Shown here: one piece after another, positions 1 to 64,000 of the stretch
Position numbering within the stretch: position 1 is the first letter of the stretch
How the letters are laid out: each line of letters starts with the position of its first letter
Notes under the pieces: model-generated
What the model saw: only the letters and a program-made list of their open reading frames with translations
What the model was told of the DNA's origin: nothing
Databases searched by the model: none
NCBI GenBank assembly: GCA_965224245.1
Contig: OZ245046.1
Location: 4,192,001 to 4,256,000, forward strand
Length of the DNA: 64,000 nucleotides
Reading direction: 5' to 3'
DNA from: Candidatus Eiseniibacteriota bacterium
GTDB taxonomy: Bacteria; Eisenbacteria; RBG-16-71-46; CAZAMP01
Translations under genes and position numbers: made by a program

Positions 1-696
1 GACGAGACGGACTGCGCGCCGGTGGCGCCCGTGCACGTGCTCCAGGTCCACGGCACGGCCGACACCGTCGTCCTGTACGACGGCGGGACGATCACCGGCG
101 TTCCCTATCCCGGCGCGGTGGAGAGCGTCGAGACGTGGGCCGCATACGACGGATGCACGCCGGTCGCGGACACCTCGGCCGATCCGATCGATCTGGACCG
201 CTCGATCCCCGGTGACGAGACGACGATCACGCGATACACGGACGCCTGCGATCCCGGCGGGTCGGCCGAGCTCTGGTCGATCGCCGGCGGCGCGCACTCG
301 CCACTTCTGGTCACCGATTTCTCGCACCGGATCATGCACTGGTTCTACGCGCATCCGAAGGGCGCGATCGTCGGCGTCGCCACGACCCCGGCGCTGGCGG
401 ATGCCCGGGGATCGATCCAGTTCGCCCCGAACCCGTTCCGGTCGAGCGCGCGGTTCGAGATCGCGATGCCGGGGGCCGGGACCGCCGTCGTGACCATCCA
501 CGACGTCGCGGGTCGCCTCGTGCACCGGTTCGAGTCCACCGCTTCCCCGAGCGGGCTCGTCACCGCACGCTGGAACGGCCGGACGACGGACGGCCGCGCC
601 GCGCCGGCCGGCGTGTACGTCGTCCGCGCCACATCGGGCGACGGCGCGTCCCATGGCGAGGTGCGAGCCGGGCGGGTCGTCCTCGTGGGGGAGTGA
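1..696 (+). CDS. 5'-truncated PHB-depolymerase/LpqC-like esterase with C-terminal FlgD-Ig/T9SS-CTD-like tail
   Basis: Frame open from base 1; motifs PVHVLQVHGTAD (catalytic Asp region) and IAGGAH (catalytic His); tail APNPFRS...HDVAGRLV...WNGRTTDGRAAPAGVYVVR. Confidence 0.75.
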   Translation, partial: DETDCAPVAPVHVLQVHGTADTVVLYDGGTITGVPYPGAVESVETWAAYDGCTPVADTSADPIDLDRSIPGDETTITRYTDACDPGGSAELWSIAGGAHSPLLVTDFSHRIMHWFYAHPKGAIVGVATTPALADARGSIQFAPNPFRSSARFEIAMPGAGTAVVTIHDVAGRLVHRFESTASPSGLVTARWNGRTTDGRAAPAGVYVVRATSGDGASHGEVRAGRVVLVGE

Positions 697-702
697 CCCC
701 CG

Positions 703-1221
703 GTGTCCCGGTCGTCCGCCGCGGTCACGGTGCGCGAGGCGAGATCCGGCGACGCGGCCGTGCTCACCGAGATCGCGCACGCCGCCAAGCGACACTGGGG
801 CTATCCCGAGGAGCTGATCGCGCTCTGGCGAGAGGATCTCTCGATCACGCCGGCGTCCATCGCCCGCGACGCGACCCTGATCGCCGAGATCGACGGCACA
901 CCGGTGGGCGTCGTCGCGATCTCGACCTGGCGTGAGGTTCCGGAGATCGAGCATCTCTGGGTGCGGCCCGAGCGGATGGGGCTGGGCATCGGCCGGCACC
1001 TCTACACGCTCGCGCTGGAGCGTGCGGCGCGGGCCGGAGCCTCGACGGTGGTCGTCGTCTCGGACCCCTACGCCGAGTCGTTCTATGTGCGGATGGGCGC
1101 AGTGCGCGTCGGAGACTCGCCGTCGATGCCGCCGGGGCGACGCCTCCCGCGTCTTCTGCACACGCTCACCATGCCGGGCCGGGACGCGTCGGTAGACAGA
1201 CCGCCGGGAGGCCGGCCGTGA
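703..1221 (+). CDS. GNAT family N-acetyltransferase
   Basis: LWVRPERMGLGIGRHL acetyl-CoA motif A; AESFYVRMG motif B; AKRHWGYPEE N-terminus. Confidence 0.9.
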   Translation: MSRSSAAVTVREARSGDAAVLTEIAHAAKRHWGYPEELIALWREDLSITPASIARDATLIAEIDGTPVGVVAISTWREVPEIEHLWVRPERMGLGIGRHLYTLALERAARAGASTVVVVSDPYAESFYVRMGAVRVGDSPSMPPGRRLPRLLHTLTMPGRDASVDRPPGGRP

Positions 1222-1727
1222 TCGCCGCCCCCGACCCGATCCGGATCCGCGCCTTCGTGCCGCCCGATCAGCGGTCGTGCGAGGACATCCTGCGCGGCCT
1301 CCCACAGTGGTTCGGGATCGAGCAGGCGATCGTCGAGTACGTGGCGTCGGTCGCGACGTTCGAGACCCTTGTCGCCGCGCGGGCCGACGCTGGCGACGCC
1401 GCGGCCTCCGACGTGATCGGCTTCCTGACCCTGCACACCCACAATCGCTATGCCGCCGAGATCCACGTGATGGCCGTCCGGGCCGGACACCACGGCAGCG
1501 GCATCGGTCGTCGTCTGGTCGAGCACGCCGAAGATCTGCTCAACGAGCGTGACGTCGAGTACCTTCACGTGAAGACGCTGGGTCCGTCGCGTCCGAACGA
1601 CGCGTACGCCAGGACGCGCGGCTTCTACCACGCGATGGGATTTCGTCCCATCGAGGAGAATCGTCTGTGGGGAGACGTCAATCCGTGCCTGATGCTGGTC
1701 AAGTACCTGCCCCGGGTCGGGCGCTGA
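1218..1727 (+). CDS. GNAT family N-acetyltransferase
   Basis: MAVRAGHHGSGIGRRL motif A; TRGFYHAMGF; GTGA overlap with upstream GNAT. Confidence 0.9.
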   Translation: MIAAPDPIRIRAFVPPDQRSCEDILRGLPQWFGIEQAIVEYVASVATFETLVAARADAGDAAASDVIGFLTLHTHNRYAAEIHVMAVRAGHHGSGIGRRLVEHAEDLLNERDVEYLHVKTLGPSRPNDAYARTRGFYHAMGFRPIEENRLWGDVNPCLMLVKYLPRVGR

Positions 1728-2755
1728 TCGAGGGCACCTTCACCCTCGCGGCCACGTGTGGCCTGGCGGCGATCGCGATCGCGGTCTGCCCGTCCGCGAG
1801 GGCCACCGTCCCCGTCGGAGACGGACCGATCGTCGTATCGCACTACGAGCCGGCGTCGGGCCTCGTGCGCATCGGACCCGAGCCCGAGCGGGCGATCGAG
1901 CGCGTCGAGCGCGGCCACACACTGCTGTTGCCGCCGGGGAACCGGAACGCGCGCGGGATCGTCGTGTTCCTCGATGGATGGCCGGTCGACGCGGATGCGA
2001 GCCTCGCATCGGACGGCGGCTTCGACCGGTCCGCCCTGGCTCGCGACGTCGGGGTCCTGCACGTCACGACCGGCGACCCGCTGGACTTCCTCTTCGAGGA
2101 CACGGACGTGGCCGAGCTCGTCGATCGCGTCCAGGCGATCCTCCTCGAAGAGGACCTCCGGAACGTACCGGTGTTCCTCGCCGGCATGTCCCTCGGGGGC
2201 ACGCGCGCGGCCAGGCTGGCCGTGTACCTTCATACCCATCGTCAGGACGTGTGGCTTCGCGCGGCGGGACTCGCGATGGTGGATGCGCCTCTGGACATGG
2301 TTCGGTTCTGGCACTCCGAGACGCGCGCCGCGAGGGTGAACGCACACCCGGCGGCCGCCGACGAGGGGCGCTGGGTGACCTACCTGCTCGAGACGCACCT
2401 CGGTGGCTCACCGGACACCGCCCGCGATCGCTTCGTTGCCTACTCGCCGTTCGTCCACGGTGAGCCCTCGGGCGGCAACGCGGCCCATCTCCGGGAGATT
2501 CCGGTTCGGGCCTACCACGAGCCCGACGTGGACTGGTGGATCGAGAACCGGCGCAAGGACTACTACAGCATGAACTCCATCGATCTCGCCGCGCTCGTGA
2601 CCGAGCTCCTCGTGATGGGCAACGATCACGCCGAGCTGATCACGACGCACGCCGCGCGGGCAGAGTACCCGGACGCGTCGCCGCACACGTGGTCGATCGT
2701 CGACGACGGCGAGCTCGTGGAGTGGTTCCTGTCCTCGATCGAGCGCGACCGCTGA
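1685..2755 (+). CDS. Secreted alpha/beta hydrolase (start uncertain, 1667-1724)
   Basis: Nucleophile elbow AGMSLGG; C-terminal HTWSIVD His; hydrophobic N-terminal segment ending SARA. Confidence 0.7.
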   Translation: MPDAGQVPAPGRALIEGTFTLAATCGLAAIAIAVCPSARATVPVGDGPIVVSHYEPASGLVRIGPEPERAIERVERGHTLLLPPGNRNARGIVVFLDGWPVDADASLASDGGFDRSALARDVGVLHVTTGDPLDFLFEDTDVAELVDRVQAILLEEDLRNVPVFLAGMSLGGTRAARLAVYLHTHRQDVWLRAAGLAMVDAPLDMVRFWHSETRAARVNAHPAAADEGRWVTYLLETHLGGSPDTARDRFVAYSPFVHGEPSGGNAAHLREIPVRAYHEPDVDWWIENRRKDYYSMNSIDLAALVTELLVMGNDHAELITTHAARAEYPDASPHTWSIVDDGELVEWFLSSIERDR

Positions 2756-2782
2756 CCCGCGAGGACGTCTCGAGCGACCGGC

Positions 2783-3802
2783 TCAGGGTGGTGACGCCGG
2801 GAACGTGACCTCGTCCGGGCCCGAGCCTTGCACCTCGGCCGCCAGGTTCGCCAGCAGGATGAGCCCCGCCCCGGTCAGCGCCATCGGCGTCAGCGTGCTT
2901 CCCACGGCCACGAACGCGAACGCCGACGCGAACACCGGCTCGGCGAGGTAGACGATCGCGGCCCGCGTGGGCGTCACCGCCGGCTGGAACGCGAACACGA
3001 TCCCGTAGGCCAGGACCGTCGAGACGAGGGTCACCTCCACCAGATTCAGCCAGATCGCATGGCTTCCGAGGAGTCCGCCGAACGAGAGAGCCACGCTGTC
3101 GGTGCCGGTCGCCAGAATGCGCCCGAGAGTCGGTGGCATCAGCGCCTCACCGTGACCCATGGCCGCCACCGTGATGGCGCTCGCGATCCCCACGATCGTG
3201 AACTGGAGCCAGGTCAGGACGTCGATGTTCTCGCCCGGCGCGACGTGGTTGTACACGATGATGTGCACGCCGAAGAACACCGCGCACATGAGACCGAGCA
3301 GCTCGCCGATGCCGAAGCCGGTCGGGGTGGCGCCCGTCATCATCCAGATCCCGGTCGTGGCCAGGCCGACCGCGACCCACATCACCGGCCGGGGCGGCCG
3401 GCGCAGGGCGAACGTCATCGTCAGGGGCACGATCACGACCGTGAGGCTGGTCAGGAACGCGCTGACCGCCTCGCTGGTGTATCCCAGGCCGACGACCTGG
3501 GCGATGCTCGACAGCCACAGCACGAGACCGACCACGAGCCCGCGCCGGATCGTGGCCCGGGAGCTCGCGGCCAGCGCGGCGAGGGTGCCCGGCCGGAATA
3601 CCAGCCACAGCACCGCCGCGGCCAGGAAGCGAACCGCCATGAAGAAGACCGGACCCACGACGTCGGTCTCGCCGAGGCCGAGGGCGGCGTTCACGCCCGC
3701 GCCTCCCCGCTTGATCCACGTGAACGAGCAGCCCCAGAACGCGGTGGCCAGCACGAGGGCCGTGACGGCCGCCCGATGTGAGGATTGGCGCGCCGTGGTC
3801 AA
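2783..3802 (-). CDS. DMT/EamA family transporter
   Basis: LATAFWGCSF, AVRFLAA, SAFLTSLTVVIVP, AIVYLAEPVFA; about 10 hydrophobic segments; start set at TTG 3802 (upstream part of the ORF-track call looks non-coding). Confidence 0.9.
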   Translation of the reverse strand: MTTARQSSHRAAVTALVLATAFWGCSFTWIKRGGAGVNAALGLGETDVVGPVFFMAVRFLAAAVLWLVFRPGTLAALAASSRATIRRGLVVGLVLWLSSIAQVVGLGYTSEAVSAFLTSLTVVIVPLTMTFALRRPPRPVMWVAVGLATTGIWMMTGATPTGFGIGELLGLMCAVFFGVHIIVYNHVAPGENIDVLTWLQFTIVGIASAITVAAMGHGEALMPPTLGRILATGTDSVALSFGGLLGSHAIWLNLVEVTLVSTVLAYGIVFAFQPAVTPTRAAIVYLAEPVFASAFAFVAVGSTLTPMALTGAGLILLANLAAEVQGSGPDEVTFPASPP

Positions 3803-4259
3803 GAGTCGCCGAACCGGGTCTCGAACGCCATGCGACGGACCGGGTGCGCGCCGGGCGGCCGGGGGTCGCTCGGCCGGAGGACGGGGATCCCGTGAGTCTT
3901 CGTGTCCAGGGCTGCATCTATCCGATGGGACATGCCCCGCCGGAGATGGCCGGGGCCGCCGGTCCCGGGCGAAGCCTCGGGGGCGGCGAACGTCGCCTGG
4001 GCCGGCGATCCCGCCCCGGTCGTGGAAGCGGGAAGCGGGAGGATCACGCGTGGAATCACGGTCCGGCGCCTCCTCACCGACGGCGCGCGCGATGTCGGAA
4101 GTGACGGGCCACGTCGGCGTCGGAGCCCGCGAACGCAAGAGAGAGTGAGAGATCGGGCGGTCGAGGTCAAGTCGGGTGCCCGGCGCACGTTGACCGGGGG
4201 ATGCGGCCTCCGTATCCTCATCGGCCTTCGATCCCACGTCACCACAGCGAGAGGAACCC

Positions 4260-5240
4260 ATGCTCTGGACCCACTCCATCCGTCCCCGGTCGAGGGCCAT
4301 GTTCGTGTGGACGGCGCTCCTCACCGCCATCGGCGCCCTCACCTGGCCGGCGGCCGCGCGTGACCGCGAGCCGATCTCGGCCGGCGAGGCCTTCTGGAAC
4401 ACGTGGAGCGACGGACGGGCCGAGCTGGATGGCTACCGCGTCAGGACGCCGCGCTACGGCCAGCCGCGCGACGGTCACGTCGTTCTGATCTACGTCACCG
4501 AGGAGATGAACAAGCGAACGCTGATCAAGGACGACACCGGACGCGTGCCTCCCGGCGACAAGGAAGTCGTCATGAAGCTCAATCACACGCTGACCTTCCG
4601 CACCGGCATCTATCCGTACTCGGTGATGACGAGCGTCTTCTCGCCGGTCGGTTCGGACGGAACACGCGAGCAGTTCGCGCCGGTCAAGATCTCGTTCACG
4701 GCCCAGGAGTGGTGCGGGCACGTCTATCACACGCTCGAGCCCACGGCCGAGGCGTTCGAGAGCGAGATCCGATCGTACTTCTCGTCCGAAGGGGATGCGA
4801 ACACGACTCGCGTGACCGAGCCGTTCACGCTGTACGAGGACGCGCTGTGGATTCAGCTCCGCGAGCTGGACGGGCCGTTCGAGGGCGGCGGGGACTGGAG
4901 CGGTGAGCTGGTACCGTCGATGTGGTCCGCCCGACGCGCACATCGACCGCTGGAGCCGGTGGCGGCCACGATCACCCGGGCGACGACGACCGTCGAGGGC
5001 ACACCGGTCACGCGCTTCACGCTGCGCTACGGCGACTTCACCCGGGAGTTCGACGTCGAGTCCGGCGGCGCGCGTCGCATCCTGGCCTGGCGCACCTCCG
5101 AGGGTGAGGAGGCCGTGCTGACCGGCAGCACGCGCCTGCCCTACTGGCAGCTCAACGACGTGGGTGACGAGCGATACCTCGCGGAGATCGGTCTGATCCC
5201 GACCTCGATGAGGACCGACGAGGATGGCACAGCCCGCTGA
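4260..5240 (+). CDS. Secreted conserved hypothetical protein (W..GRAEL.GY / AQEWCGH motifs)
   Basis: GAGGA RBS; signal peptide ending WPAAA; strong GC3 codon bias; no catalytic family recognised. Confidence 0.75.
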   Translation: MLWTHSIRPRSRAMFVWTALLTAIGALTWPAAARDREPISAGEAFWNTWSDGRAELDGYRVRTPRYGQPRDGHVVLIYVTEEMNKRTLIKDDTGRVPPGDKEVVMKLNHTLTFRTGIYPYSVMTSVFSPVGSDGTREQFAPVKISFTAQEWCGHVYHTLEPTAEAFESEIRSYFSSEGDANTTRVTEPFTLYEDALWIQLRELDGPFEGGGDWSGELVPSMWSARRAHRPLEPVAATITRATTTVEGTPVTRFTLRYGDFTREFDVESGGARRILAWRTSEGEEAVLTGSTRLPYWQLNDVGDERYLAEIGLIPTSMRTDEDGTAR

Positions 5241-5431
5241 CCGCGCCGATGACCGCCCCGCCAGTCACAAGCTTCTTCGACAAATCGACTTACCAAAAAC
5301 CGAGCCGTGCGGCTCAACATGTCATTTAATCATGGACCGACATTGCGCCGGTTATTTGATGCATTCTCGTGGTACGCTTACTCCACGCTCGCTCGACGAG
5401 TCCCGCGCCACAAGTCCGCACCGGAGGAAGC

Positions 5432-8400
5432 ATGCCGGCAACGCTCGATCGCCGATCCGGAGGTGCCTCAGGCCTCGCGACCGTCATCGGCCTGTTGGTT
5501 TCCGTCACCCTGGTATCCACGACCTTCGCAGCCACCGTTCGTACGCCCCGTACCGGCGAGACCATCGCGCTCGCGCCGGCCCGGACCGCCGGGGCCTGCG
5601 TCCCCCTCCAGGAGGACGACGGATCGTACGAGAACGCCTATGCGCTGAACTTCACGGACGTGGCCGCGCCCGACGTCGGGGCGTTCGCGAAGTACTTTCA
5701 CTCGCCGTTTCCCGACGCCGCGGTGTCGCTGTGCAGCGTCTCGCTCCAGTTCACCGCGCTCGCGTCGTTTCCCCAGGACGACGCCACGTTCGACGTCCGC
5801 ATCTACTCGCACGACGGCTCCGGCCCGGGCGATCTCCTGACGGTCCGGTACGGCATCGACCCCGGACCGATCGCGCTCTGGCCCGCCATCACGACCGTGA
5901 CCGTCGACTTCTTCGGGGTCGAGATCCCGACCGACGAGTTCTGGGTGGCGTTCTGGGGCGACTGGCCGGGCGCCGAGCTGGAGTGGTTCCTGGCCGCCGA
6001 CCAGAACGGCGCCTTTCCACCCGTCCTCGATCACGTGAACGACAGCGCACTGGGGTGGATCCCGGTCGAGAGTCATCCCGAGTTCCCGTCCTGCCGGAAC
6101 GTCGGCATCCGCTGCGAGGTGGAGCCCCCGACCGGACGCGCTCCCCTTCCGGTCATCGGTGACGAGGTCGCCATCGATCTCGGATGCGGCGCGTACTCCA
6201 ACCCCGGCCCCGACCCGCTGCTCGTCTGCACGACGACGGTGACGGCCACGGATCCCGAGACACCGTGGGTCCGCGTCCACTTCGACCAGCTGGACATCGG
6301 CGCCTACGACTACCTCGTGATCTCCGACCAGCTCGGCGAGTCGTACAGGATCGAAGGTCGCGAGGCCCCCCTCTGGCCCACCGAGTACTACTCGCTGGCC
6401 GTGGACGGACCCGAGGCGACGGTCGAGCTGTGGGCGGTCCCCGGCAGCAGCGGGGGCGGCATCCACCTGGACTTCTACGACGCCGGCCGATCGGACTCGC
6501 ACGTCGACCGCTCGATCTGCGGCAGCGACGACCGCGGGGTCGCCACCTCGAAGCCTACCGGCCGGATGCGGATCAAGGACAAGAACGGCGTGACCTACGT
6601 GGGCACCGCGTTCCTGATCAGCGAGAACGGGTGCTACCTCTCGGCCGGCCACAACTTCGACGACGTGGACCTGACCGACCCGGGCAACATCGTCATGGAG
6701 CACAACACGCCCGCGTCCACCGCGGGCGGCTCGCCGAAGCCGGCGAAGGCCGAGGATCAGTACAAGCTGGATCCGTCGGTCCCGCCGTGCTGGAAGTCGA
6801 ACGGCGAGGGGGACGACTATGCCGTGTTCAAGGTCAAGCCCAACGAGAAGACGAAGAAGACGCCGGGTACCGCCCAGGGCCTCTACTACCCGCTGAAGTC
6901 GGCCGCGCCCGATTCGGGGTCGTCGGCCAAGGTCGTCGGATACGGGAAGGACGACGGCGCGTCGAGCTTCACCCAGCAGGAGCACACGGGCATGGTGACC
7001 GGCGTCACCGGGACCCGCATCAACCACAACGCCGACACCAGGGTTGGCAACTCGGGCAGCCCGATCCTGAACTCGAACGGCGGCGTCGTGGGCATCCACA
7101 CGAACGGTGGCTGCAAGCCCGACGGCACGGGCTCGAACTCGGGAACCGTCATCACCGCCCCCGACCTCCAGGCCTGCATCAACCAGGTGTGCCCGAAGGA
7201 CGACGTCTTGCCCCCGCTCGGCGACGACCTGATCACGATCACGTGCACGGGCGATCTGACGGTGCCGGATCTGGGCATCAGCCAGAGCGTCACGCTGACC
7301 GGCAGCATGGTCATGCACCGCGAGTCCCCGATCAGCATCGGCGGTCTCGGCACGGTCGACTTCACGATCTCGGGCTTCCAGGCCAGCGGGCTCACGGCGA
7401 TGGGGCCGGTCGAGCTGACCTCGCCCGCGTTCAGCGTGCCCAGCGGGGAAGCGTCGCAGATCGATCCCCTGGTGTTTGTACCGCTCAGCTATCTGTGCGA
7501 GCTGCCACTGGCGCTGCGCCTGCCGACCCCGTGGGCACCGTTCCCGGCACCGTTCCCGATTCTGCTCTCCGGGGAGTTCACGTCGTTCCCGATCTGGGAC
7601 TCGGCGGACCTGATCGCACCGCCCGACCCGATCCCGTTCGTCGACGAGGACGAGATCGTCCGGGCGACGCTCTCGAACCTCGTCATCGATCCCGCGCCGC
7701 CGACGTTCTGCCACACGGTGGATGCGGCGACGCTGGAGCTGGTGACGAATCCGCTGCCCCCGACCTCGCTCGTGATGGAGACACCCGGCGGGCTCGGCAT
7801 CCGGCCCCACCCGGAGGAATGGAGCACCGGAACGAGCCGCTGGATCGCACCGTTCGACGTGTCGGGCGTCGACCTCCTCTTCTCGAGCGACCCGGCGTAC
7901 CAGGAGGTGAAGGTGGCGGTCGGCCCATCGGGGACGTCGTTCGGTGAGCTCGTGCAGTCGCTCTACCGGACGTACCCGTCGGACGCCCTCGAGAGCGTCG
8001 AGCTGCGGGTCGAGGTGCAGAGCCTCGGATCGACGTTCGAGACGGTCGCACCGTTGCCCGTCGTCTCGAGCGGTACCGGGGTCTCCGGCTTGCCGTTCCT
8101 GCCGGGCGACTCGTTCCAGAGCCTCGGTGGCACGGGGCTCGTTCAGCTCCCGGCGCCGGACGGCGTCGGACGCATCGACGGGTCCGCGGCGCGCGATCGC
8201 GGCATCGACGGGTCGATCACGTCGCTCGCGTTCACGGTCGGCGACGTCTTTCCGTGGCAGCCGCTCCCCGATCCTGGCGTGAGCCAGTACTGCGTGTCCG
8301 TCGAGGTGCACATGAACCTCGACGCGTTCGGTCCGCTCTCGTTCGAGTCACGCGGCTACTTCGACGTTCAGCGAGGCCCCGTAGAGCCCCTTCCGGGCGG

Positions 8401-9142
8401 CCTCATTCAGGTCGAGATCGTGGCATTGCGGCTCGAGAGCATCGACCCGTTTCATCCAGAGGGGCCGATCCAGTTCCACCTGGATCCGGTCGCGCCACCA
8501 GCAAACGGAACCGCCATGCAGAGCGCGCGCCCGGCTCCGTTCCCGATGGACGCGGATCTCTTTCCGTGGCCTCGGATCATCATCCCCGGCCTGGGGCTCG
8601 ATCTGCACACGCAGGACGCGCCGCTCCTCGAGTCGACGTGGCCGGCGCTGCCGTCCTACGCGCCGTGGACGCTCGCGGGCCCGGTGGGGCTCTACGACGA
8701 GCGGGACCTCCTGGTCGGGACGATCGAGTCGATCATCCTGCAGCCGTGGCTGCCGTACGAGCCGGTCGGCGGCGGTCGTCACGCCAAGGGCCCCGGAACG
8801 CCGGACTGCTTCGCGCTGGATCCGCTCGGCACCGACGAGCCGGTTCTGCCGGGCGACATCCCGCAGGTGGCGCTCCGCGCGTTGACGCCGAACCCGTTCC
8901 GGGGCGCCACCGTCCTGACCTTCGACGTCACCGAGGACGGACCGGTGACGCTCCGCGTGTACGACGTCGGCGGCCGCCGGGTGCGTACGCTGGTCGACGC
9001 CGATCTGCGCGGTCCCGTTCGCCGGACGGTCGCCTGGGACGGAACCGACGACCGCGGCCACGAGGTCGATTCGGGCGTGTACTTCTTCCGTCTGGATGCC
9101 GGAGGCGAGACACGGAGCCGCAAAGGGCTGCTTCTGCGCTAG
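5432..9142 (+). CDS. Large secreted S1 (trypsin-like) serine protease with CUB-like pro-region, three divergent ~170-aa beta-rich repeats and FlgD-Ig/CTD tail
   Basis: GGAGG RBS before ATG 5432; triad SAGHN / DDYAV / GNSGSP; RSICGSDDR activation-like site; tail TPNPFRG...YDVGGRRVRTL...WDGTDDRGHEVDSGVYFFR. Confidence 0.85.
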   Translation: MPATLDRRSGGASGLATVIGLLVSVTLVSTTFAATVRTPRTGETIALAPARTAGACVPLQEDDGSYENAYALNFTDVAAPDVGAFAKYFHSPFPDAAVSLCSVSLQFTALASFPQDDATFDVRIYSHDGSGPGDLLTVRYGIDPGPIALWPAITTVTVDFFGVEIPTDEFWVAFWGDWPGAELEWFLAADQNGAFPPVLDHVNDSALGWIPVESHPEFPSCRNVGIRCEVEPPTGRAPLPVIGDEVAIDLGCGAYSNPGPDPLLVCTTTVTATDPETPWVRVHFDQLDIGAYDYLVISDQLGESYRIEGREAPLWPTEYYSLAVDGPEATVELWAVPGSSGGGIHLDFYDAGRSDSHVDRSICGSDDRGVATSKPTGRMRIKDKNGVTYVGTAFLISENGCYLSAGHNFDDVDLTDPGNIVMEHNTPASTAGGSPKPAKAEDQYKLDPSVPPCWKSNGEGDDYAVFKVKPNEKTKKTPGTAQGLYYPLKSAAPDSGSSAKVVGYGKDDGASSFTQQEHTGMVTGVTGTRINHNADTRVGNSGSPILNSNGGVVGIHTNGGCKPDGTGSNSGTVITAPDLQACINQVCPKDDVLPPLGDDLITITCTGDLTVPDLGISQSVTLTGSMVMHRESPISIGGLGTVDFTISGFQASGLTAMGPVELTSPAFSVPSGEASQIDPLVFVPLSYLCELPLALRLPTPWAPFPAPFPILLSGEFTSFPIWDSADLIAPPDPIPFVDEDEIVRATLSNLVIDPAPPTFCHTVDAATLELVTNPLPPTSLVMETPGGLGIRPHPEEWSTGTSRWIAPFDVSGVDLLFSSDPAYQEVKVAVGPSGTSFGELVQSLYRTYPSDALESVELRVEVQSLGSTFETVAPLPVVSSGTGVSGLPFLPGDSFQSLGGTGLVQLPAPDGVGRIDGSAARDRGIDGSITSLAFTVGDVFPWQPLPDPGVSQYCVSVEVHMNLDAFGPLSFESRGYFDVQRGPVEPLPGGLIQVEIVALRLESIDPFHPEGPIQFHLDPVAPPANGTAMQSARPAPFPMDADLFPWPRIIIPGLGLDLHTQDAPLLESTWPALPSYAPWTLAGPVGLYDERDLLVGTIESIILQPWLPYEPVGGGRHAKGPGTPDCFALDPLGTDEPVLPGDIPQVALRALTPNPFRGATVLTFDVTEDGPVTLRVYDVGGRRVRTLVDADLRGPVRRTVAWDGTDDRGHEVDSGVYFFRLDAGGETRSRKGLLLR

Positions 9143-9154
9143 CAGAAGCGTCCG

Positions 9155-9190
9155 CGGGGCCACCCTCAGCGGGGAGGGTGGTCCCGTCTT
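9155..9190. terminator. 13-bp hairpin between convergent genes (probable bidirectional terminator)
   Basis: CGGGGCCACCCTC-AGCGGG-GAGGGTGGTCCCG (one G-U pair) followed by TCTT; weak U-tract. Confidence 0.55.
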
Positions 9191-10299
9191 CATGAAAGCG
9201 GGCTCACGCGGCCCGCGCGTCGCGACCGGCGTGCGACACGGATGCACCAGCCGACGACGGCGGCGTTCACGACGAGGAACACGCCGAACACCACGGCCCC
9301 GCCCTGCTCGAGAGCGGTCGCATGCGCGGGATACAGCGGCCGCACGTCGAACGCGGCGAGCCGGACGGCTTCGCGGACCACCGTGGCCGCGACGACGACG
9401 ACGACCGCGGATCCGAAGATCGTCGTCGACCACGCCCGTTCCACCCGATCTCCATCGGTGCCGTCGCGCCCGCGCCCCAGGAGGCCGGCCCACGCGGTGG
9501 CGTTCACGAGCGCCGCCACGATCGCGACCCCGGCGTAGGGGCCCGCGAGCGCGCCGTGCATGACGGCACGGACCTCGGGCGGGGAGATCGTCGCGAACCC
9601 GAATACGGCACCGGCCGCCGCGAGCCAGCCGGCGAGCACCGTGATCGACAGCCATCGCCGCGGCGGGTGGTCGAGCTGAAGCAGGTGCACGGCCGCGAAC
9701 ACCGGGACCGCGCCGATCAGCCACACGAGAAGCCGCCACGTGGACGCCGCGGTCACGCGGAGCGATCCGCCGTCGGCGTAGATCGCGGGCCACGCGTCGT
9801 GCGCGATCGAGATCTGGTGATTCTGCGTCCACAGGAACGCGACGCCGACGAACGAGACCCAGGCGATCGTGATCGCGACGCGGCCCGACGGGCGCCACCG
9901 GCGCGACACCGGCGCCGAGGGCTCCCCGGCCCCGCCTCCGGCGCCGGCGCCTTTCGCCACGTACAGGAGGTAGAAGCCGATGACGAGCAGCGGCAGCACC
10001 GCGAGCCACTTGCCGAAGAGCAGCAGGTTGGCCGTGTAGAACCGCTCCTGATACAGGACCTGCACGAAGAGCAGCGGCGCCACTCCGGCCGTGATCGCCG
10101 CGCTCAGCGCGAACGGCAGCCAATCGACGACCAGGCGAACCGACGGGCACGTCCCGCGCGAGCCCCAGCGAGTCGCCACCAGCGCCGCGCCCACGACGAC
10201 GTAGCTCATGAACACGACGTGCAGCGCCAGCGTCACGACGTAGAGCGTCAGGTAGATGGCCGTGGGCCGGGGAAATTCGACGGGAAAGAGCTCACTCAT
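9190..10299 (-). CDS. Polytopic membrane protein, CydA'-like partner subunit of the upstream oxidase-like gene
   Basis: LHVVFMSYVVVG, AITAGVAPLLFVQVLY and VVREAVR echo motifs of the upstream CydA-like protein; overlaps its stop codon. Confidence 0.65.
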   Translation of the reverse strand: MSELFPVEFPRPTAIYLTLYVVTLALHVVFMSYVVVGAALVATRWGSRGTCPSVRLVVDWLPFALSAAITAGVAPLLFVQVLYQERFYTANLLLFGKWLAVLPLLVIGFYLLYVAKGAGAGGGAGEPSAPVSRRWRPSGRVAITIAWVSFVGVAFLWTQNHQISIAHDAWPAIYADGGSLRVTAASTWRLLVWLIGAVPVFAAVHLLQLDHPPRRWLSITVLAGWLAAAGAVFGFATISPPEVRAVMHGALAGPYAGVAIVAALVNATAWAGLLGRGRDGTDGDRVERAWSTTIFGSAVVVVVAATVVREAVRLAAFDVRPLYPAHATALEQGGAVVFGVFLVVNAAVVGWCIRVARRSRRAGRVSPLS

Positions 10300-11731
10300 G
10301 CGCGTCTCCCCCGGCCGGCGGCTCGGCCTCGTCCGGGCGATCGGGCAGCGGTGCGCGCTCGGTGCCCGCGTCCCGGAGCCAGAGGTGGTTCTGGGTCAGC
10401 GTCGGCACGTCGTCGACCACCGGCCAGCGCTCGGGCCGACCCGCCGCCTCCCACTCCAGGAGCTGCACGAGCGCCTCCAGATCCTCGGCATTGCCGGCGA
10501 ACGGCGGCATGAACGGCTTGGTGTGCTGGAGCTGCGCGACGTTGAGCCGCTTCTGTTCGGTCGACCAGCTCCGGGTCAGATGGACCAGTCCGTTCACTCC
10601 CTCCATCGAGTGACAGACGTTGCACTGGAAGCGATACACCTTCCGTCCCCGCACGAGCTGCGGGCTCGGGTACCGATCGCCGTCTCGCACCGGGTACGGA
10701 TCGTGCGCCACCGATCCGACCCGGCGCAGCTCGGCGATCTCGTCGGACGCGATGGCGTTCGAGTAGAGCGTCTCGCGGACCGTGAACGGCTTGCGGACCC
10801 CCTCGCGGACGAACTCGCCGCCCGCGGTGGCCATGAACGCGAGCGCCACCAGGAGCGTGGCCGTCGCGCCGTTGATCATCAGACGCTGTCCGATGAGCCC
10901 GACGATCGCGTAGCCGCCGATCAGGACCGAGACGCCGATCGCGAGGGCCAGGAACATCGACATGGCCGCGCTCCCGCCGAGCACCCACGAGCGGCTGTCG
11001 GGCGGAATCACGCTCAGGAACCACGCGCCCACCAGCGGCATCAGCGCCATCGGGGCCAGGAACCGCGCCGAGCGCGTGATCAGCCGCGCCCGCGTCTCGC
11101 GATCGAACTCGCGCATCGCGTTGATGACGACACACGCGGTGAGGGAGGCGAGCGTCAGCGCGACGATGGTCCGGAACACCAGCGAGGGCCAGAAGCTCGG
11201 GTTGAAGAACCCGGCCCACACCGAGCCGGTCTCGAGCCACTGGCCGGGAGTGAGCTGCCACGACAGGATCCCGTTGATCCAGAACAGGCTGAACCAGCCC
11301 GCGATGGAGTACGTGACGAGGAGCGCCAGTCGCGTCCGGTCGTCGAGTCGAGCGCCGTATCGGTAGAACGTGTAGCCGGCCACGATCTCGAGACAGAAGA
11401 AGGTCCACTCGAGGGCCCAGATCCAGTGGAAGGCGTCGATCATGAGCCCGATCGTGCGCGGGCTCACCTGGATGGACACGAACCACATGCCGACGCCGGT
11501 CACCGCGCCGAGCACGAAGCTGACGAGCACCAGGAACCGGAAGTAGCCGTCGAGGAAGCGCCTCGCCGCTGGATCGCGCCCGTCGCGGCTCCATCGCTGG
11601 AACGCGGCCATCAGGAACCCGCCTCCGATCGCGAACTGGGCGAGAAACACGTGCACGATCCCGAGACCGCCGATCATCAGCCCCTTGATCGCGGGTTCGA
11701 CGTCGTTGATGGGGTAGTACGGGACCTCCAA
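10292..11731 (-). CDS. Cytochrome bd subunit I (CydA)-like membrane protein fused to C-terminal monoheme cytochrome c
   Basis: IVHVFLAQF, FVLGAVTGVGMWF, ALEWTFFCLE, SWQLTPG, FFNPSF, EFVREGVRKPF; CNVCH heme motif with distal MPPF. Confidence 0.8.
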   Translation of the reverse strand: MEVPYYPINDVEPAIKGLMIGGLGIVHVFLAQFAIGGGFLMAAFQRWSRDGRDPAARRFLDGYFRFLVLVSFVLGAVTGVGMWFVSIQVSPRTIGLMIDAFHWIWALEWTFFCLEIVAGYTFYRYGARLDDRTRLALLVTYSIAGWFSLFWINGILSWQLTPGQWLETGSVWAGFFNPSFWPSLVFRTIVALTLASLTACVVINAMREFDRETRARLITRSARFLAPMALMPLVGAWFLSVIPPDSRSWVLGGSAAMSMFLALAIGVSVLIGGYAIVGLIGQRLMINGATATLLVALAFMATAGGEFVREGVRKPFTVRETLYSNAIASDEIAELRRVGSVAHDPYPVRDGDRYPSPQLVRGRKVYRFQCNVCHSMEGVNGLVHLTRSWSTEQKRLNVAQLQHTKPFMPPFAGNAEDLEALVQLLEWEAAGRPERWPVVDDVPTLTQNHLWLRDAGTERAPLPDRPDEAEPPAGGDAHE

Positions 11732-11741
11732 CGCGCGCCTC

Positions 11742-12245
11742 CTACCAGAGCGCGTCGATGACGTGACGCTCGAGCTCGGCGGTCTCGGTGTCGTACGTGT
11801 AGGCCGTGCGCGGGCCCCGGAATCCCATCAGCTCGCCGACGTTCACCAGGCGAGTGCCGCCGACCACGTCGGTCGACTCCTGATGCGTGTGTCCGGTGAA
11901 CACGATGTCGTAGTCTCCGGTCGCAGAGAGCCCGCGAGCCAGCTCCGGATAGTGCTCGAAGGCGATCCGCCGCCCGCCCAGCTCGATGTCTCCGAAGGGC
12001 TTGTGGAAGATCACGTTCGGCCACCGGTCGGGCGCGTTCCGGACCATCAGAAACTGCTCGGCGTCGTTGTTCCCGAAGGTCACGTGGACGGGCCCCTCGA
12101 ACGCCGCGAGCTCGGTCAGCGGGATCGGGCTCACCAGATCGCCGCAGTGAATGATCGCCGCCGCCTTCCGCTCCGTGGCCAGCGCGACCGCCGCCCGGAC
12201 GGCTCCGAGGTGATCGTGACTGTCGGACACGACGAGAATCTTCAT
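11742..12245 (-). CDS. YfcE-family metallophosphoesterase
   Basis: SDSHD, HCGD, GNND, GHTH, VNVG motifs; GGAGG RBS. Confidence 0.9.
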   Translation of the reverse strand: MKILVVSDSHDHLGAVRAAVALATERKAAAIIHCGDLVSPIPLTELAAFEGPVHVTFGNNDAEQFLMVRNAPDRWPNVIFHKPFGDIELGGRRIAFEHYPELARGLSATGDYDIVFTGHTHQESTDVVGGTRLVNVGELMGFRGPRTAYTYDTETAELERHVIDALW

Positions 12246-12424
12246 GTCACCTCCCGCGACTCGGATGGTAGCTTTCGCGGGACATCATACGTCAGCGCAC
12301 GCCACGTTGCTCGGGGACGATGTTCCCCGGCGCGGCCAAGGACGGTGTCATCCCGAAGATGGACGGCTTGCGAGTTGAAGCGTCACACGGTGCCCCGGCG
12401 GGCGCCCGGTCCCCGGTGCGGTCG

Positions 12425-13708
12425 ATGAGGATCCTCCTCATCGCCTACCGCTTCCCTCCGCAGGGTGGCAGCGGGGTGCAGCGTCCGGCGAAGATGGTGC
12501 GAACATGGGTCGGGGACGGCCACGACGTGACCGTCCTCACGAGCCCCGCCCACACGGTGCCGGTGCAGGACGCCGAGCTGCTGTCCGAGGTTCCCAGCAG
12601 CGTCGAGGTCGTGACCGCCGCCGACCGGAGCCTCGCGCGGCTTCTCGCGCGATGGCGGGAGCGGGTGCGCGGCACGCCGGCCGGCGCGCTCGACCTGCCG
12701 CTCCGCTACGCACAGGCGGTCGTCCAGACGTTCATGACCCCCGACCCCCACGCCGGCTGGCTCGTCCCCGGCATGCTCGCCGCCGGGCGCATCGTGGGAT
12801 CCGACCGTCCCGACGTGATCGTGGCCACCGGCCCCCCGTGGTCCCCGGTCGTGGCGGGCGCGGTCACCGCTCGTCGACACGGCATCCCGTTCGTGATCGA
12901 CTATCGCGATCCCTGGAGTGCGACCTACTTCAACAAGCCGGATCGACTGTTCCCCCGGATCCTGAACCCGCACCTGGAGCGCTGGGTGGTCGGCGGCGCC
13001 GACGGCGTGATGGCCGCGCATCGCGAGGTTCTCCGGCGCCTGCGTCCGCTCTTCGGTGCCGACGCGCCGATCTGCATGTGGGTGCCCAACGGCTACGATC
13101 CGGACGACATTCACCCCGACGTATCCATCGACACCGACTGCTTCACGCTCACCTACACCGGGAGCTTTCTGAACCTGCGCAACCCCCGCGTGCTCATCGA
13201 GACGCTCGACCGCCTCCTCGCCGACGGCACGGTGGATCCGGAGCGGTTTCGCCTGCATCTGGCGGGCAACGTGTCGATGGCCACGCGCTACGCGACACCC
13301 GGCGGCCCGCTGGCGCGCGCGATGCGGGTCGACGGGTACGTGTCGCACTCCGAGAGCGTACGGCTCCTCCAGAAGAGCACGGCCAACCTGATTCTCGAGA
13401 TCGGGGTCGGGGGCCGGAACTATCACTCGCCGGGCAAGGTGTACGAGGTGTTCGCGGCGCGGCGCCCGGTGTTGCTCCTGTGTCCCGAGGGCACCACGAC
13501 GCATCTGGCCCGGCGGATGGGCGGCACCTGGGTCGCGCATCCCGAGAGGCCCGGGGAGATCCGCCGCGCCGTGGTGGAGATGGTCGAGGCCTGGCGAGAG
13601 GGCCGGCTGGCCCGCCTGCCGGATCCAAAGCGGCTTCGGTTCTACGAGCGCGCGCACCAGTCCCGGCGTGCGCTGCGGCTGATCGCGCGCGCGAGCGGCA
13701 TCGAGTGA
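12425..13708 (+). CDS. Glycosyltransferase family 4
   Basis: MRILLIAYRFPPQGGSGVQR, ATGPPW, DYRDPW, PNGYD, PGKVYE. Confidence 0.9.
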   Translation: MRILLIAYRFPPQGGSGVQRPAKMVRTWVGDGHDVTVLTSPAHTVPVQDAELLSEVPSSVEVVTAADRSLARLLARWRERVRGTPAGALDLPLRYAQAVVQTFMTPDPHAGWLVPGMLAAGRIVGSDRPDVIVATGPPWSPVVAGAVTARRHGIPFVIDYRDPWSATYFNKPDRLFPRILNPHLERWVVGGADGVMAAHREVLRRLRPLFGADAPICMWVPNGYDPDDIHPDVSIDTDCFTLTYTGSFLNLRNPRVLIETLDRLLADGTVDPERFRLHLAGNVSMATRYATPGGPLARAMRVDGYVSHSESVRLLQKSTANLILEIGVGGRNYHSPGKVYEVFAARRPVLLLCPEGTTTHLARRMGGTWVAHPERPGEIRRAVVEMVEAWREGRLARLPDPKRLRFYERAHQSRRALRLIARASGIE

Positions 13709-14155
13709 TCAGCCTTCCCGGGCGGCGATCTTGTCCACGCGGCGCTTGTACCTCGGCTCCGAGTCGATGAACGTCGCCTCCAGATAGGCGAGCACCACGT
13801 CCTCGGCCAGCGACTCGCCGACCACCTTGCCCCCGAGGCACAGCACGTTCATCGCGTCGTGCTCGACTCCCTGATGCGCGGTGTACACGTCGTGGCACAC
13901 CGAGGCTCGGATGCCGGGCACCTTGTTGGCCGCGATCGCGGCTCCCACGCCCGATCCGCAGCAGACGATGCCGCGAATGCCGGGCTCGGCCACCACCGCG
14001 TCGGCGACCGCGAATGCGAAGTCCGGATAGTCGTCCGATGCGACGTACTCGTGCGCGCCCACGTCGTGCACGTCGTAGCCGCGCGCGAGGAGATAGCGCT
14101 CGAGGTGCTCCTTCAGCGCGAAGCCCGCGTGATCGGCGCCCAGAACGACCTTCAT
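13709..14155 (-). CDS. rpiB: Ribose-5-phosphate isomerase B
   Basis: GADHAGFALK, DYPD, CGSGVG, ANKVPGIRA, HDAMNVLCLG; TGATG coupling to tkt. Confidence 0.95.
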   Translation of the reverse strand: MKVVLGADHAGFALKEHLERYLLARGYDVHDVGAHEYVASDDYPDFAFAVADAVVAEPGIRGIVCCGSGVGAAIAANKVPGIRASVCHDVYTAHQGVEHDAMNVLCLGGKVVGESLAEDVVLAYLEATFIDSEPRYKRRVDKIAAREG

Positions 14156-16182
14156 CACGCGGCTCCGATCAGGCGCCGGACCCGCGCCGCCACGTTCGTC
14201 GCCGTGAAGCCGAACTGATCGAAGAGCTCACCGGCCGGAGCCGACGCGCCGAAGCGCTCCACCGACAGCACCTCGCCTCTCGGTCCGATCCAGCGGTGCC
14301 ACCCCTGCGCGATGCCGGCCTCGACCGCGAGCGTGGGCAGCGGCGCCTCGCCGAGCACCGATCGCCGATAGGCATCGGGCTGCTTCTCGAACAGCTCCCA
14401 CGAGGGCATGCTGATGATCCGCGTCCGTACGCCGTCGGCCGCGAGGAGATCGGCGGCCTCGCAGCAGAGATGGAGCTCCGAGCCGGTCCCGATCAACGTG
14501 GCGTCGGCGTCCGGGTCCTCGTGCAGCACGTACGCGCCGCGAGCGAGCCCCTCGGCGCCGGCAAAGCGCGTCCGGTCGATCGCGGGCACTCCCTGTCGGG
14601 TGAACACGAGGGCGGTCGGCCCTCCGGTGTGGGTGACAGCCGCTCGCCAGGCCTCGACGCACTCAGCCGCATCGGCCGGGCGCACCACGGTCAGGTTGGG
14701 GATCGCCCGCAGCGCGGCCACGTGCTCGATCGGCTGATGGGTGGGCCCATCCTCGCCGAGGCCGATGGAATCGTGCGTGAACACGTAGATCGCCCGCGTC
14801 TCCATCAGCGCCGCCAGCCGCATCGACGGGCGCATGTAGTCGGAGAACGTCAGGAAGGTGCCCGTGTACGGGATGACGCCGCCGTGCAGCGACAGCCCCG
14901 ACGCGATGGCCCCCATCGCGTGCTCGCGCACGCCGAAGTGCAGGTTGCAGCCCGTGCGATCCTCGACCCCGAACGAACCGGACGACGCGAGGTCGGTGTT
15001 GTTGGACGGACCGAGATCGGCCGACCCCCCCAACAGGTTGACCAGTGTCGTCGAGAGCGCGTTCAGGATCTTCCCCGACGCCTTGCGCGTGGCCATCTTG
15101 GCCGCGTCGGGGAAGATCCCCTCGAGAGGCGCGTCCCACCCGTCGGGCAGCGTGCCCGCCATCAGGGACTCGAACTCCTTGACGCGTGCGGGGTCCTCCG
15201 CGCGCGCGGCGGCCAGCCGCTCGCTCCACGCGGCGTGGCGCTGTCGCCCCACCGCGCGCCCCTCGCGCATGTGGGCCCGGACGTCCTCGGGCACCACGAA
15301 CGGGGCGTGCGTCCATCCCAGCTTCTCGCGCGTCGCCTTCACCTCGTCGGCACCGAGCGCGGCGCCGTGCGTGGCCGCGGACCCGGCCAGGTTGGGCGAG
15401 CCGAAGCCGATCTCCGTGCGGCATACGATGAGGCTCGGGCGGTCGGCGTCCGTCTTCGCGTCGATGATCGCCCGGTCGACGGCCTCCAGGTCGTTGCCCT
15501 CGATCGGCCCGATCACCTGCCAGCCGTACGCGCGAAAGCGCGCGGCCACGTCCTCGCGGAACACGACGTCGGTGGATCCCTCGATCTGGATTCCGTTGTC
15601 GTCGTAGAGGTAGATCAGCTTCCCGAGCCCGAGCGTCCCCGCGAGCGAGGCGGCCTCGGAGGCGACCCCCTCTTGCAGGTCGCCGTCGGAGACGGTCGCG
15701 TACACGTGATGATCCACGATGCGATGATCGCCCGCGTTGTATCGCGCCGAGAGCCACGACTCGGCGATCGCCATGCCGACGCCGTTTGCGAACCCCTGAC
15801 CGAGGGGACCGGTCGTGGTCTCGACGCCGGGGGTCAGATGCACCTCGGGGTGTCCAGGGGTGAGGCTTCCCCATTGCCGGAACCGCTTGAGCTCGTCCAG
15901 CGCCAGGTCGTACCCGGTGAGGTACAGCAGCGCATACAGGAGCGCCGACGCGTGGCCGTTCGACAAGATGAAGCGATCGCGGTCGAGCCACGTCGGATCC
16001 GAGGGATCGTGCGACAGGTGGCGCGTCCACAGCACGTAGGCGAGTCCGGCCATGCCCATCGGGGCTCCGGGATGCCCGCAGCCGGCGGCCTCGACCATGT
16101 CGATGGACAGGAATCGAATCGCGTTGACGGCACGCTCGGCGAGATCACCGTCGGGCCAGCTCTGATCCTCGGATCGGGTCAT
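14155..16182 (-). CDS. tkt: Transketolase
   Basis: [63 protein letters not shown]. Confidence 0.97.
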
Positions 16183-16321
16183 CGAGACTCCCTCGCGCGC
16201 GCTCGCGCGCGTCAGCTCGGCTCCGGCCATTCGGCTCACTCCTCGTCCGTGAACGACCCCCGGGTCGTTTCTGGAAGCTCACTCGTCGTCGCGGCATGCG
16301 CGACCCGGCATGCACCCGGCA

Positions 16322-16927
16322 CTACGTCACGATCGCGGACGGCTCGTCCCAGACTCGTCCGATGGCCACCTCGCGGAGGGGCTTGCGGGTCCGCGGCGCC
16401 AGCTCGTCCTCGCGATAGGTGTCGTCCAGTCGCTCGACCTCGCCGATGTACCCGATGGCCACGCCGGCCACTGGATCCCAGCCCTCGGGCACCGCGAACG
16501 TCTCGCGAATCCGCGGGATGTCGATGCCGCCCATGTGGTGTACGTGCAGCCCCCGGGCCATCGCCTCCACCGTGAGGCTCATCGACGCGAGACCCACGTC
16601 GTGGTAGGCGTGCCGGTTGGGCTTGTCGTTCTTCGCGAATCGGAGCTTCGCCAGCGTGATCATGACCACCGGTGCCAGCTTCGCCCAGTTCCGATTCCAC
16701 TCGACGAGGCAGCCGAGCACGCGATCGTACTGCTCGCGATCCTGCTTGATCCCGACGATGTATCGCCACGGCTGCTCGTTGAAGCACGAAGGAGCCAGCC
16801 GCGCGGCCTCCAGCAACCCCACGACGTCGGTGGGGGAGACCTCTCTTTCGGTGAACGCCCGTGGGCTCCATCGCGTGGCGAGGAGCTCGTGGATCGGGAC
16901 GCTGGTGGTGACGAGCTTGCTACTCAC
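16322..16927 (-). CDS. Nitroreductase family protein
   Basis: RWSPRAF, APSCFNEQPWRY, HHMGG; AAGGAG RBS before GTG 16927. Confidence 0.92.
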   Translation of the reverse strand: MSSKLVTTSVPIHELLATRWSPRAFTEREVSPTDVVGLLEAARLAPSCFNEQPWRYIVGIKQDREQYDRVLGCLVEWNRNWAKLAPVVMITLAKLRFAKNDKPNRHAYHDVGLASMSLTVEAMARGLHVHHMGGIDIPRIRETFAVPEGWDPVAGVAIGYIGEVERLDDTYREDELAPRTRKPLREVAIGRVWDEPSAIVT

Positions 16928-16931
16928 GATC

Positions 16932-17798
16932 TCACTCCTTCGACTCCGTCGCGGCCAGGCCGAGGTAACACTCGGGGCGACGATCCGGCAAGAACCATCT
17001 CGTCGCCGGCGCCGCATCGTTGGCGGACAGATCACAGCTCACGAGTACGAGGTCGTCCCGGCCCGACGCGGCGCGCGCCAGGACCCGTCCGTGGGGATCC
17101 ACGGCGAACGACTCTCCGGCGAACGTCTGCGCATCCGGCGCGGTGCCGTCGGTTCCGACGCGGTTGACGAGCGCGACGTGGTACCCGTTCTGAAAGGCGG
17201 CCACACGGATCTCGGCCTCGTGCATGTCGCCGGCCCACTCTCCGGCGAGTCCGGCCTGGGGGACGACGACCAGCTCCGCGCCCCCCAGCCGCAGCAGACG
17301 CATGTACTCGGGAAAGTGCCGGTCGTAGCAGATCGCCACGCCGATCCTGCCCACCCGCGTGTCGTACACGGGCGCGCCGCGATCTCCGGGTGCGTAGTGA
17401 TGCGTCTCGCGAAACCCCTCGAAGTCGGCCACGTGGACCATCCGGGTGACGCCGAGGAGGGTGCCGTCGGCGTCGATCACCGGCGTCGAGTCGAACGTCC
17501 GACCGCCATCGCGCTCGAAGAGATTGAAGACGATCACGATCCCGAGCTCGCGCGACAGCTCCGCGAGTCGCTCCGTCGTGGGGCCGGGAACGGTCTCGGC
17601 CCACCCCGACGGCGCCTCTCCGCTCGTGCGCGGAAAGAACGGCAGGTGCGACAGCTCCGCGAATGCGACCACGTCGGCGCCGCCGGCCGCGGCGGCCCGG
17701 ATCGCACGAAGACAGGCCGTCAGGTTGCGTGGTGGCTCCGGGCCGAGCGCCACCTGTGCCAGTGCGAGGGTGACCCCGCGTTCGCGCGCCGGCGACAC
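16932..17798 (-). CDS. Carbon-nitrogen hydrolase (nitrilase superfamily, AguB-like)
   Basis: FAELS (Glu), ICYDRHFPE (Cys), VNRVG, FAGESF..DP.G; catalytic Lys position reads Met (TRMVHV). Confidence 0.85.
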   Translation of the reverse strand: MSPARERGVTLALAQVALGPEPPRNLTACLRAIRAAAAGGADVVAFAELSHLPFFPRTSGEAPSGWAETVPGPTTERLAELSRELGIVIVFNLFERDGGRTFDSTPVIDADGTLLGVTRMVHVADFEGFRETHHYAPGDRGAPVYDTRVGRIGVAICYDRHFPEYMRLLRLGGAELVVVPQAGLAGEWAGDMHEAEIRVAAFQNGYHVALVNRVGTDGTAPDAQTFAGESFAVDPHGRVLARAASGRDDLVLVSCDLSANDAAPATRWFLPDRRPECYLGLAATESKE

Positions 17799-17809
17799 CG
17801 AGCGCGCGA

Positions 17810-18733
17810 CTACTGGAGCTCGCCCGAGTAGATCCGGATGATCGTGTCGAGCAGCTTCAGCGCCTCACCCCGCTCGCGCTGGAACGTGTTGCGTCCGATG
17901 ATCGAACCGAACCCACCGCCGTCGCGGATCGCGCGGATGTCGTCGAAGAGCGACTCGTCGCCCTTCTTGCCCCCGCCCGAGAAGATCACAATGCGACGGC
18001 CGGCGAAGGCCGACTGGATCACGTGGGTCACGCGATCGGTCAGCGTTTCGCGCGGGATGTTCGCGCTCTCGTACACCTTCTTGGCCGCGCCCTGCTCCAG
18101 GTGCGCCGACGGGAGCTTGACCTTGACGATGTGGGCCCCCATCTGACACGCGATCTGCGCCGCATAGGCCACGACGTCGAGACCGGTCTCACCTTCCTTC
18201 GACAGCTCGGCACCGCGCGGGTACGACCACACCACGACCGCCAGCCCGACCGCCTTCGCCTCCAGCGCGAGCTCGCGAAGCTGCTCGTAGAGCTCGCGCC
18301 GGTGCTCGGTCCCGGGATAGATCGTGTAGCCGATGCCGGCGCAGCCCAGGCGCAGCGCATCCTCGACCGACGCCGTCAGCGCCCCCATGGGGTTCGGCTC
18401 GGAGTGCAGCACGTCGTGGCTGTTCGCCTTCAGGATCAACGGCACGTCGCCGGCGTACTCCGCGGCGCCGGCCTCGAGGAACCCCAGCGGCGCCGCGTAC
18501 GCGTTGAGCCCGGCGTCCAGGGCCAGCTGGAAGTGATAGCGCGGGTCGTAGGCGGGGGGGTTGGGCGCGAAGCTGCGCGCGGGACCGTGCTCGAACCCCT
18601 GATCGACCGGGAGGATCACCATGCGGCCGGTGCCCCCGAGACGTCCGTGGTTGAGCATTCTCGCCAGATTGGTCAGCGTTCCGGGAGTCTCGCTCCCGTA
18701 CCAGCTCAGGATGTCGCGCACACGATCGGTCAT
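17810..18733 (-). CDS. fbaB: Class I fructose-bisphosphate aldolase (DhnA/FbaB type)
   Basis: ILPVDQGFEHGP, VVWSYPRG, GAHIVKVK (Schiff-base Lys), GSIIGRN; AAGGAG RBS. Confidence 0.92.
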   Translation of the reverse strand: MTDRVRDILSWYGSETPGTLTNLARMLNHGRLGGTGRMVILPVDQGFEHGPARSFAPNPPAYDPRYHFQLALDAGLNAYAAPLGFLEAGAAEYAGDVPLILKANSHDVLHSEPNPMGALTASVEDALRLGCAGIGYTIYPGTEHRRELYEQLRELALEAKAVGLAVVVWSYPRGAELSKEGETGLDVVAYAAQIACQMGAHIVKVKLPSAHLEQGAAKKVYESANIPRETLTDRVTHVIQSAFAGRRIVIFSGGGKKGDESLFDDIRAIRDGGGFGSIIGRNTFQRERGEALKLLDTIIRIYSGELQ

Positions 18734-18842
18734 CCACGGACTCCTTCCGGAACACGCCGGTCGCGGTACCGCGAGGCGAGGTGAGTGAAGATGGGGTCGG
18801 ACGCGTAGAGCCCGGTCATTCTGCGGCCTCGCGGGGACGCGA

Positions 18843-21473
18843 TCAAGGCCACCGCGTCACCCGGATCGTCTTTCCCCCACCCGCGCCGGCGGCCCTGGCG
18901 AAGTAGACCCCCCCGGCGGCCGCGTGTCCGTGGCGATCCCGGCCGTCCCAGGTCGCGGTGTGCACGCCGGGGCCCCGCACGCCCGCGTCGACCGAGGCGA
19001 TCCGGCGTCCTCGAACGTCGTACACGTCGAGCGTGACCGCGGTGGGCACCGTGACCCGGTAGCGGAGCTCGACCCGCCCACCCCCTGCCGCGCGCGCGAC
19101 GAGCTCGCCGATCGGATGGTCGGTCGGGCCGGGCGGTCCGCCACGCGTCGAGAGCGGCGCCCCGCTCGCGGCGCCTCCGGCGTGCCCGCGCCATGGATCC
19201 GACTCGGTCGGAGGCTCGTACCGGGCGATCCGCTCTGCGGTCACCGCCCCTCGCGCCGCGGATCGGAAGCTCCCGCCGGCGAACACGTAATCTCCGAGCG
19301 GAGCCAGCGCGTAGACGTTCGAGTCCAGCCCGCAGGCCGCGTCCTGCCAGATCGCGCCGTTCCAGCGGGCGACGTTTCGCACGACGCCGCCGCCGGCGCG
19401 TTCGAAGAGCCCCGCCGCGTACAGCATGTCCTGATGCACGATCAGGGTCTGGACGATGCTCAGCCCCGGAATCCCCGAGCCGAGCGGGCGCCAGCGGGTG
19501 CCGTCCCACCGTGCGATCCGCCCCATGCTCTCGGACCCCGAGCGGTTGAAGAGCCCACCGGCATGGAGCTCGCCGCGGTACACGGCCAGCGCCTCCACCG
19601 GGCCGTTGAACCCCGCGCCCATCGGCGACCAGGCGACCCCGTCCCAGCGCGCGATGCCCTTCGCGTTGACCCCGGCCGACGAGAACTGACCGCCCGCGAT
19701 CAGCATCCCGTCGAACTCGATCAGGGCCAGGACGACGTCGTTCATGCCCGGACCGATCGGATGCCACGCCGAGCCGTCCCAGCGCGCGATGCGGTCGAGC
19801 GACGCCTGGCCGGAGGATCGGAACCGCCCGCCGGCGATCAGGTCGCCGCCGACCACGGCCAGCGTGTAGACCGCGTCGTCGACCCCCACCCCGAGGCCCT
19901 GCCAGCTCAAGCCGGACCACCTGGCGACACGGCGCCGGATGGCGCCGCCGGAGACGTTGAACGTGCCGCCCGCGTAGAGCGCATCCCCGTCGGACGCGAG
20001 CGCCAGGACGGGCCCGTCGAATCCGGAGCCGAGGGGCTCCCAGGCGGCGCCGCTCCAGCGGCCCACGCGCGAGAGCGGCGCGCTCCCGGACCGGGTGAAC
20101 TCGCCGCCGGCGACGAGCGCTCCCTGGTGCACGACGAGCGCGCGCACGGGCCCCGACAGCCCGTGTCCGCCGCCCACTGGCGACCACCGCGTGCCGTCGG
20201 TCTCCACGACGCCCGCGGCGGGCAGCCCTCCGACGCTCGTGAGTGTGCCGCCCATCCAGACCGTGCCCGCAAAGTGATCGCGCGAGAGCGCATGGACGTC
20301 GCCGATCGGCTCGGGTCCGATCGGCCGCCACTGCTCGTTCTCCCAGGCCACGACGTTCGTGGCGAAGACGAGCCCGGCCTGGGTAAAGGCGCCCCCGACG
20401 ACGAGGCGGGAGCCGAGCGTCTCGAGCGCCCGGACCGGACCGTTCACGCCCGCGCCGAGACGCCGCCAACCCGACGGCGTCCAGCGCGCGACGTTCGGCA
20501 CGCCGAGCCCACCCGCGCGCGTGAATCGTCCACCGACGACGAGGTCGTCTGCGACCGTCGCGAACGCGTAGACGGCGGCGAGCCCGTTCGTGTGGGTGAG
20601 CCCGGCGTCCACGCTGGTCCACCGAGTGCCGTCCCATCTCGCGATGGACGGACTCTCGATCCCGCCCATCGTCGTGAAGTCCCCGCCGGCGTAGAGCGCG
20701 GGACCGGTGCCGTCGTCGTGGACGATCAGCGCGCGCACGACGCCGGGCGTGCCCTCGCCGAGCGGCGCCCAGCCGGCGCCGTCCCAGCGAGCGATGCCTG
20801 CGGCAGGCACGCCGCCGGCGGAGGTGAACGCACCGCCCGCGATCAGCTCCACCCCGCCGGGGTCCACGAACTCGGCGACCGCGTGAACCGGCCCGTTCGT
20901 GCCCCCCCCGAGGTCCCGCCATCCCTCGCTCTGCGTCCAGCTCGCGATATGCCCGACCGGAATGTCGCCGGCATGCTCGAACGCCCCGGCGAACACGTTC
21001 GTCACCGTGCGCGCGATCGCGAACACGGGACCGTCGGTTCCGGCCCCCATCGACGCCCAGCCGGTCTCGGTCCACCGGCACACGTTGTGTGCCTCGACGT
21101 GTCCCGCGCGCCGGAAGTCGCCGCCGGCGAACTCGCCCCCACGAACTGCGTACACGACGCCGTCGATGCCGGGCGTGTCGAAACCCCGCCACCAGTCGTC
21201 GGCGGTGCAGCTCTCCTTCGCCGCCACCCCCGCCACATCGCCGGCCAGCACGAGAACGGCGATCGTGGCGATCGTCGTCGCGACGCGCCCAGGTGCCACG
21301 AGCCCGGCGAGGCCCCGCGGCCGCGTCGGGTGACCGCGAGCCCCGGCGTGATCGTCATGGTGGGGTGATGAGATGCGGGATCGTGAATCTGCGGGCGTAC
21401 GTGTGCCGATGCGCGCACAGGTGATGCGAAACGCCAAATGGCCCCCCGGCGTTCGAGTCCCCGTCGTGTGCAT
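18843..21473 (-). CDS. Secreted beta-propeller repeat protein with FlgD-Ig/CTD tail (start uncertain, 21299-21473)
   Basis: About a dozen ~48-aa repeats: L.AGG.F..AG....IARWDG..W..LG.G.NG.V.AL; tail YDVRGRRI...WDGRDRHGHAAAGGVYFAR. Confidence 0.8.
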   Translation of the reverse strand: MHTTGTRTPGGHLAFRITCARIGTRTPADSRSRISSPHHDDHAGARGHPTRPRGLAGLVAPGRVATTIATIAVLVLAGDVAGVAAKESCTADDWWRGFDTPGIDGVVYAVRGGEFAGGDFRRAGHVEAHNVCRWTETGWASMGAGTDGPVFAIARTVTNVFAGAFEHAGDIPVGHIASWTQSEGWRDLGGGTNGPVHAVAEFVDPGGVELIAGGAFTSAGGVPAAGIARWDGAGWAPLGEGTPGVVRALIVHDDGTGPALYAGGDFTTMGGIESPSIARWDGTRWTSVDAGLTHTNGLAAVYAFATVADDLVVGGRFTRAGGLGVPNVARWTPSGWRRLGAGVNGPVRALETLGSRLVVGGAFTQAGLVFATNVVAWENEQWRPIGPEPIGDVHALSRDHFAGTVWMGGTLTSVGGLPAAGVVETDGTRWSPVGGGHGLSGPVRALVVHQGALVAGGEFTRSGSAPLSRVGRWSGAAWEPLGSGFDGPVLALASDGDALYAGGTFNVSGGAIRRRVARWSGLSWQGLGVGVDDAVYTLAVVGGDLIAGGRFRSSGQASLDRIARWDGSAWHPIGPGMNDVVLALIEFDGMLIAGGQFSSAGVNAKGIARWDGVAWSPMGAGFNGPVEALAVYRGELHAGGLFNRSGSESMGRIARWDGTRWRPLGSGIPGLSIVQTLIVHQDMLYAAGLFERAGGGVVRNVARWNGAIWQDAACGLDSNVYALAPLGDYVFAGGSFRSAARGAVTAERIARYEPPTESDPWRGHAGGAASGAPLSTRGGPPGPTDHPIGELVARAAGGGRVELRYRVTVPTAVTLDVYDVRGRRIASVDAGVRGPGVHTATWDGRDRHGHAAAGGVYFARAAGAGGGKTIRVTRWP

Positions 21474-21731
21474 TGTCGATCGATTTCGGGCAGCGTCTCG
21501 AGGATGCGAGGTCGGTGGCTGTCGCGCTGCGATCCAGAGACCCACAGTATAACCGCCGGCTCGGGGACGCGACCGCCGGAAACCGCCGGTGAGCCGCGAG
21601 CTCCGAGCGCGAAGATGGGCCCTTCCCGAGCCTCGGGCCTGATAGGGTACGCGCTCTCGCGAGCTCCGGACCGCGACCACGGATCTCCGGATGTGTCCGG
21701 TTCCTCGACGGAGGGGAGCGCTCTCGTAGAC

Positions 21732-23102
21732 GTGTCGACTCCAGCTCAACCGGTGCCGGGCTACCGGATGCTGCTCGCGCTGGCCCTGCCGGCTCTCGGT
21801 ACGCTGATCGCCGAGCCCGCGATGGGCCTCGTGGACACCGCGCTCGTCGGGCGCCTGGGTCCCGGCCCCCTGGCCGCGCTCGGCGGCGCGGCCGCGACGC
21901 TGGGCCTCGTCGCATCGCTGCTGGTCTTCCTCGAGTACGGCACGACGGTCCGGGTCGCGCGATGCGTCGGCCGGCGCGATCCGGCCGCGCTGGTCACCGA
22001 GGTGTGTCAGGTCGGATGGCTCGCCACCGCGATCGGGCTCGTGCTGTCGATCGTGCTGGTCGCGTTCCCCCGGGACGTGCTCCGGCTCGTGGATCTCCCG
22101 CCCGACCTCGTCCCGCTCGCCGAACGCTACCTGGCGATCCGAGGGCTCGGGTTCGTCCCGTCGCTGTGGGTCCGTGCCGGCAACGGGGTCTTTCGCGGCC
22201 TCGAGGACACCCGCACGCCGCTCTGGATCACGATCGGCCTCAACGCCGTCAACGCGGCACTCGATGTGGTGCTGATCTTCGGCTGGGCCCGGCTCGGGAT
22301 CCCGGGGTGGGGCATCGCCGGCGCGGCCTGGGCGGCCACCATCGCGACCTGGGCGGGTGGGGTGACGTTCTCGATCCTGACCGTGCGGCGCCTCGGCTCA
22401 CTCGTCCCGGGCGGCCTCGTGGACTGGCGCCCCCGCGCGAGGGAGCTACGCGAGCTCCTCGGGGTCAGCCGCGACCTCGTGCTGCGCACGGCGTCGCTGA
22501 TGACGGCGCTGTTCGTGGCGACGCGTCTGGCCGCCGGGCTGGGCACGGCCCCTCTGGCCGCCCATCACGTGGGATGGCAGCTCTGGATCTTCGTCGCGCT
22601 GGTGCTCGACAGCATGGCGATCGCCGGGCAAGCGGTCGTGGGACGCCTGACCGGCTCGGGCGACGTCGATCTGGCGCGAGAGGCCGGCGATCGACTGTGC
22701 CGCATGGGGGGCGTGGTCGGCGTCATCATGACGCTCGCGTTTCTCGGGGTCGGTCACGACCTCGCGCGCCTCTTCACCAACGACCCCGCCGTTCTGGACC
22801 AGATCGCCGGTATCTATATCCTGATCGCCTGGATGCAGATCCCGAACGCGGTCTTGTTCGCGATAGACGGGCTCCTGATCGGCGCCGGGGATCTCCGCTT
22901 CGTGCGAAACGCGATGGTGGGGCTCGGCGCGATCGGTGTCGTCGCCGTCCTGGCCGCCGTCCACGTCCGGCCCACGCTGGCGGCGTTGTGGATCGGAACC
23001 GCAGTCTACATGCTGGCCCGGCTGGCCGTGATGGGGCATCGGTGGTTCACGAACGCCTGGGCGCCGCGTTCCGGGCACGCGCCTCCGCCGACGAGCGCCT
23101 GA
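21732..23102 (+). CDS. MATE family efflux transporter (DinF-like)
   Basis: ALPALGTLIAEP.MGLVDTALVGRLG, GVFRGLEDTRTP, GIAGAAWAT, LAAHHV; GGAGG upstream of GTG 21732. Confidence 0.93.
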   Translation: MSTPAQPVPGYRMLLALALPALGTLIAEPAMGLVDTALVGRLGPGPLAALGGAAATLGLVASLLVFLEYGTTVRVARCVGRRDPAALVTEVCQVGWLATAIGLVLSIVLVAFPRDVLRLVDLPPDLVPLAERYLAIRGLGFVPSLWVRAGNGVFRGLEDTRTPLWITIGLNAVNAALDVVLIFGWARLGIPGWGIAGAAWAATIATWAGGVTFSILTVRRLGSLVPGGLVDWRPRARELRELLGVSRDLVLRTASLMTALFVATRLAAGLGTAPLAAHHVGWQLWIFVALVLDSMAIAGQAVVGRLTGSGDVDLAREAGDRLCRMGGVVGVIMTLAFLGVGHDLARLFTNDPAVLDQIAGIYILIAWMQIPNAVLFAIDGLLIGAGDLRFVRNAMVGLGAIGVVAVLAAVHVRPTLAALWIGTAVYMLARLAVMGHRWFTNAWAPRSGHAPPPTSA

Positions 23103-23116
23103 CGCCTACCCGCTCG

Positions 23117-23848
23117 TCACTCGCCGACGGCTAGGCGCATCGCAAGCAGCTCGGGCAGATCCAGCGCGCGCATCGCGTCCATCACGTTGCTCACGTCATA
23201 GGCCACGCGATGCACGGCGAACGTGCGCGCATCGGTGTCGAGGATCGCGCACGCGGACTCCGGCACGCCGTCGCGGGGCTGTCCCACGCTGCCCGGGTTC
23301 ACGAGCACGCGGGCGCCCGAGGCGAACCGCGCCGCTCGCGAGATCGGGAAGTCGTGGTCGCGAGTCGCCTTCCCGCGCTTCGAGACGTGCAGGAGCGGCG
23401 AGTGGGTATGACCGACGGCCACGAGCGGCGTGTCGGCCTCGGACAGGGCCACCTCGGCGTCCTCGCCGGTGATGACGTAGCAGTGCGTGTCGGCCGGAGA
23501 GCCGTGTGCGCACGTGACGTCCCCGACCACGAGCGTGCGCGGCAGCCGCTCGAGAAAGCTCGTAGCCCGGGCCGAGAGCTGCTCGCGCGTCCAGACGACC
23601 GCCTGGTGCGCGATGGCGTTGAAGTGCTCGAGGCCCTCGCCGTTGACGACCGCGACGTCGTGGTTGCCCAGGACACAGCGGATGTCGTGCTTGCGGATCA
23701 GCGACACGCAGCCGGCGGGGTCGGGCCCGTAGCCCACGACGTCCCCGAGACAGACGACCTCGTCGGGCGACTCCGAGGCCAGCCGTTCCAGACACGCCTC
23801 GAGCGCCAGGCGGTTTCCGTGAATGTCGGAGATGAGACCCAGTCGCAT
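23117..23848 (-). CDS. Metallophosphoesterase (calcineurin-like)
   Basis: SDIHGN, CLGDVVGYG, GNHD, HGSP, GHTH, NPGSVGQPRDG. Confidence 0.92.
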   Translation of the reverse strand: MRLGLISDIHGNRLALEACLERLASESPDEVVCLGDVVGYGPDPAGCVSLIRKHDIRCVLGNHDVAVVNGEGLEHFNAIAHQAVVWTREQLSARATSFLERLPRTLVVGDVTCAHGSPADTHCYVITGEDAEVALSEADTPLVAVGHTHSPLLHVSKRGKATRDHDFPISRAARFASGARVLVNPGSVGQPRDGVPESACAILDTDARTFAVHRVAYDVSNVMDAMRALDLPELLAMRLAVGE

Positions 23849-24105
23849 CGGTGCCCCCAAGTCGAACGCGGCCCGCTCCGGATCCCGGAGCGGCTCGGAG
23901 TCTCTATCGACCACCGGCCGCGGTTCGTGACGGGATTAGACCCCGAGGATCGATCTCCGGGCACGAACATGCAGTATTTTTGATATATCGCTTCGGGCAT
24001 GTGATGTGGCCTGGCGGCGTTCGGCCGTGCCGGTGTGTGGCGTTCGTGGTGGTCGGCGATGTGTTCGCGAGCGCGGTCGCGGAGCCGGACCGCGTCCAGC
24101 ACTCA

Positions 24106-25833
24106 TCACCGGACGTGCGTGTCGTCCCGGCGCGCCCGCTCCGCCCGTTCGGGCCCCGATCCGTTCGAGGCGTCCGGGGCCCCGGGATGCTCCGGCGACT
24201 CCGCGCTCTCACCCGGTGCCGCGGCCCGGAGGCCGGTGGGCACGCGCAGGGTGACACGCGTCCCGACGCCGGCGCGGCTGGTGATCGCGAGGTCGCCGCC
24301 CATCGCGCGCATGGCCCGACGCGCCCGGTACAGCGAGAGCCCGAGGCTCTGCCCGGTGCGCCAGCCCGTCGAGTACGGGTGAAAGAGCTCGTGCTGCCGG
24401 AAGCCGGCCGACATTCCGATGCCGGTGTCGATGATGCGCACGCGCACGGCATCTCCGACGACGTCGGCCTCCACCTTCAGGAGGCCCCCGTCGGGCATCG
24501 CACGGAGCGAGTTGTCGACGATGCCCATCAGCACCGTCCGGAGCGCGTTCGACGGAGCGATCAGCACCGGCAGTGCCGGCGGGAGCACCTCGCGAACGTC
24601 GAGACCCTCCCGATCGCGCGCGCCGAGCGCGTCGAGCACCTCCCCCACGAGCGCGCGCAGATCGACGGACGCGGAGGACTCGGCGCTGGCGCCGACGCCG
24701 TCGTCGGGGAGCGATTCGGCCAGGCGCTCGAGCCGCCGCGAGAGCTTCTGGGTCACTGTGCTCGCCCCTCTCAGCACGGCGCGCGGCGTGGAGTCGCCGG
24801 CGAGGTTCCGTGACAGGCTCTCGAGGGTCTCGCGGGCGGCCTCGAGCTCACCGACGATTCTCCCCCGGAGCCGGGCGACCACGGTGTGGCGGTCCACGAC
24901 GCGCTCCTCGCGGCGGCGCTGATCGAGCCGCGTGACCATCTCGTTGAAGGCGCGCCCCAGCCTGCCGAGGCGATCCTCGCCCCACAGCGCGACGCGATGC
25001 TCGAGATTGCCCCGCGTGACCTCGCGTACGGCCGCCTCGATCGCGGTGACCCCGTCGTCCAGACGCTGAAACACGAACGTCAACAGCGCGGCGATCGCGA
25101 GCGCGGCGGCGCCGAGCAAGATCCACAGTGCAGGAGAGGGCGGCGTCCGTGAGGCCTCGCCGCTCAGGCGGACCTCGAGGCTCAGGAGCCCGCTGGACCC
25201 GACGGGAACGACGCGCGCCGAGTTCGGATCGACCGGTGCCGACGACCTCGCCGCCGGTCGCACCTGGAGCACGAACGAGTGATCGCCGACGCTGGACACG
25301 GCCGCCCCGCGCACCCACGCCAGCGGGACCTCGGCCTCCACGATGCGTGGCGGGTCGCGACGCACGCGCGCCCGGTAGACGATGGCGCGCTCGGAGACGT
25401 CGGCCGTCAGCACGGCGGCCGAATCGGCGGCCGGGCGTCCCGCGCCGGCGTCGACGTGCGTCGGCGCCCCCGGAACCAGTATGACGGTGGTATCGCGCTC
25501 GCCGTCGACGGCGCGGACGTGCCACGGAACGCGCTCGGCCCCGAGCGTGATGCGCACGGGGTCATCGGCACGCGCATCGGATGCGAACAGCGCCGCCCAG
25601 CGTGCCTCATCGTCGGCCGTGAGCAATCGCGCGGCCGAACCGAGCGCCGTCTCGACGCGTTCCAGGCGCTCGGCGGCCAGCTCGGCGCCCTGCATCGCCA
25701 CCATGCCCATCAGCGCGCGATCGTGACGCCGTTCGAGGTCGTGCTGGGCGCGCGTCGCGACCAGCAGCACCGCGGCCAGCGGCACCAGCACACCCACGAC
25801 GTAGAGTGCGATCAGGAACGAGCGGCGCGGCAT
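24106..25833 (-). CDS. Membrane sensor with HAMP and HATPase domains; degenerate histidine kinase lacking the H-box His
   Basis: Two TM segments; HAMP (EDRLGRLGRAFNEM); IDTGIGMS, LFHPY, LGLSLY, MGGDL..SRAGVGT; H-box region reads GRIVGELE. Confidence 0.75.
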   Translation of the reverse strand: MPRRSFLIALYVVGVLVPLAAVLLVATRAQHDLERRHDRALMGMVAMQGAELAAERLERVETALGSAARLLTADDEARWAALFASDARADDPVRITLGAERVPWHVRAVDGERDTTVILVPGAPTHVDAGAGRPAADSAAVLTADVSERAIVYRARVRRDPPRIVEAEVPLAWVRGAAVSSVGDHSFVLQVRPAARSSAPVDPNSARVVPVGSSGLLSLEVRLSGEASRTPPSPALWILLGAAALAIAALLTFVFQRLDDGVTAIEAAVREVTRGNLEHRVALWGEDRLGRLGRAFNEMVTRLDQRRREERVVDRHTVVARLRGRIVGELEAARETLESLSRNLAGDSTPRAVLRGASTVTQKLSRRLERLAESLPDDGVGASAESSASVDLRALVGEVLDALGARDREGLDVREVLPPALPVLIAPSNALRTVLMGIVDNSLRAMPDGGLLKVEADVVGDAVRVRIIDTGIGMSAGFRQHELFHPYSTGWRTGQSLGLSLYRARRAMRAMGGDLAITSRAGVGTRVTLRVPTGLRAAAPGESAESPEHPGAPDASNGSGPERAERARRDDTHVR

Positions 25834-26135
25834 CGGCGCTTACCCCGGCTTCGGCGAGATCCGTCGGTGACGAGTTGGCGGCGGCGCGCGTCGCGGACGT
25901 GTCGCGGGGGGTCGCGGCCGCACCCTATGATACCCGGCCTCGCGCGGTCCGACCAATCGTGGTGCCCGCAGGCACGTGAGCGCGGCACGTCCGGGAACCC
26001 GGCCCGGTCGAGCCCTGTCATGTCGGGGCAACCCCGGGGCCTTTTTACCGTTCGTTGGCTTGTGCCGGGGTCGCGACCGTTCGTATCCTGCTGCCCCCGG
26101 CTCAGGGTTTCCAGTCAACCAGCGAAAGCCACGTC

Positions 26136-27206
26136 ATGCCCGACGATCCCCGACAGCACGAGGCCGACCCGAGACGACCGCCGCTGACGCAGGCCGTCTC
26201 GGGCGCCGGCTGAGCGTCCAAACTCGGGCCAGGGGTCCTGGCCCAGGCGCTTTGCGGGCTGGATCTCGTCCATGATCCGAACGTGCTCGTGGGGCTCGAC
26301 CGCCCCGACGACGCCGGCGTGTACCGTCTGTCGGACGACGTCGCGCTCGTGGTCACGGTCGACTTCTTCACGCCGATCGTGGACGACCCGGCCACCTTCG
26401 GCCGCATCGCGGCCACGAACGCCCTTTCGGACGTGTACGCGATGGGCGGCCGGCCGATCTCCGCGCTGAACGTCGTGTGCTTTCCCTCGAAGACCCTCGA
26501 TCCGGGCGTTCTGCACGAGATCCTCGCCGGAGGGCTCGTGGCCCTGTCCGAGGCCGGCTGCCCGCTCGTCGGCGGCCACAGCGTCGACGACCCCGAGCTG
26601 AAGTACGGGCTCTCGGTCACCGGAGTCGTGCACCCCGATCGTGTGCTCGCGAGCTCGGGCGGCCGGGACGGCGACGCGCTCGTCCTGACCAAGCCCCTCG
26701 GCGCCGGCCTCGTCTCCACCGCCGAGAAGCGGCGCCGCGCGCCGCGCGAGTCGTCCGAGGCCTGCATCGCGATGATGACCACCCTCAACCGCGACGCGGC
26801 CGAGCGGATGCTCGAGCACGACGCCCGCGCGTGCACCGACGTCACGGGCTTCGGCTTCCTCGGGCATGCGTACGAGATGATCGAGGGCTCCTCGCTCGAC
26901 CTTCACGTCGACACGGCATCGGTGCCGCTGTTGCCGCACGCGCTGGAGCTGGCCGAGGCGGGCATGCTCTGCGGCGGTCTCGGCCGCAACCAGATGCACT
27001 ACGGCCCGAACGTGGACTTCGCCGACGGTGTGTCGAGCGCCTGGCGCTCGGCCCTGTTCGATCCGCAGACGTCCGGCGGCCTCCTGATCGCGCTTCCCGA
27101 CAGCGAGGCCGACGCGCTCGTGGCCGATCTGGCCGCGCGCGGACACCGGGACACCGCCCGCGTCGGCCACGTCCGGGCCGGGTCGGGTCGCATCCACGTC
27201 CGCTGA
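26136..27206 (+). CDS. selD: Selenophosphate synthetase, selenoprotein form (in-frame TGA 26211-26213 = Sec)
   Basis: ATG 26136 reads ...LTQAVSGAG-U-ASKLGPG... in frame with DDAGVY, TVDFFTPIVDD, ATNALSDVYAMGG, GGHSVDD, TDVTGFG, DPQTSGGLL. Confidence 0.93.
26214..26250 (+). promoter_or_regulatory. Putative bacterial SECIS element
   Basis: Upper stem GGGCCAGG(26226-33)/CCTGGCCC(26237-44) with G-starting loop about 20 nt after the UGA; lower stem GCGTC/GGCGC. Confidence 0.7.
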
Positions 27207-27213
27207 GCCGCCG

Positions 27214-27930
27214 ATGTCGACGACGTTTCCGATGACGAAGAGCCTCGCCACGAATCTCGTGGCGGCGGCGATCCTCGGCGCCGGCCTGGTGTCGCCGGTT
27301 CTCTCGCGCGAGCTCTTCAACGTGGGCATCTTCGCGCTGTCGGGGGCGATCACGAACTGGATCGCGATCCACATGCTCTTCGAGAAGGTGCCGCTCCTGT
27401 ACGGATCGGGCGTGATCCCCACCCGGTTCGAGGAGTTCAAGGCCGGCATTCACGATCTCGTCATGACGCAGTTCTTCACGATCGAGAACCTCAGGCGGTT
27501 TCTCGGCTCCGAGCACGCGCGGATCGATCCCGAGCCGATCGCCGAGGCGGTGGATCTGGACGAGGTCTTCGCGGGGCTCGTGGACGTGATCAAGCAGTCG
27601 TCGTTCGGGGGCATGCTCGCGCTCGTGGGCGGCGAGAAGGGTCTCGAGCCGTTGAAGGCGCCGTTCGCGGAGCGCATGCGCTCACTGATCGTCGTGACCG
27701 TGGAGTCGGAGCAGTTCCAGGACGCGTGGCGCGAGCAGCTCGTGAGCGGTCACGACGGCGGTCTCCTGCTCCAGGTCGACGCCATCGTCACGCAGCGTCT
27801 CGACGAGCTGACCCCGGGGATGGTGAAGGAGATCGTCCAGGAGATGATCCGGCGCCATCTCGGATGGCTCGTGGTCTGGGGCGGGGTCTTCGGAGGACTG
27901 ATCGGGCTCCTGGCCAGCGGCTGGCGCTAG
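27214..27930 (+). CDS. DUF445-family membrane protein
   Basis: FALSGAITNWIAIHMLFEKVP.LYGSGVIP; HLGWLVVWGGVFGGLIG. Confidence 0.85.
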   Translation: MSTTFPMTKSLATNLVAAAILGAGLVSPVLSRELFNVGIFALSGAITNWIAIHMLFEKVPLLYGSGVIPTRFEEFKAGIHDLVMTQFFTIENLRRFLGSEHARIDPEPIAEAVDLDEVFAGLVDVIKQSSFGGMLALVGGEKGLEPLKAPFAERMRSLIVVTVESEQFQDAWREQLVSGHDGGLLLQVDAIVTQRLDELTPGMVKEIVQEMIRRHLGWLVVWGGVFGGLIGLLASGWR

Positions 27931-27939
27931 CGTCCCGCG

Positions 27940-28395
27940 CTAGCCCCCTCGCGACGCGCGCTCGACGATCTCGGCCCGCTTCAATTCGCGCAGGAGTCCG
28001 ACGAACCGATCCGCGCGCACCGAGTCCCCGGCGGCGAACGCGTCGGCGGCGCCGGCGGCGAGCGCCCGCACGAGACGCTCGCGAACGATCGGCGCGAGCT
28101 CGAGCGTGATCCACTCCGACTGCCACAGCTCGATCAGCGGCTCGGCGGCCGCGATCGCGTTTCCCTGATCGAAGGCGGCGTCGGAGGCGGCGAGGGTCCG
28201 CGCCACCGCTCGGGGGAGCCCGGCGGCACCGGCTGGGAGCGCCTCGGTTTCAGCGGCGTCCGGTGACCGGTCGCGGTCCGAGCGCAGGGCGGGCACGCCG
28301 ACGTACAGGATGCCCGACAGCACGAGGAGCGCTCCGATCAGGAGGAGCGCCGGCCCGGCCTGGGGTGATCGGGGGCGTCCCATCACGAGGTCCAC
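27940..28395 (-). CDS. Hypothetical membrane-anchored protein
   Basis: N-terminal TM helix followed by helical domain; fills the gap between flanking genes. Confidence 0.55.
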   Translation of the reverse strand: MDLVMGRPRSPQAGPALLLIGALLVLSGILYVGVPALRSDRDRSPDAAETEALPAGAAGLPRAVARTLAASDAAFDQGNAIAAAEPLIELWQSEWITLELAPIVRERLVRALAAGAADAFAAGDSVRADRFVGLLRELKRAEIVERASRGG

Positions 28396-28589
28396 TCCAG
28401 GGTCACACGATCCTCCCCGCTTCGTGGCCCGACCCGACCGCCACGCCCGCCGCCCGGGGCGGGCTCCCCACGACCCCGCGGATGGACGCGTTTGCCCACC
28501 CCCGAGCGCGTGAGATACGATCGTCCATCTGGCTCCTCGACCGAGCCCTGATCCCAGCCCGTCTCTCGCGCCGGAGGATCCCGCTCGAC

Positions 28590-30284
28590 ATGGCCCATAC
28601 CCTCACTGGCACCGTCCAGGGACAGCGCGTCCGGCACACCGTCAACGACGAGCCGATCACCATCGGCCGCTCCGGCACCTGCACGATCAACGTGCCCGCG
28701 CTCTCGGTCTCGCGCGAGCACGCCCGGGTCAGCCTCGTCGACGATCGCGTCACGGTCGAGGACCTCGGCTCGCGCAACGGCACCTGGGTCAACGGCAATC
28801 GCATCGCCGGCCGGACCACGCTGAACGCGGCCGATACCATCGAGATCGGCGGCGTGGTGTTCGAGCTGGAGTCCGATGATGCGGCCCCGAAGACGATCTT
28901 CGCCCAGGAGACCGAGATGGGCACCAGCTCAACGGTCAACTGGAAGGAGATCTACGGCGGCATCTCCACGGGCACCGGCACCGCCGCGGCCTACCGGAAG
29001 CTGAACCTCTTCCAGGTGCTGGCCGAGGCCGGAGAGCTGCTGACCTCGCAGCGCCCGCTAGAGGAGCTCTTCGAGGTGACCCTGGACCTCGTCGAGAAGG
29101 GCGTCTCGGCCGAGCGGACGGTGCTCCTCCTCATCGAGGAGGGCGGATCCGAGCCGGTCGTGAAGGCGCACCGGACCAGGCAGGGCCAGACGACCGATCA
29201 GATCATGCTCAGCAAGACGATGGTCGAGAAGGTCGTCACCGAGCGGTCGTCCATCCTGACCCACGACGCGAAGGCCGACCCGCGGTTCGAGAAGCAGCAG
29301 TCGATCATCCTCCAGGGCACGCGCTCGGCCATGGCGGCGCCGCTGTTCGACAACGAGAACGTGGTCGGCGTGCTCTATGCCGATACCACCGACGTGACGA
29401 TGCGCTACTCCAAGGACGAGCTCCGCACGTTCACGATTCTCGCGAACCTCGTGGGCGTGAAGATCACCCAGGCGCGCGCGGCCGCCGCCCACGAGGCCAA
29501 CCGGCGCATGGAGCAGGAGCTGGCCACCGCGAAAGGGATCCTGGAGAGCATCCTGCCCGACCGGCTCGACGGCGCGGAGGGATACGAGTTCCACCACTTC
29601 CAGGAACCGTGTCTGACCGTGGGCGGCGATCTCTACGACGCCCGGAAGCTCCCCGACGGGCGCATCGCGATCGTCATGGGTGACGTCACCGGGAAGGGCC
29701 TCGGCGCGGCGCTCCTGGTCTCGAACATCATGGCCAGCCTGACGCTCCTCATCGAGGACGTCGACGATCCCGTGGACCTGGTCACACGGCTCAACCGGCA
29801 GGTGTACCGGTGCACCGACATGGTGCACTCCGCGACGTTCTTCTTCGGCGTCCTCGATCCCGCCACCGGCTCGATCTCGTACGTCAACGCCGGACACAAC
29901 CCACCGCTCCTCGTGGACCCCTCGGGCGCGATCCGCGAGATCGAGTCCACGGGCGTGCCGGTCGGCATGTTCGAGGACATGCCCTACGAGCGCGGCACGG
30001 TGGAGCTCACGCACGGCGCGTTCCTGACGCTTTACTCAGACGGCATTCCGGACGCCGAGGCGCCCGACGGCGCCGACTACGGGATGGAGCGGCTGGAGAC
30101 GGTCCTCCGGACCGAGCGCGAGAAGCCGGCGCGCGACATCGTCGGGGCGATGCACCGCGACGTGAAGACGTTCCTGCAGCACAACCTGCCGAACGACGAC
30201 GTGACGATCCTGCTCGTGCGGCGGCTACCGCCGAGCCAGGCGAGTGGTGCGGACGAGGTCACGCATCGTAGCGTCGGGGTTTGA
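28590..30284 (+). CDS. FHA-GAF-PP2C (SpoIIE/RsbU-like) protein phosphatase
   Basis: FHA GRS...VSREHA...DLGSRNGTWVNG; GAF RSAMAAPL..VVGVLYAD; PP2C GGDLYD, DVTGKG, NAGHNPP, YSDGI, DDVT. Confidence 0.92.
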   Translation: MAHTLTGTVQGQRVRHTVNDEPITIGRSGTCTINVPALSVSREHARVSLVDDRVTVEDLGSRNGTWVNGNRIAGRTTLNAADTIEIGGVVFELESDDAAPKTIFAQETEMGTSSTVNWKEIYGGISTGTGTAAAYRKLNLFQVLAEAGELLTSQRPLEELFEVTLDLVEKGVSAERTVLLLIEEGGSEPVVKAHRTRQGQTTDQIMLSKTMVEKVVTERSSILTHDAKADPRFEKQQSIILQGTRSAMAAPLFDNENVVGVLYADTTDVTMRYSKDELRTFTILANLVGVKITQARAAAAHEANRRMEQELATAKGILESILPDRLDGAEGYEFHHFQEPCLTVGGDLYDARKLPDGRIAIVMGDVTGKGLGAALLVSNIMASLTLLIEDVDDPVDLVTRLNRQVYRCTDMVHSATFFFGVLDPATGSISYVNAGHNPPLLVDPSGAIREIESTGVPVGMFEDMPYERGTVELTHGAFLTLYSDGIPDAEAPDGADYGMERLETVLRTEREKPARDIVGAMHRDVKTFLQHNLPNDDVTILLVRRLPPSQASGADEVTHRSVGV

Positions 30285-30611
30285 GGGCCGCGCGCTTTTC
30301 ACCGTCCACCAGCTTCGACTCTCTCGCGAAACTTCGGACGTGGACGGAGCTTCTCGGCCGCGAGTTCCGGACCGGTCTCCGGATTCTGACGACCCCGTGC
30401 GGGATGACCAACCGAGGGCGCAGAGTGGAGAGGATCGGATACGGATTCGCGAGGGCAAACGAATGCGGTGCTCCTCAGAACCAGCGCCGGGGGGAACCCA
30501 CGAAAGTAGCGAGGTCGCACCGCATTCGAGATCAATCTGTCGTCGAGCCAACGTCCGGCGGGCATCGCTCGCCGGACGCGTGCCCGGACACCGTCGCCGG
30601 GTCCGGTACCG

Positions 30612-31253
30612 TCACAACGTGAACACGAACTCCAGTCGCGCCCGGCACGTCACGGGGCGATGCCCCTGACGCGCCGGTCGAAACGTCCATCGCCGCGCCG
30701 CGTCGAGTGCCGCGTCCTCGAGCACGCCGATCGTGTCCGAGGACGAGATCTCCGCCGCGATCACGCGTCCCTTGCGATCGATCGTCACCTCCACGATCAC
30801 CGTCCCCGTCGCCTCCGCGCGCCGCGCCATCTCGGGATACGCCGGCTCCACGTGCGAGAGCACCGCCGGCGGATCGCTCGGGCCGTTCTGCCAGGGCCCG
30901 AGCCCGGCGTCGTCACCGCCGAGCGTGCGAGAGTCCAGCCCCGGCGGCTCCGGCGGCTCCGGCGGATCGGGCGGGTCGGGCGCCTCGGGGTCTTCGACCG
31001 GATCCATCGGCAAGAGGACGTCGGCGTCCGGCTCCCGGACCTCGGGACGGATGACGACCTTCTCCTCCGGCAAGCGGTAGTCCACCGCACGCGTCGGCGG
31101 CTTCGCCGGGATCAGCGACGCCTCGGCGCGATTGCCCGCGCCCGTGAAGATCGGCGGGCCGAAGAAGATCACGACGACGTGAACCGACAGCGCCGCCATC
31201 AGGGCGTGTATCCCTCGCTTCGCTACGGTGCGGCGGTCGGCGATTACCTTCAC
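30612..31253 (-). CDS. tonB: Energy transducer TonB
   Basis: N-terminal TM with SxxxH (LSVHV); Pro-rich linker; YPEMARRA..TGTV.V...IDRKG...W.FRPA C-terminal domain. Confidence 0.85.
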   Translation of the reverse strand: MKVIADRRTVAKRGIHALMAALSVHVVVIFFGPPIFTGAGNRAEASLIPAKPPTRAVDYRLPEEKVVIRPEVREPDADVLLPMDPVEDPEAPDPPDPPEPPEPPGLDSRTLGGDDAGLGPWQNGPSDPPAVLSHVEPAYPEMARRAEATGTVIVEVTIDRKGRVIAAEISSSDTIGVLEDAALDAARRWTFRPARQGHRPVTCRARLEFVFTL

Positions 31254-31593
31254 GGGAGTCTCCGTACGTGTCTGGCGGTAACCGGGGGACCTCGGGCGCG
31301 CGACGCCGCCGGTCCAACGTCACACACGTGACAATGCACCCGGAGTGCCAGAACCGAGCGATGGCGTAACTCGTTCTCTCGACGGTCCGCATGTCGCCAC
31401 CGGCGCCGCGACGGGACGGCGCGGTGTGGGTACCGCGGGACCCACTCCGTCACCGGGAGGGCAGACAATCGACTCGATGACAAGGAGTTGGTGGATGGGA
31501 CGTTCGTACCCACCGCGAGCGGGAACCGTGGGACGGTGGAGGACGAGGCGAGCGGTGGTGCGCGGGCGGACCCGGAGGTCCGCCCGCACGCGA

Positions 31594-33045
31594 TCACGGC
31601 AGAACGGCCGCGGTGCGCGTGACCACGCGCCCCCCCACGTCGAGCTTCACGACGTACACGCCAGCGGCCACGCGCCGGTGGCGATCGTCGCGTCCGTTCC
31701 ACACGACGCGATGCGTGCCGCCGGGGCGGACACCGTCGAGGATCGACGCCACGCGGCGCCCGCCGGCCTCGTACACGCTCACGCGCACATGCTCGTCGGA
31801 CTCGAGCGTGAACGACACGGTGGTGCGCGCGCGGAGCGGGTTCGGTCCCAGATCCAGCGCGAACGGAAGCGGCGTTGCACCCGGGTGCACGGCGACCACG
31901 TCGTCGATCCGGATCCGATAGAGCCCGCCGGTCGCGCCCGAGCCGTCGCTCGCCGACGCCCACAGCCACTCGGGCGCCAGGGGATGGATCGTCAGGTCCA
32001 GCGTGTGGAGGTACGGCATGCCGTCGGTGGTCACCGGCGTGAACGTCGCGCCGCGGTCGTCGCTCCGGTACACGCCGTCGCTGGCGCCGGCGAACACGAC
32101 GTCCGTATCGAACGGGCTGTGGACGAGCGAGAACACCGTGCCCCCGATCCCGCTCCCCCACGCCGACCACGGCGTCTCCGGTGACGTCTGCCGGAAGACG
32201 CCGCCGTCCACCGCGCCGATCACCTGACCGGCGATCTCGGGATCCGCGGCGATGGTGCGAAGGTTGAGATCGGGCAGGCCGGGGTTGTTCCAGTTCATCG
32301 TGCCCCCGAGGTCCGGGGTGTAGAAGCAGCGGAACGTGTTCCCGCCGTACAGCACCGGCGGCTCGTCGACGTCGAACGCGAGACCGAGCGTGGACTCGCC
32401 CGCGACGCCGCGGAAGCCCGCGGCGCCGACCGTCCAGCTCGACGTATCCCAGTCGAAGATCCAGAACGTGCCCCCCTCGAACGGGAGGCCGAGCTCGGAC
32501 ACGACCGCGCCCGAGCCGTCGGGGATCGCGATGACGTCCCATCCCACGCCGGGACAGTTGTTGATGTCGTTGTCGTCGTCGCGCTCCCAGGAGGCGCCGC
32601 CGCTGTACGTGAGGTACGTGCCCGACATCGTGATCGCGATGCCGCGGCTGGGATCGGTGGGCGAGAACTCGGTGTCCACGACGAGGATCGTGGCCACGCC
32701 GTCGCCCTCGTAGAAGTCGCTGAACTCCTGGATCCAGCTCGCGCCGCCGTCGTTGGTCCGCCAGAGCGCCTCGCCGTACGAGCCGAGGAACAGACGGTCG
32801 GGATCGGTGGGGTCGTAGCCGAGACGCATCGGGGCGGCGGTCATCGCGGCCGGCGTCATGTCCTCCCAGGCGGCGTTCGCCGGCGTGGCCAGGCCGAGCG
32901 TGGCCGCGGCCAGCGACGCCAGGACGAGCGATGCGGGGGCCAGCGGTGCCAGGACCCGCGCGGTGAGGAGCGGTGCGAGATCGAGCGTTGCCGGGGCGTG
33001 CGCGTGCGCGTGCCGCGCGGTCGGGGCGTGCGATCGGGACCTCAT
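31594..33045 (-). CDS. Secreted BNR/Asp-box beta-propeller protein with FlgD-Ig/CTD tail
   Basis: GAAAGGAG RBS; signal ending ANA; Asp-boxes RTNDGGASW, TYSGGASW, TPDLGGT, RSDDRGATF; tail GPNPLR...YEAGGRRV...WNGRDD...AAGVYVV. Confidence 0.85.
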   Translation of the reverse strand: MRSRSHAPTARHAHAHAPATLDLAPLLTARVLAPLAPASLVLASLAAATLGLATPANAAWEDMTPAAMTAAPMRLGYDPTDPDRLFLGSYGEALWRTNDGGASWIQEFSDFYEGDGVATILVVDTEFSPTDPSRGIAITMSGTYLTYSGGASWERDDDNDINNCPGVGWDVIAIPDGSGAVVSELGLPFEGGTFWIFDWDTSSWTVGAAGFRGVAGESTLGLAFDVDEPPVLYGGNTFRCFYTPDLGGTMNWNNPGLPDLNLRTIAADPEIAGQVIGAVDGGVFRQTSPETPWSAWGSGIGGTVFSLVHSPFDTDVVFAGASDGVYRSDDRGATFTPVTTDGMPYLHTLDLTIHPLAPEWLWASASDGSGATGGLYRIRIDDVVAVHPGATPLPFALDLGPNPLRARTTVSFTLESDEHVRVSVYEAGGRRVASILDGVRPGGTHRVVWNGRDDRHRRVAAGVYVVKLDVGGRVVTRTAAVLP

Positions 33046-33061
33046 GCGGCTCTCCTTTCGG

Positions 33062-34531
33062 CTAGGCGTACGTACCTCCGGCATCGACGAGCTCGTGACC
33101 GTCGAGCGTGATGCAGCACACGTCCGCCTGCAGGTTCCACGAGAAGTTCGAGACGTTCGATCCGTCGACGTAGTCGTTCCGGCCGATGCCGATCGTGGCG
33201 CGGCCGCGCGCCTTCTGGTCCCACGCGGCATGTCCGACCGGCGCGCCGATGCGGGGGTTCATGCCCAGCTCGAGCACGCCGAGCGCGTCGTGATCCCCAT
33301 CCCCGATCTCGAGCAGGCGATGGAGGAGATCCTCGTTCTCCTCGGCGGTCGCCGACTCGACCACCCCATCACGGAAGCGCAGGCGAACGCCCCGGATCGG
33401 CGTGCCCAGGCACTCGGTGACGTCGCAGTGGAGCGTGCCCTGGGCGCTGCCACCGACCACTCGCGTCAGGAGCTTGCCCGCGGGGAGGTGGTTGATGCCG
33501 CGCCGCTCGGCAACCTCGGCGTCGGAGATGATGCCGTCGTCCACGCGCACGGCCCCGCCGTCGAGCGTGAACCGGAGATCGGTGCCCTCGGCCGAGCGCA
33601 GGTGCACCTCGCGCGCGCTCCGGATGCGCGTGGCGGCGTCGCGGCACACGGCCTCGAGCTCGGTGTAGTCGACGTCGAGGGCCAGCCAGAACGCGTCGTG
33701 CAGGTCCCGGAAGTCGATGCCGAGCTGCTCGGCCCGCGCCTCGGTGGGATACGCGAGGTGGATCGTCCGCACGCCCGCGCGCATGAAGTGCGAGAGGAGT
33801 CGGTGGTCGCCGGGGACGCTCACGTGCGACTGCTCGAGCGCTCGCCGCGCGAGCGCGTCCACCGAGCGGGCTCGTGCCGCGGCGTCGGCGTCGGCGGACA
33901 GCGACAGCCCCGCGACGGGACCGCCCTGCGGCTCCTCGAACAGGATCGCCGCGTGCGCGTCGCCGGTGAAGCGGGTCAGGAAGTCCGACGGCGCGCGACC
34001 GCGGTAGGTCAGGATGCCGTGTGCGCCGGCGTCGTCGATCGCCTGGTGCAGCGTGACCATGATGTCGCGGAACGCGGGTGATCCGTGAATCAGGAGCACG
34101 TCGCCGGGGCTCGTCAGGAGACAGTCGCGAACGATGCATCCGGCCACGCGCCGCACGTCGACGTCGAGCACCGCCGCGCGCCGCCAGTCGAGGACGCGCG
34201 CCGAGAGCGCGGTGCGAAGGTCTCCGCCGAGGTCCCCGTACTCGCCGATGCCGTCGGCCACGCAGACGTTGCGCGCGACGGGTCGGTAGTACTTCTCGAC
34301 CACGCCGCCCCGCTCGACCCGCGACGCGATCTCGATCAGGCCCGCCTTCTCCAGGGCCTTCACGTGATAGTGCACGCGGCCAGGCGTGCCCCCGAGGGCC
34401 TCCGCGAGCTGACGGGCGGTCCGCGCCTCCTCGACCAGAAGCTCGACGATGCGCCGTCGCTCCGGGTGGGCCAGGGCCTGCCGCGCCCGGGGTTCGGTCA
34501 CGAGATGGATGTCGGGGGACCGGCTCGACAT
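33062..34531 (-). CDS. Winged-HTH (ArsR/HTH_20-like) regulator fused to degenerate M29 aminopeptidase-like domain
   Basis: ALAHPERRRIVELL...QLAEALG...VHYHVKALEKAGLI...EKYY; then GTDLRF, DDGII, NHLPAGK, LRFRDGVV, LELGMNP, ITLDGHELVDAG. Confidence 0.8.
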   Translation of the reverse strand: MSSRSPDIHLVTEPRARQALAHPERRRIVELLVEEARTARQLAEALGGTPGRVHYHVKALEKAGLIEIASRVERGGVVEKYYRPVARNVCVADGIGEYGDLGGDLRTALSARVLDWRRAAVLDVDVRRVAGCIVRDCLLTSPGDVLLIHGSPAFRDIMVTLHQAIDDAGAHGILTYRGRAPSDFLTRFTGDAHAAILFEEPQGGPVAGLSLSADADAAARARSVDALARRALEQSHVSVPGDHRLLSHFMRAGVRTIHLAYPTEARAEQLGIDFRDLHDAFWLALDVDYTELEAVCRDAATRIRSAREVHLRSAEGTDLRFTLDGGAVRVDDGIISDAEVAERRGINHLPAGKLLTRVVGGSAQGTLHCDVTECLGTPIRGVRLRFRDGVVESATAEENEDLLHRLLEIGDGDHDALGVLELGMNPRIGAPVGHAAWDQKARGRATIGIGRNDYVDGSNVSNFSWNLQADVCCITLDGHELVDAGGTYA

Positions 34532-34580
34532 GGGACCCATTCGATGAAGATGGATCGATCTGGATTGTTAGATCATTGAC

Positions 34581-34610
34581 AGCATAGCTGCTCCACCCTG
34601 ATCCGGGCAA
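34581..34610 (-). promoter_or_regulatory. Putative sigma70 promoter of the HTH-aminopeptidase gene
   Basis: Minus strand TTGCCC-18 nt-TATGCT, about 50 nt upstream of ATG 34531, in an AT-richer patch. Confidence 0.5.
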
Positions 34611-34920
34611 GGGGTTTCATGCCGAGCGGGCGCCGGGGAGCCCGGCGGCTCCGATCCGCCTCTCGGCGGATCCATCGGACGCCACCGGCCGATCCAGATC
34701 AGCGAGGGCGGTCGCCCCCGGCGGTTGCACGGGTACAGTCGTGAGGACGGCGACGTCCCCCTGGCGGTCGTCTCGCCGCGCCGCGGGGCCGCCAGGCCGG
34801 CACGCGAATGGCCACGATCGCCGAGGTCCGTGTTCGAGCCGCCCTCACCGCAGCCGGTGAGCGTGAACGGCGCGAGCGTGAACGCGTCGGCGAGATGGAT
34901 CGGCAGAGAAGGGTTGTCGC

Positions 34921-36114
34921 TCAGGGCACGGCAGTCGCCGGCACCGCCGCGCCCGGCACGACGTCGAGATAAACCGACTCGATCATGTCGGCCACCTTCG
35001 TCCACGCGTACCCAGAGACCGTGTTGCGTCCCTCGACGACCAGGGCGCGGGCCAGCTCGGGCTGATCGAGCACGCGCTCGACCGCGTCGGCCAGTCGCTC
35101 GGGATTCTCGGGCGGGAAGAGAATGGCGTCCTTCCCCTCGTTGACCACGTTGCGAAAGCCCGTGATGTCGCTGGCCACGATCGGAAGCCCGGACGCCATC
35201 GCCTCGAGAAGAATGATCCCGAACGACTCGAAGCCGATCGACGGTGCGACGAACACGTCGGCGATCTCGTAGCACGCCGCGAGCGCCTTGCCCCTACGGT
35301 GCCCCAGGAAGTGGACGTCCTGGATGTTCTCCTTGCGGTAGCGCCGCTCGAGCGGGCCGTCGCCCACCGCCAGGAGTCGCACGTCGCCGCGGCGCTGGGA
35401 CAGGATCCGGAACGCGTCCAGGAGGATCCCGAATCCCTTCTTCTTCACGAACTGCCCGACGTACAGGATGTTCTTCTTGTGCGCGCCGAAGCGGCCGGCC
35501 AGCGCGCTGCCGTTGGGCTGGAAGCGCTCGATGTTCACGCCGTTCGGCACGACGCGATACTCGAGCTCGCCGAAGTACTTCTCGAACGCGTCGCGCGCGC
35601 ACGGCGACACGGCCACGCGTGCGGCCAGCTTCTCCATGCGCGCCCGGAGCGGTCGCTGGAACAGCCGCAAGAGCCGGTTGTCGTTCTGATGATACGCGTG
35701 GAGCGTCCCCACGACCGGACAGCGGGCCATCGACAGCGCCATCAGCGGGAGCCGCGGCGCCAGGGGATCGTGCACGTGCAGCACGTCGAACCGCTCGCGC
35801 TCGAGCACGCGGCGCAGCCGGGGACCCAGCCGTCCGATCGTCACCGCGGTCACGCCGCCGTTGTACGGGAACGCGACGCTGCGGCCGAACCGGATCACCT
35901 TGCTCTCGTCGGGCGCCGGCCCCGCGAGGTGGCTGTGCCCGACGGCGAGGTGCGGGATGCGCGCCTGCATCCGCGCGAGCCGGTTGTCGAAGCGACCGGT
36001 CAGGATGCGCACGTCGTGTCCGCGCGCCCGGAGCTCACGGGCCAGGTTGTAGATGTGCTCGGAGATCCCGCCCGGCCACGGGTAGTAGAACTCGGAGACG
36101 ATCCCGATCTTCAT
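34921..36114 (-). CDS. GT4 glycosyltransferase, PimA-like
   Basis: PWPGGISEH, PYNGG, FDVLHVHDP, VGTLH, RVAVS, VPNGV, APSIGFESFGIILLEAMASG.PIVASDI. Confidence 0.88.
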   Translation of the reverse strand: MKIGIVSEFYYPWPGGISEHIYNLARELRARGHDVRILTGRFDNRLARMQARIPHLAVGHSHLAGPAPDESKVIRFGRSVAFPYNGGVTAVTIGRLGPRLRRVLERERFDVLHVHDPLAPRLPLMALSMARCPVVGTLHAYHQNDNRLLRLFQRPLRARMEKLAARVAVSPCARDAFEKYFGELEYRVVPNGVNIERFQPNGSALAGRFGAHKKNILYVGQFVKKKGFGILLDAFRILSQRRGDVRLLAVGDGPLERRYRKENIQDVHFLGHRRGKALAACYEIADVFVAPSIGFESFGIILLEAMASGLPIVASDITGFRNVVNEGKDAILFPPENPERLADAVERVLDQPELARALVVEGRNTVSGYAWTKVADMIESVYLDVVPGAAVPATAVP

Positions 36115-36133
36115 CGATTGCCTTCGTCCGGCG

Positions 36134-38275
36134 CTAGCGAGCCTCGCGCCCCAGGACGAGCCATTGCTCGGGTACCTCCTGGAGCCAGCGGTGGAGCTCG
36201 CCGGCAAACGTGGTCGCCATCAGTGCGATCGCGGCGTCCCGATCCGCCCGGGCGCTCGCGGGTGGCCGGGGGATCGGGGGCGAAACTCGCAAACCATAGC
36301 CGTTCGGCGTGCGCAGGACCACCATGGGAAGCACGACCGCGCCGGTGTCGATCGCGAGACGGTAAGGCCCTATCGGAACACGATTTACCCCCCAGGAGCC
36401 CGACACCTCGACGGTCGCGCCGTCCCGGGCGCGGTCGGCGGCCATGGCCACCGCCCCCCTCTCCCGGAGCGTCCGGAGCGCCGATCGGGCTCCCGCGCGG
36501 CCGGTCACGATCGGGATCCCGGCGCGGCGCCGGAGCTCGACGTAGTGTTCGAAGAGCTCGGGGGGACGGATCCGTTCGGCGAAGACGACGAGCCGCGGCC
36601 CGGATCCGCGTTCGGACCACCGGCGAACCCCGACCGCGCCCAGGAGATCCCAGTTGCCGACATGCGCGGTCACGATGACGATCGGCCGGTCCGCGTCGCG
36701 GGCCGCGTCCACGTGCTCCCAGCCGTCGATCGCGGTGCGGCTCACGAGCTCGTCCAGCCGTCCCGCGTCGATCGCGGCCGTCTCGACGTGCGTGCGCGCG
36801 TACGAGCCGAGCACGTGGGCGAGCGGCGCCTGGATCCCCCACGCGCGCTGGTTCTCGCGGAGCGAGCGCGCGGCGCCGGGATGAAGCACGGTGGTGCGGC
36901 GGCCGATCCGCTCGGCGATGGCCAGCGCGCGGTCGAGCGACATCACGCGCAGCGGGGGGCGCAGGAGGCGACCGAGCAACAGGATCGCGCGAGGACCCAG
37001 CTCACCTCGCCGCCGCCACTCTCCGATCACCACCGCGATGCCGGCGGCGCACGCGATGCCCCCGAGGACGGCCGCGATCGCGCGAACCGATTCCGGTGCG
37101 AGATCCGTGAACGAGGCCGCCGACGCCAGCGCGAGACCGATCAGGAACGCGGCTCGCTCGCCGGTCTCGCGAACGGCCAGCCACCGGCCGAGCACGCCGG
37201 GCGACGCCTGCCGCTGCAGCGTCGTCTCGCTTCCGATCAGCACCGTCGCGGCCGCGATGCCCGCGAGCGCCGCCAGGGCCACCAGCACGGGTCGGGCTGC
37301 GTCGAACGTCAGCGATCCGGTCACGACGCACGCGATGGCGGCCGCGAGCACCAGCCGCAGCGGGCCGCCGGTCCGCGCGGCCGCCGGTCGTCCGGACACG
37401 ACCGCGCCCACGATCGCGCCGGCCGCGAGCGCGCTCATGATCCAGCCCGCGACCGCCGGCGCCTGCGCGCCATGGATCCGGGGCAGCTCGTCGAGCACGA
37501 TCGGCACCAGCACGCCGGCCAGGAATCCCGCGATCGCCGGCGACAGCGCCACCACGGCGAGGTCCGCGCGGGCACGCGCTTCCTCGAGGAGGTCGCGCCA
37601 GCGTGAGCCGACCCCCGGGGCCGCGGGCGCGGACGCACCGGACGCGGCTCCGCTGGACGCGCTCGCCGTCACGGCCGGTAGCCCGAGGACGATCGCGGCC
37701 GACGCGAGGTACGTCGCCGCGTCCACGACGAACGCGAGCTTCCAGCCGAGCCACACCACGAGCCCGCCCGCCACCGCCGCGCCGACGACCTCGGCCCCGC
37801 GATCCACGCCCAGGAGCCACGCGTTGGCCCGTGCGAGCCGGGCGCGGGGCACCCATTCGGGCATCAGCCGGCCGCGCGCGACCCGGAACGCGCGGTTGAG
37901 ACCGAGCACGAGCGGCAGGAGCGCGTAGATCGGACGCGGCGAGTCGAAGATCGAGGCCAGGAGCGGAAACGCCAGCACCAGCGCCGCGCGCCCCAGGTCG
38001 CTCGCCACCAGGAGCCACCGCCCCGGATGACGATCGGCCACCGCGCCCGCCGCGAGCCCGATCAGGATGGATGGGACGGCGGCGATCGCGAGGAGCACGA
38101 GCAGCTCCCGCGCCGGCGCCGCCTCCCCCGACCAGAGCACGGCGGCGATCGCGATGCGACTCACCTGATCGCCGAGCTGCGAGAACGCCTGTGCCGCGCA
38201 GAGTCGCGTGAGAGCGCCGGGGTGATCGGCCCGGGGTCGGGGGACGCCACTGGTGCGCGGATCGGCGATCGTCAT
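36134..38275 (-). CDS. MFS transporter fused to lysophospholipid (HtrB/PatA-like) acyltransferase
   Basis: MFS: AQAFSQLGD, AGAVADRHPGRWLLVASDLGRA, LARANA, FVVDAATY; acyltransferase: IDGWEHV, TAHVGNWD, AMAADR, PEQW; one continuous frame. Confidence 0.82.
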   Translation of the reverse strand: MTIADPRTSGVPRPRADHPGALTRLCAAQAFSQLGDQVSRIAIAAVLWSGEAAPARELLVLLAIAAVPSILIGLAAGAVADRHPGRWLLVASDLGRAALVLAFPLLASIFDSPRPIYALLPLVLGLNRAFRVARGRLMPEWVPRARLARANAWLLGVDRGAEVVGAAVAGGLVVWLGWKLAFVVDAATYLASAAIVLGLPAVTASASSGAASGASAPAAPGVGSRWRDLLEEARARADLAVVALSPAIAGFLAGVLVPIVLDELPRIHGAQAPAVAGWIMSALAAGAIVGAVVSGRPAAARTGGPLRLVLAAAIACVVTGSLTFDAARPVLVALAALAGIAAATVLIGSETTLQRQASPGVLGRWLAVRETGERAAFLIGLALASAASFTDLAPESVRAIAAVLGGIACAAGIAVVIGEWRRRGELGPRAILLLGRLLRPPLRVMSLDRALAIAERIGRRTTVLHPGAARSLRENQRAWGIQAPLAHVLGSYARTHVETAAIDAGRLDELVSRTAIDGWEHVDAARDADRPIVIVTAHVGNWDLLGAVGVRRWSERGSGPRLVVFAERIRPPELFEHYVELRRRAGIPIVTGRAGARSALRTLRERGAVAMAADRARDGATVEVSGSWGVNRVPIGPYRLAIDTGAVVLPMVVLRTPNGYGLRVSPPIPRPPASARADRDAAIALMATTFAGELHRWLQEVPEQWLVLGREAR

Positions 38276-38294
38276 CGTGTCTTCAAGAGCGCGT

Positions 38295-39206
38295 CTACCC
38301 GGTGCTCTCCGCCTCGAGGCGAACGTCGTTGAACGTGCGGCGATCGATCCAGAGGAAGTCGGCGATGCGGCGGATGCCGTCGACCTCGGATGCGTCGAGC
38401 CGTCCGTCCGCGGTCGCCACGTGGAACATGGCCCACAGGAGCTGCCTCCGCTCCCCGCCGTCGGAGACGCGATTGAACTCGGCGGCGAGGCGTCGCTCGT
38501 CCACGTCGCCGGTCACCTGCTCGGCCAGCACCGCCTCGATCGTGGCCAGCTCCTCGGTCCCGAAGCCGAAGCGATCCCCCAGGAGCTGGATGATCCGGGC
38601 GCGCTCGGGAGCGTCCACGGCGCCGTCGGCGACGGCCACCTTCTGCAGGATCGCGCCGAAGAGGGTCGCGCGATTGAGTCGCGCGGCGTCGCGGTCGGTC
38701 TCGCTGGCCAGCGAGGCCAGGCTCTCGCGTACGCGGGTCTGGAGTCGCGAGCGCAGCACGTCGGCCAGCGAGGCCGACTCCCGCTTTCCGCGCGACCACG
38801 AGAAGACGCTCCGGACCCGATCGAGCAACATGTCCACCACGGTGTGCGTCTCCAGCGCTTCCTTGACCGTCCGCAGGAAACGCTCCTCGTCCTCGGACAC
38901 CTCGCCATCGGCGGCGAAGAGCTCGTAGAGCTCGTCGTAGAGGAGACGCTTCTCGGTGTCGGACGACACCGAGGCCAGGAACGCCCGCGTCAGCTCCTCG
39001 GCCTCGGTCCGCGTGACCGGGTCGTCGAGGAGATGCATGACCTCCGCGGTGTCGTCCGCGCCCAGCCGCACCCGGAGCATGAACGCCTTCACGACGTTCA
39101 CCTCGTCCACCTCGACCCGTCCGTCCGCCCAGGCGGCGGCCGCCAGCACCTTCGCCAGCGCCAGATGCGTCTCTCGCCCCACGCTCGATCGTCCTTTCGT
39201 CGACAT
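38295..39206 (-). CDS. Tandem TerB-like domain protein
   Basis: AAAWADGRVEVDE, LFAADGEVSEDE, VAVADGAVDAPE, VATADGRLDASE. Confidence 0.85.
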   Translation of the reverse strand: MSTKGRSSVGRETHLALAKVLAAAAWADGRVEVDEVNVVKAFMLRVRLGADDTAEVMHLLDDPVTRTEAEELTRAFLASVSSDTEKRLLYDELYELFAADGEVSEDEERFLRTVKEALETHTVVDMLLDRVRSVFSWSRGKRESASLADVLRSRLQTRVRESLASLASETDRDAARLNRATLFGAILQKVAVADGAVDAPERARIIQLLGDRFGFGTEELATIEAVLAEQVTGDVDERRLAAEFNRVSDGGERRQLLWAMFHVATADGRLDASEVDGIRRIADFLWIDRRTFNDVRLEAESTG

Positions 39207-39314
39207 GAGTGGATCGATATGATCGCGCGTCCGATTGATGATGCCCGAGCGCGGCGGAGAGGACAAACCGATCTCCCCGCGGTCGCGTGCCCTCGTGCCG
39301 TCTGGAGCCCCTCG

Positions 39315-40007
39315 GTGCGTGACAGCCTCCCCCGCATCGCCCGCGAGATCGTGAGCTGCCGGACCTGCACGCGGCTGGTCGCCCATCGCGAGCACGTCGC
39401 GGCCACCCGGCGCCGCGCGTACCGCGACTGGGAGTACTGGGGGCGGCCGGTTCCCGGATTCGGCGACCCGAGAGCGCGTCTCGTCCTCGTGGGGCTGGCA
39501 CCCGGCGCGCACGGCAGCAACCGGACCGGCCGGCAGTTCACCGGCGATGCGTCGGGCGACTTCCTGTATCCGGCGCTTCACCGGGCCGGGTTCGCGTCCC
39601 AGCCCGATTCGGTCTCGCGCGACGACGGCATGCGCCTCGAGGACTGCTTCATCACGTCGGTCGTGCGCTGCGCGCCGCCCGCGAACAAGCCGACCCGCGA
39701 GGAGTTCGATGCGTGCTTCCCGTATCTCGCGCGCGAGCTGGGGCGGCTCCGGCGCGCGCAGGTGTTCGTCGCGCTCGGACGGCATGCGTTCGACGGGCTC
39801 GTGCGCGCGCTACCCGGTCTCGGCCTCGCGGTCGCCGGGGACGAGCGGCCCTCGTTCGGACATGCCGCGGAGATCGGTCTCACGAAGGGCCGGACGCTCC
39901 TGTCGTCGTATCACCCGAGCCGTCAGAACACGCAGACCGGACGCCTGACCCGGGCGATGTTCGACCGGGTCTTTCGCCGCGCGCGCCGGCTCGTCGGAGA
40001 GGTGTAG
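39315..40007 (+). CDS. Uracil-DNA glycosylase, family 5 (UdgB-like, 4Fe-4S)
   Basis: CRTC, WGRPVPGFGD, GLAPGAHGSNRTGRQFTGDASG, RCAPPANKP, YHPSRQNTQTG. Confidence 0.9.
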   Translation: MRDSLPRIAREIVSCRTCTRLVAHREHVAATRRRAYRDWEYWGRPVPGFGDPRARLVLVGLAPGAHGSNRTGRQFTGDASGDFLYPALHRAGFASQPDSVSRDDGMRLEDCFITSVVRCAPPANKPTREEFDACFPYLARELGRLRRAQVFVALGRHAFDGLVRALPGLGLAVAGDERPSFGHAAEIGLTKGRTLLSSYHPSRQNTQTGRLTRAMFDRVFRRARRLVGEV

Positions 40008-40754
40008 GTGGACGGCGCGCTCTTGCCGATCGTGCTGGGCGTGGCCGGCTTCGGGGCCGGCGTGGTCAACGCGCTCGCCGGCGGCGGGTCGTTCCTGACG
40101 TTTCCGCTGCTCCTGTGGCTCGGCGTCCCGCCTCAGGTCGCGAACGCGACCAATCGCATCGCGATCACCGCGCAGTGCATCGCGGGCACCGCCACGTACG
40201 CCCGCCACGGCGTCGTCCACTGGCGAAAGCTCGCTCCCCTGTACCTGCCCGCGTGCGCCGGCGCGTTCATCGGCGCACAGCTCGCATCCAACCTCGACGA
40301 GACGATCTTCCGGCGCGTGACGGCAGTGGTTCTACTCGCGGTGGCGGCCAGCGTGTTCATCGACACGAAGCGATGGACCGAGGTCCGACCGGAGGGCGGA
40401 CACGTCCGTCCACTCCACTACCCGTTGGTGTTCGCGATGGGCATCTACGGCGGCTTTCTCCAGGTGGGGATCGGCACGTTGATGCTGACGTTCTTCGTGA
40501 TGCTGGGCGGGTTCGACGTCGTGCGCGGGAACGCGATGAAGTTCGGTCTCGTGGCGGGCTACCAGATCCTCGCGCTCGTGATCTTCACACGTGCCTCGCA
40601 GATCGACTGGGTGCTCGGCGGCATGCTGACGATCGGCACGATCCTGGGCGGCATCGTGGGGGCGAACATCGTCGTCCAGAGCGGCACGCGGTGGGTGCGC
40701 TGGGTGGTCATCGTCGCGGCACTCGCGGGCGTCGCGAAGCTCCTGCTGGGCTGA
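40008..40754 (+). CDS. TSUP (TauE/SafE) family transporter
   Basis: AGVVNALAGGG, ANATNR, GIYGGFLQVGIG. Confidence 0.9.
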   Translation: MDGALLPIVLGVAGFGAGVVNALAGGGSFLTFPLLLWLGVPPQVANATNRIAITAQCIAGTATYARHGVVHWRKLAPLYLPACAGAFIGAQLASNLDETIFRRVTAVVLLAVAASVFIDTKRWTEVRPEGGHVRPLHYPLVFAMGIYGGFLQVGIGTLMLTFFVMLGGFDVVRGNAMKFGLVAGYQILALVIFTRASQIDWVLGGMLTIGTILGGIVGANIVVQSGTRWVRWVVIVAALAGVAKLLLG

Positions 40755-40758
40755 TCCG

Positions 40759-41481
40759 ATGTCGGCGACGCTGATCCTGTCCGTGACGACGCTCGTCGGG
40801 GCGACGATCTCGGGCGTCATCGGCATGGGCGGTGGCATCCTGCTCCTGGCCGTGATGGCGTCGGTCCTCGATCCGATCGCGGTCGTGCCGGTGCACGGCG
40901 TCGTGCAGCTCGTCAGCAACAGCTCGCGGGGGCTCCGGCTGCTGCCGCACGTGAACCGCCGTTTCGTCGCGTTCTACACCCCGATGCTCCTGGTGGGGGC
41001 GGCGGTCGGCATCGGGCTCTACCGGGGCGCGTCGGCCCCCTGGTTCCGTCCCGCGGTCGGCGCGTTCGTGCTGCTGGTCCTGCTGTGGGAGCGGCTCGAG
41101 CCCGAGCGGCTGCGCGCGCCGGACTGGGTGCTGGTGCCGGCCGGCTTCGTCGGCGGGCTTCTGACGGTGCTCGTGGGGGCCACCGGTCCGTACCTCGCGG
41201 CGTTCTTCCTGCGCGACGACATGACGCGGCGCGAGATCGTGGCCACCAAGGCGGCCGTGCAGACGTTCGGGCACCTGGTCAAGATCCCGGCCTTCCTGTC
41301 CATCGGGTTCGCGTATCGCGAGCACCTCTTGCTGATCGGGCCGCTCGTCGTGTGCGCGGTGCTCGGAACGCTCCTGGGCACGGCGGTGCTCGGGCGGCTG
41401 AACGAGCAGGTGTTCAGGCGCGCGTTCCGGGTCGTGCTGCTGGTGCTGGCCGTGCGGCTCGTGTGGCGCGGGCTGGCATGA
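40759..41481 (+). CDS. TSUP (TauE/SafE) family transporter
   Basis: SGVIGMGGGI, VPVHGVVQLVSN, VGATGP, VATKA..Q..HL.K. Confidence 0.88.
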   Translation: MSATLILSVTTLVGATISGVIGMGGGILLLAVMASVLDPIAVVPVHGVVQLVSNSSRGLRLLPHVNRRFVAFYTPMLLVGAAVGIGLYRGASAPWFRPAVGAFVLLVLLWERLEPERLRAPDWVLVPAGFVGGLLTVLVGATGPYLAAFFLRDDMTRREIVATKAAVQTFGHLVKIPAFLSIGFAYREHLLLIGPLVVCAVLGTLLGTAVLGRLNEQVFRRAFRVVLLVLAVRLVWRGLA

Positions 41482-41500
41482 GACCCGTTCGCTCCGCCGC

Positions 41501-42724
41501 TCAGATCGCACCGACCGGAATCGTCACGACCTCATCGAGCAGCGGCAACGATGAGTCGGCCAGGCATACGATCCCTCCGGGGCCAATCGATCTGTCCAGC
41601 TTGACGAGTGCCTGAAAGGCTCGCGCGGCCCGTCGATCAGGAGATGCGGACTTCTTGAACTCGAGCGGGTGTATTCGGTCGTCCTGAACGACGAGCAGAT
41701 CGATCTCCTTCCGATCCTTGTCGCGATAGAAGTAGAAGGGTGCGCGCTTGCCGTGATGCCACCACGACTTGAGCAGCTCGCCGAAGACCCACGTCTCGAA
41801 CATCGCACCCGATGCCGCCCCAGCTTCGAGCGTCTCCGGGCTCGTCCACTCGGTCAGCCAGGAACAGAGACCTGTGTCCAGGAAGTAGAGCTTCGAGGAC
41901 TTGACCAGGCGCTTGGTCACACTCGTGTGGTACGGCTCGAGCAAGTACACGATTCCTGACGTCTCGAGAATCGACAGCCAGCTCTTGGCCGTGTTCGGGG
42001 CCACTCCCGCGTCGCGGGCCAGGTCCGCCACGTTCAACAGCTGGGCCGTTCGTGCCGCACACGCTCGGACGAACCGCAGGAAAGCGGTCTCGTCTCCGAC
42101 CCGCGCCAGGTCGCGGACATCCCGCTGCAGGTATGTCTGAACGTACGAGCCGTAGAACAGGTCGCGATCGAGGTCCGGATCGACCGCGAGCGCCGGATAC
42201 GATCCACGCCAGATGCGCGCGTAGAGGTCGAGCAGCGGAAGGTGCGCCGCATCCGCGAGCCGGGCGTCGAGCATCTCCGGAAGCGGCAGGAACGGATCCG
42301 CGTCGATGTGCTGCTGATCCTGCTCACGCCGGGACAATCCCAGCAGCCGCAGGATCCCGACACGACCCGCCAGGGACTCTGACAGATCGCGCATGAGATG
42401 GAATTGCTGAGAGCCCGTGAGCCAGAAGCGGCCGGGCGTGCGGTCCTGATCCACTGCCATCTTGATCCGACGCAGGAGCTCCGGCGCGTACTGGATCTCG
42501 TCAATCAGGACCGGACCGGAATAGCGCTGCAAGAACAAGGCGGGATCCGAGCGTGCGAGCTCGCGAACGCGAGGATCATCCAGACTGGCGTAGGCGCGAT
42601 CGCTGCCTGCGAGCTGCCTCAGAAACGTCGTCTTCCCGACCTGACGAGCACCCGTTACCAGCATCACCGGAAAGTGCTCGGTCGCCGTGCGGAAACGACG
42701 CTGGAGAGTTCGTGCGAGATACAT
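41501..42724 (-). CDS. AAA+ ATPase with DUF4143 domain (AAA_14 family)
   Basis: Walker A GARQVGKT, Walker B IDEIQ, LTGSQ, ESLAGR, GSYP, KLYFLDTG, FYRD...EIDL...EFK; GGAGG RBS. Confidence 0.93.
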   Translation of the reverse strand: MYLARTLQRRFRTATEHFPVMLVTGARQVGKTTFLRQLAGSDRAYASLDDPRVRELARSDPALFLQRYSGPVLIDEIQYAPELLRRIKMAVDQDRTPGRFWLTGSQQFHLMRDLSESLAGRVGILRLLGLSRREQDQQHIDADPFLPLPEMLDARLADAAHLPLLDLYARIWRGSYPALAVDPDLDRDLFYGSYVQTYLQRDVRDLARVGDETAFLRFVRACAARTAQLLNVADLARDAGVAPNTAKSWLSILETSGIVYLLEPYHTSVTKRLVKSSKLYFLDTGLCSWLTEWTSPETLEAGAASGAMFETWVFGELLKSWWHHGKRAPFYFYRDKDRKEIDLLVVQDDRIHPLEFKKSASPDRRAARAFQALVKLDRSIGPGGIVCLADSSLPLLDEVVTIPVGAI

Positions 42725-42743
42725 GGGACCCCTCCGGGCGGTG

Positions 42744-42833
42744 TCGGCCATATTGCACTTATACTGCATTATAGCCGTAGGAGATGCCCCCGTCCCAGTC
42801 GGCTAATGCTCACTCAGACTGCATATTGGCCGA
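42744..42833. repeat. Imperfect 34-bp inverted repeat upstream of the AAA-DUF4143 gene
   Basis: Arm 42744-42777 TCGGCCATATTGCA...GCATTATAGCCG versus reverse complement of 42800-42833 TCGGCCAATATGCA...GCATTAGCCG; minus-strand TATAAT at 42768-42773. Confidence 0.6.
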
Positions 42834-42850
42834 TAAATACCCGACGTCAT

Positions 42851-43843
42851 TCAGCCGTCGACCGACGCCATCCCGCGCTCGTTGTAGCGATCGCCCTTCA
42901 CCTTCTCGGCCAGCGTGTTCAATCGTTCGACGTGTGACGCGGTCAGCGTCACACCCGCGGCGCCGAGGTTCGAGCGTAGGTTCGCCGCGCGCGTCGTGCC
43001 GGGGATGGTGACGATCTCGTCTCCGCGTCCCAGCACCCAGGCGATCGCCACCTGGGCCGGTGCGACGTCGAGCTCCCCGGCGACCGCCTCGATCTCCTCG
43101 ACCAGGGCCAGGTTGCTCTCGAGCGCCTCGCCCCGGAAGCGCGGGACCGCGCTCGCCCGGAAGTCGCGATCCGCCGGCGTCCAGTCGCGCCGGAACGCGC
43201 CGGTGAGCATGCCCCGGCCGAGCGGCGAGTACGCGACGAACGTCACGCCGAGCTCGCGGCACGCCGGGAGCACCTCGTCCTCGGCGCCGCGCGTGAAGAT
43301 CGAGTACTCCGACTGGAGCGCGGCGACGGGGTGAACGGCCGCGGCCTCGCGGAGCGTCGTGGCGGTGACCTCGGAGAGGCCGATCGCCTTCACCTTGCCC
43401 TCGGCGACGCAGCGCGCCATCACGGCCACCGTCTCCCCGATCGGCATCGAGCGATCGCGGCGGTGGAGGTACCAGAGATCCACGTGGTCGGTGCGGAGGT
43501 TCCGGAGCGACTGCTCGAGCGCGCGTCGCGCGTTGGCCTCCGACCCGTCGACCCGCCCGGTCGGAGCGCCCGTCTCGGGATCGAGGACGGGGCCGAACTT
43601 GGTCGCGATGAACACCCTTTCTCGCCGGTCGTGGAACGCGGCGCCGAGGAGCTTCTCGTTGTGACCGCCCCCGTAGAGCTCGGCGGTGTCGAAGTGGTCG
43701 ATGCCGGCGTCGATGGCGCCGTGGAGGAGCGCCACCGCGTCGTTCTCCTCCATCGCGGGGCCGTATGCGAACGACATCCCCATGCAGCCGAGGCCGATGG
43801 CGTTGACGGTCGGCCCCCCGGATCCGATGTGACGACGAATCAT
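42851..43843 (-). CDS. Aldo/keto reductase
   Basis: IGLGCMGMS, DTAELYG, ATKFG, DLWYLHR, IGLSE, QSEYS, YSPLGRG, IPGTT. Confidence 0.95.
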   Translation of the reverse strand: MIRRHIGSGGPTVNAIGLGCMGMSFAYGPAMEENDAVALLHGAIDAGIDHFDTAELYGGGHNEKLLGAAFHDRRERVFIATKFGPVLDPETGAPTGRVDGSEANARRALEQSLRNLRTDHVDLWYLHRRDRSMPIGETVAVMARCVAEGKVKAIGLSEVTATTLREAAAVHPVAALQSEYSIFTRGAEDEVLPACRELGVTFVAYSPLGRGMLTGAFRRDWTPADRDFRASAVPRFRGEALESNLALVEEIEAVAGELDVAPAQVAIAWVLGRGDEIVTIPGTTRAANLRSNLGAAGVTLTASHVERLNTLAEKVKGDRYNERGMASVDG

Positions 43844-43963
43844 GAAACCCCTCCCTGGATTGACGCCGGGGAGTCTACACGCCGTTCGGCGCCGGCGCGC
43901 GCCTCGCCGACGTCGGCGAGGCCGTCCTGCAGGAAATCTCATCGAATTCGACGAAACTTCCTG

Positions 43964-43977
43964 ACCGACCGGTCGGT
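43964..43977. promoter_or_regulatory. Perfect 14-bp palindrome, candidate TetR operator
   Basis: ACCGACCGGTCGGT in the divergent intergenic region, about 100 nt upstream of the TetR ATG. Confidence 0.65.
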
Positions 43978-44074
43978 AGGACACCCGCTGACCGGGCGTG
44001 ACCGCTCCCGGCCCGACAGCGACCGACCCGAACCGCCGCACCCGGCGGCGAGCCAGCCGGAGATCCAGAGACCC

Positions 44075-46204
44075 ATGAAGGACCGCATCGCCCGCGAGGC
44101 CATGAACCTCTTTGCCCGCAAGGGCTTCGCCGGGACGTCGATGCGCGAGATCGCCGAGGCGTGCGACGTCACGAAGGCGACTCTCTACCATCACTTCCCG
44201 GACAAGCACGCCCTCTACCAGACCGCCATCGGCCAGGCGCTGGACGAGATCTGCTCGCGCGTGGCCGCCGCGGGAGCGGACGCGCCCGACCCGCTGACGC
44301 GACTCCGCCGGCTCGTCCGCGCGCAGCTCGAGCTCTTCGTCACCGAGTCCACGCGGATTCGTGCGCTCTACCACAACCTCCTGATGCCGGACGCCGAGCC
44401 CCCGGACGTCGTGTCTCGACCGATGCCGATCCATGACGCGCTGATCGCCTGCGCCGAGGCGGGCTACCTCCCGCAAGAGCAGGTGTCCGACACGTACGCG
44501 CTCCTGGCCGGGGGCATCGAGTTCATCGGGGTGAACTGGCTTCTCGACCCGCGCTCGCCGAAGCCGACGGCGGAGCGCGGTGAGCGTCTCATTCGCGCCG
44601 CGCTTCCGGCGGTGGCGGAGACCGCGGCGGCCGCGACGTCGCCGACCCGCCGACCGGGGGCAGGAAAGCCCAACGCCACGAAGCCCCCCCGGCGTCATGC
44701 GATCGCGTGTCTGGTCGGCCTCGGATCGGCGCTCTCGATCGCGCTCGCGGAGGTCGCGAGCGCCGCGGAGGTCGTCGGCGCCGGTGACACGGCCGCCGGT
44801 GACACGGCCGCCGGCGACACGGTCGTGGCCATCCCCGGGAGCACGCAGGTGCTGACGCTCGCGACGTGCCTGGATCGCGCCCTCGAGGCCAACCCCGCGC
44901 TGGAGGCCGAGCGCGAGGGACGCGGCGAGCTTCACGGTCAGAAGTACCAGGCCCTGGCCATCGGGCTGCCCTCGCTGGACGTGGTCACGAACTGGTCCCG
45001 GAGCCGCGACCCGAGCTTTGCCCTGGACGCAACGTTCGGCGGTGGCGGCGACGGATTCCCATCGACCGGGGACGACACCGCCGACGCCGTGCTGGCCGCG
45101 CTCGGTGAGGGACTGGTCACCCCGGCCGCGGACGTCCCGGCCCAGACCTTCTGGCGGGCCAGCGCCGACCTGACCTGGGAGATCAATCCGTTCCTGGTTC
45201 GGAACGCGGTGGCGGCGGCCGGGATCGGCACCGACCGGCAGGACGCGATCATCGCCGACACGGAGAACCGGACCGCCGAGCGCGCGCTCGCCGCGTACTA
45301 CGACGTGCTGCGCGCGTCCGAGCAGCGCGCGGCTCTGGAGGCCGAGATGACCGCTCGCCGCGAGTTCCTCGACATCTCCCGGCGGCGGTTCCGGCTCGAC
45401 CTGGCCACGGGGCTCGACACGCTCCAGGCCGCGGTGTCGCTGGCGAACCTGGAGCCCGACTGGCGGCGTGCCCGGGAGACCGTCGTGAACGCCGGCTCGC
45501 GACTGAACGTCGTGATGGGACGCGATCCGATGACGCCGATCACCATCGAGTCCCGCGTCGACGTCGAGACCGACCCCATCGATCGCGACGCCGTCATCGC
45601 ACTGATCGACCGGCGCCCCGATCTCCGGGCGCTGCGCCTGCTCGGCGACATTCAGCGCAAGAACAGGGGCGCGCGCCGGGCGGAGTCGCGCCCGTACCTG
45701 TCGCTGTTCGGATCCTACGGCTACGTCGCGACCGCGTTCGACGATCTCGGGGATCCCGACCAGGACACCTGGCGCGCGTCCGTCTCGCTGAACGTGCCGA
45801 TCTTCGACGGGCTCCTGACGAAGGGCCGGGTCGACGAGACCGAGGCCACGATCCGGAGAATCGAGTTCCAGGTCGAGGACGCCGAGCGTCAGGCGCGCTA
45901 CGAGGTGCAGACGCTGGTCACCGAGGTCGAGGTCGCGCGCGCCAACCTGCGGGCGGCCGAGCTGAACCTGGCGCGCGCCGAGGAGGCGCTCTCGATGACC
46001 ACGCTTCGCTACGAGAACGGCAAGGCCGACTACCTGGCCGTTCTCAACGCGCAGGCCGACCGCTTCGTGGCCAGACGCAACCTGATCGATGCACGCCATT
46101 CGGTCGCGACGGAGACCGCTGCGCTCAAGCGCGCGCTGGGCCACGGACCCCTGACCCCGCTTCACGACATACTCGACGCGACCTCGCGATCCACGGAGGA
46201 CTGA
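44075..46204 (+). CDS. TetR-family regulator fused in frame, via an internal signal peptide, to a TolC-family outer-membrane efflux protein
   Basis: TetR HTH LFARKGFAGTSMREIAEACDVTKATLYHHFPDK; linker; RRHAIACLVGLGSALSIALAEVASA; TolC LTLATCLDRALEANP, LPSL, RPDL, LNVPIFDG, RYENG.ADYLAVLNAQ; no stop codon between the domains. Confidence 0.8.
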   Translation: MKDRIAREAMNLFARKGFAGTSMREIAEACDVTKATLYHHFPDKHALYQTAIGQALDEICSRVAAAGADAPDPLTRLRRLVRAQLELFVTESTRIRALYHNLLMPDAEPPDVVSRPMPIHDALIACAEAGYLPQEQVSDTYALLAGGIEFIGVNWLLDPRSPKPTAERGERLIRAALPAVAETAAAATSPTRRPGAGKPNATKPPRRHAIACLVGLGSALSIALAEVASAAEVVGAGDTAAGDTAAGDTVVAIPGSTQVLTLATCLDRALEANPALEAEREGRGELHGQKYQALAIGLPSLDVVTNWSRSRDPSFALDATFGGGGDGFPSTGDDTADAVLAALGEGLVTPAADVPAQTFWRASADLTWEINPFLVRNAVAAAGIGTDRQDAIIADTENRTAERALAAYYDVLRASEQRAALEAEMTARREFLDISRRRFRLDLATGLDTLQAAVSLANLEPDWRRARETVVNAGSRLNVVMGRDPMTPITIESRVDVETDPIDRDAVIALIDRRPDLRALRLLGDIQRKNRGARRAESRPYLSLFGSYGYVATAFDDLGDPDQDTWRASVSLNVPIFDGLLTKGRVDETEATIRRIEFQVEDAERQARYEVQTLVTEVEVARANLRAAELNLARAEEALSMTTLRYENGKADYLAVLNAQADRFVARRNLIDARHSVATETAALKRALGHGPLTPLHDILDATSRSTED
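44780..44824 (+). repeat. 3x 15-bp tandem repeat (AGDTA)3 at the N-terminus of the mature TolC portion
   Basis: GCCGGTGACACGGCC x2 plus GCCGGCGACACGGTC. Confidence 0.9.
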
Positions 46205-46209
46205 CCCCC

Positions 46210-47382
46210 ATGCAGAGCCGAATCATCGAGTGGCGGCACGCGAGCCTCGCGCTCACCGCCGGTGTCCTCGTCGCCTCGACGCTCGTCGGCTGCGCCCGGC
46301 AGGGCGAGACCGCGGCGGACACGTCTCCCGAGGAGCCACCGATCAACGTACGCGTGCTTCACACCTCGCGCGGGGAGCTCGTGGAGTTCCTGGAGATCAC
46401 GGGGCGACTCGACGCCGTCCAGGGCACGGATCTGTCCACCGAGGAGACCGGCGTCGTCGAGAGCGTCCCGCACGACAAGGGCGACGCGGTCGCCGAGGGC
46501 GACGTCCTCGTGGCGCTCGACCGCGATCTCCTGGAGGCGGAGAAGAGGCGCGCCGATGCCGATCGCACGTTGGCCGAGTACAACGAGGATCGGACGCGCA
46601 ACCTGTTCGACGCGAAGTCGGTCAGCGGCCAGGAGATGCTGGTCGCGGCGACCCAGCTCGCCAAGGCGGAGGCCACCGCGGCCGAGGCGGCGCTGCGCTT
46701 CGAACGGGCCGCCATCAAGGCCCCGTACGCGGGCGTCGTGGCCGACCGGTACGTCGAGGTCGGACAGCTCGTCACCGCCGGCACGCCGGTCGCGCGCATC
46801 GTGGACCCGTACACGCTGAAGCTCACGGGCGCGGTCACCGAGACGCAGGTGCGCCAGCTCGAGGTCGGGGCCCCGGTCACGCTGCGGCTGGACGGCGTGG
46901 CGGCGGCGGTCACGGGAGTCGTTCACTGGATCGGCTTCGAGGCCCACCCTCGCAACGGAAAGTTCCCCGTGGAGATCCACGTCGCCAACGAGGATCTGTC
47001 ACTCCGCCCCGGCGTCGTGGGACGCGCCCGCGTCCGGACGGCACGTCATCGGGACGTCGTGGTGATCCCGCGGGATGCCGTGCTCAGCGACGAGGATGGT
47101 CAGCACCTGATGGTGGTTCGCGACGGCGAGAGCGTCGCCACTCCCGTACCGATCACGCTGGGTCCGGATCAGGGCGCGCTCGTGGTGATCGAGTCCGGCC
47201 TCGATGCGGGCGCGCGTGTGATCGTTCGCGGACAGCGTGACGTCTCGACCGGGTCACGCGTGGCGATTCAGGAGGAGACGTCGGAGCCCGACGGCTCCAT
47301 CCCCACCGATCCCGTCGAGGTGCGCGAGCGCGAGCGGGGTCGCCTCGCCGGCGACACCCATCCACAGGGGGCTTCGCGATGA
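46210..47382 (+). CDS. RND efflux periplasmic adaptor (MFP), probable lipoprotein
   Basis: Lipobox-like LVGC; G.V....KGD.V..GDVL; IKAPYAGVV; LRPG; VVIPRDAV. Confidence 0.92.
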   Translation: MQSRIIEWRHASLALTAGVLVASTLVGCARQGETAADTSPEEPPINVRVLHTSRGELVEFLEITGRLDAVQGTDLSTEETGVVESVPHDKGDAVAEGDVLVALDRDLLEAEKRRADADRTLAEYNEDRTRNLFDAKSVSGQEMLVAATQLAKAEATAAEAALRFERAAIKAPYAGVVADRYVEVGQLVTAGTPVARIVDPYTLKLTGAVTETQVRQLEVGAPVTLRLDGVAAAVTGVVHWIGFEAHPRNGKFPVEIHVANEDLSLRPGVVGRARVRTARHRDVVVIPRDAVLSDEDGQHLMVVRDGESVATPVPITLGPDQGALVVIESGLDAGARVIVRGQRDVSTGSRVAIQEETSEPDGSIPTDPVEVRERERGRLAGDTHPQGASR

Positions 47383-50300
47383 GGATCACGAACCTCGCGG
47401 TCTCCCGTTACACGACCGTGTTCGTCCTGATGGCGATCGTGGTCATCCTCGGGATCACGTCGTACGAACGTCTGCCGCGCGAAGCGAACCCGGACGTCAA
47501 GATCCCGTTCGTGATGGTCTACGCGCCCTACCTGGGTACGAGCCCCTACGACATGGAGAACGTCGTCACCCGAAAGCTCGAGGCACAGCTGAAGGCGCTC
47601 CCCGATCTGGTCGAGATGTCGAGCGTCTCGTCCGAGGGGGTCGCCACCGTCGTGCTCGAGTTCACGCCGGACGCGGAGATGATCGACGTTCTGCAGAAGG
47701 TGCGCGACGCCGTCGAGATCGCCAAGCCCGAGCTGCCCCAGGACGTGCGAGAGGATCTCCTCGTCTACGAGATCAGCTCGGACGACTGGCCGATCATGCA
47801 GGTGGTCATGTCCGCCGACTACGACCCGGTCGTGTTGAAGCAGCACGCCGAGGACGTGCAGGAGGAGATCGAGCAGATCAAGGGCGTGCTGTCGGTGGAT
47901 CTCACCGGGGGCGTCGAGCGCGAGGTGCGCATCGACGTGGATCCCGAGCGGCTCCAGTTCTACGGCCTCGGCCTGGTCGACGTCCAGGACGCGATCTCGC
48001 TGGAGAACGTGACCATCCCCGGCGGCGACCTGAAGCTCGGCACGTACGACTACCAGGTCCGGGTCCCCGGCGAGTTCCCCGAGGTCGATGCGATCCGCGG
48101 CGTGGTGCTGAACCCGGGCGCGGACACACCGATCTACGTGGGCGACGTGGCCGAGGTCACCTTCGGGCTGAAGGAGCGCAGCTCCATCTCGCGACTCAAT
48201 GGCACCGAGGCGGTCACCCTGTCGATCAAGAAACGATCCGGCGAGAACATCATCGACATCGCCGACGAGGTGAACCAGCTCATCGCCGAGTATACCGAGA
48301 CGCTCCCGGCGGGCACGTCGATCCAGATCATCGCCGATCAGTCGGTCTACATCCGCGACATGGTGCACGAGCTCGAGAACAACATCCTGAGCGGACTCAT
48401 GCTCGTGGTCGCCGTCCTGTTCCTGTTCCTCGGGCTCACGAACTCGTTCTTCGTCGGCGCGGCGATCCCCCTGTCCATGCTGATCTCGTTCATGGTGCTG
48501 AACGCCATGGGGATCACGCTGAACATGGTCGTGCTGTTCTCGCTGATCCTGGCCCTCGGCATGCTCGTCGACAACGCGATCGTCATCGTCGAGAACGTCT
48601 ACCGTCACCTCGGCAAGGGCAAGGAGCGGTCGCGGGCGGCGCTGGACGGCACCGGCCAGGTCTCGAACGCGGTCGTCGCGTCCACGCTGACCACGATCAT
48701 GGCGTTCGGTCCGCTCATCTTCTGGCCGGGCATCATGGGCGAGTTCATGAAGTACCTCCCGATCACGCTCGTGGTGTGCCTGGCCAGCTCGCTGTTCGTC
48801 GCGCTGGTGATCAACCCCGTCCTCTGCTCGCGGCTCATGCGACGCCCGAAGCCCGGCTCCGGGAGGCCCCGCTTCGGCGATCGAATGCTCGCGTTCGGCC
48901 TGCGAACCTACGAGCCGGTGTTGACGGCGGCGCTGCGACATCGCGTGGTCACCCTGGCGGGCATCCTGGTCGTGCTCGTGGGCACGATCGCGCTGTTCGT
49001 GCGATTCAGCGCCGGGGTCGAGCTGTTCCCCGACGTCGATCCCACGTACGCCTACGTCAAGGTCAACGCGCCGTCGGGGACCCGGATCGAGATCAGTGAC
49101 GCGTACGCACAGACCATCGAGGGGGCCGTCGAGGACGTCCCCGATCTGAAGGCGTTCGTGACGCAGGTGGGCACGGCGACCGACGACACCTTCGGCGGAC
49201 CGAGCGGGGCACCCGCGCACCTGAGTCTGCTGAGCATGGAGTTCCTGAAGAAGGAGGATCGGGAGCAGTCGTCACGGCAGGCGCTGGAGGACCTCCGCGC
49301 GCGACTGCGGAGCTTCACCGGCGCGAAGCTCTACATCGAGAAGCAGGAGGAGGGCCCCCCGGCCGGCAAGCCGGTGAACATCGAGATCTCCGGCCGCGAC
49401 TTCGAGGTGCTCGGCGATCTGGCCACCCAGGTCAAGACGATCATCCAGGACACGCCCGGGCTCGTGGATCTCCAGGACGACTTCGATCGCGGGCGACCGG
49501 AGATTCGCGTCCGGCCCGACCTGGACAAGGCCGGACGGTTCGGCCTGCGAACGATCGACGTCGCGTCCACGCTGCGCACCGCGCTTCACGGAGACGACGT
49601 CTCGAAGTACCGGATCGGCGAGGACGAGTACGACATCGTCGTTCGCCACGCCGGACGGTCCCGGTCCTCGCTGGAGGACATCGAGTCCATCACGGTGTTC
49701 TACGAGGGAGAGACGATCCCGATCACGGCGTTCGCCGACGTGAGCTACGCCACCGGGCTCGGTGCGATCACCCGGATCGACGGCAAGCGCGTGGTGACGG
49801 TGTCCGGCGACGTGGCCGCGGGCTTCAACGGCAACGCGGTGCTGGCGAGCGTCCGCGAACAGCTCGCGGCGTTCGACGTGCCGCCCGGCTATCACCTCAC
49901 GTACACCGGCGAGAACGAGGAGCAGGAGGAGGCCCAGCGCTTCCTGTCCGACGCGTTCGGGATCGCCGTCATGCTGATCTTCCTGGTGCTCGTCACGCAG
50001 TTCACGTCGGTGACCACCCCGTTCGTGATCCTGATGAGCGTCATCCTGTCGATGATCGGCGTGTTGATGGGGCTCCTCGTGACGCGGACGCCGTTCGGGA
50101 TCATCATGACCGGCGTCGGCGTCATCTCGCTGGCCGGCATCGTCGTGAACAACGCGATCGTGCTCCTGGATTACTGCATCCAGCTCCGCCAGCGCGGAAT
50201 GCCCCTGATCGAGGCGGTTCTGGAGGCGGGCAAGGTGAGATTCCGGCCGGTCATCCTGACCGCGATCACGACGATCCTCGGACTCATCCCGCTGACCACC

Positions 50301-50555
50301 GGCATGTCCGTCGACTTCGGGCGCCTCGTCCGCGGTGAGTTCGGGCACGCGTTCATCATCGGCGGCGAGTCGAGCCAGTGGTGGGGGCCGATGGGGGTGG
50401 CCGTGATCTGGGGACTCGCGGTGGCCACGTTCCTGACGCTGGTGGTGGTGCCCGTGATGTACGTGGCGGTCGAGCACCGCAAGGAGCGTCTCGGCGCGTG
50501 GTGGGCGCGCCGCCGCGCGGCGTCTGAGACGGCGGCGACGCCCGACCTCGCCTGA
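47379..50555 (+). CDS. RND efflux permease (AcrB/HAE1 family)
   Basis: LPREANPDV, GMLVDNAIVIVEN, GIVVNNAIVL, RFRPVILTAITT; 1058 aa. Confidence 0.95.
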   Translation: MRITNLAVSRYTTVFVLMAIVVILGITSYERLPREANPDVKIPFVMVYAPYLGTSPYDMENVVTRKLEAQLKALPDLVEMSSVSSEGVATVVLEFTPDAEMIDVLQKVRDAVEIAKPELPQDVREDLLVYEISSDDWPIMQVVMSADYDPVVLKQHAEDVQEEIEQIKGVLSVDLTGGVEREVRIDVDPERLQFYGLGLVDVQDAISLENVTIPGGDLKLGTYDYQVRVPGEFPEVDAIRGVVLNPGADTPIYVGDVAEVTFGLKERSSISRLNGTEAVTLSIKKRSGENIIDIADEVNQLIAEYTETLPAGTSIQIIADQSVYIRDMVHELENNILSGLMLVVAVLFLFLGLTNSFFVGAAIPLSMLISFMVLNAMGITLNMVVLFSLILALGMLVDNAIVIVENVYRHLGKGKERSRAALDGTGQVSNAVVASTLTTIMAFGPLIFWPGIMGEFMKYLPITLVVCLASSLFVALVINPVLCSRLMRRPKPGSGRPRFGDRMLAFGLRTYEPVLTAALRHRVVTLAGILVVLVGTIALFVRFSAGVELFPDVDPTYAYVKVNAPSGTRIEISDAYAQTIEGAVEDVPDLKAFVTQVGTATDDTFGGPSGAPAHLSLLSMEFLKKEDREQSSRQALEDLRARLRSFTGAKLYIEKQEEGPPAGKPVNIEISGRDFEVLGDLATQVKTIIQDTPGLVDLQDDFDRGRPEIRVRPDLDKAGRFGLRTIDVASTLRTALHGDDVSKYRIGEDEYDIVVRHAGRSRSSLEDIESITVFYEGETIPITAFADVSYATGLGAITRIDGKRVVTVSGDVAAGFNGNAVLASVREQLAAFDVPPGYHLTYTGENEEQEEAQRFLSDAFGIAVMLIFLVLVTQFTSVTTPFVILMSVILSMIGVLMGLLVTRTPFGIIMTGVGVISLAGIVVNNAIVLLDYCIQLRQRGMPLIEAVLEAGKVRFRPVILTAITTILGLIPLTTGMSVDFGRLVRGEFGHAFIIGGESSQWWGPMGVAVIWGLAVATFLTLVVVPVMYVAVEHRKERLGAWWARRRAASETAATPDLA

Positions 50556-50574
50556 GCGTTCCCGCGACCGAGCG

Positions 50575-51592
50575 TCAGGACCCGGCGGCGGTCAGCGCGG
50601 CGATCGCGCGACGCGCGAGCCCGAGGCCGCTGGTGAACGCACCCTCGACGCGGCCGGCGACGCACCAGTCGCCGCCGACCCCGAGGCCCAGCTCGGCGTC
50701 GAACGCGGTCGTGTCGGCGGGCACCGGGTCCGGCAGCGCGTATCGCCAGCGGTGCGCGTCGCCGTGGAGCACCTCGGGAAGCCGGCCGGTCCGGCACGAC
50801 TCGGCGAATGCGCGCGTGAGCGCGAGCCGGACGTCGATCGGATCGGCCTCGAGATGCTCGGCCGTCCACCGGGGCGATGCATGGAACACCCAGGCGTCGC
50901 CTCCGGTCCGACCCGGCTTGGACGAGCTGCGGGCCGCCCAGGCGAGCGGTCCGTCTCCGATGAACGCGGCGTCGAACTCAACGTCCAGCGACGTCGCGAA
51001 CCCGAGCATGACCGCCCAGCACGGGCGCATTCGCGCGCGCGCGGCCAGCTCGGCCAGACGGGGTGACGCGGAGACCAGCGGCAATGCCTGTCCGGGCGGG
51101 GTCGTGACGAGTACGGCGTCGACGTGATCGGCGACGCCGTCTTCCGAGATGAGCTGCCAGGCGTCGGACTTCCGGCGAAGGTGCTCGATGCGGACGCCGG
51201 AGCGGATCGTGAGACCCGACCCCAGCGCGGTGGCCAGCGCGCTCATGCCCGGAACGCCGACGATCCACTCGGACGGTGGGTGCACGGCCTCGGGATCGCC
51301 GGGCTCGCGGAGCGTCCCGAACACCGCACGCCGGGGATGCCACGGGGCGACCAGGCCGGCCTCCCGCCACCGTTCGACGTGCGCACGAAATGCGGGGTCA
51401 CGAGCCGTGAAGAACTGAGCGCCGTGATCGAACACGAAGTCGTCGTGGCGCCGCACCGACACACGGCCGCCCGGGCGCCGGCCCTTGTCGTAGAGAACGA
51501 CGTCGACGCCCCGGTCGGCGAGCGCCCGCGCCGCCGACATCCCCACAGATCCCCGCGCCGACGATCGCCAGCCGACCGGTGATGCGTCGCAT
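50575..51592 (-). pseudogene. Renalase-like NAD(P)/FAD oxidoreductase with a single-base frameshift (or sequencing error)
   Basis: MRRITGRLAIVGAGICG then one extra G (GGGG, 51541-51544) before MSAARALADRG; DHGAQFF, HRWRYA, GDWC..GRVEGAF.SG downstream. Confidence 0.8.
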
Positions 51593-51649
51593 CGGAGACT
51601 CCGCTTCGGGTTCGCCACGGCCGTTCCGGCGGGACCCGACCGCGAATCC

Positions 51650-53140
51650 TCACCGCAGGATCTGAATCCGGAGCGCGCTCGCGGCACCGGTGACGTCGAC
51701 ATAGTAGACGCCCGGCGTCGTCGGTGCACCATGGGTCGTCACGCCGGTCCACACGAACGGGAAGCGGTCGACACGCTGCCGGAAGACCAGGCGCCCGGCC
51801 ACGTCGTAGATCGACACGAGTCGCCGGCCGGAGCCCGGGACGTCGAGCCGGATTGCGCCCCGGGTCGGATTTGGCCACGCCGACGGCACGGGGTGAGACC
51901 CGGTGACCGGCGCGATGCCGACGACCTGATTGAGCGCCCCGAGCGCGTTCACGCGGCCCGATCCGAGCTTGTCGACGTAGGCGCCGTTTCCGGGCAGATG
52001 GTAGATGGCATCGGCCCCGTCCACGACGGCGCTCTGGACCAGAGACGCGGTCCACGTCGGGTGGAGAGACTGGACCAGCGCCGCGATGCCCGACACGAAC
52101 GGGGTGGCGAACGAGCACCCGGCGCCGAGCGCCCACTGCCCACCGGGGTACGAGCTCCGGACCCCGGTGCCCGGCGCGGACACGTCGACCTCCTCGTGCC
52201 AGTCGGCGAAGTCGGCCTTCACGTCCACGGAATCGAGAGCGGTGACCATGATCGTGTCGCCGTCGGATCCCGGGTAGTACGGGGGGATCTCGGTGCTGGC
52301 GTTGCCGGCCGCGGCCACCATCAGCGCCCCCCGCATGTCTCCGTACTGGATCTCCCGCTCGATCGCGTCGACCTCGATCGGCACGCCGAAGCTCATGTTG
52401 AGGATGTCGGCGCCGGACTCGATCGCGTAGCGGATGCCTTCGATGACCCGGAACGCGTCGGCACGCCCCTCGTCGTCGAGAATGCGAACGGGCAGGATCG
52501 AGGCGTCCGGCGCGACCAGCGCGAGAATCCCGGCGACCATCGTGCCGTGGCCGTAGCCGTCGTCGACCTCGCCGTCGCCGTCGTCGTCCAGGTCGTTGAA
52601 CACCTCCCACGGCTCGGCATCGGCATCGACGAAGTCCCAGCCGGACACCAGGTGCCCCACGAGCGCCTCGTGTGTGGGATCCACTCCCGTGTCGAGCACC
52701 GCGATCGTCACCCCGGCGCCGGTCGAGATCGCGTGCGCGGCGTCGAGCGCGATCCGATCGGTCAGGAGCTGATCCTCGTAGTCGACGTATCCGCCACCGA
52801 CGATGATCGCAATCATCTGGCGCACGCCCTCGGGCGTGTCCTCGATGTAGTTCGGCTCGGCGTTCGCGACGTCGGGGTCGCCCGTCATCATCTCGGCAAA
52901 GTTCTCGAGCTCGTCGACACCGTCGATGAACACGAGGTACAGCCCGGCGGTCGCAAAGGAGTCGACCGTCTCGGTGCCCCAGCGCTGGTTCACGTCGTCG
53001 ATCGACGCGCCCTGCTCGAGCCAGAGGACGATCTCGCCGGACTCCCACGTCCCGGTCGCGGAGACACTCCCCGCCACCAGCGTCGCGCTCAGTCCGATCG
53101 CGAGAATCGTGAGAAGCGGGTGCGTGTGTCGGTCAATCAC
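51650..53140 (-). CDS. Secreted S8 (subtilisin-like) peptidase with CTD-like tail
   Basis: Triad VLDTG / GHGTMVAG / GCSFATP; oxyanion AAAGN; DDDGDGEVDD Ca-binding loop; tail WPNPTRG...YDVAGRLV...GVYYV. Confidence 0.9.
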   Translation of the reverse strand: MIDRHTHPLLTILAIGLSATLVAGSVSATGTWESGEIVLWLEQGASIDDVNQRWGTETVDSFATAGLYLVFIDGVDELENFAEMMTGDPDVANAEPNYIEDTPEGVRQMIAIIVGGGYVDYEDQLLTDRIALDAAHAISTGAGVTIAVLDTGVDPTHEALVGHLVSGWDFVDADAEPWEVFNDLDDDGDGEVDDGYGHGTMVAGILALVAPDASILPVRILDDEGRADAFRVIEGIRYAIESGADILNMSFGVPIEVDAIEREIQYGDMRGALMVAAAGNASTEIPPYYPGSDGDTIMVTALDSVDVKADFADWHEEVDVSAPGTGVRSSYPGGQWALGAGCSFATPFVSGIAALVQSLHPTWTASLVQSAVVDGADAIYHLPGNGAYVDKLGSGRVNALGALNQVVGIAPVTGSHPVPSAWPNPTRGAIRLDVPGSGRRLVSIYDVAGRLVFRQRVDRFPFVWTGVTTHGAPTTPGVYYVDVTGAASALRIQILR

Positions 53141-53186
53141 GGTCGTCTCCTGGATCTCGGCCCTCGGGAATGATACTGCAGGTCGT

Positions 53187-54971
53187 TCATCGGCGTACCC
53201 ACCGCACCCCGGTGTGGTGCTCCCCCGCGTGCACGTCCACGTAGACGGGCGATCCCACCGCGAAACGGTCGAGGTCGGCCCCGTCGAGTCGCCAGGCCCA
53301 GCCGTCGCCCGAGCGTCGCGGGCGCCCCAGCCGCATGACGAGCCGCCCCGTGACGTCGTACAGCGCGGCGCTGGGCGCGCCCTCGCCGGAAGCGGTCGTC
53401 GCGAGTCGGATGATCAGATGATCGCGAGCGGGATTCGGACTCACCGAAACAGCCAGCCGGGGGCCGGTTGCCGGCACGGACTCGGAGGTCGGAATCGGTC
53501 CCAGCATCTCCAGCCGTCCGTCCGTTCGGCGCGCCATCAGACGATAGCGGTCGCCCGATCGGTGTTCGGACGCGGTGAAGCGAAACGTGGCGCCGCTCGC
53601 GGACATGTCCACGGTGAGCCCGTCGATGGACGAGCCGGAGTGGAACCACCCTCCGGCCAGCTCGGTCTCGGTCAGGCCGCGCACGCGATGGAGCGAGAAC
53701 GCGGCGAACCGGGCGAGGTCGTCGACGGTCCACGTGAGCACCGCGCTCGTGCCGAACCCCTGCGCGTCGAACCCGGACACACCGAGGATCGGGGTGTTGC
53801 GGACGAGATCCACGTCGAACGTGAGCGGACCGTCGACGTGGAGGTCCTCGACCACGCCCTCGGCCAGTCCGCGAAAGGCCGGCGCACGGACGTGGAGGTC
53901 GTAGTCGCCCGGCGGTGCGACCAGGAGAAAGTCGCCGGCGGCGTTCGAGCGCCCCCCGGCCAGCGGGACCTCGGCGCCGCCGGGCTCGCGAAGCTCGAAC
54001 CCGACGTCGGCGACGCCCTCGCCGAGGTCGTCGCGGACCGTGCCGCTCATCGGCCACCCGGTCGACAGCACCACGTCCGGAGCCGATACGTCTCCCGAGA
54101 CGGACACGGTCACCTCGCCCGCGGCGAGCCCCAGGTGCTCGCGGGGCCGGGCCACCAGACGGTAGGTCCCGTTCGGCAGCGCGATCGCGTAGCCCCCGCC
54201 CGCGTCCGTTCGATCTGAGCCCAGCGGAAGCTCGACGCCGTCGACATCGAACGCGTCGAGGTTGGCGCGACCGACTCCGACGCCGCCCGCGGTCACCCGT
54301 CCGGTGACCAGCGACCCGGTCTCGAGCTCGATGACGCCGGTCGACGTGGCGCTCGCTCCGACCGAGACGTCGACCCGTCTCGCGAGGAGCCGTCCGGCGG
54401 ACGGCGGCTCCACCGTGACCCGGAGCTCGACGTTCGACGGGACGACGACGCTGAATGCGCCGCTCGCGTCGGTCTCGTCGTCGGGGCTGTGGATCTTCTC
54501 GTCGGTGTCCGTGCGCCGGAGGCTCAGGTCGGCCCCGTCCACCGGCGTGCTCGTCGGACCCACGACGGTTCCGGTCAGCCGGACACCCACCTCCATCTCG
54601 ACGCGGAAGTCGGCGATGAAGCCCACGAGCGGCCAGTTGACGAACTCGCGCGAGACGAGCGGCTCGCCCGAGACGGCCTCGAACCTGATCCGGTAGCGCC
54701 CGTCGGGCACGATGAAGTCGTAGCTGCCGTCGGTGTCGGTGTCGTCGTCGACGAGATCCAGCGACACGCCATCCGCGTCGATCACGTCGATGTCGATCCC
54801 CGGGATGCCGACCCCGTTGGTCGTGGTGACGCGACCGCTGACGTTGGCGGCGGCGGCGATCGTGGCCGATGTGACGGTGATCGTCGCGAACAGGGCTGCC
54901 CAGCGCACACCGCGCGCGGCCCGGGTGAGGGCCGCGCGGGTGCGGGGGAGGGTGTGCGTCGAGTTCTTCAT
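53187..54971 (-). CDS. Secreted protein with 4 carboxypeptidase-regulatory-like (CnaB/transthyretin-fold) repeats and degenerate CTD tail
   Basis: Signal peptide; repeats SG.V....G..V..D.D....D.TD..G.Y....P.G.Y; tail SPNPARDH...YDVTGRLV. Confidence 0.78.
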   Translation of the reverse strand: MKNSTHTLPRTRAALTRAARGVRWAALFATITVTSATIAAAANVSGRVTTTNGVGIPGIDIDVIDADGVSLDLVDDDTDTDGSYDFIVPDGRYRIRFEAVSGEPLVSREFVNWPLVGFIADFRVEMEVGVRLTGTVVGPTSTPVDGADLSLRRTDTDEKIHSPDDETDASGAFSVVVPSNVELRVTVEPPSAGRLLARRVDVSVGASATSTGVIELETGSLVTGRVTAGGVGVGRANLDAFDVDGVELPLGSDRTDAGGGYAIALPNGTYRLVARPREHLGLAAGEVTVSVSGDVSAPDVVLSTGWPMSGTVRDDLGEGVADVGFELREPGGAEVPLAGGRSNAAGDFLLVAPPGDYDLHVRAPAFRGLAEGVVEDLHVDGPLTFDVDLVRNTPILGVSGFDAQGFGTSAVLTWTVDDLARFAAFSLHRVRGLTETELAGGWFHSGSSIDGLTVDMSASGATFRFTASEHRSGDRYRLMARRTDGRLEMLGPIPTSESVPATGPRLAVSVSPNPARDHLIIRLATTASGEGAPSAALYDVTGRLVMRLGRPRRSGDGWAWRLDGADLDRFAVGSPVYVDVHAGEHHTGVRWVRR

Positions 54972-54988
54972 GCGGGCTCGATCCGTTC

Positions 54989-56689
54989 TCAGTTCACCTT
55001 GACCGCCCGGACGGACGCGCCGGAGTCACGATCCCTGACGAGGTACACGCCGGGGCTCACCCGGACGCCGCGCACGTCCAGACCGTCCCAGGTCAGGATC
55101 GATCCGGCGCCGGCCGGGAGCGATCGGACGAGACGTCCGCGGGCGTCGAAGACGTCGAGCGTACCGGCGGAGACGCCGTCCATCGTCACCACGAGGGCGC
55201 GGTGGAACGGATTCGGCGCGGCCGACAGCACACCGCCGGCCAGCCCCGGAACGTCACCGACGGCGACCGCCCGATCGAGCGCGAAGTTCAGCGTCGTGTC
55301 GCCGGTGATCGAGACCCCCAGCTCGGTGGCCGAGTCGAACCCGGAGCCCGCCGGTGGATTCGCCGAGACGTCGTAGACGCCGCCGGGGACGCGCACGCGA
55401 TAGAAGCCGGACACTGACGTATCGTCGTCCGGCGTCGGGTAGTGCTTGCCGGCCACCGCGTCGACGAAATCCATGTCCACGTCCGCGAGGGGGCTTCCGT
55501 CACCCGTGACGGTGCCCGACACCACGAACCCCGCCGAGAGCGTGATGTCCCCGAGCGAACGCGACGTCGAGACCACCTCGTCCCACCGGACCGCGGCGGC
55601 CAGCTCGGCTCCGGCCGGCGGGTTGAGGTTGAAGTCGTAGATCCCGCTGGGGATCACGACCGAGAACGTCCCCGACGCGGTCGTGTTGTCGTTGGGCGTG
55701 TATCGCTCGAGCCCGGTGGCGGTGTCGATCACGTCGACGTCGGCGTCCACGAGCGGGAGACCACCGGGGCCCAGGAGTCGACCGGTGACGGTGAGCGCCG
55801 CCCTGAGCACGGTCTCGCCGATGTCGGTGGAGCCGCCGATCGCGACGTCCGGGACGCGCTCGGGTGCGAACGGGCTTGCGGGGGCCGGCTTGAAACGGAA
55901 CTCGTACACGCCGGCCGGGAGGAACACCGACCAGTCCCCGAAGAAATCGCTGTCGTCGCCGGAGAGAAAGCGCTCGACGCCGTCCTCGTCGAGCACGTCC
56001 ACGTCGACGTTGAACACCCCCGCGCCGACCTCGTCCACGACGCGCCCGGTCACCGTGAGGCCGGGGCGCAGGACGAAGGTCTCGAACCCGGGAACGCTCG
56101 TGTCGTAGCTCTCGCGCCACTCCGGGGCGCGAGCGCCGGTGTCGTCGGTCACGATCACGTCGTGGATGCCGACGGGCACCATCACCGCCAGATCCCCGAG
56201 CTCGTCCGGGTCGTCGTCGCGCAGGAAGACGTCGTCGCCGGTGCTGGTGTCGATCAGACGCAAGGTACATGCCACATACGGAGCGCCGCCCTCGTCCTGG
56301 ACGTGAATGGTCAAGAGCGTCCCATCGGGCAGGATCGTCGGCGGGAGCGTGGTGTCCGTCTCCAGATCCACGCTCTCCAGGAACACCGGGGCGTACGAGC
56401 CCCCGGGGGGCCCGAGAACGGTGATGTCGTACCGCCCGGCCGGGATGATCACCTGGAAATAGCCGGTCGCGTCGGTGTGGTCGCCCGTGGGGTCCACCTC
56501 GGAGTCCGTATCCTGGTTAAACCAGTCCAGATCGGCATTTACGATGGGGGCCCCGCCCGTGGTCCGGACGAACCCGTCCACGATCACCGCGTTCGATTCC
56601 GCCGCGAGAGCCACCGCCAGGATGGCGCCGGCAATCCATGCCCGGCGACCCGCGGTCGGGGGGCGCCGCCGATCGGTCCGTTCCGTCAT
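54989..56689 (-). CDS. Secreted protein with 5 carboxypeptidase-regulatory-like repeats and FlgD-Ig/CTD tail
   Basis: AGAAAGAGGA RBS; signal peptide; five ~88-aa repeats; tail APNPFHR...FDARGRLVR...WDGLDVRGVRVSPGVYLVR. Confidence 0.8.
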   Translation of the reverse strand: MTERTDRRRPPTAGRRAWIAGAILAVALAAESNAVIVDGFVRTTGGAPIVNADLDWFNQDTDSEVDPTGDHTDATGYFQVIIPAGRYDITVLGPPGGSYAPVFLESVDLETDTTLPPTILPDGTLLTIHVQDEGGAPYVACTLRLIDTSTGDDVFLRDDDPDELGDLAVMVPVGIHDVIVTDDTGARAPEWRESYDTSVPGFETFVLRPGLTVTGRVVDEVGAGVFNVDVDVLDEDGVERFLSGDDSDFFGDWSVFLPAGVYEFRFKPAPASPFAPERVPDVAIGGSTDIGETVLRAALTVTGRLLGPGGLPLVDADVDVIDTATGLERYTPNDNTTASGTFSVVIPSGIYDFNLNPPAGAELAAAVRWDEVVSTSRSLGDITLSAGFVVSGTVTGDGSPLADVDMDFVDAVAGKHYPTPDDDTSVSGFYRVRVPGGVYDVSANPPAGSGFDSATELGVSITGDTTLNFALDRAVAVGDVPGLAGGVLSAAPNPFHRALVVTMDGVSAGTLDVFDARGRLVRSLPAGAGSILTWDGLDVRGVRVSPGVYLVRDRDSGASVRAVKVN

Positions 56690-56875
56690 TCCTCTTTCTC
56701 CTACAGCCGGGTTTCAGCCACGTGTGTCGCGTAGGTAGGGGTGCTCGGCGGGGGGCGCTTGATACGGCGCCGGGCCAGAATCTCGCGAGGAAATCACGGT
56801 AGGGGCGTATCAACCCCCCCACGGATCCAACCCGTTCTCCGCACGATGGGGCTCGGTGACGCAAGGGAGAGTCCG

Positions 56876-58030
56876 TTGGGTCGGCGGTACGTGATCTACT
56901 CACACGATGGCTTCGGGATGGGCAACATCCGGCGCAACCACGCGGTGGCGAAGCGGATCGTCGAGCGAGACGCCGACGCCAGCGTGCTGTGCCTGACCAG
57001 CTCCCGCTATCTCCATTTCCTGCCGCGACATCCCCGGATCGAGCTCGTGAAGCTCCCCGAGGTGCTGCGGGTGGGCCGCGGCGAGTACCGCTCTCGGACC
57101 GAGGGAGTGGCCATCCGTCCCCTGCTGGCCGCCCGGCGCGAGATCATCCGGGGAGCGATCAAGGGGTTCGATCCCGACGTGCTCCTGGTGGACAAGACGC
57201 CCGACGGCATCGCCGGCGAGCTCCGACCGCTCCTCGCGGGGCTGGATCGGGATCGCACGCGCGTCGCCCTGATTCTGCGTGACGTCCTGGACGAGCCGCG
57301 GTGGACCCGCGAGTTCTGGGCGCGCACGGGCCAGTACGACTGTCTCACCGAGTCCTACGACGCGGTCACCATTCTCGGAGATGACGCGCTCTTCGACACC
57401 GCCACCGCGTGCGGGCTCGATCGCGTGCCCGGCGTCGACGTCGCATACTGTGGGTACCTCGTCCGCGAGGCCCCCCACGACGACCCGGAAGCCCCCGAGC
57501 CCCTCGGCGACCGGTTTCTGATCTCGGTGGGTGGCGGCGAGGACGGCCTGGAGGTGATGCAAGCCTCCATCCAGGCCCTCTCCTCCATGGCGGCCGGCGA
57601 GCGTCCTGCGATCGACGTCGTGTTCGGGCCGTTCTTTCCGGCCGACGACCGCGATCGGTTGACGGCGACGTTCCAGCGACTGACCGATGCGCGGTGCACG
57701 AGCTTCGAGCGTCATCTCCGCGAGCGCATTCGCACGAGCCGCGGTGTGATCAGCATGGCCGGCTACAACACGGTGTGCGAGATCCTCGAATCGAGCGCCC
57801 CGGCCCTCGTCGTTCCCCGGCGCCACCCCAGCCGCGAGCAGGTCATCCGGGCCTCACGGATGACCGAGGTCGGCATCGTCGACTCGCCGGAGACCGCCGA
57901 GGCCACGCCGGAGCGCATTCGCGACTTCTTCACGTCGCCGAGACCACAGGACCGGAGCCGCTTTCGCCGCGGCGGCCACGACGGGATCGCCGGCCGAGCC
58001 GAGTCCCTCGCGACGCTGGCGCGGTGCTGA
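56876..58030 (+). CDS. GT-B glycosyltransferase (COG4671/GT28-C-like); start TTG 56876 or ATG 56846
   Basis: YSHDGFGMGNIRR, PDVLLVDK.P.G..GEL, LRDVLDEP, VGGGEDG, SMAGYNTVCEIL, VPR...EQ.IRA. Confidence 0.85.
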   Translation: MGRRYVIYSHDGFGMGNIRRNHAVAKRIVERDADASVLCLTSSRYLHFLPRHPRIELVKLPEVLRVGRGEYRSRTEGVAIRPLLAARREIIRGAIKGFDPDVLLVDKTPDGIAGELRPLLAGLDRDRTRVALILRDVLDEPRWTREFWARTGQYDCLTESYDAVTILGDDALFDTATACGLDRVPGVDVAYCGYLVREAPHDDPEAPEPLGDRFLISVGGGEDGLEVMQASIQALSSMAAGERPAIDVVFGPFFPADDRDRLTATFQRLTDARCTSFERHLRERIRTSRGVISMAGYNTVCEILESSAPALVVPRRHPSREQVIRASRMTEVGIVDSPETAEATPERIRDFFTSPRPQDRSRFRRGGHDGIAGRAESLATLARC

Positions 58031-58033
58031 GCG

Positions 58034-60964
58034 ATGCGCGCGATCGACGGCGAGCCGACCGTGAGCGCCGATCTCCGATCCGGCGTCACCGCGCTGATGT
58101 CGGCGGTTCCCTCCGGTGCCCGGATTCTCCGGTTGGACGTCTCCTCGCGTGATCGTCTCAGCGCGCTATACGCCGACGAGGGCGGTGAGCTGGCCGGCGC
58201 GGCGCTCGCACGCGACTCCGGCCGCGTTCGCCTGTTCACGCCGGAAAACGATCCGAGGCTCTTTCCAGCTCCCGGCACGCTGGCGGACATCCTCGCCCGG
58301 GCCTGCGAGGCGGCCGCCGCCCCGGCGGACCAACCGATCGCGCGCGCGGTGGCCTACCGGCCCGGCAAGCGGCTCGTTCTCTCGCTCTCGACCGGCGACG
58401 ACCTCCTCGCGTTCGTGAAGATCCGTCGCGGCCCCGTGCTCACCGACCGCCTGGAGGCGGCATCGCGCAGCGGACTCTGGCCCACGCTTCTCGCGTCGTT
58501 CGGACACGACGCCCTGGCGGTCGAGGTCCGGCGGCCGGTGCCCGGCCGAGCGCTGACCGCCGACGTCACGCGTGGCGACCGCCGAGAACCGGTCACCGGT
58601 CCGCTGGCCGCGTCGCTGGCCGGGTTCGCCACGACCTCCCTCACCGGCCTCTCGATCCCCGAGAGGACCGGCGATCACGCCGCCGCCGAGACCCAACGCA
58701 TGCTGGACAAGGCGGTCCGTCTCGGCATGCTCGCCGACGGCGCCCTCGCCGAGGCGGTCGCGGATGCCGGTGCCCAGCTGACGACGGACGGTTCCGCCGA
58801 GCTGGTCGCCTCACACGGAGATCTTCACGACGGCCAGATCCACCTCGACTCCGCGGCCGTCTCGTGGATCGACGCCGACAGCATCGTGCGAGCGCCCGTC
58901 GAGGCCGACCTGGCGAACCTCGGAGCTCACATTCACCTGCGACGCGTCCAGTCGACGTGGTCGACGCCGTCTCCGTCGGGTCGGGCGGCCGGCCCCGTGA
59001 CCGCCGATCTGGCCTGGGAGCACGCGCTCCGCGACAGCATGCTGCGGTCGCTTCCGCCGCGGCTCGCCGCGTCCTTCTCGACCCGGCGATGGCACGCCTG
59101 GCGACGGCTGACGTTCGCCCGTCTCGCGGCCGTGTACGCGATGCGCCCGGTGTGGCGACCGATCACCGGTGCGCTGAGTGCGCTCGCGTCGGCGCCGCTC
59201 GCGCTCGTTCTCGTCCTCCTGGCGGCGCTCGGAGCGGCGGCCCCCGACGCGCCCGCCGCGTCGCCTCAGCCCCTGGCGCCTCACCATCTCCGGGACGGCG
59301 TCTGGGTCGAGGTGCAGGGCGAGTACCGCCCGGGCAAACGGTTCAAGGTCGAGGAGCTCGATCTGAAGCTCCCGCGCGGCGACGACCGGGTCGAGATCAG
59401 CGGAATCGTGACGGCGATCGACCCCGCGAGCGGCCGGGTGACCGTCATCGGCGTGCCGATCGAGACCGATGCGGAGACCACGCTGGACGGACTGGGCGGC
59501 CTCGAGACCCTCGCGATCGGCACGCTGATCAAGACCTCCGCGCTCCGCCGCTCGGGAGACGGCTTCCGCGCCGGGCACCTCGCCTCGCGCGACCCCGACG
59601 ACGGATGCGAGATCGAGGGCTACCTGACCGACCTGGAGGGCCGCGGCGGTCGCTGGACGTTCGAGGTCAACGGCATCCGCATGCGCCTGTCGTCGGACCC
59701 CGAGATCACGATCGAGCCCGAGGCGCTTCCGTACCTGGCCGCGGTGACCGAGAACGACCGGTCGCGACGCCGCTCCGACGACGACTGGCAGCCGGTCGGC
59801 CAGACGTTTCTCCATCCGTCGCTCTCGATCGGGGGGCGGATCTCCGGTCGTCTGACGTCGGAGAACGAACGCGACCTGAACGTCGACGTCGAGGACGAGC
59901 TCGTCGAGTCGAACCTCCATGCCCGCACGCACGTGCGATGGACGCCCAACCCCTGGTTCAGCGCCTATGCCGAGGTTCGCTGGACGGGTAGTCGCGGCCT
60001 GGACAACCCGTCGTCGATCCCCGACGTGGACCGGTCCGAGTACCAGTCGGGGCCCACGAACGTCCTGGTCCGTACGCGACGCTGGCCGCTCTCGGCCCGG
60101 CTGGGACGGATCGACGTGGAGGACGAGCGCGAGTGGTTCCACGACCAGAACCTCGACGGCATCCGTGTGCGCTGGACCGGCCGCGTGCTCGGCCTGGACG
60201 TCGGCCGCTATCGCACCGACATCACGCCGACCGACCGGAGCGACGACGAGCTCTACTCGATCGCCTCCATCGAGCTGTCGATGACCGACGTCGTACGTCC
60301 GAGCATCCACGTGATCACGCGACGCGATCGGCGCGCACCGGGAGACGAGCGCACGTGGACCGGGATCAGCGCTCCTCTGAGTCTCGGCGATCACGTCGAG
60401 GCGTGGGGGCACGGCGCGGTGGCGCGAGGGGATTACCGCGGCAAGAGCGTTCGCTCGTGGGCATCGGACGGCACGTTGCTGCTCCGGGTCAAACGCCCGC
60501 TTCGGGTGTCCATCTACGGCGGCTACGCGTTCGCCACCGGCGATGCGGACCGGGGCGACGGGATCGATCGCGAGTACCGTGACACGGATCTCGCCGACTA
60601 CTCCGACGCGATGGACGGGCTCAAGAGCTTCCGGTACTACGGCGAGTTCTCAGAGCCCGAGCTGTCGAACGTGCGCATCTGGACCGCCGGGGCCGGTACC
60701 TACCTGTTCTCGTGGCTCTCGCTGGACGCGGTGCTTCACGGGTACCGGCAAGACGAGTTCCGGGACCGATTCCGATCCGAGATCCCGATCCGCCCCACGG
60801 GCGACGACAAGGAGCTCGGCCGCGAGGTCAACGTCATCGCCGGCATCCGTGACGTCGGTCCGATCGACGTCAAGATGGTCTGGAGCTCGTTCGATCCAGG
60901 TCGGGCGTTCGAGACCCGCGACCGTTCGTCGGCCTTCGAGGTCCAGATCGAATGGCGGCGCTGA
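58034..60964 (+). CDS. APH/choline-kinase-like phosphotransferase fused via an internal signal peptide to DUF5666-like repeats and an alginate-export (AlgE-like) beta-barrel
   Basis: Kinase AYRPGKR, FVKI, SHGDLHDGQI, WIDAD, EADLANL; in-frame ATG 59141 MRPVWRP...LALVLVLLAALGAAA; EISGIVTAID/EIEGYLTDL repeats; barrel NLDGIR, GGYAFATGD, FRYYGE..EPELSN, ELGREVN. Confidence 0.78.
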   Translation: MRAIDGEPTVSADLRSGVTALMSAVPSGARILRLDVSSRDRLSALYADEGGELAGAALARDSGRVRLFTPENDPRLFPAPGTLADILARACEAAAAPADQPIARAVAYRPGKRLVLSLSTGDDLLAFVKIRRGPVLTDRLEAASRSGLWPTLLASFGHDALAVEVRRPVPGRALTADVTRGDRREPVTGPLAASLAGFATTSLTGLSIPERTGDHAAAETQRMLDKAVRLGMLADGALAEAVADAGAQLTTDGSAELVASHGDLHDGQIHLDSAAVSWIDADSIVRAPVEADLANLGAHIHLRRVQSTWSTPSPSGRAAGPVTADLAWEHALRDSMLRSLPPRLAASFSTRRWHAWRRLTFARLAAVYAMRPVWRPITGALSALASAPLALVLVLLAALGAAAPDAPAASPQPLAPHHLRDGVWVEVQGEYRPGKRFKVEELDLKLPRGDDRVEISGIVTAIDPASGRVTVIGVPIETDAETTLDGLGGLETLAIGTLIKTSALRRSGDGFRAGHLASRDPDDGCEIEGYLTDLEGRGGRWTFEVNGIRMRLSSDPEITIEPEALPYLAAVTENDRSRRRSDDDWQPVGQTFLHPSLSIGGRISGRLTSENERDLNVDVEDELVESNLHARTHVRWTPNPWFSAYAEVRWTGSRGLDNPSSIPDVDRSEYQSGPTNVLVRTRRWPLSARLGRIDVEDEREWFHDQNLDGIRVRWTGRVLGLDVGRYRTDITPTDRSDDELYSIASIELSMTDVVRPSIHVITRRDRRAPGDERTWTGISAPLSLGDHVEAWGHGAVARGDYRGKSVRSWASDGTLLLRVKRPLRVSIYGGYAFATGDADRGDGIDREYRDTDLADYSDAMDGLKSFRYYGEFSEPELSNVRIWTAGAGTYLFSWLSLDAVLHGYRQDEFRDRFRSEIPIRPTGDDKELGREVNVIAGIRDVGPIDVKMVWSSFDPGRAFETRDRSSAFEVQIEWRR

Positions 60965-62601
60965 TGCGATCAACGACGACGAATGCCGATGGACGCGTGC
61001 TCCACCTCGTTCACAGCGGCGCCGACCTGAGCGAGGCGATCGCGCCGGAGACCGGGCTCACGGCGGCGGCTCCCGGCGCCCAGTGGCTGCTCGGTCCCGT
61101 GCTGCCCGACGCCGCGTTCGATCCACCGGATTGGGTCGAGTGGATCCGGGTTCCGGAGCTGGCCACCGAGGGCGCCGACTGGACGACGACCGTGTCGCGC
61201 CTGGTCGAGGCGCTTCGCCCCGCGCGCATCGTCGTCCACCGAGACGTGCACCGGGCGTCGCCGACGCTCGCCGCGACGCTTCATCAGATCTACGGAGACC
61301 GAATGACGATCATGCCGATGGAGGACCTCGCGCGGCCGCTTCGCGTGGGATACGTGCTGAAGAAGTTCCCGCGTTACTCCGAGACCTTCATCCTGCGCGA
61401 GGTCCTTGCCCTGGAGCGGCTCGGGGTGGACGTTCACGTCCTGTCGCTGCACCTGCCCCGGGACGGCCGCTTTCACGGATCGCTCTCCGAGCTCCGCCGG
61501 TCGGTTCACTATCTGGAGGACCGCAGCGCACCGAAGGCGCTCGGCGCCGTCCTGCCGCTTCTCCCCGAAGATCCCGGCGGACGCCGGCGCGTGACCGACC
61601 TGTTCTGGGAGACGCTCGATCGCGGGGATCCTCGCCTCCTCGGGTACCTCGCACGCGGCATCGAGATCGCCGCGCTCGTCCGGGAACGGGGGATCACGCA
61701 CCTGCACGCGCACTTCGCCACGTCGGCCTGCGAGGTCGCTCGCGTCGCGGCCGCGATCGCCGGTGTCACGTACAGCTTCACCGCACACGCGAAGGACATC
61801 TACGCCGACGACGTGGATCGCCGGGGCCTCGATCTGAAGCTCCGCGACGCCGCGTTCGCCGTGACCGTGTGCGATGCCAACGTCGACTATCTCCGGGCGA
61901 TGCACGCGTCCGCCAACGGCACCGTGCGCCGGCTCTTCAACGGAATACGCCTCGATCGGGAGACCGACGCGCGTCCCGCCGGCGAGCACCGCGACGGATC
62001 GGCGCCCGCCGTCGACGTGCTCGCGGTGGGACGCTTCGTGGAGAAGAAGGGCTTCTCTATGCTGCTCGACTCGCTGGCCGAGGTGCGCCGTCGCGGCGTT
62101 CCGTTCTCGTGCCGGATCCTCGGCGACGGCGAGCTGTTCGAGGACGTGCGGGCCCACCGGGATCGCCTCGGGCTCGGAGACGTCGTGGACCTGCCGGGCT
62201 CCGCGTCGTCCGAGCAGATCCGGGCCCAGATGGCGACGGCCGGCTTTCTCGTGTGTCCGTCGATCGTGGCCGGGAACGGCGATCAGGACGCGCTGCCCAC
62301 GGTGCTCCTGGAGGCGATGGCCGCTGGGCTCGCGACGATCGGCACGCGCGTCGGCGGCATCGGCGAGATCCTGAACGGCGGGCGAGCAGGCCGGCTGATC
62401 GATCCCGACCCCGCGGCGCTGACCGACGCCATCTGCGAGCTCCTGACCCGACCGGAGCGGCGCGCGCACTTCGCCTCGGAGGGACGCGCACACGCCGCGG
62501 AGAACTTCGACGTCGATCGAAACGTGGCACGCCTCGCGGAGTGGTTCCGCGGGGCCGGAACGACGGTCCCGTCGGCCGTCCAGGAGGCTCGGTCCTCATG
62601 A
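60964..62601 (+). CDS. GT4 glycosyltransferase with extra N-terminal domain
   Basis: YVLKKFPRYSETFILRE, HLHAHFAT, FTAHAKDIY, VGRFVEKKG, DALPTVLLEAMA; TGATG coupling. Confidence 0.9.
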   Translation: MRSTTTNADGRVLHLVHSGADLSEAIAPETGLTAAAPGAQWLLGPVLPDAAFDPPDWVEWIRVPELATEGADWTTTVSRLVEALRPARIVVHRDVHRASPTLAATLHQIYGDRMTIMPMEDLARPLRVGYVLKKFPRYSETFILREVLALERLGVDVHVLSLHLPRDGRFHGSLSELRRSVHYLEDRSAPKALGAVLPLLPEDPGGRRRVTDLFWETLDRGDPRLLGYLARGIEIAALVRERGITHLHAHFATSACEVARVAAAIAGVTYSFTAHAKDIYADDVDRRGLDLKLRDAAFAVTVCDANVDYLRAMHASANGTVRRLFNGIRLDRETDARPAGEHRDGSAPAVDVLAVGRFVEKKGFSMLLDSLAEVRRRGVPFSCRILGDGELFEDVRAHRDRLGLGDVVDLPGSASSEQIRAQMATAGFLVCPSIVAGNGDQDALPTVLLEAMAAGLATIGTRVGGIGEILNGGRAGRLIDPDPAALTDAICELLTRPERRAHFASEGRAHAAENFDVDRNVARLAEWFRGAGTTVPSAVQEARSS

Positions 62602-63830
62602 CGAAGCCCCACGTCGCCTACGTCGTCGCGGATCCCGGCATCGACTGGCGCAGCGCGAAGGGCGCCGCGGTCCACGTCCGCGAGATGGTCCGCGCCATGT
62701 GCGACATCGGATGTCGCGTCTCGGTCGTCACCACGCGAGGCGTCGCGTCCATCGGCGAGGACGAGCCCGAGTTCGCCCGTCTCGAAGCGTGTCGCGCCGT
62801 CGACCGCCACTTCGGGGCGGCTCCCCGTGAGGAACGCCCCGGCGCGTTGCGTGAGATCCGCACGCTGGCCAAGATGCCGGTCGTCGCCGACGCCGTTCTG
62901 GCGCTCGACGCCGCGGATCGCATCGACGTGGTCTACGAACGCTACTCGCTGTGGAGCGACGTCGGGGCCCGGGTCTCCGGCGAGCTCGGCGTGCCGCTGG
63001 TGGTGGAGATGAACGCGCCCCTCATCGACGAGCAGACGTCCTATCGATCGCTGGCCCTGACCGACGTCGCCGAGCACGTGCTCGGTCGCACGATGTCGAG
63101 CGCCGAGCGGATCGTCGTGGTCAGCCGGGCGCTCGAGCACTACCTCGCGGCGCGGGGCATCGATCGCGAGCGCGTTCGGATCCTGCCGAACACCGCGGAG
63201 CGAGAGCGATTCTTCCGATCCCCTCACCGCGCGCCGGCACCGGGCGAGCCGTTCACGGTCGGCTTCCTGGGAAGCCTCAAGCCCTGGCACGGCGTCGAGC
63301 AGTTCCTGGACGTGTTCGCCACCGTGCATGCGGCACACCCGAACTGCCGGCTGGAGATCGTGGGGGACAGCCGCCATCGCGCGTCGCTCGAAGAGTGGGT
63401 GCGCGCGAACGAGCTCGGGGGCGCGGTCCGCTTCCTCGGACACGTCGAGCACGAACGCGTTCCCGAGATCCTGGAACGGTGGGATCTGGCGGTCGCGCCC
63501 TACCCCGATCTCCCCGGATTCTACTTCTCGCCCCTGAAGCTGGCCGAGGCGCTGGCCGCCGGACGTCCGGTGATGGCCGCCGGCATCGGCGACATTCCCG
63601 AGATGCTCGGGAACGGGGACCACGGCGTGCTCGTTCCCCCGAGCGACTGGCAGCGCTGGACGCAAGCGCTCACGGCTCTCGTGACCGATCCGAGCAAGCT
63701 GTCTCCGCTCGCCGACGCGGCAGAACGACATTCGCGCGACTGGAGCTGGCGAACTCACGCGGCCGCGAGCCTCGAGGGCCTCGTCATGAACGGCGCGCCG
63801 CCACGCGAGCTGTCTCGTGCCGCGGATTGA
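62598..63830 (+). CDS. GT4 glycosyltransferase
   Basis: ATG 62598 (ATGA overlap); DPGI...KGAAVHVRE, YERYSLW, EMNAPLIDEQ, GSLKPWHG, FYFSPLKL.E.LAAG. Confidence 0.9.
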   Translation: MTKPHVAYVVADPGIDWRSAKGAAVHVREMVRAMCDIGCRVSVVTTRGVASIGEDEPEFARLEACRAVDRHFGAAPREERPGALREIRTLAKMPVVADAVLALDAADRIDVVYERYSLWSDVGARVSGELGVPLVVEMNAPLIDEQTSYRSLALTDVAEHVLGRTMSSAERIVVVSRALEHYLAARGIDRERVRILPNTAERERFFRSPHRAPAPGEPFTVGFLGSLKPWHGVEQFLDVFATVHAAHPNCRLEIVGDSRHRASLEEWVRANELGGAVRFLGHVEHERVPEILERWDLAVAPYPDLPGFYFSPLKLAEALAAGRPVMAAGIGDIPEMLGNGDHGVLVPPSDWQRWTQALTALVTDPSKLSPLADAAERHSRDWSWRTHAAASLEGLVMNGAPPRELSRAAD

Positions 63831-64000
63831 CGTCCGGACCGCCGCGCTGTGGCGGCGGGAGCAGCTCTCGCGGGCGTGGCACGTCATCCGCACGTTCGCG
63901 CCGTACGCGAAGCGGCACCGCGCCCTGGCCCTGGGGGCGTTCGCCAGCATCGTCGCCGGCGCCGGAATCCGCGTACTTCAGCCCCTGCCGCTGAAGTACC
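63817..64000 (+). CDS. 3'-truncated ABC exporter (fused permease/ATPase), N-terminus only
   Basis: GTG 63817: ...FAPYAKRHRALALGAFASIVAGAGIRVLQPLPLKY resembles the first TM and PWPLK motif of ABC exporters; only about 60 codons visible. Confidence 0.6.
   Translation, partial: MPRIDVRTAALWRREQLSRAWHVIRTFAPYAKRHRALALGAFASIVAGAGIRVLQPLPLKY

Follow-up and report, generated by a model that had tools for sequence, protein, structure and literature searches.

A TetR-family repressor and a TolC-type outer-membrane channel encoded in one frame at the head of an RND efflux operon

TetR repressors are usually viewed as soluble proteins switched by ligand, and outer-membrane channels as Sec substrates in their own right. 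In the window, a 64,000-nucleotide stretch of the genome of a Candidatus Eiseniibacteriota bacterium, both are encoded by one frame that begins with an ATG at 44075 and runs to 46204, a length of 709 codons. The locus raises the question of whether the two proteins are made as a single chain and, if so, how a DNA-binding repressor could be parted from a protein bound for the outer membrane. The features on which the discussion draws are as follows.

43953..43957, + strand: GAAAC motif and possible promoter element, four bases ahead of the operator (upstream alignment)
43961..43979, no strand assigned: operator CTGACCGACCGGTCGGTAG, presumed TetR binding site, with a perfect 14-bp palindrome at 43964-43977
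44075..44635, + strand: TetR-family repressor domain, residues 1-187 (Pfam, AF2, PDB profile matches)
44636..44689, + strand: Ala/Pro/basic linker, residues 188-205, with the positive n-region of the signal at its end
44690..44764, + strand: predicted internal Sec-type signal peptide, residues 206-230 (n/h/c anatomy)
44765..44821, + strand: acidic spacer of about three (AGDTA) repeats, which makes up the variable N-terminal tail of mature TolC
44822..46204, + strand: TolC/OprM-type outer-membrane factor, from a conserved VVAIPG (residue 250) to the stop (two OEP repeats)
46210..47382, + strand: MFP (periplasmic adaptor) gene (HlyD_3, E 6e-22; HlyD_D23), GGAGG 11 nt before its ATG
47379..50555, + strand: RND inner-membrane transporter gene (ACR_tran, E 1e-219), its ATG overlapping the MFP stop (ATGA)

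Translation reproduced the uninterrupted TetR-TolC frame that an earlier note on this DNA had described, and Pfam recognised TetR_N (PF00440; E 3e-17, 62 bits, threshold 24) over residues 7-49 and OEP (PF02321) in two stretches of the TolC part (E 1e-49). HTH_Tnp_1_2 overlapped there below threshold (16.6 bits, cut-off 27.9); TetR_N was otherwise the only Pfam match in the N-terminal part, and the same scan found no OmpR-type winged-helix domain there. The AF2 model gives TetR and TolC confident folds on either side of a disordered linker. The TetR domain forms ten helices (residues 2-187) with pLDDT mostly of 80-91, falling to 55-68 over residues 101-120, and the TolC part consists of long helices and strands of high confidence; pLDDT is below 50 over residues 186-218 in the linker region and 228-246 in the spacer region, and a helix is modelled at residues 216-230 within the signal segment. 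Profiles of the TetR part matched the solved regulators 5k7f (5e-22, positions 5-187), AcrR 2qop (1e-17), and MtrR, while those of the TolC part matched OprJ-like 9j3d (6.5e-26), OprM, and TolC (1wp1 and 1ek9 among the PDB entries). With no stop ahead of the TolC part, the protein departs from a free-standing soluble TetR in architecture and keeps the domain itself. The other two frames of the fused gene contain just 20 and 5 stops; a long open frame in 71% GC DNA carries little weight, and the weight is therefore placed on 22 fused homologues and on the fusion seen in a gene with 37% GC.

The adaptor and AcrB-type genes that had been reported after the fusion were recovered as HlyD_3/HlyD_D23 and ACR_tran matches. 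The same operon lies downstream in all eight fused loci, with MFP orthologues in 8/8 fused and 3/3 split loci and RND orthologues of 65-69% identity in each of the 12 related loci checked. Upstream, the palindrome ACCGACCGGTCGGT is located at 43964-43977. Taken alone it is at chance level, since 64 of 100 window shuffles had at least one palindrome match with up to two mismatches, and it gains significance only through its conservation in relatives. The perfect palindrome pointed out in the earlier note forms the core of a near-palindromic operator, CTGACCGACCGGTCGGTA, that is conserved upstream of both fused and split forms. This motif precedes tetR in 12 related loci, comprising seven fused loci, three split loci, the TetR-deleted L001, and the Elusimicrobia locus L169, in which it reads ATGACTGACTGGTCAGTCAT. 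The 6.9-Mb genome contains one exact copy, and TetR is presumed, from this conservation, to bind the operator at 43961-43979. Of the 11 upstream regions aligned, 6 contain the GAAAC motif, and all six belong to fused loci; L003 reads GTAAC there. Neither a terminator nor, with a sigma-70 consensus, a promoter was found in 43700-50900, a result that says little for this lineage.

Proteins combining TetR_N and OEP accounted for 23 of the 120 relatives listed, the query included, giving at least 22 others at 43-54% identity, drawn from JGI, Logan, NCBI, and ENA. A stop-to-stop scan of 80 loci and the window found both domains in a single frame in the window and eight loci. In a more distant set, 6 of 19 Pfam-scanned proteins from the best 150 profile hits combined the two domains, and three of the six have Elusimicrobia or Elusimicrobiota names; L169 (Elusimicrobia) is fused at the DNA level in a gene of 37% GC whose other frames hold 43 and 51 stops. 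The earlier note had held that the fusion would be doubtful if relatives always encoded two genes, and the search of independent genomes instead returned these fused homologues, at least 22 in number, along with the Elusimicrobiota set. A contig profile search with the distant fused alignment followed a generic HTH pattern and yielded mostly ordinary TetR genes; four of its candidates were rejected as full-length fusions, L092 for a same-frame stop and L099, L105, and L112 for having the two parts in different frames. Among the 8000 candidates considered, a search for longer proteins with TetR residues 1-200 gave six hits and no further information. Across relatives, the TetR domain is conserved as much as TolC, and the HTH-adjacent residues T33, K34, A35, Y38, and K44 are unchanged in the 23 fused proteins. 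The source labels read 'TetR family regulator' or 'TolC family protein', so that one half is hidden in each annotation.

In three close relatives (L032, L056, L057), the same operon, under the same operator, has tetR and tolC as separate genes, indicating that the fusion is dispensable for the system. The tetR stop of L032 overlaps the tolC GTG, with AAGGAGG upstream, and the tolC ATG of L067 is preceded by GAGGAG. Judged from these arrangements, a two-gene form in which the tetR stop overlapped a tolC start led by a Shine-Dalgarno (SD) sequence was likely the ancestral state. In L001 the start codon of TetR is kept with about 16 of its codons, and these lead in frame into an Arg-rich linker, the signal, and TolC, as expected of an in-frame TetR deletion. 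At least four changes in the fused state are required on the tree, so gaining or losing the fusion must be fairly easy. Because the split loci work with the same operator and operon, the fusion may be less an adaptation than a nearly neutral ratchet.

The junction between the two proteins contains the signal-like segment RRHAIACLVGLGSALSIALAEVASA (residues 206-230, nt 44690-44764), which comprises RR, an 18-residue uncharged core, and candidate cleavage sites after ALA (before E) or ASA (before A), as assigned by hand with n/h/c and AxA rules. Five K/R residues lie within the 15 residues before the hydrophobic core. The Sec-type anatomy of the internal segment held up in the comparison of homologues: n/h/c anatomy is present in 23/23 fused proteins, at least three K/R precede the core within 15 residues in 22/23, and the segment aligns with the N-terminal signal peptide of unfused orthologues. 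Sec targeting and signal peptidase cleavage are predicted at this segment. The predicted cleavage site lacks a lipobox cysteine; a conserved Cys265 was also considered as a lipoprotein cysteine and set aside, as the preceding residues (LATC, LEAC, LDTC) are unlike a lipobox and it falls within the first TolC helix. The median net charge ahead of the core is +6 in fused proteins versus +1 to +2 in 64 unfused orthologues, a comparison of related and hence non-independent sequences, and is only about +2 to +4 in AT-rich Elusimicrobia fusions. Some of the linker's Arg richness may reflect GC-rich, disordered sequence. Linkers differ among homologues in sequence and in length (6-39 residues before the signal in nine loci measured) and are always in frame; the indels of close relatives are all frame-preserving, and pooled linker GC3 (0.84) exceeds GC1 and GC2. 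The (AGDTA)3 spacer of the earlier description is encoded by a tandem repeat with a 15-nt unit, present at 44779-44822 in 2.9 copies with 96% matches, and spacers at the same place in homologues range from about 5 to more than 60 residues.

Two explanations compete with a single chain as the source of both proteins. An assembly or sequencing artefact could have joined two genes by a frameshift at the C7 run (44684-44690), a homopolymer just ahead of the signal, and the comparison bearing on it was made on contigs, not raw reads. Logan contigs from runs X1 (33.6 kb) and X2 (35.2 kb), which derive from one sample and are possibly the source data, span 44000-45200 with 0 differences and 0 gaps, so that the indel or stop that the earlier note had considered is not seen at contig level. 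Three 'joints' in the Logan contig output were discarded as short pieces of other contigs with 20-21 letters per side. The junction is thus the same in two assemblies, the signal segment is in the TetR frame on both sides of the C run, and 22 divergent homologues are fused through differing linkers; an artefact is exceedingly unlikely, and the fusion is real, not an assembly error. The other explanation is that one frame yields two proteins, with TolC made mainly from an internal start, at GTG 44612 or a non-canonical codon, and readthrough from TetR into TolC tolerated as a by-product of stop-codon loss. GTG 44612 does exist, and the start scan agreed with the earlier note that it is the sole in-frame ATG, GTG, or TTG between the TetR fold and the hydrophobic core; no SD-like motif was found in the 20 nt upstream of it, and initiation there would produce a 27-residue n-region. 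L002 and L004, two of the nine high-GC fused loci with the window included, have a GTG just before the core and an SD-like GAGG or GGAG 8-10 nt upstream, making separate TolC initiation possible in both. The presumed translational coupling of the ancestral genes also favors an internal start, and non-canonical starts are conceivable at any locus. Against it, no linker start or SD is conserved in position across fused loci: in L046 and L005 the core is not preceded by any in-frame start, L041, L045, and L169 have starts exclusively inside it, and the single option in L038 is at its edge. L001, moreover, kept the TetR start when it deleted TetR. Because nothing is conserved in the linker, dominant internal initiation, which the earlier note had named as fatal to its proposal, appears unlikely as a general rule. 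As an account of this locus it is improbable, and the full-length fusion would be made under it nevertheless, because TetR has no stop. Translation of TetR and TolC as a single chain is, from the sequence comparisons, most likely.

The single chain would probably enter the membrane N-in/C-out as a polyprotein, where a cut by signal peptidase I would free TolC and leave an operon-specific autorepressor with a signal-peptide anchor. In this proposal, an autoregulated tetR-tolC-mfp-rnd efflux operon has the fused gene as its first cistron, and in the history of the lineage tetR would have lost its stop codon and tolC its own start. Translation would proceed from the TetR ATG (44075) through to the TolC stop, the TetR domain folding in the cytoplasm. 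As the Arg-rich linker and residues 206-230 emerged, they would act as an internal N-in/C-out signal, passing the TolC part through Sec. The cut by signal peptidase I would follow ALA or ASA, at about residue 225 or 230, and TolC would move to the outer membrane. TetR would keep the signal peptide as a C-terminal membrane anchor, 1:1 with TolC monomers, and, acting at the one conserved operator (43961-43979), would repress the operon. Peptidases of families S26, M50 (four Peptidase_M50 matches), and S49 are encoded in the genome, and the accessible text of PMC8144685 describes RseP as clearing signal peptides from the membrane and also cleaving FecR. It seems somewhat more likely that S2P/RseP-type or SppA proteases would clip the TetR remnant, releasing or destroying it, than that it would stay permanently tethered. 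An extension, offered tentatively, is a secretion-coupled feedback in which each exported TolC leaves one membrane-held TetR, signal peptidase serves as a constitutive 'site-1' and S2P as 'site-2', and the cytoplasm receives an active or short-lived repressor in proportion to channel export; stalled Sec export or signal-peptide clearance would then sequester the repressor and de-repress the operon. If this were so, a TetR-family regulator would answer to intramembrane proteolysis in addition to its ligand.

A different fate for the repressor, suggested by the earlier note and rather unlikely, is lifelong anchoring as a membrane sensor that binds its operator at the membrane and detects lipophilic pump substrates where they accumulate, the locus being held there by co-translational insertion of the operon products. 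Its topology follows from the same signal anatomy and model, and DNA-binding regulators that reside in the membrane are well known, ToxR and CadC among them. The pre-signal linkers of 6-39 residues could give reach, and because the one exact genomic operator lies beside the repressor's own gene, a short-range tethered repressor could suffice. Lifelong tethering is harder to reconcile with P0011 and L046, which have almost no linker between TetR and the core, with split relatives whose TetR is soluble and has the same operator, and with the normal clearance of remnant signal peptides by S2P and SppA (available portion of PMC8144685), both of which the genome contains. Finally, the chain might stay whole, or its TetR part might be a functionless leader. 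The cleavage is itself predicted, and L001 illustrates that TetR can be lost. An uncleaved chain is at odds with very short stretches between core and TolC (QTVE in P0020 and P0022, and a whole junction of 25 codons in L046), which by our estimate from TolC/AcrB dimensions are too short to reach from the inner membrane to an outer-membrane barrel. A decayed TetR is difficult to square with its invariant HTH-adjacent residues, confident fold, conserved operator, and conservation equal to that of TolC. Either outcome is very improbable, and cleavage into a freed TolC and a signal-anchored TetR remains the preferred reading.

TetR and its channel are joined in one frame in dozens of genomes and at least two lineages, and if cleavage takes place, a TetR repressor begins its existence anchored to the inner membrane, 1:1 with the channel that it regulates. 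The fusion offers a natural, simple system for studying how SRP, Sec, and signal peptidase handle internal signal peptides behind a folded cytoplasmic domain, whether spent signal peptides may serve as regulatory tethers, and how gene-fusion ratchets arise from translationally coupled genes. For annotation, the consequence is that each label conceals either the TetR or the TolC half.

A literature search at the level of titles and records, which included polyproteins, membrane-bound TetR, Elusimicrobia, and Eisenbacteria, found no paper on a TetR-OMF fusion among the records listed. In the accessible text of one review, the usual regulator of an RND operon is a separate, divergently oriented gene, and the word 'polyprotein' does not appear (PMC8277102); the available part of a section on fused outer-membrane proteins does not mention a TetR fusion (PMC4827864). 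The present repressor resembles AcrR/acrAB, MtrR, and TtgR in its TetR_N HTH, helical ligand domain, and palindromic motif beside pump genes. It differs in that tetR is co-directional, the first cistron, and in frame with the channel, so that the product is not a simple soluble protein of 200 residues. Like TolC, OprM, and OprJ, the channel has two OEP repeats and is encoded with MFP and RND genes, although its export signal follows a cytoplasmic part of 205 residues instead of standing at the N terminus.

The fusion consists of two complete proteins in one frame with a signal-like junction that lacks an independent start (a possible GTG and SD occur in 2/9 high-GC loci), as expected of a polyprotein. 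ACR_tran + OEP fusions were found by Pfam scan among the best profile hits (P0172, P0201, P0205), and these RND-TolC polyproteins likewise bury the TolC signal peptide at the junction and presumably mature by signal peptidase. Their upstream partner, however, is an inner-membrane protein of the same machine, whereas here it is a soluble DNA-binding repressor, so that cleavage would create a membrane-anchored transcription factor. ToxR/CadC and RseA/FecR share the predicted plan, in which a cytoplasmic regulatory domain at the N terminus is followed by a single N-in/C-out span and a periplasmic part. No homology to the ToxR, CadC, RseA, or FecR families was found, and the likeness to ToxR/CadC is one of topology only, the DNA-binding domain here being of TetR type and not a winged helix. 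FecR and RseA undergo periplasmic processing first and RseP cleavage afterwards (accessible text of PMC8144685). In the present system, unlike RseA/FecR, the periplasmic part is cargo rather than sensor, and the first cut would be made by constitutive signal peptidase. The Bradyrhizobium FbcH cytochrome b-c1 precursor is another bacterial polyprotein split at an internal signal sequence, which directs export of the second half, and cleavage sets that half free. The proteins are different ones, and the two halves of FbcH both remain in one complex, unlike the repressor and channel encoded here.

The gene at 44075–46204 of the window (plus strand) is a single open frame of 709 codons, located between an aldo/keto reductase gene and the gene for a membrane-fusion protein (MFP), in which a TetR repressor is joined to the outer-membrane factor TolC. 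Pfam places TetR_N at residues 7–49 and a pair of OEP repeats in the protein's C-terminal two thirds, and an AlphaFold model built from 23 homologues (mean pLDDT 80.7) outlines the parts given below. The coordinates assigned to these parts in an earlier note were all confirmed.

Features of the TetR-TolC gene and its neighbors
42851–43843, minus strand, divergently transcribed: aldo/keto reductase gene (Aldo_ket_red, E 5e-72)
Residues 2–187: TetR fold of ten helices (AlphaFold model)
Residues 186–218: disordered stretch before the signal-like helix (AlphaFold model)
Residues 206–230, nt 44690–44764: predicted signal segment RRHAIACLVGLGSALSIALAEVASA, with a modelled helix at 216–230
Residues 228–246: second disordered stretch (AlphaFold model)
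From about residue 249: TolC protomer, confidently folded (AlphaFold model)
Residue 250: conserved start of mature TolC, VVAIPG
46210–47382: MFP gene, with GGAGG 11 nt ahead of its ATG
47379–50555: gene for the inner-membrane transporter (RND), with an ATGA overlap with the MFP stop

Downstream of the signal segment, a 15-nt tandem repeat encodes about three copies of AGDTA. A minus-strand open frame of 1104 codons (42851–46165) extends antisense across the TetR-TolC gene; of this frame, just the final 330 codons (42851–43843) are real, as the aldo/keto reductase, and the remainder is an ORF-listing artefact of high-GC DNA. Elsewhere in the window, a subtilase gene (51650–53140, minus strand; Peptidase_S8, E 6e-41) has a signal-like N-terminal start and an additional C-terminal domain of ~100 residues with no Pfam match and a possible role in sorting or secretion.

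The TetR-TolC frame is a genuine gene fusion, both conserved and recurrent. The earlier note had raised the prospect of an error at the junction; two runs of the same sample gave Logan contigs (33.6 and 35.2 kb) that match 44000–45200 with no differences and no gaps, hence no indel or stop, although this support is modest because these are contigs and possibly the source data themselves. Comparative evidence is stronger. TetR_N and OEP were found together in 23 of the 120 best relatives listed from a search of 5.8 billion proteins, the query included, so that the architecture which the note had proposed to seek in independent genomes is present in 22 other homologues, besides a distant set in Elusimicrobia. 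The fused relatives are 665–774 residues long, share 43–54% identity, and come from four independent sources, while the other 97 listed relatives are TolC-only proteins of ~450–540 residues. An alignment of the 23 fused proteins shows conservation throughout both the TetR and the TolC part, including invariant positions around the helix-turn-helix; the linker is highly variable in length and sequence, even between the close homologues P0003, P0004, and P0005, yet the frame is always kept. In four near-identical homologues (P0015–P0018; alignment columns 330–400), the spacer after the signal grows by short acidic repeats of the DADNF and ETAVG types and varies by 25–29 residues, resembling the (AGDTA)3 of the window. 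When 80 loci from species-representative genomes were scanned using stop-to-stop frames and two family HMMs, both domains shared a single frame in the window and at loci L002, L003, L004, L038, L041, L045, L046, and L005, the last of which ends at a contig edge. At another locus, L092 (1219–3249), tetR and tolC share a frame 33 nt apart; tblastn gave a single match, yet one stop separates the two genes and the locus was rejected as a fusion, since full-length matches can conceal a stop.

The comparison was extended to distant proteins by profile searching against 1.84 billion cluster representatives. Among the best 150 matches listed, 19 were scanned with Pfam, and six of these contained TetR_N and OEP (P0157, P0165, P0188, P0195, P0252, and P0261); three of the six were named Elusimicrobia or Elusimicrobiota by their sources. 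The P0188 cluster has 21 members found on many contigs. At the DNA level, the distant Elusimicrobia locus L169 consists of one frame of 628 codons at 37% GC, followed by MFP-sized and RND genes, and because the other two frames carry 43 and 51 stops, a chance open frame is excluded there. Its TetR C-terminus (…GVAKR) runs directly into TVAICILALFLLSQTLFA|QS. These distant fusions form a second, independent set.

The segment that the earlier note proposed as an internal signal peptide is a helix in the AlphaFold model and has signal-like anatomy; its cleavage is predicted. All 23 fused proteins have a basic stretch (in 22 of them, 15 residues contain three to nine K/R), an uncharged hydrophobic run, small residues of the AxA/AxQ type, and then a mostly acidic residue, and the segment occupies the position of the N-terminal signal peptide in unfused orthologues. 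Ahead of the hydrophobic core, the median net charge is +6 for fused proteins vs. +1 to +2 for 64 unfused orthologues, a comparison that is inflated by kinship and in which GC-rich disordered linkers favor Arg; the single +7 among the unfused belongs to the TetR-deleted locus L001, and basicity is lower in the AT-rich Elusimicrobia fusions. The high charge fits a reinforced positive-inside signal. Spacers between the core and the conserved TolC start are very short in some members, as with QTVE in P0020 and P0022 or the entire 25-codon junction of L046. From the dimensions of TolC and AcrB, we estimate that these are too short to bridge the periplasm in an uncleaved chain, and cleavage is therefore the economical reading.

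TolC might instead be translated separately, from a start inside the linker, which we consider improbable. The GGAGG-led MFP start and the ATGA overlap of the RND gene indicate that this organism employs both Shine-Dalgarno (SD)-led and coupled starts; unlike these downstream genes, the TetR-TolC linker carries no such signal. Across nine high-GC fused loci, including the window, and L169, neither a start nor an SD motif is conserved. Ahead of the hydrophobic core, L046 and L005 lack any in-frame ATG, GTG, or TTG, and L041, L045, and L169 have in-frame starts solely within the core, those of the L169 junction being two TTG codons. In L038 the only such start is a GTG at the core edge, and in the window and L003 a GTG falls within the last TetR helix (in the window, GTG 44612 is the only in-frame start in the linker); none of the three is accompanied by an SD-like motif. 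Separate initiation is possible in L002 and L004, where GTG lies 8–10 nt after GAGG or GGAG just ahead of the core, and non-canonical starts are conceivable in linkers generally. L001 (5884–7497) argues in the opposite direction. In this natural in-frame TetR deletion the repressor's start codon and ~16 TetR codons are retained and lead, in one frame, into an Arg-rich linker, signal, and TolC, which makes it the best natural evidence for translation of TolC from the TetR start.

Split relatives suggest how the fusion arose. The tetR gene of L032 ends in a stop that overlaps a GTG; this GTG follows AAGGAGG and opens an ordinary N-terminal signal peptide. In L067 an ATG comes after GAGGAG, and L056 and L057 are laid out similarly. 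This two-gene layout of close orthologues is likely the ancestral state. More distant TolC relatives often have a more distant tetR directly upstream of them in a different frame (13 loci) or lack one within reach (44 loci). The TolC tree comprises 101 rows: 72 of the 80 loci, with the 8 partial ones excluded, plus the window, P0002–P0023, and the six distant fusions. All 31 fused rows of the window's family fall in two neighboring groups of 12 and 29 rows, with SH-aLRT values of 89 and 91 that are under the star threshold; these groups also contain the split clade (L032, L056, and L057), six rows lacking tetR, and a single row whose tetR is distant. On the tree the fused state requires eight changes, at least four of which are forced by well-supported branches, so that fusion and loss occurred more than once; no order of events is drawn, because the tree is a quick one with long outgroup branches. 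Within the window's class, an orthologue at E ≤ 1e-30 is found in 6 of 41 genomes, counting its own: two fused (its own and G001, the genome of L002, of the same family and only 51% identical), two split, one with TolC only, and the TetR-deleted derivative (G033, the genome of L001).

The palindrome to which the earlier note drew attention is not significant alone, but the putative operator motif is conserved upstream of tetR in all related loci examined. The motif CTGACCGACCGGTCGGTA(G) is found in fused L002, L003, L004, L038, L041, L045, and L046, in split L032, L056, and L057, and in L001, despite protein identities only near 45–50%. An operator-like TTGACAGACCTGTCGGTA is still upstream in L001 after TetR loss. 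Four bases before the operator, GAAAC (43953–43957 in the window) occurs in 6 of 11 aligned upstream regions, all fused, with GTAAC in L003, and is possibly part of a promoter of non-sigma-70 consensus. At L169 (4925–4975), a textbook TTGACA…TATAAT promoter leads directly into a perfect palindrome of 20 bp, ATGACTGACTGGTCAGTCAT; although the proteins are very distant, this sequence is related to the operator found in the window's family. In the 6.9-Mb genome the operator 17-mer has exactly one copy, and one match at 2 mismatches vs. two for a reversed control; this genome contains no second TetR-TolC gene, only two weak TolC-like matches. All 8 fused loci checked, all 3 split loci, and L001 continue with the same tolC-mfp-rnd genes. 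With a conserved putative operator, a single genomic copy, and linked pump genes, the TetR part looks like an operon-specific autorepressor.

By established Sec and signal-peptidase rules, the internal signal would insert N-in/C-out, the TolC part would be exported via Sec, and signal peptidase would cleave behind ALA or ASA, around residue 225 or 230, so that TetR(1–205) would be left anchored at its C-terminus by the signal peptide. Genes for S26 signal peptidases occur in the genome, along with four M50 (S2P) matches and matches to S49 (SppA), families present in most bacteria. E. coli RseP is described as clearing signal peptides from the membrane and cleaving the N-in regulator FecR (PMC8144685), whose orientation the TetR-signal-peptide remnant would share, minus the periplasmic domain. 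The earlier note had TetR left tethered to the inner membrane; by analogy with these RseP activities and with FecR, we lean somewhat toward release or degradation of the remnant over permanent tethering. A near-neutral ratchet from translationally coupled genes remains a sober alternative to an adaptive feedback device, because split relatives work with the same parts. The fusion is best read as a repressor-channel polyprotein, of which the sequence facts are secure and the biochemistry, namely cleavage, TetR fate, and any selective benefit, is the uncertain part.

Among the papers listed by literature searches, none dealt with a TetR-OMF fusion. Database names such as [quoted passage not shown] show that annotation pipelines have already encountered the fusion. 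The usual local efflux regulator, as described in PMC8277102, is a separate, divergently oriented TetR gene, whereas here tetR is fused in frame to tolC. Three other proteins from the profile search (P0172, P0201, and P0205) combine ACR_tran and OEP in Pfam and are AcrB-type pump-channel polyproteins; their upstream half is an RND pump, while that of the window protein is a cytoplasmic repressor. FbcH is a further system for comparison, and ToxR/CadC and RseA/FecR are analogues of the TetR-TolC product in topology only.

Follow-up and report, generated by a model that had tools for sequence, protein, structure and literature searches.

The usual precursor of an outer-membrane barrel carries a simple signal peptide at its N terminus. 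The locus discussed here raises the question of how such a barrel can be produced and delivered when it is encoded in the same reading frame as, and downstream of, a predicted ATP-dependent kinase. The locus lies in the window, the 64,000-nucleotide stretch of the Candidatus Eiseniibacteriota bacterium contig OZ245046.1 that was analysed; all coordinates refer to this window and all features are on its forward (+) strand. At 58034..60964, a single frame of 976 codons encodes a kinase, an internal signal-like segment, DUF5666-type domains and an AlgE-like barrel. A conserved precursor of this kind, with a cytoplasmic enzyme of 386 to 960 residues ahead of the signal peptide, puts the targeting route in question. 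It also raises the questions of whether signal peptidase I naturally acts on internal sites and whether a leftover signal peptide can serve as the membrane anchor of an enzyme.

One reading frame without a stop

The ORF has no internal stop and translates into 976 aa. Its GC3 is 0.78-0.95 in each 120-nt segment between 58050 and 60959, and since every segment is at coding level, nothing indicates that the frame changes where the two parts join. Over the span 58700-59700, the contigs of three sequencing runs from one sample show 0 differences and 0 gaps, an agreement that is not independent support because this sample is probably the source of the assembly itself. A second sample of the study contributes a 151-nt contig, which is identical over 59060-59210. 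Matches of 18-33 nt, joints and loose ends in the run contigs come from unrelated contigs and were disregarded. The original prediction, that the kinase and barrel parts are joined without a stop codon, thus holds, and the contigs covering 59100-59280, the interval in which a stop or indel was to be looked for, contain neither. The fusion is genuine at the DNA level and, as discussed below, it is conserved.

The kinase domain

The N-terminal part (aa 1-386; 58034..59191) is assigned to the APH-fold kinases, of the glucosamine-kinase/maltokinase-like type, on the basis of AF2 modeling, Foldseek, profile searches against the PDB and residue conservation. The kinase part alone gives no match to PF01636 even at E<=10, nor to any other Pfam family, and the match to TIGR01767 is weak (E 0.035). 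The fused relatives P0002 and P0003 do pass PF01636, with 30.4 and 34.1 bits (threshold 23.2). Moreover, a 71-sequence kinase profile matches APH-family kinases in the PDB, with E values from 1.3e-8 (best) to 1e-5 and maltokinase among the matches. The AF2 model (pLDDT 89.3, pTM 0.87) has a bilobal kinase fold, for which Foldseek returns glucosamine kinase, APH(3') and maltokinase at E 4e-11 to 7e-8 (6HWL, E 3.6e-11).

The catalytic loop HGDLHDGQ (aa 261-268; 58814-58837) and the IDAD motif (aa 279-282; 58868-58879) are both intact. In the MAFFT alignment of the window protein with 70 relatives (n=71), H261 and D280 are each present in 71/71 sequences, D263 in 70/71 and Q268 in 63/71 (N in the other 8). 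The beta-3 lysine is probably K129, which is invariant in all four fused proteins, with MAFFT placing the family lysine 3 columns away. The conservation of the catalytic residues suggests that the kinase part is probably enzymatically active and must face ATP; it is predicted to be a sugar-type, ATP-dependent enzyme. A periplasmic kinase was considered and dropped, as aa 1-40 hold no hydrophobic stretch. The earlier assignment of an APH-like domain with HGDLHDGQ and DAD motifs is therefore borne out by profile, model and conservation.

The DUF5666 domains and the barrel

Downstream of the junction, predicted periplasmic beta domains of the DUF5666 type occupy aa 424-560 (59303..59713). They are recognized from AF2 strands and from the Pfam DUF5666 model, which matches aa 457-509 with 30.7 bits (cut-off 27). 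An AlgE-like outer-membrane barrel follows (aa 590-975; 59801..60958). Pfam Alginate_exp (PF13372) matches aa 597-967 with 57.6 bits (cut-off 25.2), covering model positions 3-389 of 395, and we count 18 strands between aa 594 and 975 in the AF2 model. In the Foldseek search with the barrel, AlgE chains take ranks 1-16 with target TM scores of 0.68-0.77 (3RBH: E 3.6e-18, target TM 0.73). The DUF5666-AlgE-like character proposed for the C-terminal part is thus supported by sequence profile and structure model alike.

An internal signal-like segment

The hydrophobic core LALVLVLLAALGAAA (aa 389-403; 59198..59242) connects the two parts. Its best 12-residue hydropathy window is aa 389-400 (mean 3.02), and AF2 models aa 389-400 as a separate helix of low confidence. 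The core is followed by the c-region PDAPA (59243..59257), with a predicted signal peptidase I site after A408 (APA/AS, the slash marking the cut) that was chosen by comparing -3/-1 candidates with the split homologues. Signal-peptide calls were made by inspection and hydropathy; the anchor pattern of our script missed G017 and G019. The segment starts 388 residues into the ORF rather than at the N terminus of the chain, and no stop precedes it.

The window protein, three fused relatives and four split forms all have a short hydrophobic core with small residues at -3 and -1 behind it. Uncharged runs span 14-29 residues in the four fused proteins, compared with 15-25 in the N-terminal signal peptides of the four split forms; the window protein has the longest run of the fused set, 29 residues (376-404). 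There is no basic residue immediately ahead of its core, the nearest being R371 and R375. The candidate sites in the four fused proteins (APA/AS, ARA/AS, ADA/SV and AAA/NG) lie 4-10 residues ahead of a conserved LRxGxWVEV motif, and the corresponding distance is 5-7 residues in three split forms. Taken together, the segment appears to have kept signal-peptide features, which would be compatible with cleavage and with a kinase held at the inner membrane.

The original prediction also had the last helix of the kinase double as the start of the signal peptide. This part does not stand: the helix at aa 372-386 is confident (pLDDT 81-91) and is modeled within the kinase domain, and the signal-like core is a distinct element at aa 389-403.

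Candidate internal starts

An in-frame ATG at 59141..59143 (codon 370) lies in RLAAVYAMRPVW (aa 363-374), inside the conserved kinase motif YAMRPVW, and two in-frame GTG codons, at 59132 and 59150, flank it. These three start-type codons sit 16-22 codons ahead of the hydrophobic core. By eye, no GGAGG- or GAGG-like stretch is present in the 40 nt upstream of any of them, as had been noted earlier for 59141; in contrast, the ATG of the downstream gene at 60952 has GAGG 14 nt upstream. The Y-x-x-R-P-x-W motif around Met370 is also present in stand-alone kinases, and P0003 and P0007 have Cys and Ala, respectively, in place of Met370. As a residue of a kinase motif that is replaced in two fused relatives, Met370 is not a conserved start. 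The ATG is hence located where it was said to be, in the C-terminal kinase motif, but it is not a designed start of the barrel; it is a possible, though unsupported, internal start. Dual initiation, which had been offered as an alternative to cleavage, cannot replace the fusion product, because translation begun at 58034 reaches no stop until 60962.

Split and fused relatives

Kinase and barrel are separate genes at all five split loci examined, with the kinase directly upstream. The two genes meet in an ATGA stop/start overlap at four of these loci and in TAG-C-GTG at the fifth. Given the ATGA overlap, a small (one-base) frame change would be enough to yield the fusion.

The fused state is nevertheless not confined to the window, and the homologues are not all split. 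An exhaustive HMMER search gave 102 matches at E<=0.001, and three of the five inspected (P0002, P0003, P0004, P0007 and P0009) carry kinase then barrel in one protein: P0002 (992 aa), P0003 (970 aa) and P0007 (1549 aa). These three come from other assemblies and share 38-44% identity with the window protein; they are known here as protein sequences alone, so that their genes might hold hidden internal starts. P0007 carries a GT28 domain and a second kinase ahead of its kinase-barrel part. P0003 has a Met five residues ahead of its core (MDLVR-AALVV...), where an ancestral barrel start would lie; P0007 has neither Met nor Val between the kinase motif and the core.

In a tree of the barrel part, the four kinase-fused proteins and one fragment form a clade with 100/100 support, which suggests one old fusion kept through deep divergence and points to a fusion that is evolutionarily old and maintained. 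The genome scan gave 13 loci, three of which (L006, L007 and L012) cover kinase and barrel, L006 and L012 in the split state; seven loci from the metagenome scan match the kinase part only. Among 41 relatives the kinase was matched in 4 genomes (G000 included), and among 206 genomes of the class the protein was matched in 6 (G000 included), across the kinase part only in G000. Word-index protein searches with the barrel returned 5 and 6 relatives and no new fusion types. The kinase-barrel arrangement is rare but conserved.

Parallel fusions

Two further fusions follow the same logic. In G019, a Methyltransf_11 domain, a signal-like segment and Alginate_exp share one frame; stops close the other two frames around the junction, and the 23 codons before the hydrophobic core contain no ATG, GTG or TTG. 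A TetR-TolC-like fusion occurs in the window itself and in 6 relatives as a stop-free single frame, and in two of the six no start codon is found within 43 codons of the hydrophobic segment. In this fusion, the stretch between that segment and the OEP fold is only ~30 residues long. As this distance is estimated to be too short to span the periplasm, cleavage seems to be required there. By analogy, the methyltransferase-barrel and TetR-TolC-like fusions support a cleavage reading of the kinase-barrel chain, and their recurrence suggests an unusual tolerance of upstream fusions among genes whose products are exported.

Proposed maturation of the fusion protein

In the model that we favor, to which we give about an even chance, signal peptidase I cuts the precursor at the internal signal peptide and generates a membrane-tethered kinase and a free barrel. 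The fusion would have originated from a translationally coupled pair in which the kinase stop overlapped the start of the outer-membrane barrel gene. Translation from the ATG at 58034 would produce the 976-aa precursor, with the first ~386 residues folding into an ATP-dependent kinase of the sugar type in the cytoplasm. The former signal peptide of the barrel, now internal (aa ~389-408), would engage Sec with its N-terminal side in the cytoplasm, and the C-terminal ~570 residues would be translocated. Cleavage after APA (A408) would release the DUF5666-barrel part, which would reach the outer membrane and act as an AlgE-like export pore. The kinase would stay attached to the inner membrane by a tail anchor, next to the glycosyltransferases and ABC exporter that the operon encodes; alternatively, it might later be freed by an intramembrane protease that degrades signal peptides. 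The genome encodes signal peptidase I and site-2 protease families, both of which are near-universal.

The segment could instead be an uncleaved signal-anchor, a permanent transmembrane helix in one chain that runs from the cytoplasmic kinase via the DUF5666 domains to its own barrel. Inner-membrane synthesis and export would then be physically coupled to the outer-membrane pore. The 29-residue uncharged run of the window protein could serve such an anchor, and the ~190 residues between the core and the first barrel strand, modeled as a disordered linker (401-423), two beta domains and two short helices, might span the periplasm. The split barrel homologue G017 carries a lipobox-like LVAAC, so the barrel protein may tolerate being tethered to a membrane at its N terminus. 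Yet the cores of the other three fused proteins are short, with 14-18 uncharged residues, and small -3/-1 residues occur in all four fused proteins as in the cleaved split forms, a feature that a pure anchor does not need. Together with the short spacing in the TetR-TolC-like fusion, this makes an uncleaved anchor unlikely in our view.

Rather improbable is a third reading, according to which the barrel is made mainly by internal initiation at ATG 59141, GTG 59132 or GTG 59150, and loss of a stop yields the read-through chain as a by-product that is tolerated. The three start-type codons ahead of the core would suit it, as would the Met that precedes the core of P0003. They all lack a Shine-Dalgarno-like sequence, however, Met370 belongs to a kinase motif and varies among the fused relatives, and P0007 offers neither Met nor Val in the relevant interval; the G019, G059 and G057 fusions have no nearby start codons. 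Since the fusion is still made from 58034, internal initiation would in any case add to, and not replace, the question of its fate. That an assembly indel or a recent stop-loss joined two genes into a non-functional product is very improbable. A one-base change in the ATGA overlap would suffice for this, and the confirming runs probably come from the assembly's own source sample, but three further clusters, 38-44% identical and from other assemblies, carry the fusion with its frame, catalytic residues and barrel intact. The coding-level GC3 and the agreement between three run assemblies and the second-sample contig argue in the same direction.

If cleavage by signal peptidase I applies to all three kinds of fusion, the lineage may reuse the signal peptides of outer-membrane proteins as self-resolving linkers. 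A kinase, methyltransferase or TetR would then be co-translated with the downstream outer-membrane protein and separated from it by signal peptidase I, a generalization that we put forward tentatively. Such linkers would fix a 1:1 output and either keep the cytoplasmic partner at the export site by a tail anchor or allow an intramembrane protease to release it, and they would constitute a natural bacterial polyprotein strategy for envelope systems. In the accessible portions of the literature on internal signal peptides and bacterial polyproteins, fbcH, DUF5666 and alginate export, and outer-membrane-protein fusions (including PMC2120157), no such fusion is described.

Comparison with known systems

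The barrel resembles AlgE, the alginate export porin of Pseudomonas aeruginosa, in its near-full PF13372 match, its 18 strands and its top structural matches (target TM 0.72-0.77), at 15-18% identity. What sets the window protein apart from AlgE are the DUF5666 domains ahead of the barrel and the cytoplasmic kinase within the chain, the latter a unique feature. The best structural matches of the kinase are actinobacterial glucosamine kinase (6HWJ/6HWK/6HWL) and mycobacterial maltokinase (4U94, 5JY7), with alignments of ~400 columns that take in the N-terminal cap. The catalytic loop is of the HGDLHxxQ type, in which Q replaces the N of the aminoglycoside kinases; identity to the window kinase is 14-21%, with TM about 0.5. 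We know of no glucosamine kinase, maltokinase or APH enzyme that is joined to an exported protein.

In Bradyrhizobium japonicum, the cytochrome b/c1 precursor FbcH is a polyprotein that is split at an internal signal peptide; we know of no other natural precedent in bacteria. Under the maturation proposed here, the window protein would likewise come from one ORF, carry its signal sequence internally and give rise to two mature proteins located on different sides of the inner membrane. The FbcH halves stay in one inner-membrane complex, whereas the C-terminal half of the window protein would travel to the outer membrane and its N-terminal half, unlike that of FbcH, is a soluble-type enzyme. If the segment were left uncleaved, the topology expected would be that of bitopic proteins of the PknB/ToxR type, which consist of a cytoplasmic domain, one membrane helix and a periplasmic domain. 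We are aware of none with an integral outer-membrane barrel as the external part.

Gene neighborhood

A GT28-like glycosyltransferase gene (56741..58030; Pfam Glyco_tran_28_C, 24.3 bits, cut-off 22) has its stop 3 nt ahead of the fusion ATG, and in P0007 the GT28 domain is part of the fused polypeptide. A GT4 glycosyltransferase gene (60952..62601), whose ATG falls within the final codons of the fusion gene, is followed by a second GT4 gene (62598..63830). Next is the start of an ABC exporter gene (ABC_membrane + ABC_tran; 63817..64000), which runs past the window end to about 65613, and beyond it lies a second APH kinase (a K1 orthologue by BLASTP). These neighbors differ from those of the alginate secretion system: instead of Alg8, Alg44 or AlgK, the locus has GT28/GT4 transferases, APH kinases and an ABC exporter, and the Pfam matches of 5 flanking, 11 upstream and 11 downstream genes include no Alg8/Alg44-type synthase or AlgK-type TPR lipoprotein.

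In this context WbdD, the chain terminator of the E. coli O9a O-antigen, is of relevance; it combines kinase and methyltransferase and works with GT4 transferases and an ABC transporter. Both WbdD and the window kinase are kinase-fold enzymes in an ABC-exporter glycan cluster, and the G019 methyltransferase in the kinase's place before the barrel echoes the two activities of WbdD. The similarity is very weak (E 0.006-0.012 over ~80 profile positions only), and the AF2 model of the window protein has no long coiled coil of the WbdD ruler type; a WbdD-type chain terminator was rejected on these two grounds. WbdD differs further in that it is not fused to an outer-membrane protein, and the exporter at the window locus is of the ABC_membrane type.

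As a whole, the operon probably serves to make, phosphorylate and export a glycan or glycolipid. With an APH-fold sugar-type kinase genetically linked to an ABC exporter and a pore of the AlgE type, the locus points to a so far undescribed pathway whose product is a phosphorylated glycan or glycolipid.

Reading frame and domains

The fusion gene (58034-60964, +) is one ORF of 976 codons. The genome has ~70% G+C and long open frames could arise by chance, and codon-position composition was therefore examined. GC3 of the fusion frame is 0.78-0.95 in all 120-nt windows from 58050 to 60959 and 0.88 at the junction (59040-59339); it is lower in the other two frames except for a tie or near-tie in three windows [58140-58259 (0.78/0.78), 58500-58619 (0.85/0.90), and 59220-59339 (0.88/0.90)]. 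This uninterrupted, coding-level frame agrees with the original prediction, which had no stop codon between kinase and barrel. The read check that it proposed likewise gave no stop or indel: three runs of one sample, assembled separately, gave contigs across 58700-59700 that show 0 differences and 0 gaps. Because this sample is probably the one from which the genome was assembled, the agreement excludes a one-off assembly slip, nothing further. Positions 59060-59210 are matched identically by a 151-nt contig from another sample of the same study.

Residues 1-369 have no Pfam match and match the TIGR01767 methylthioribose-kinase model weakly (E 0.035). A profile built from this part and 70 relatives matches solved APH-family enzymes at E 1.3e-8 to 1e-5, including aminoglycoside, capreomycin, and amicoumacin kinases, maltokinase, and glucosamine kinase, whereas WbdD is matched at E 0.006 only. 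The AF2 model of residues 1-369 is confident (pLDDT 89.3, pTM 0.87) and comes closest in structure to glucosamine kinase (6HWL; E 3.6e-11, ~400-420 aligned columns), APH(3') enzymes, and maltokinase. The kinase thus shares the APH fold, with glucosamine kinase and maltokinase closest. Among the 71 aligned sequences (the window protein and its 70 relatives), H261 and D280 are invariant, D263 is present in 70, Q268 in 63 (N in 8), and D282 in 62 (E in 9), in keeping with the predicted APH-like kinase and its catalytic motifs.

The predicted DUF5666-AlgE-like barrel was also recovered, with Pfam matches to DUF5666 (aa 457-509) and Alginate_exp (aa 597-967). The full-length model (pLDDT 85.7) has a confident helix at 372-386 (pLDDT 81-91) modelled within the kinase domain, a separate low-confidence helix at 389-400, disorder to ~412, beta-rich domains at 424-560, and 18 counted barrel strands from 594 to 975. 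Structural matches 1-16 of the barrel are all AlgE structures (E 3.6e-18, target TM 0.68-0.77), which places it with the AlgE-type porins. The component parts, APH fold and AlgE-type porin, are known families.

Fused and split relatives

An exhaustive HMMER search with residues 1-369 against 1.84 billion representatives gave 102 matches at E<=0.001, of which P0002, P0003, P0004, P0007, and P0009 were read. P0002 (992 aa; P0107 is the same protein from a second source) and P0003 (970 aa) have an architecture identical to that of the window protein, and both pass the Pfam APH threshold. The metagenomic P0007 (1549 aa) comprises a GT28-like transferase, two successive kinases, a signal-like segment, and the barrel, with ~960 cytoplasmic-type residues ahead of the signal-like segment. 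All three originate in other assemblies and share 38-44% full-length identity with the window protein. A maximum-likelihood analysis of 14 barrel parts groups the four kinase-fused proteins with the fragment P0103 in one clade (support 100/100) whose stem is long. The simplest reading of these sequences would be one old fusion, kept during divergence to ~40% identity, which argues for selection on the joined frame.

In five loci, two APH-type kinases (K1, and K2 adjoining the barrel) directly precede a stand-alone DUF5666-Alginate_exp gene whose product starts with a signal peptide. Three are in the window's class (G014, G017, G039) and two are planctomycetal (L006, L012; Planctomycetota/Planctomycetaceae); K1 and K2 are joined to each other in L006 and G039. 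Given the fused relatives above, homologues are not all split; an all-split state, with 59141 as the sole barrel start, is what the original prediction had named as counting against it. The kinase stop and barrel start overlap as ATGA in 4/5 split loci, the L012 junction being TAG-C-GTG. By BLASTP, the window's fused kinase best matches K2, and K1 is matched by the second kinase, which lies 3' of the ABC exporter. These loci show that the fusion gene derives from a coupled kinase-barrel gene pair. Given a lipobox-like LLVAAC in its signal peptide, the G017 barrel homologue (L030:1507-3240) may be a lipoprotein; sites in the remaining split forms are of AxA type.

Proteins of the kinase-fused clade terminate in ...EWRR (window 60947-60964 and relatives), whereas the last residue is aromatic in most split barrels (...RFRF, ...RYQF, ...DVSF); such a C-terminal signal is unusual among outer-membrane barrels.

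Operon and neighborhood

The operon comprises a GT28-like gene (56741-58030), the fusion gene, two GT4 genes (60952-62601 and 62598-63830), an ABC exporter (63817 to ~65613), and the APH kinase K1. Next comes a CHAT-TPR gene in convergent orientation (L005:4922-7726, -), and upstream on the opposite strand (51650-56689, -) lie two CarboxypepD_reg/FlgD_ig secreted proteins and an S8 subtilase. These flanking families are also found at the related loci of G014 and G039 and, in part, at those of G019, G017, and the Planctomycetota, which suggests that they and the operon may form a larger conserved module. No alginate synthase or AlgK was found among the neighbor genes scanned.

Junction and proposed processing

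The original prediction began a signal peptide at ATG 59141 (codon 370). Met370 lies within Y-x-x-R-P-x-W, a kinase-family consensus also present in stand-alone kinases (e.g., P0004 and P0009), and therefore that start falls inside the kinase; the equivalent residue is M in P0002, C in P0003, and A in P0007. The signal-like core is instead aa 389-403, followed by PDAPA/AS (slash, candidate cleavage site). Judged by inspection of the uncharged run, the -3/-1 residues, and the distance to LRxGxWVEV, the four fused proteins (runs of 29, 18, 14, and 18; APA/AS, ARA/AS, ADA/SV, AAA/NG; 4-10 residues) resemble the split forms (runs of 15-25 in the four scored; ASA/AF, SSA/QS, SAA/QS; 5-7 residues in three); the anchor pattern missed G019 and G017. 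Signal-peptide features thus appear to be retained in the fused proteins.

The frame, its domains, and the conservation of the fusion are observed. For the mechanism, we give about an even chance to a precursor whose internal signal peptide is cut by signal peptidase I, such that the barrel is exported and the kinase anchored. The nearest mechanistic precedent known is the Bradyrhizobium cytochrome b/c1 precursor. The internal signal sequence would target the precursor with its N-terminal side in the cytoplasm, and the C-terminal ~570 residues would translocate over the inner membrane. Signal peptidase I would cut after A408 and the barrel would move on to the outer membrane. The signal peptide would remain on the kinase and anchor its C-terminus close to the glycosyltransferases and the ABC exporter. 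Later release of the kinase by an intramembrane protease might follow. The S26 and M50 peptidase families, expected in almost any bacterium, are both present in the window's genome. E. coli RseP is described in the literature as eliminating remnant signal peptides.

An uncleaved chain spanning the envelope is an unlikely outcome. Signal-anchor hydrophobic regions are considerably longer than those of cleaved signal peptides, as the abstract of PMC2120157 states; by this length criterion, three of the four fused proteins would resemble cleaved signals, with the window protein falling to neither side clearly. Somewhat less probable still is that the barrel is made mainly by internal initiation, a reading not exclusive of the others. 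Start codons are available at the junction (ATG 59141; GTG 59132 and 59150), and none has a Shine-Dalgarno-like sequence upstream, as the original prediction had noted for 59141; the gene that follows has GAGG 14 nt before its ATG (60952). An artefact or a decaying gene is highly improbable, the frame being coding throughout and kept in relatives; a small share of the probability is given to none of these readings.

Literature searches gave no account of a cytoplasmic enzyme joined via an internal signal peptide to an outer-membrane barrel, and the kinase-signal segment-barrel architecture appears undescribed. The fusion is of interest for protein-export biology and for an uncharacterized glycan-export pathway.

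Parallel fusions

G019 carries an independent fusion where other genomes have the kinase. One ORF of 948 codons (L027:436-3282) encodes a SAM-type methyltransferase (Methyltransf_11, aa 126-220), a signal-like segment (aa ~352-374), and a DUF5666/Alginate_exp barrel part. Its junction is a single frame by GC3, the other two frames being closed by stops, and in-frame start-type codons upstream of it are limited to TTG (aa 309) and GTG (aa 328).

In the window itself, a TetR-family regulator (+; Met at 44075) runs stop-free into a TolC-like OEP protein (ending at 46204), with GC3 of 0.84-0.96 throughout, an R-rich linker and signal-like segment (…RRHAIACLVGLGSALSIALAEVASA/AEV) at the junction, and RND pump genes (46210-50555) after it. 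A search matched 29 of 206 genomes at E<=1e-20. TetR-OEP is one stop-free frame in G001, G061, G062, G069, G059, and G057; in G056 and G058 the open frames reported for the TetR and OEP matches have equal length, and several other genomes have the two as separate matches. The hydrophobic segment of G059 and G057 has no ATG, GTG, or TTG within 43 codons. Collectively, these cases show recurrent and persistent in-frame joining, in this group, of cytoplasmic proteins to outer-membrane proteins that bear signal peptides; they do not in themselves prove cleavage.

A second GT28-APH kinase fusion of 636 aa is encoded in the same genome (L005:9171-11081, ~7.2-9.1 kb past the window end), its neighbors being a gene for an ECF-type sigma factor and one whose product has no Pfam match.
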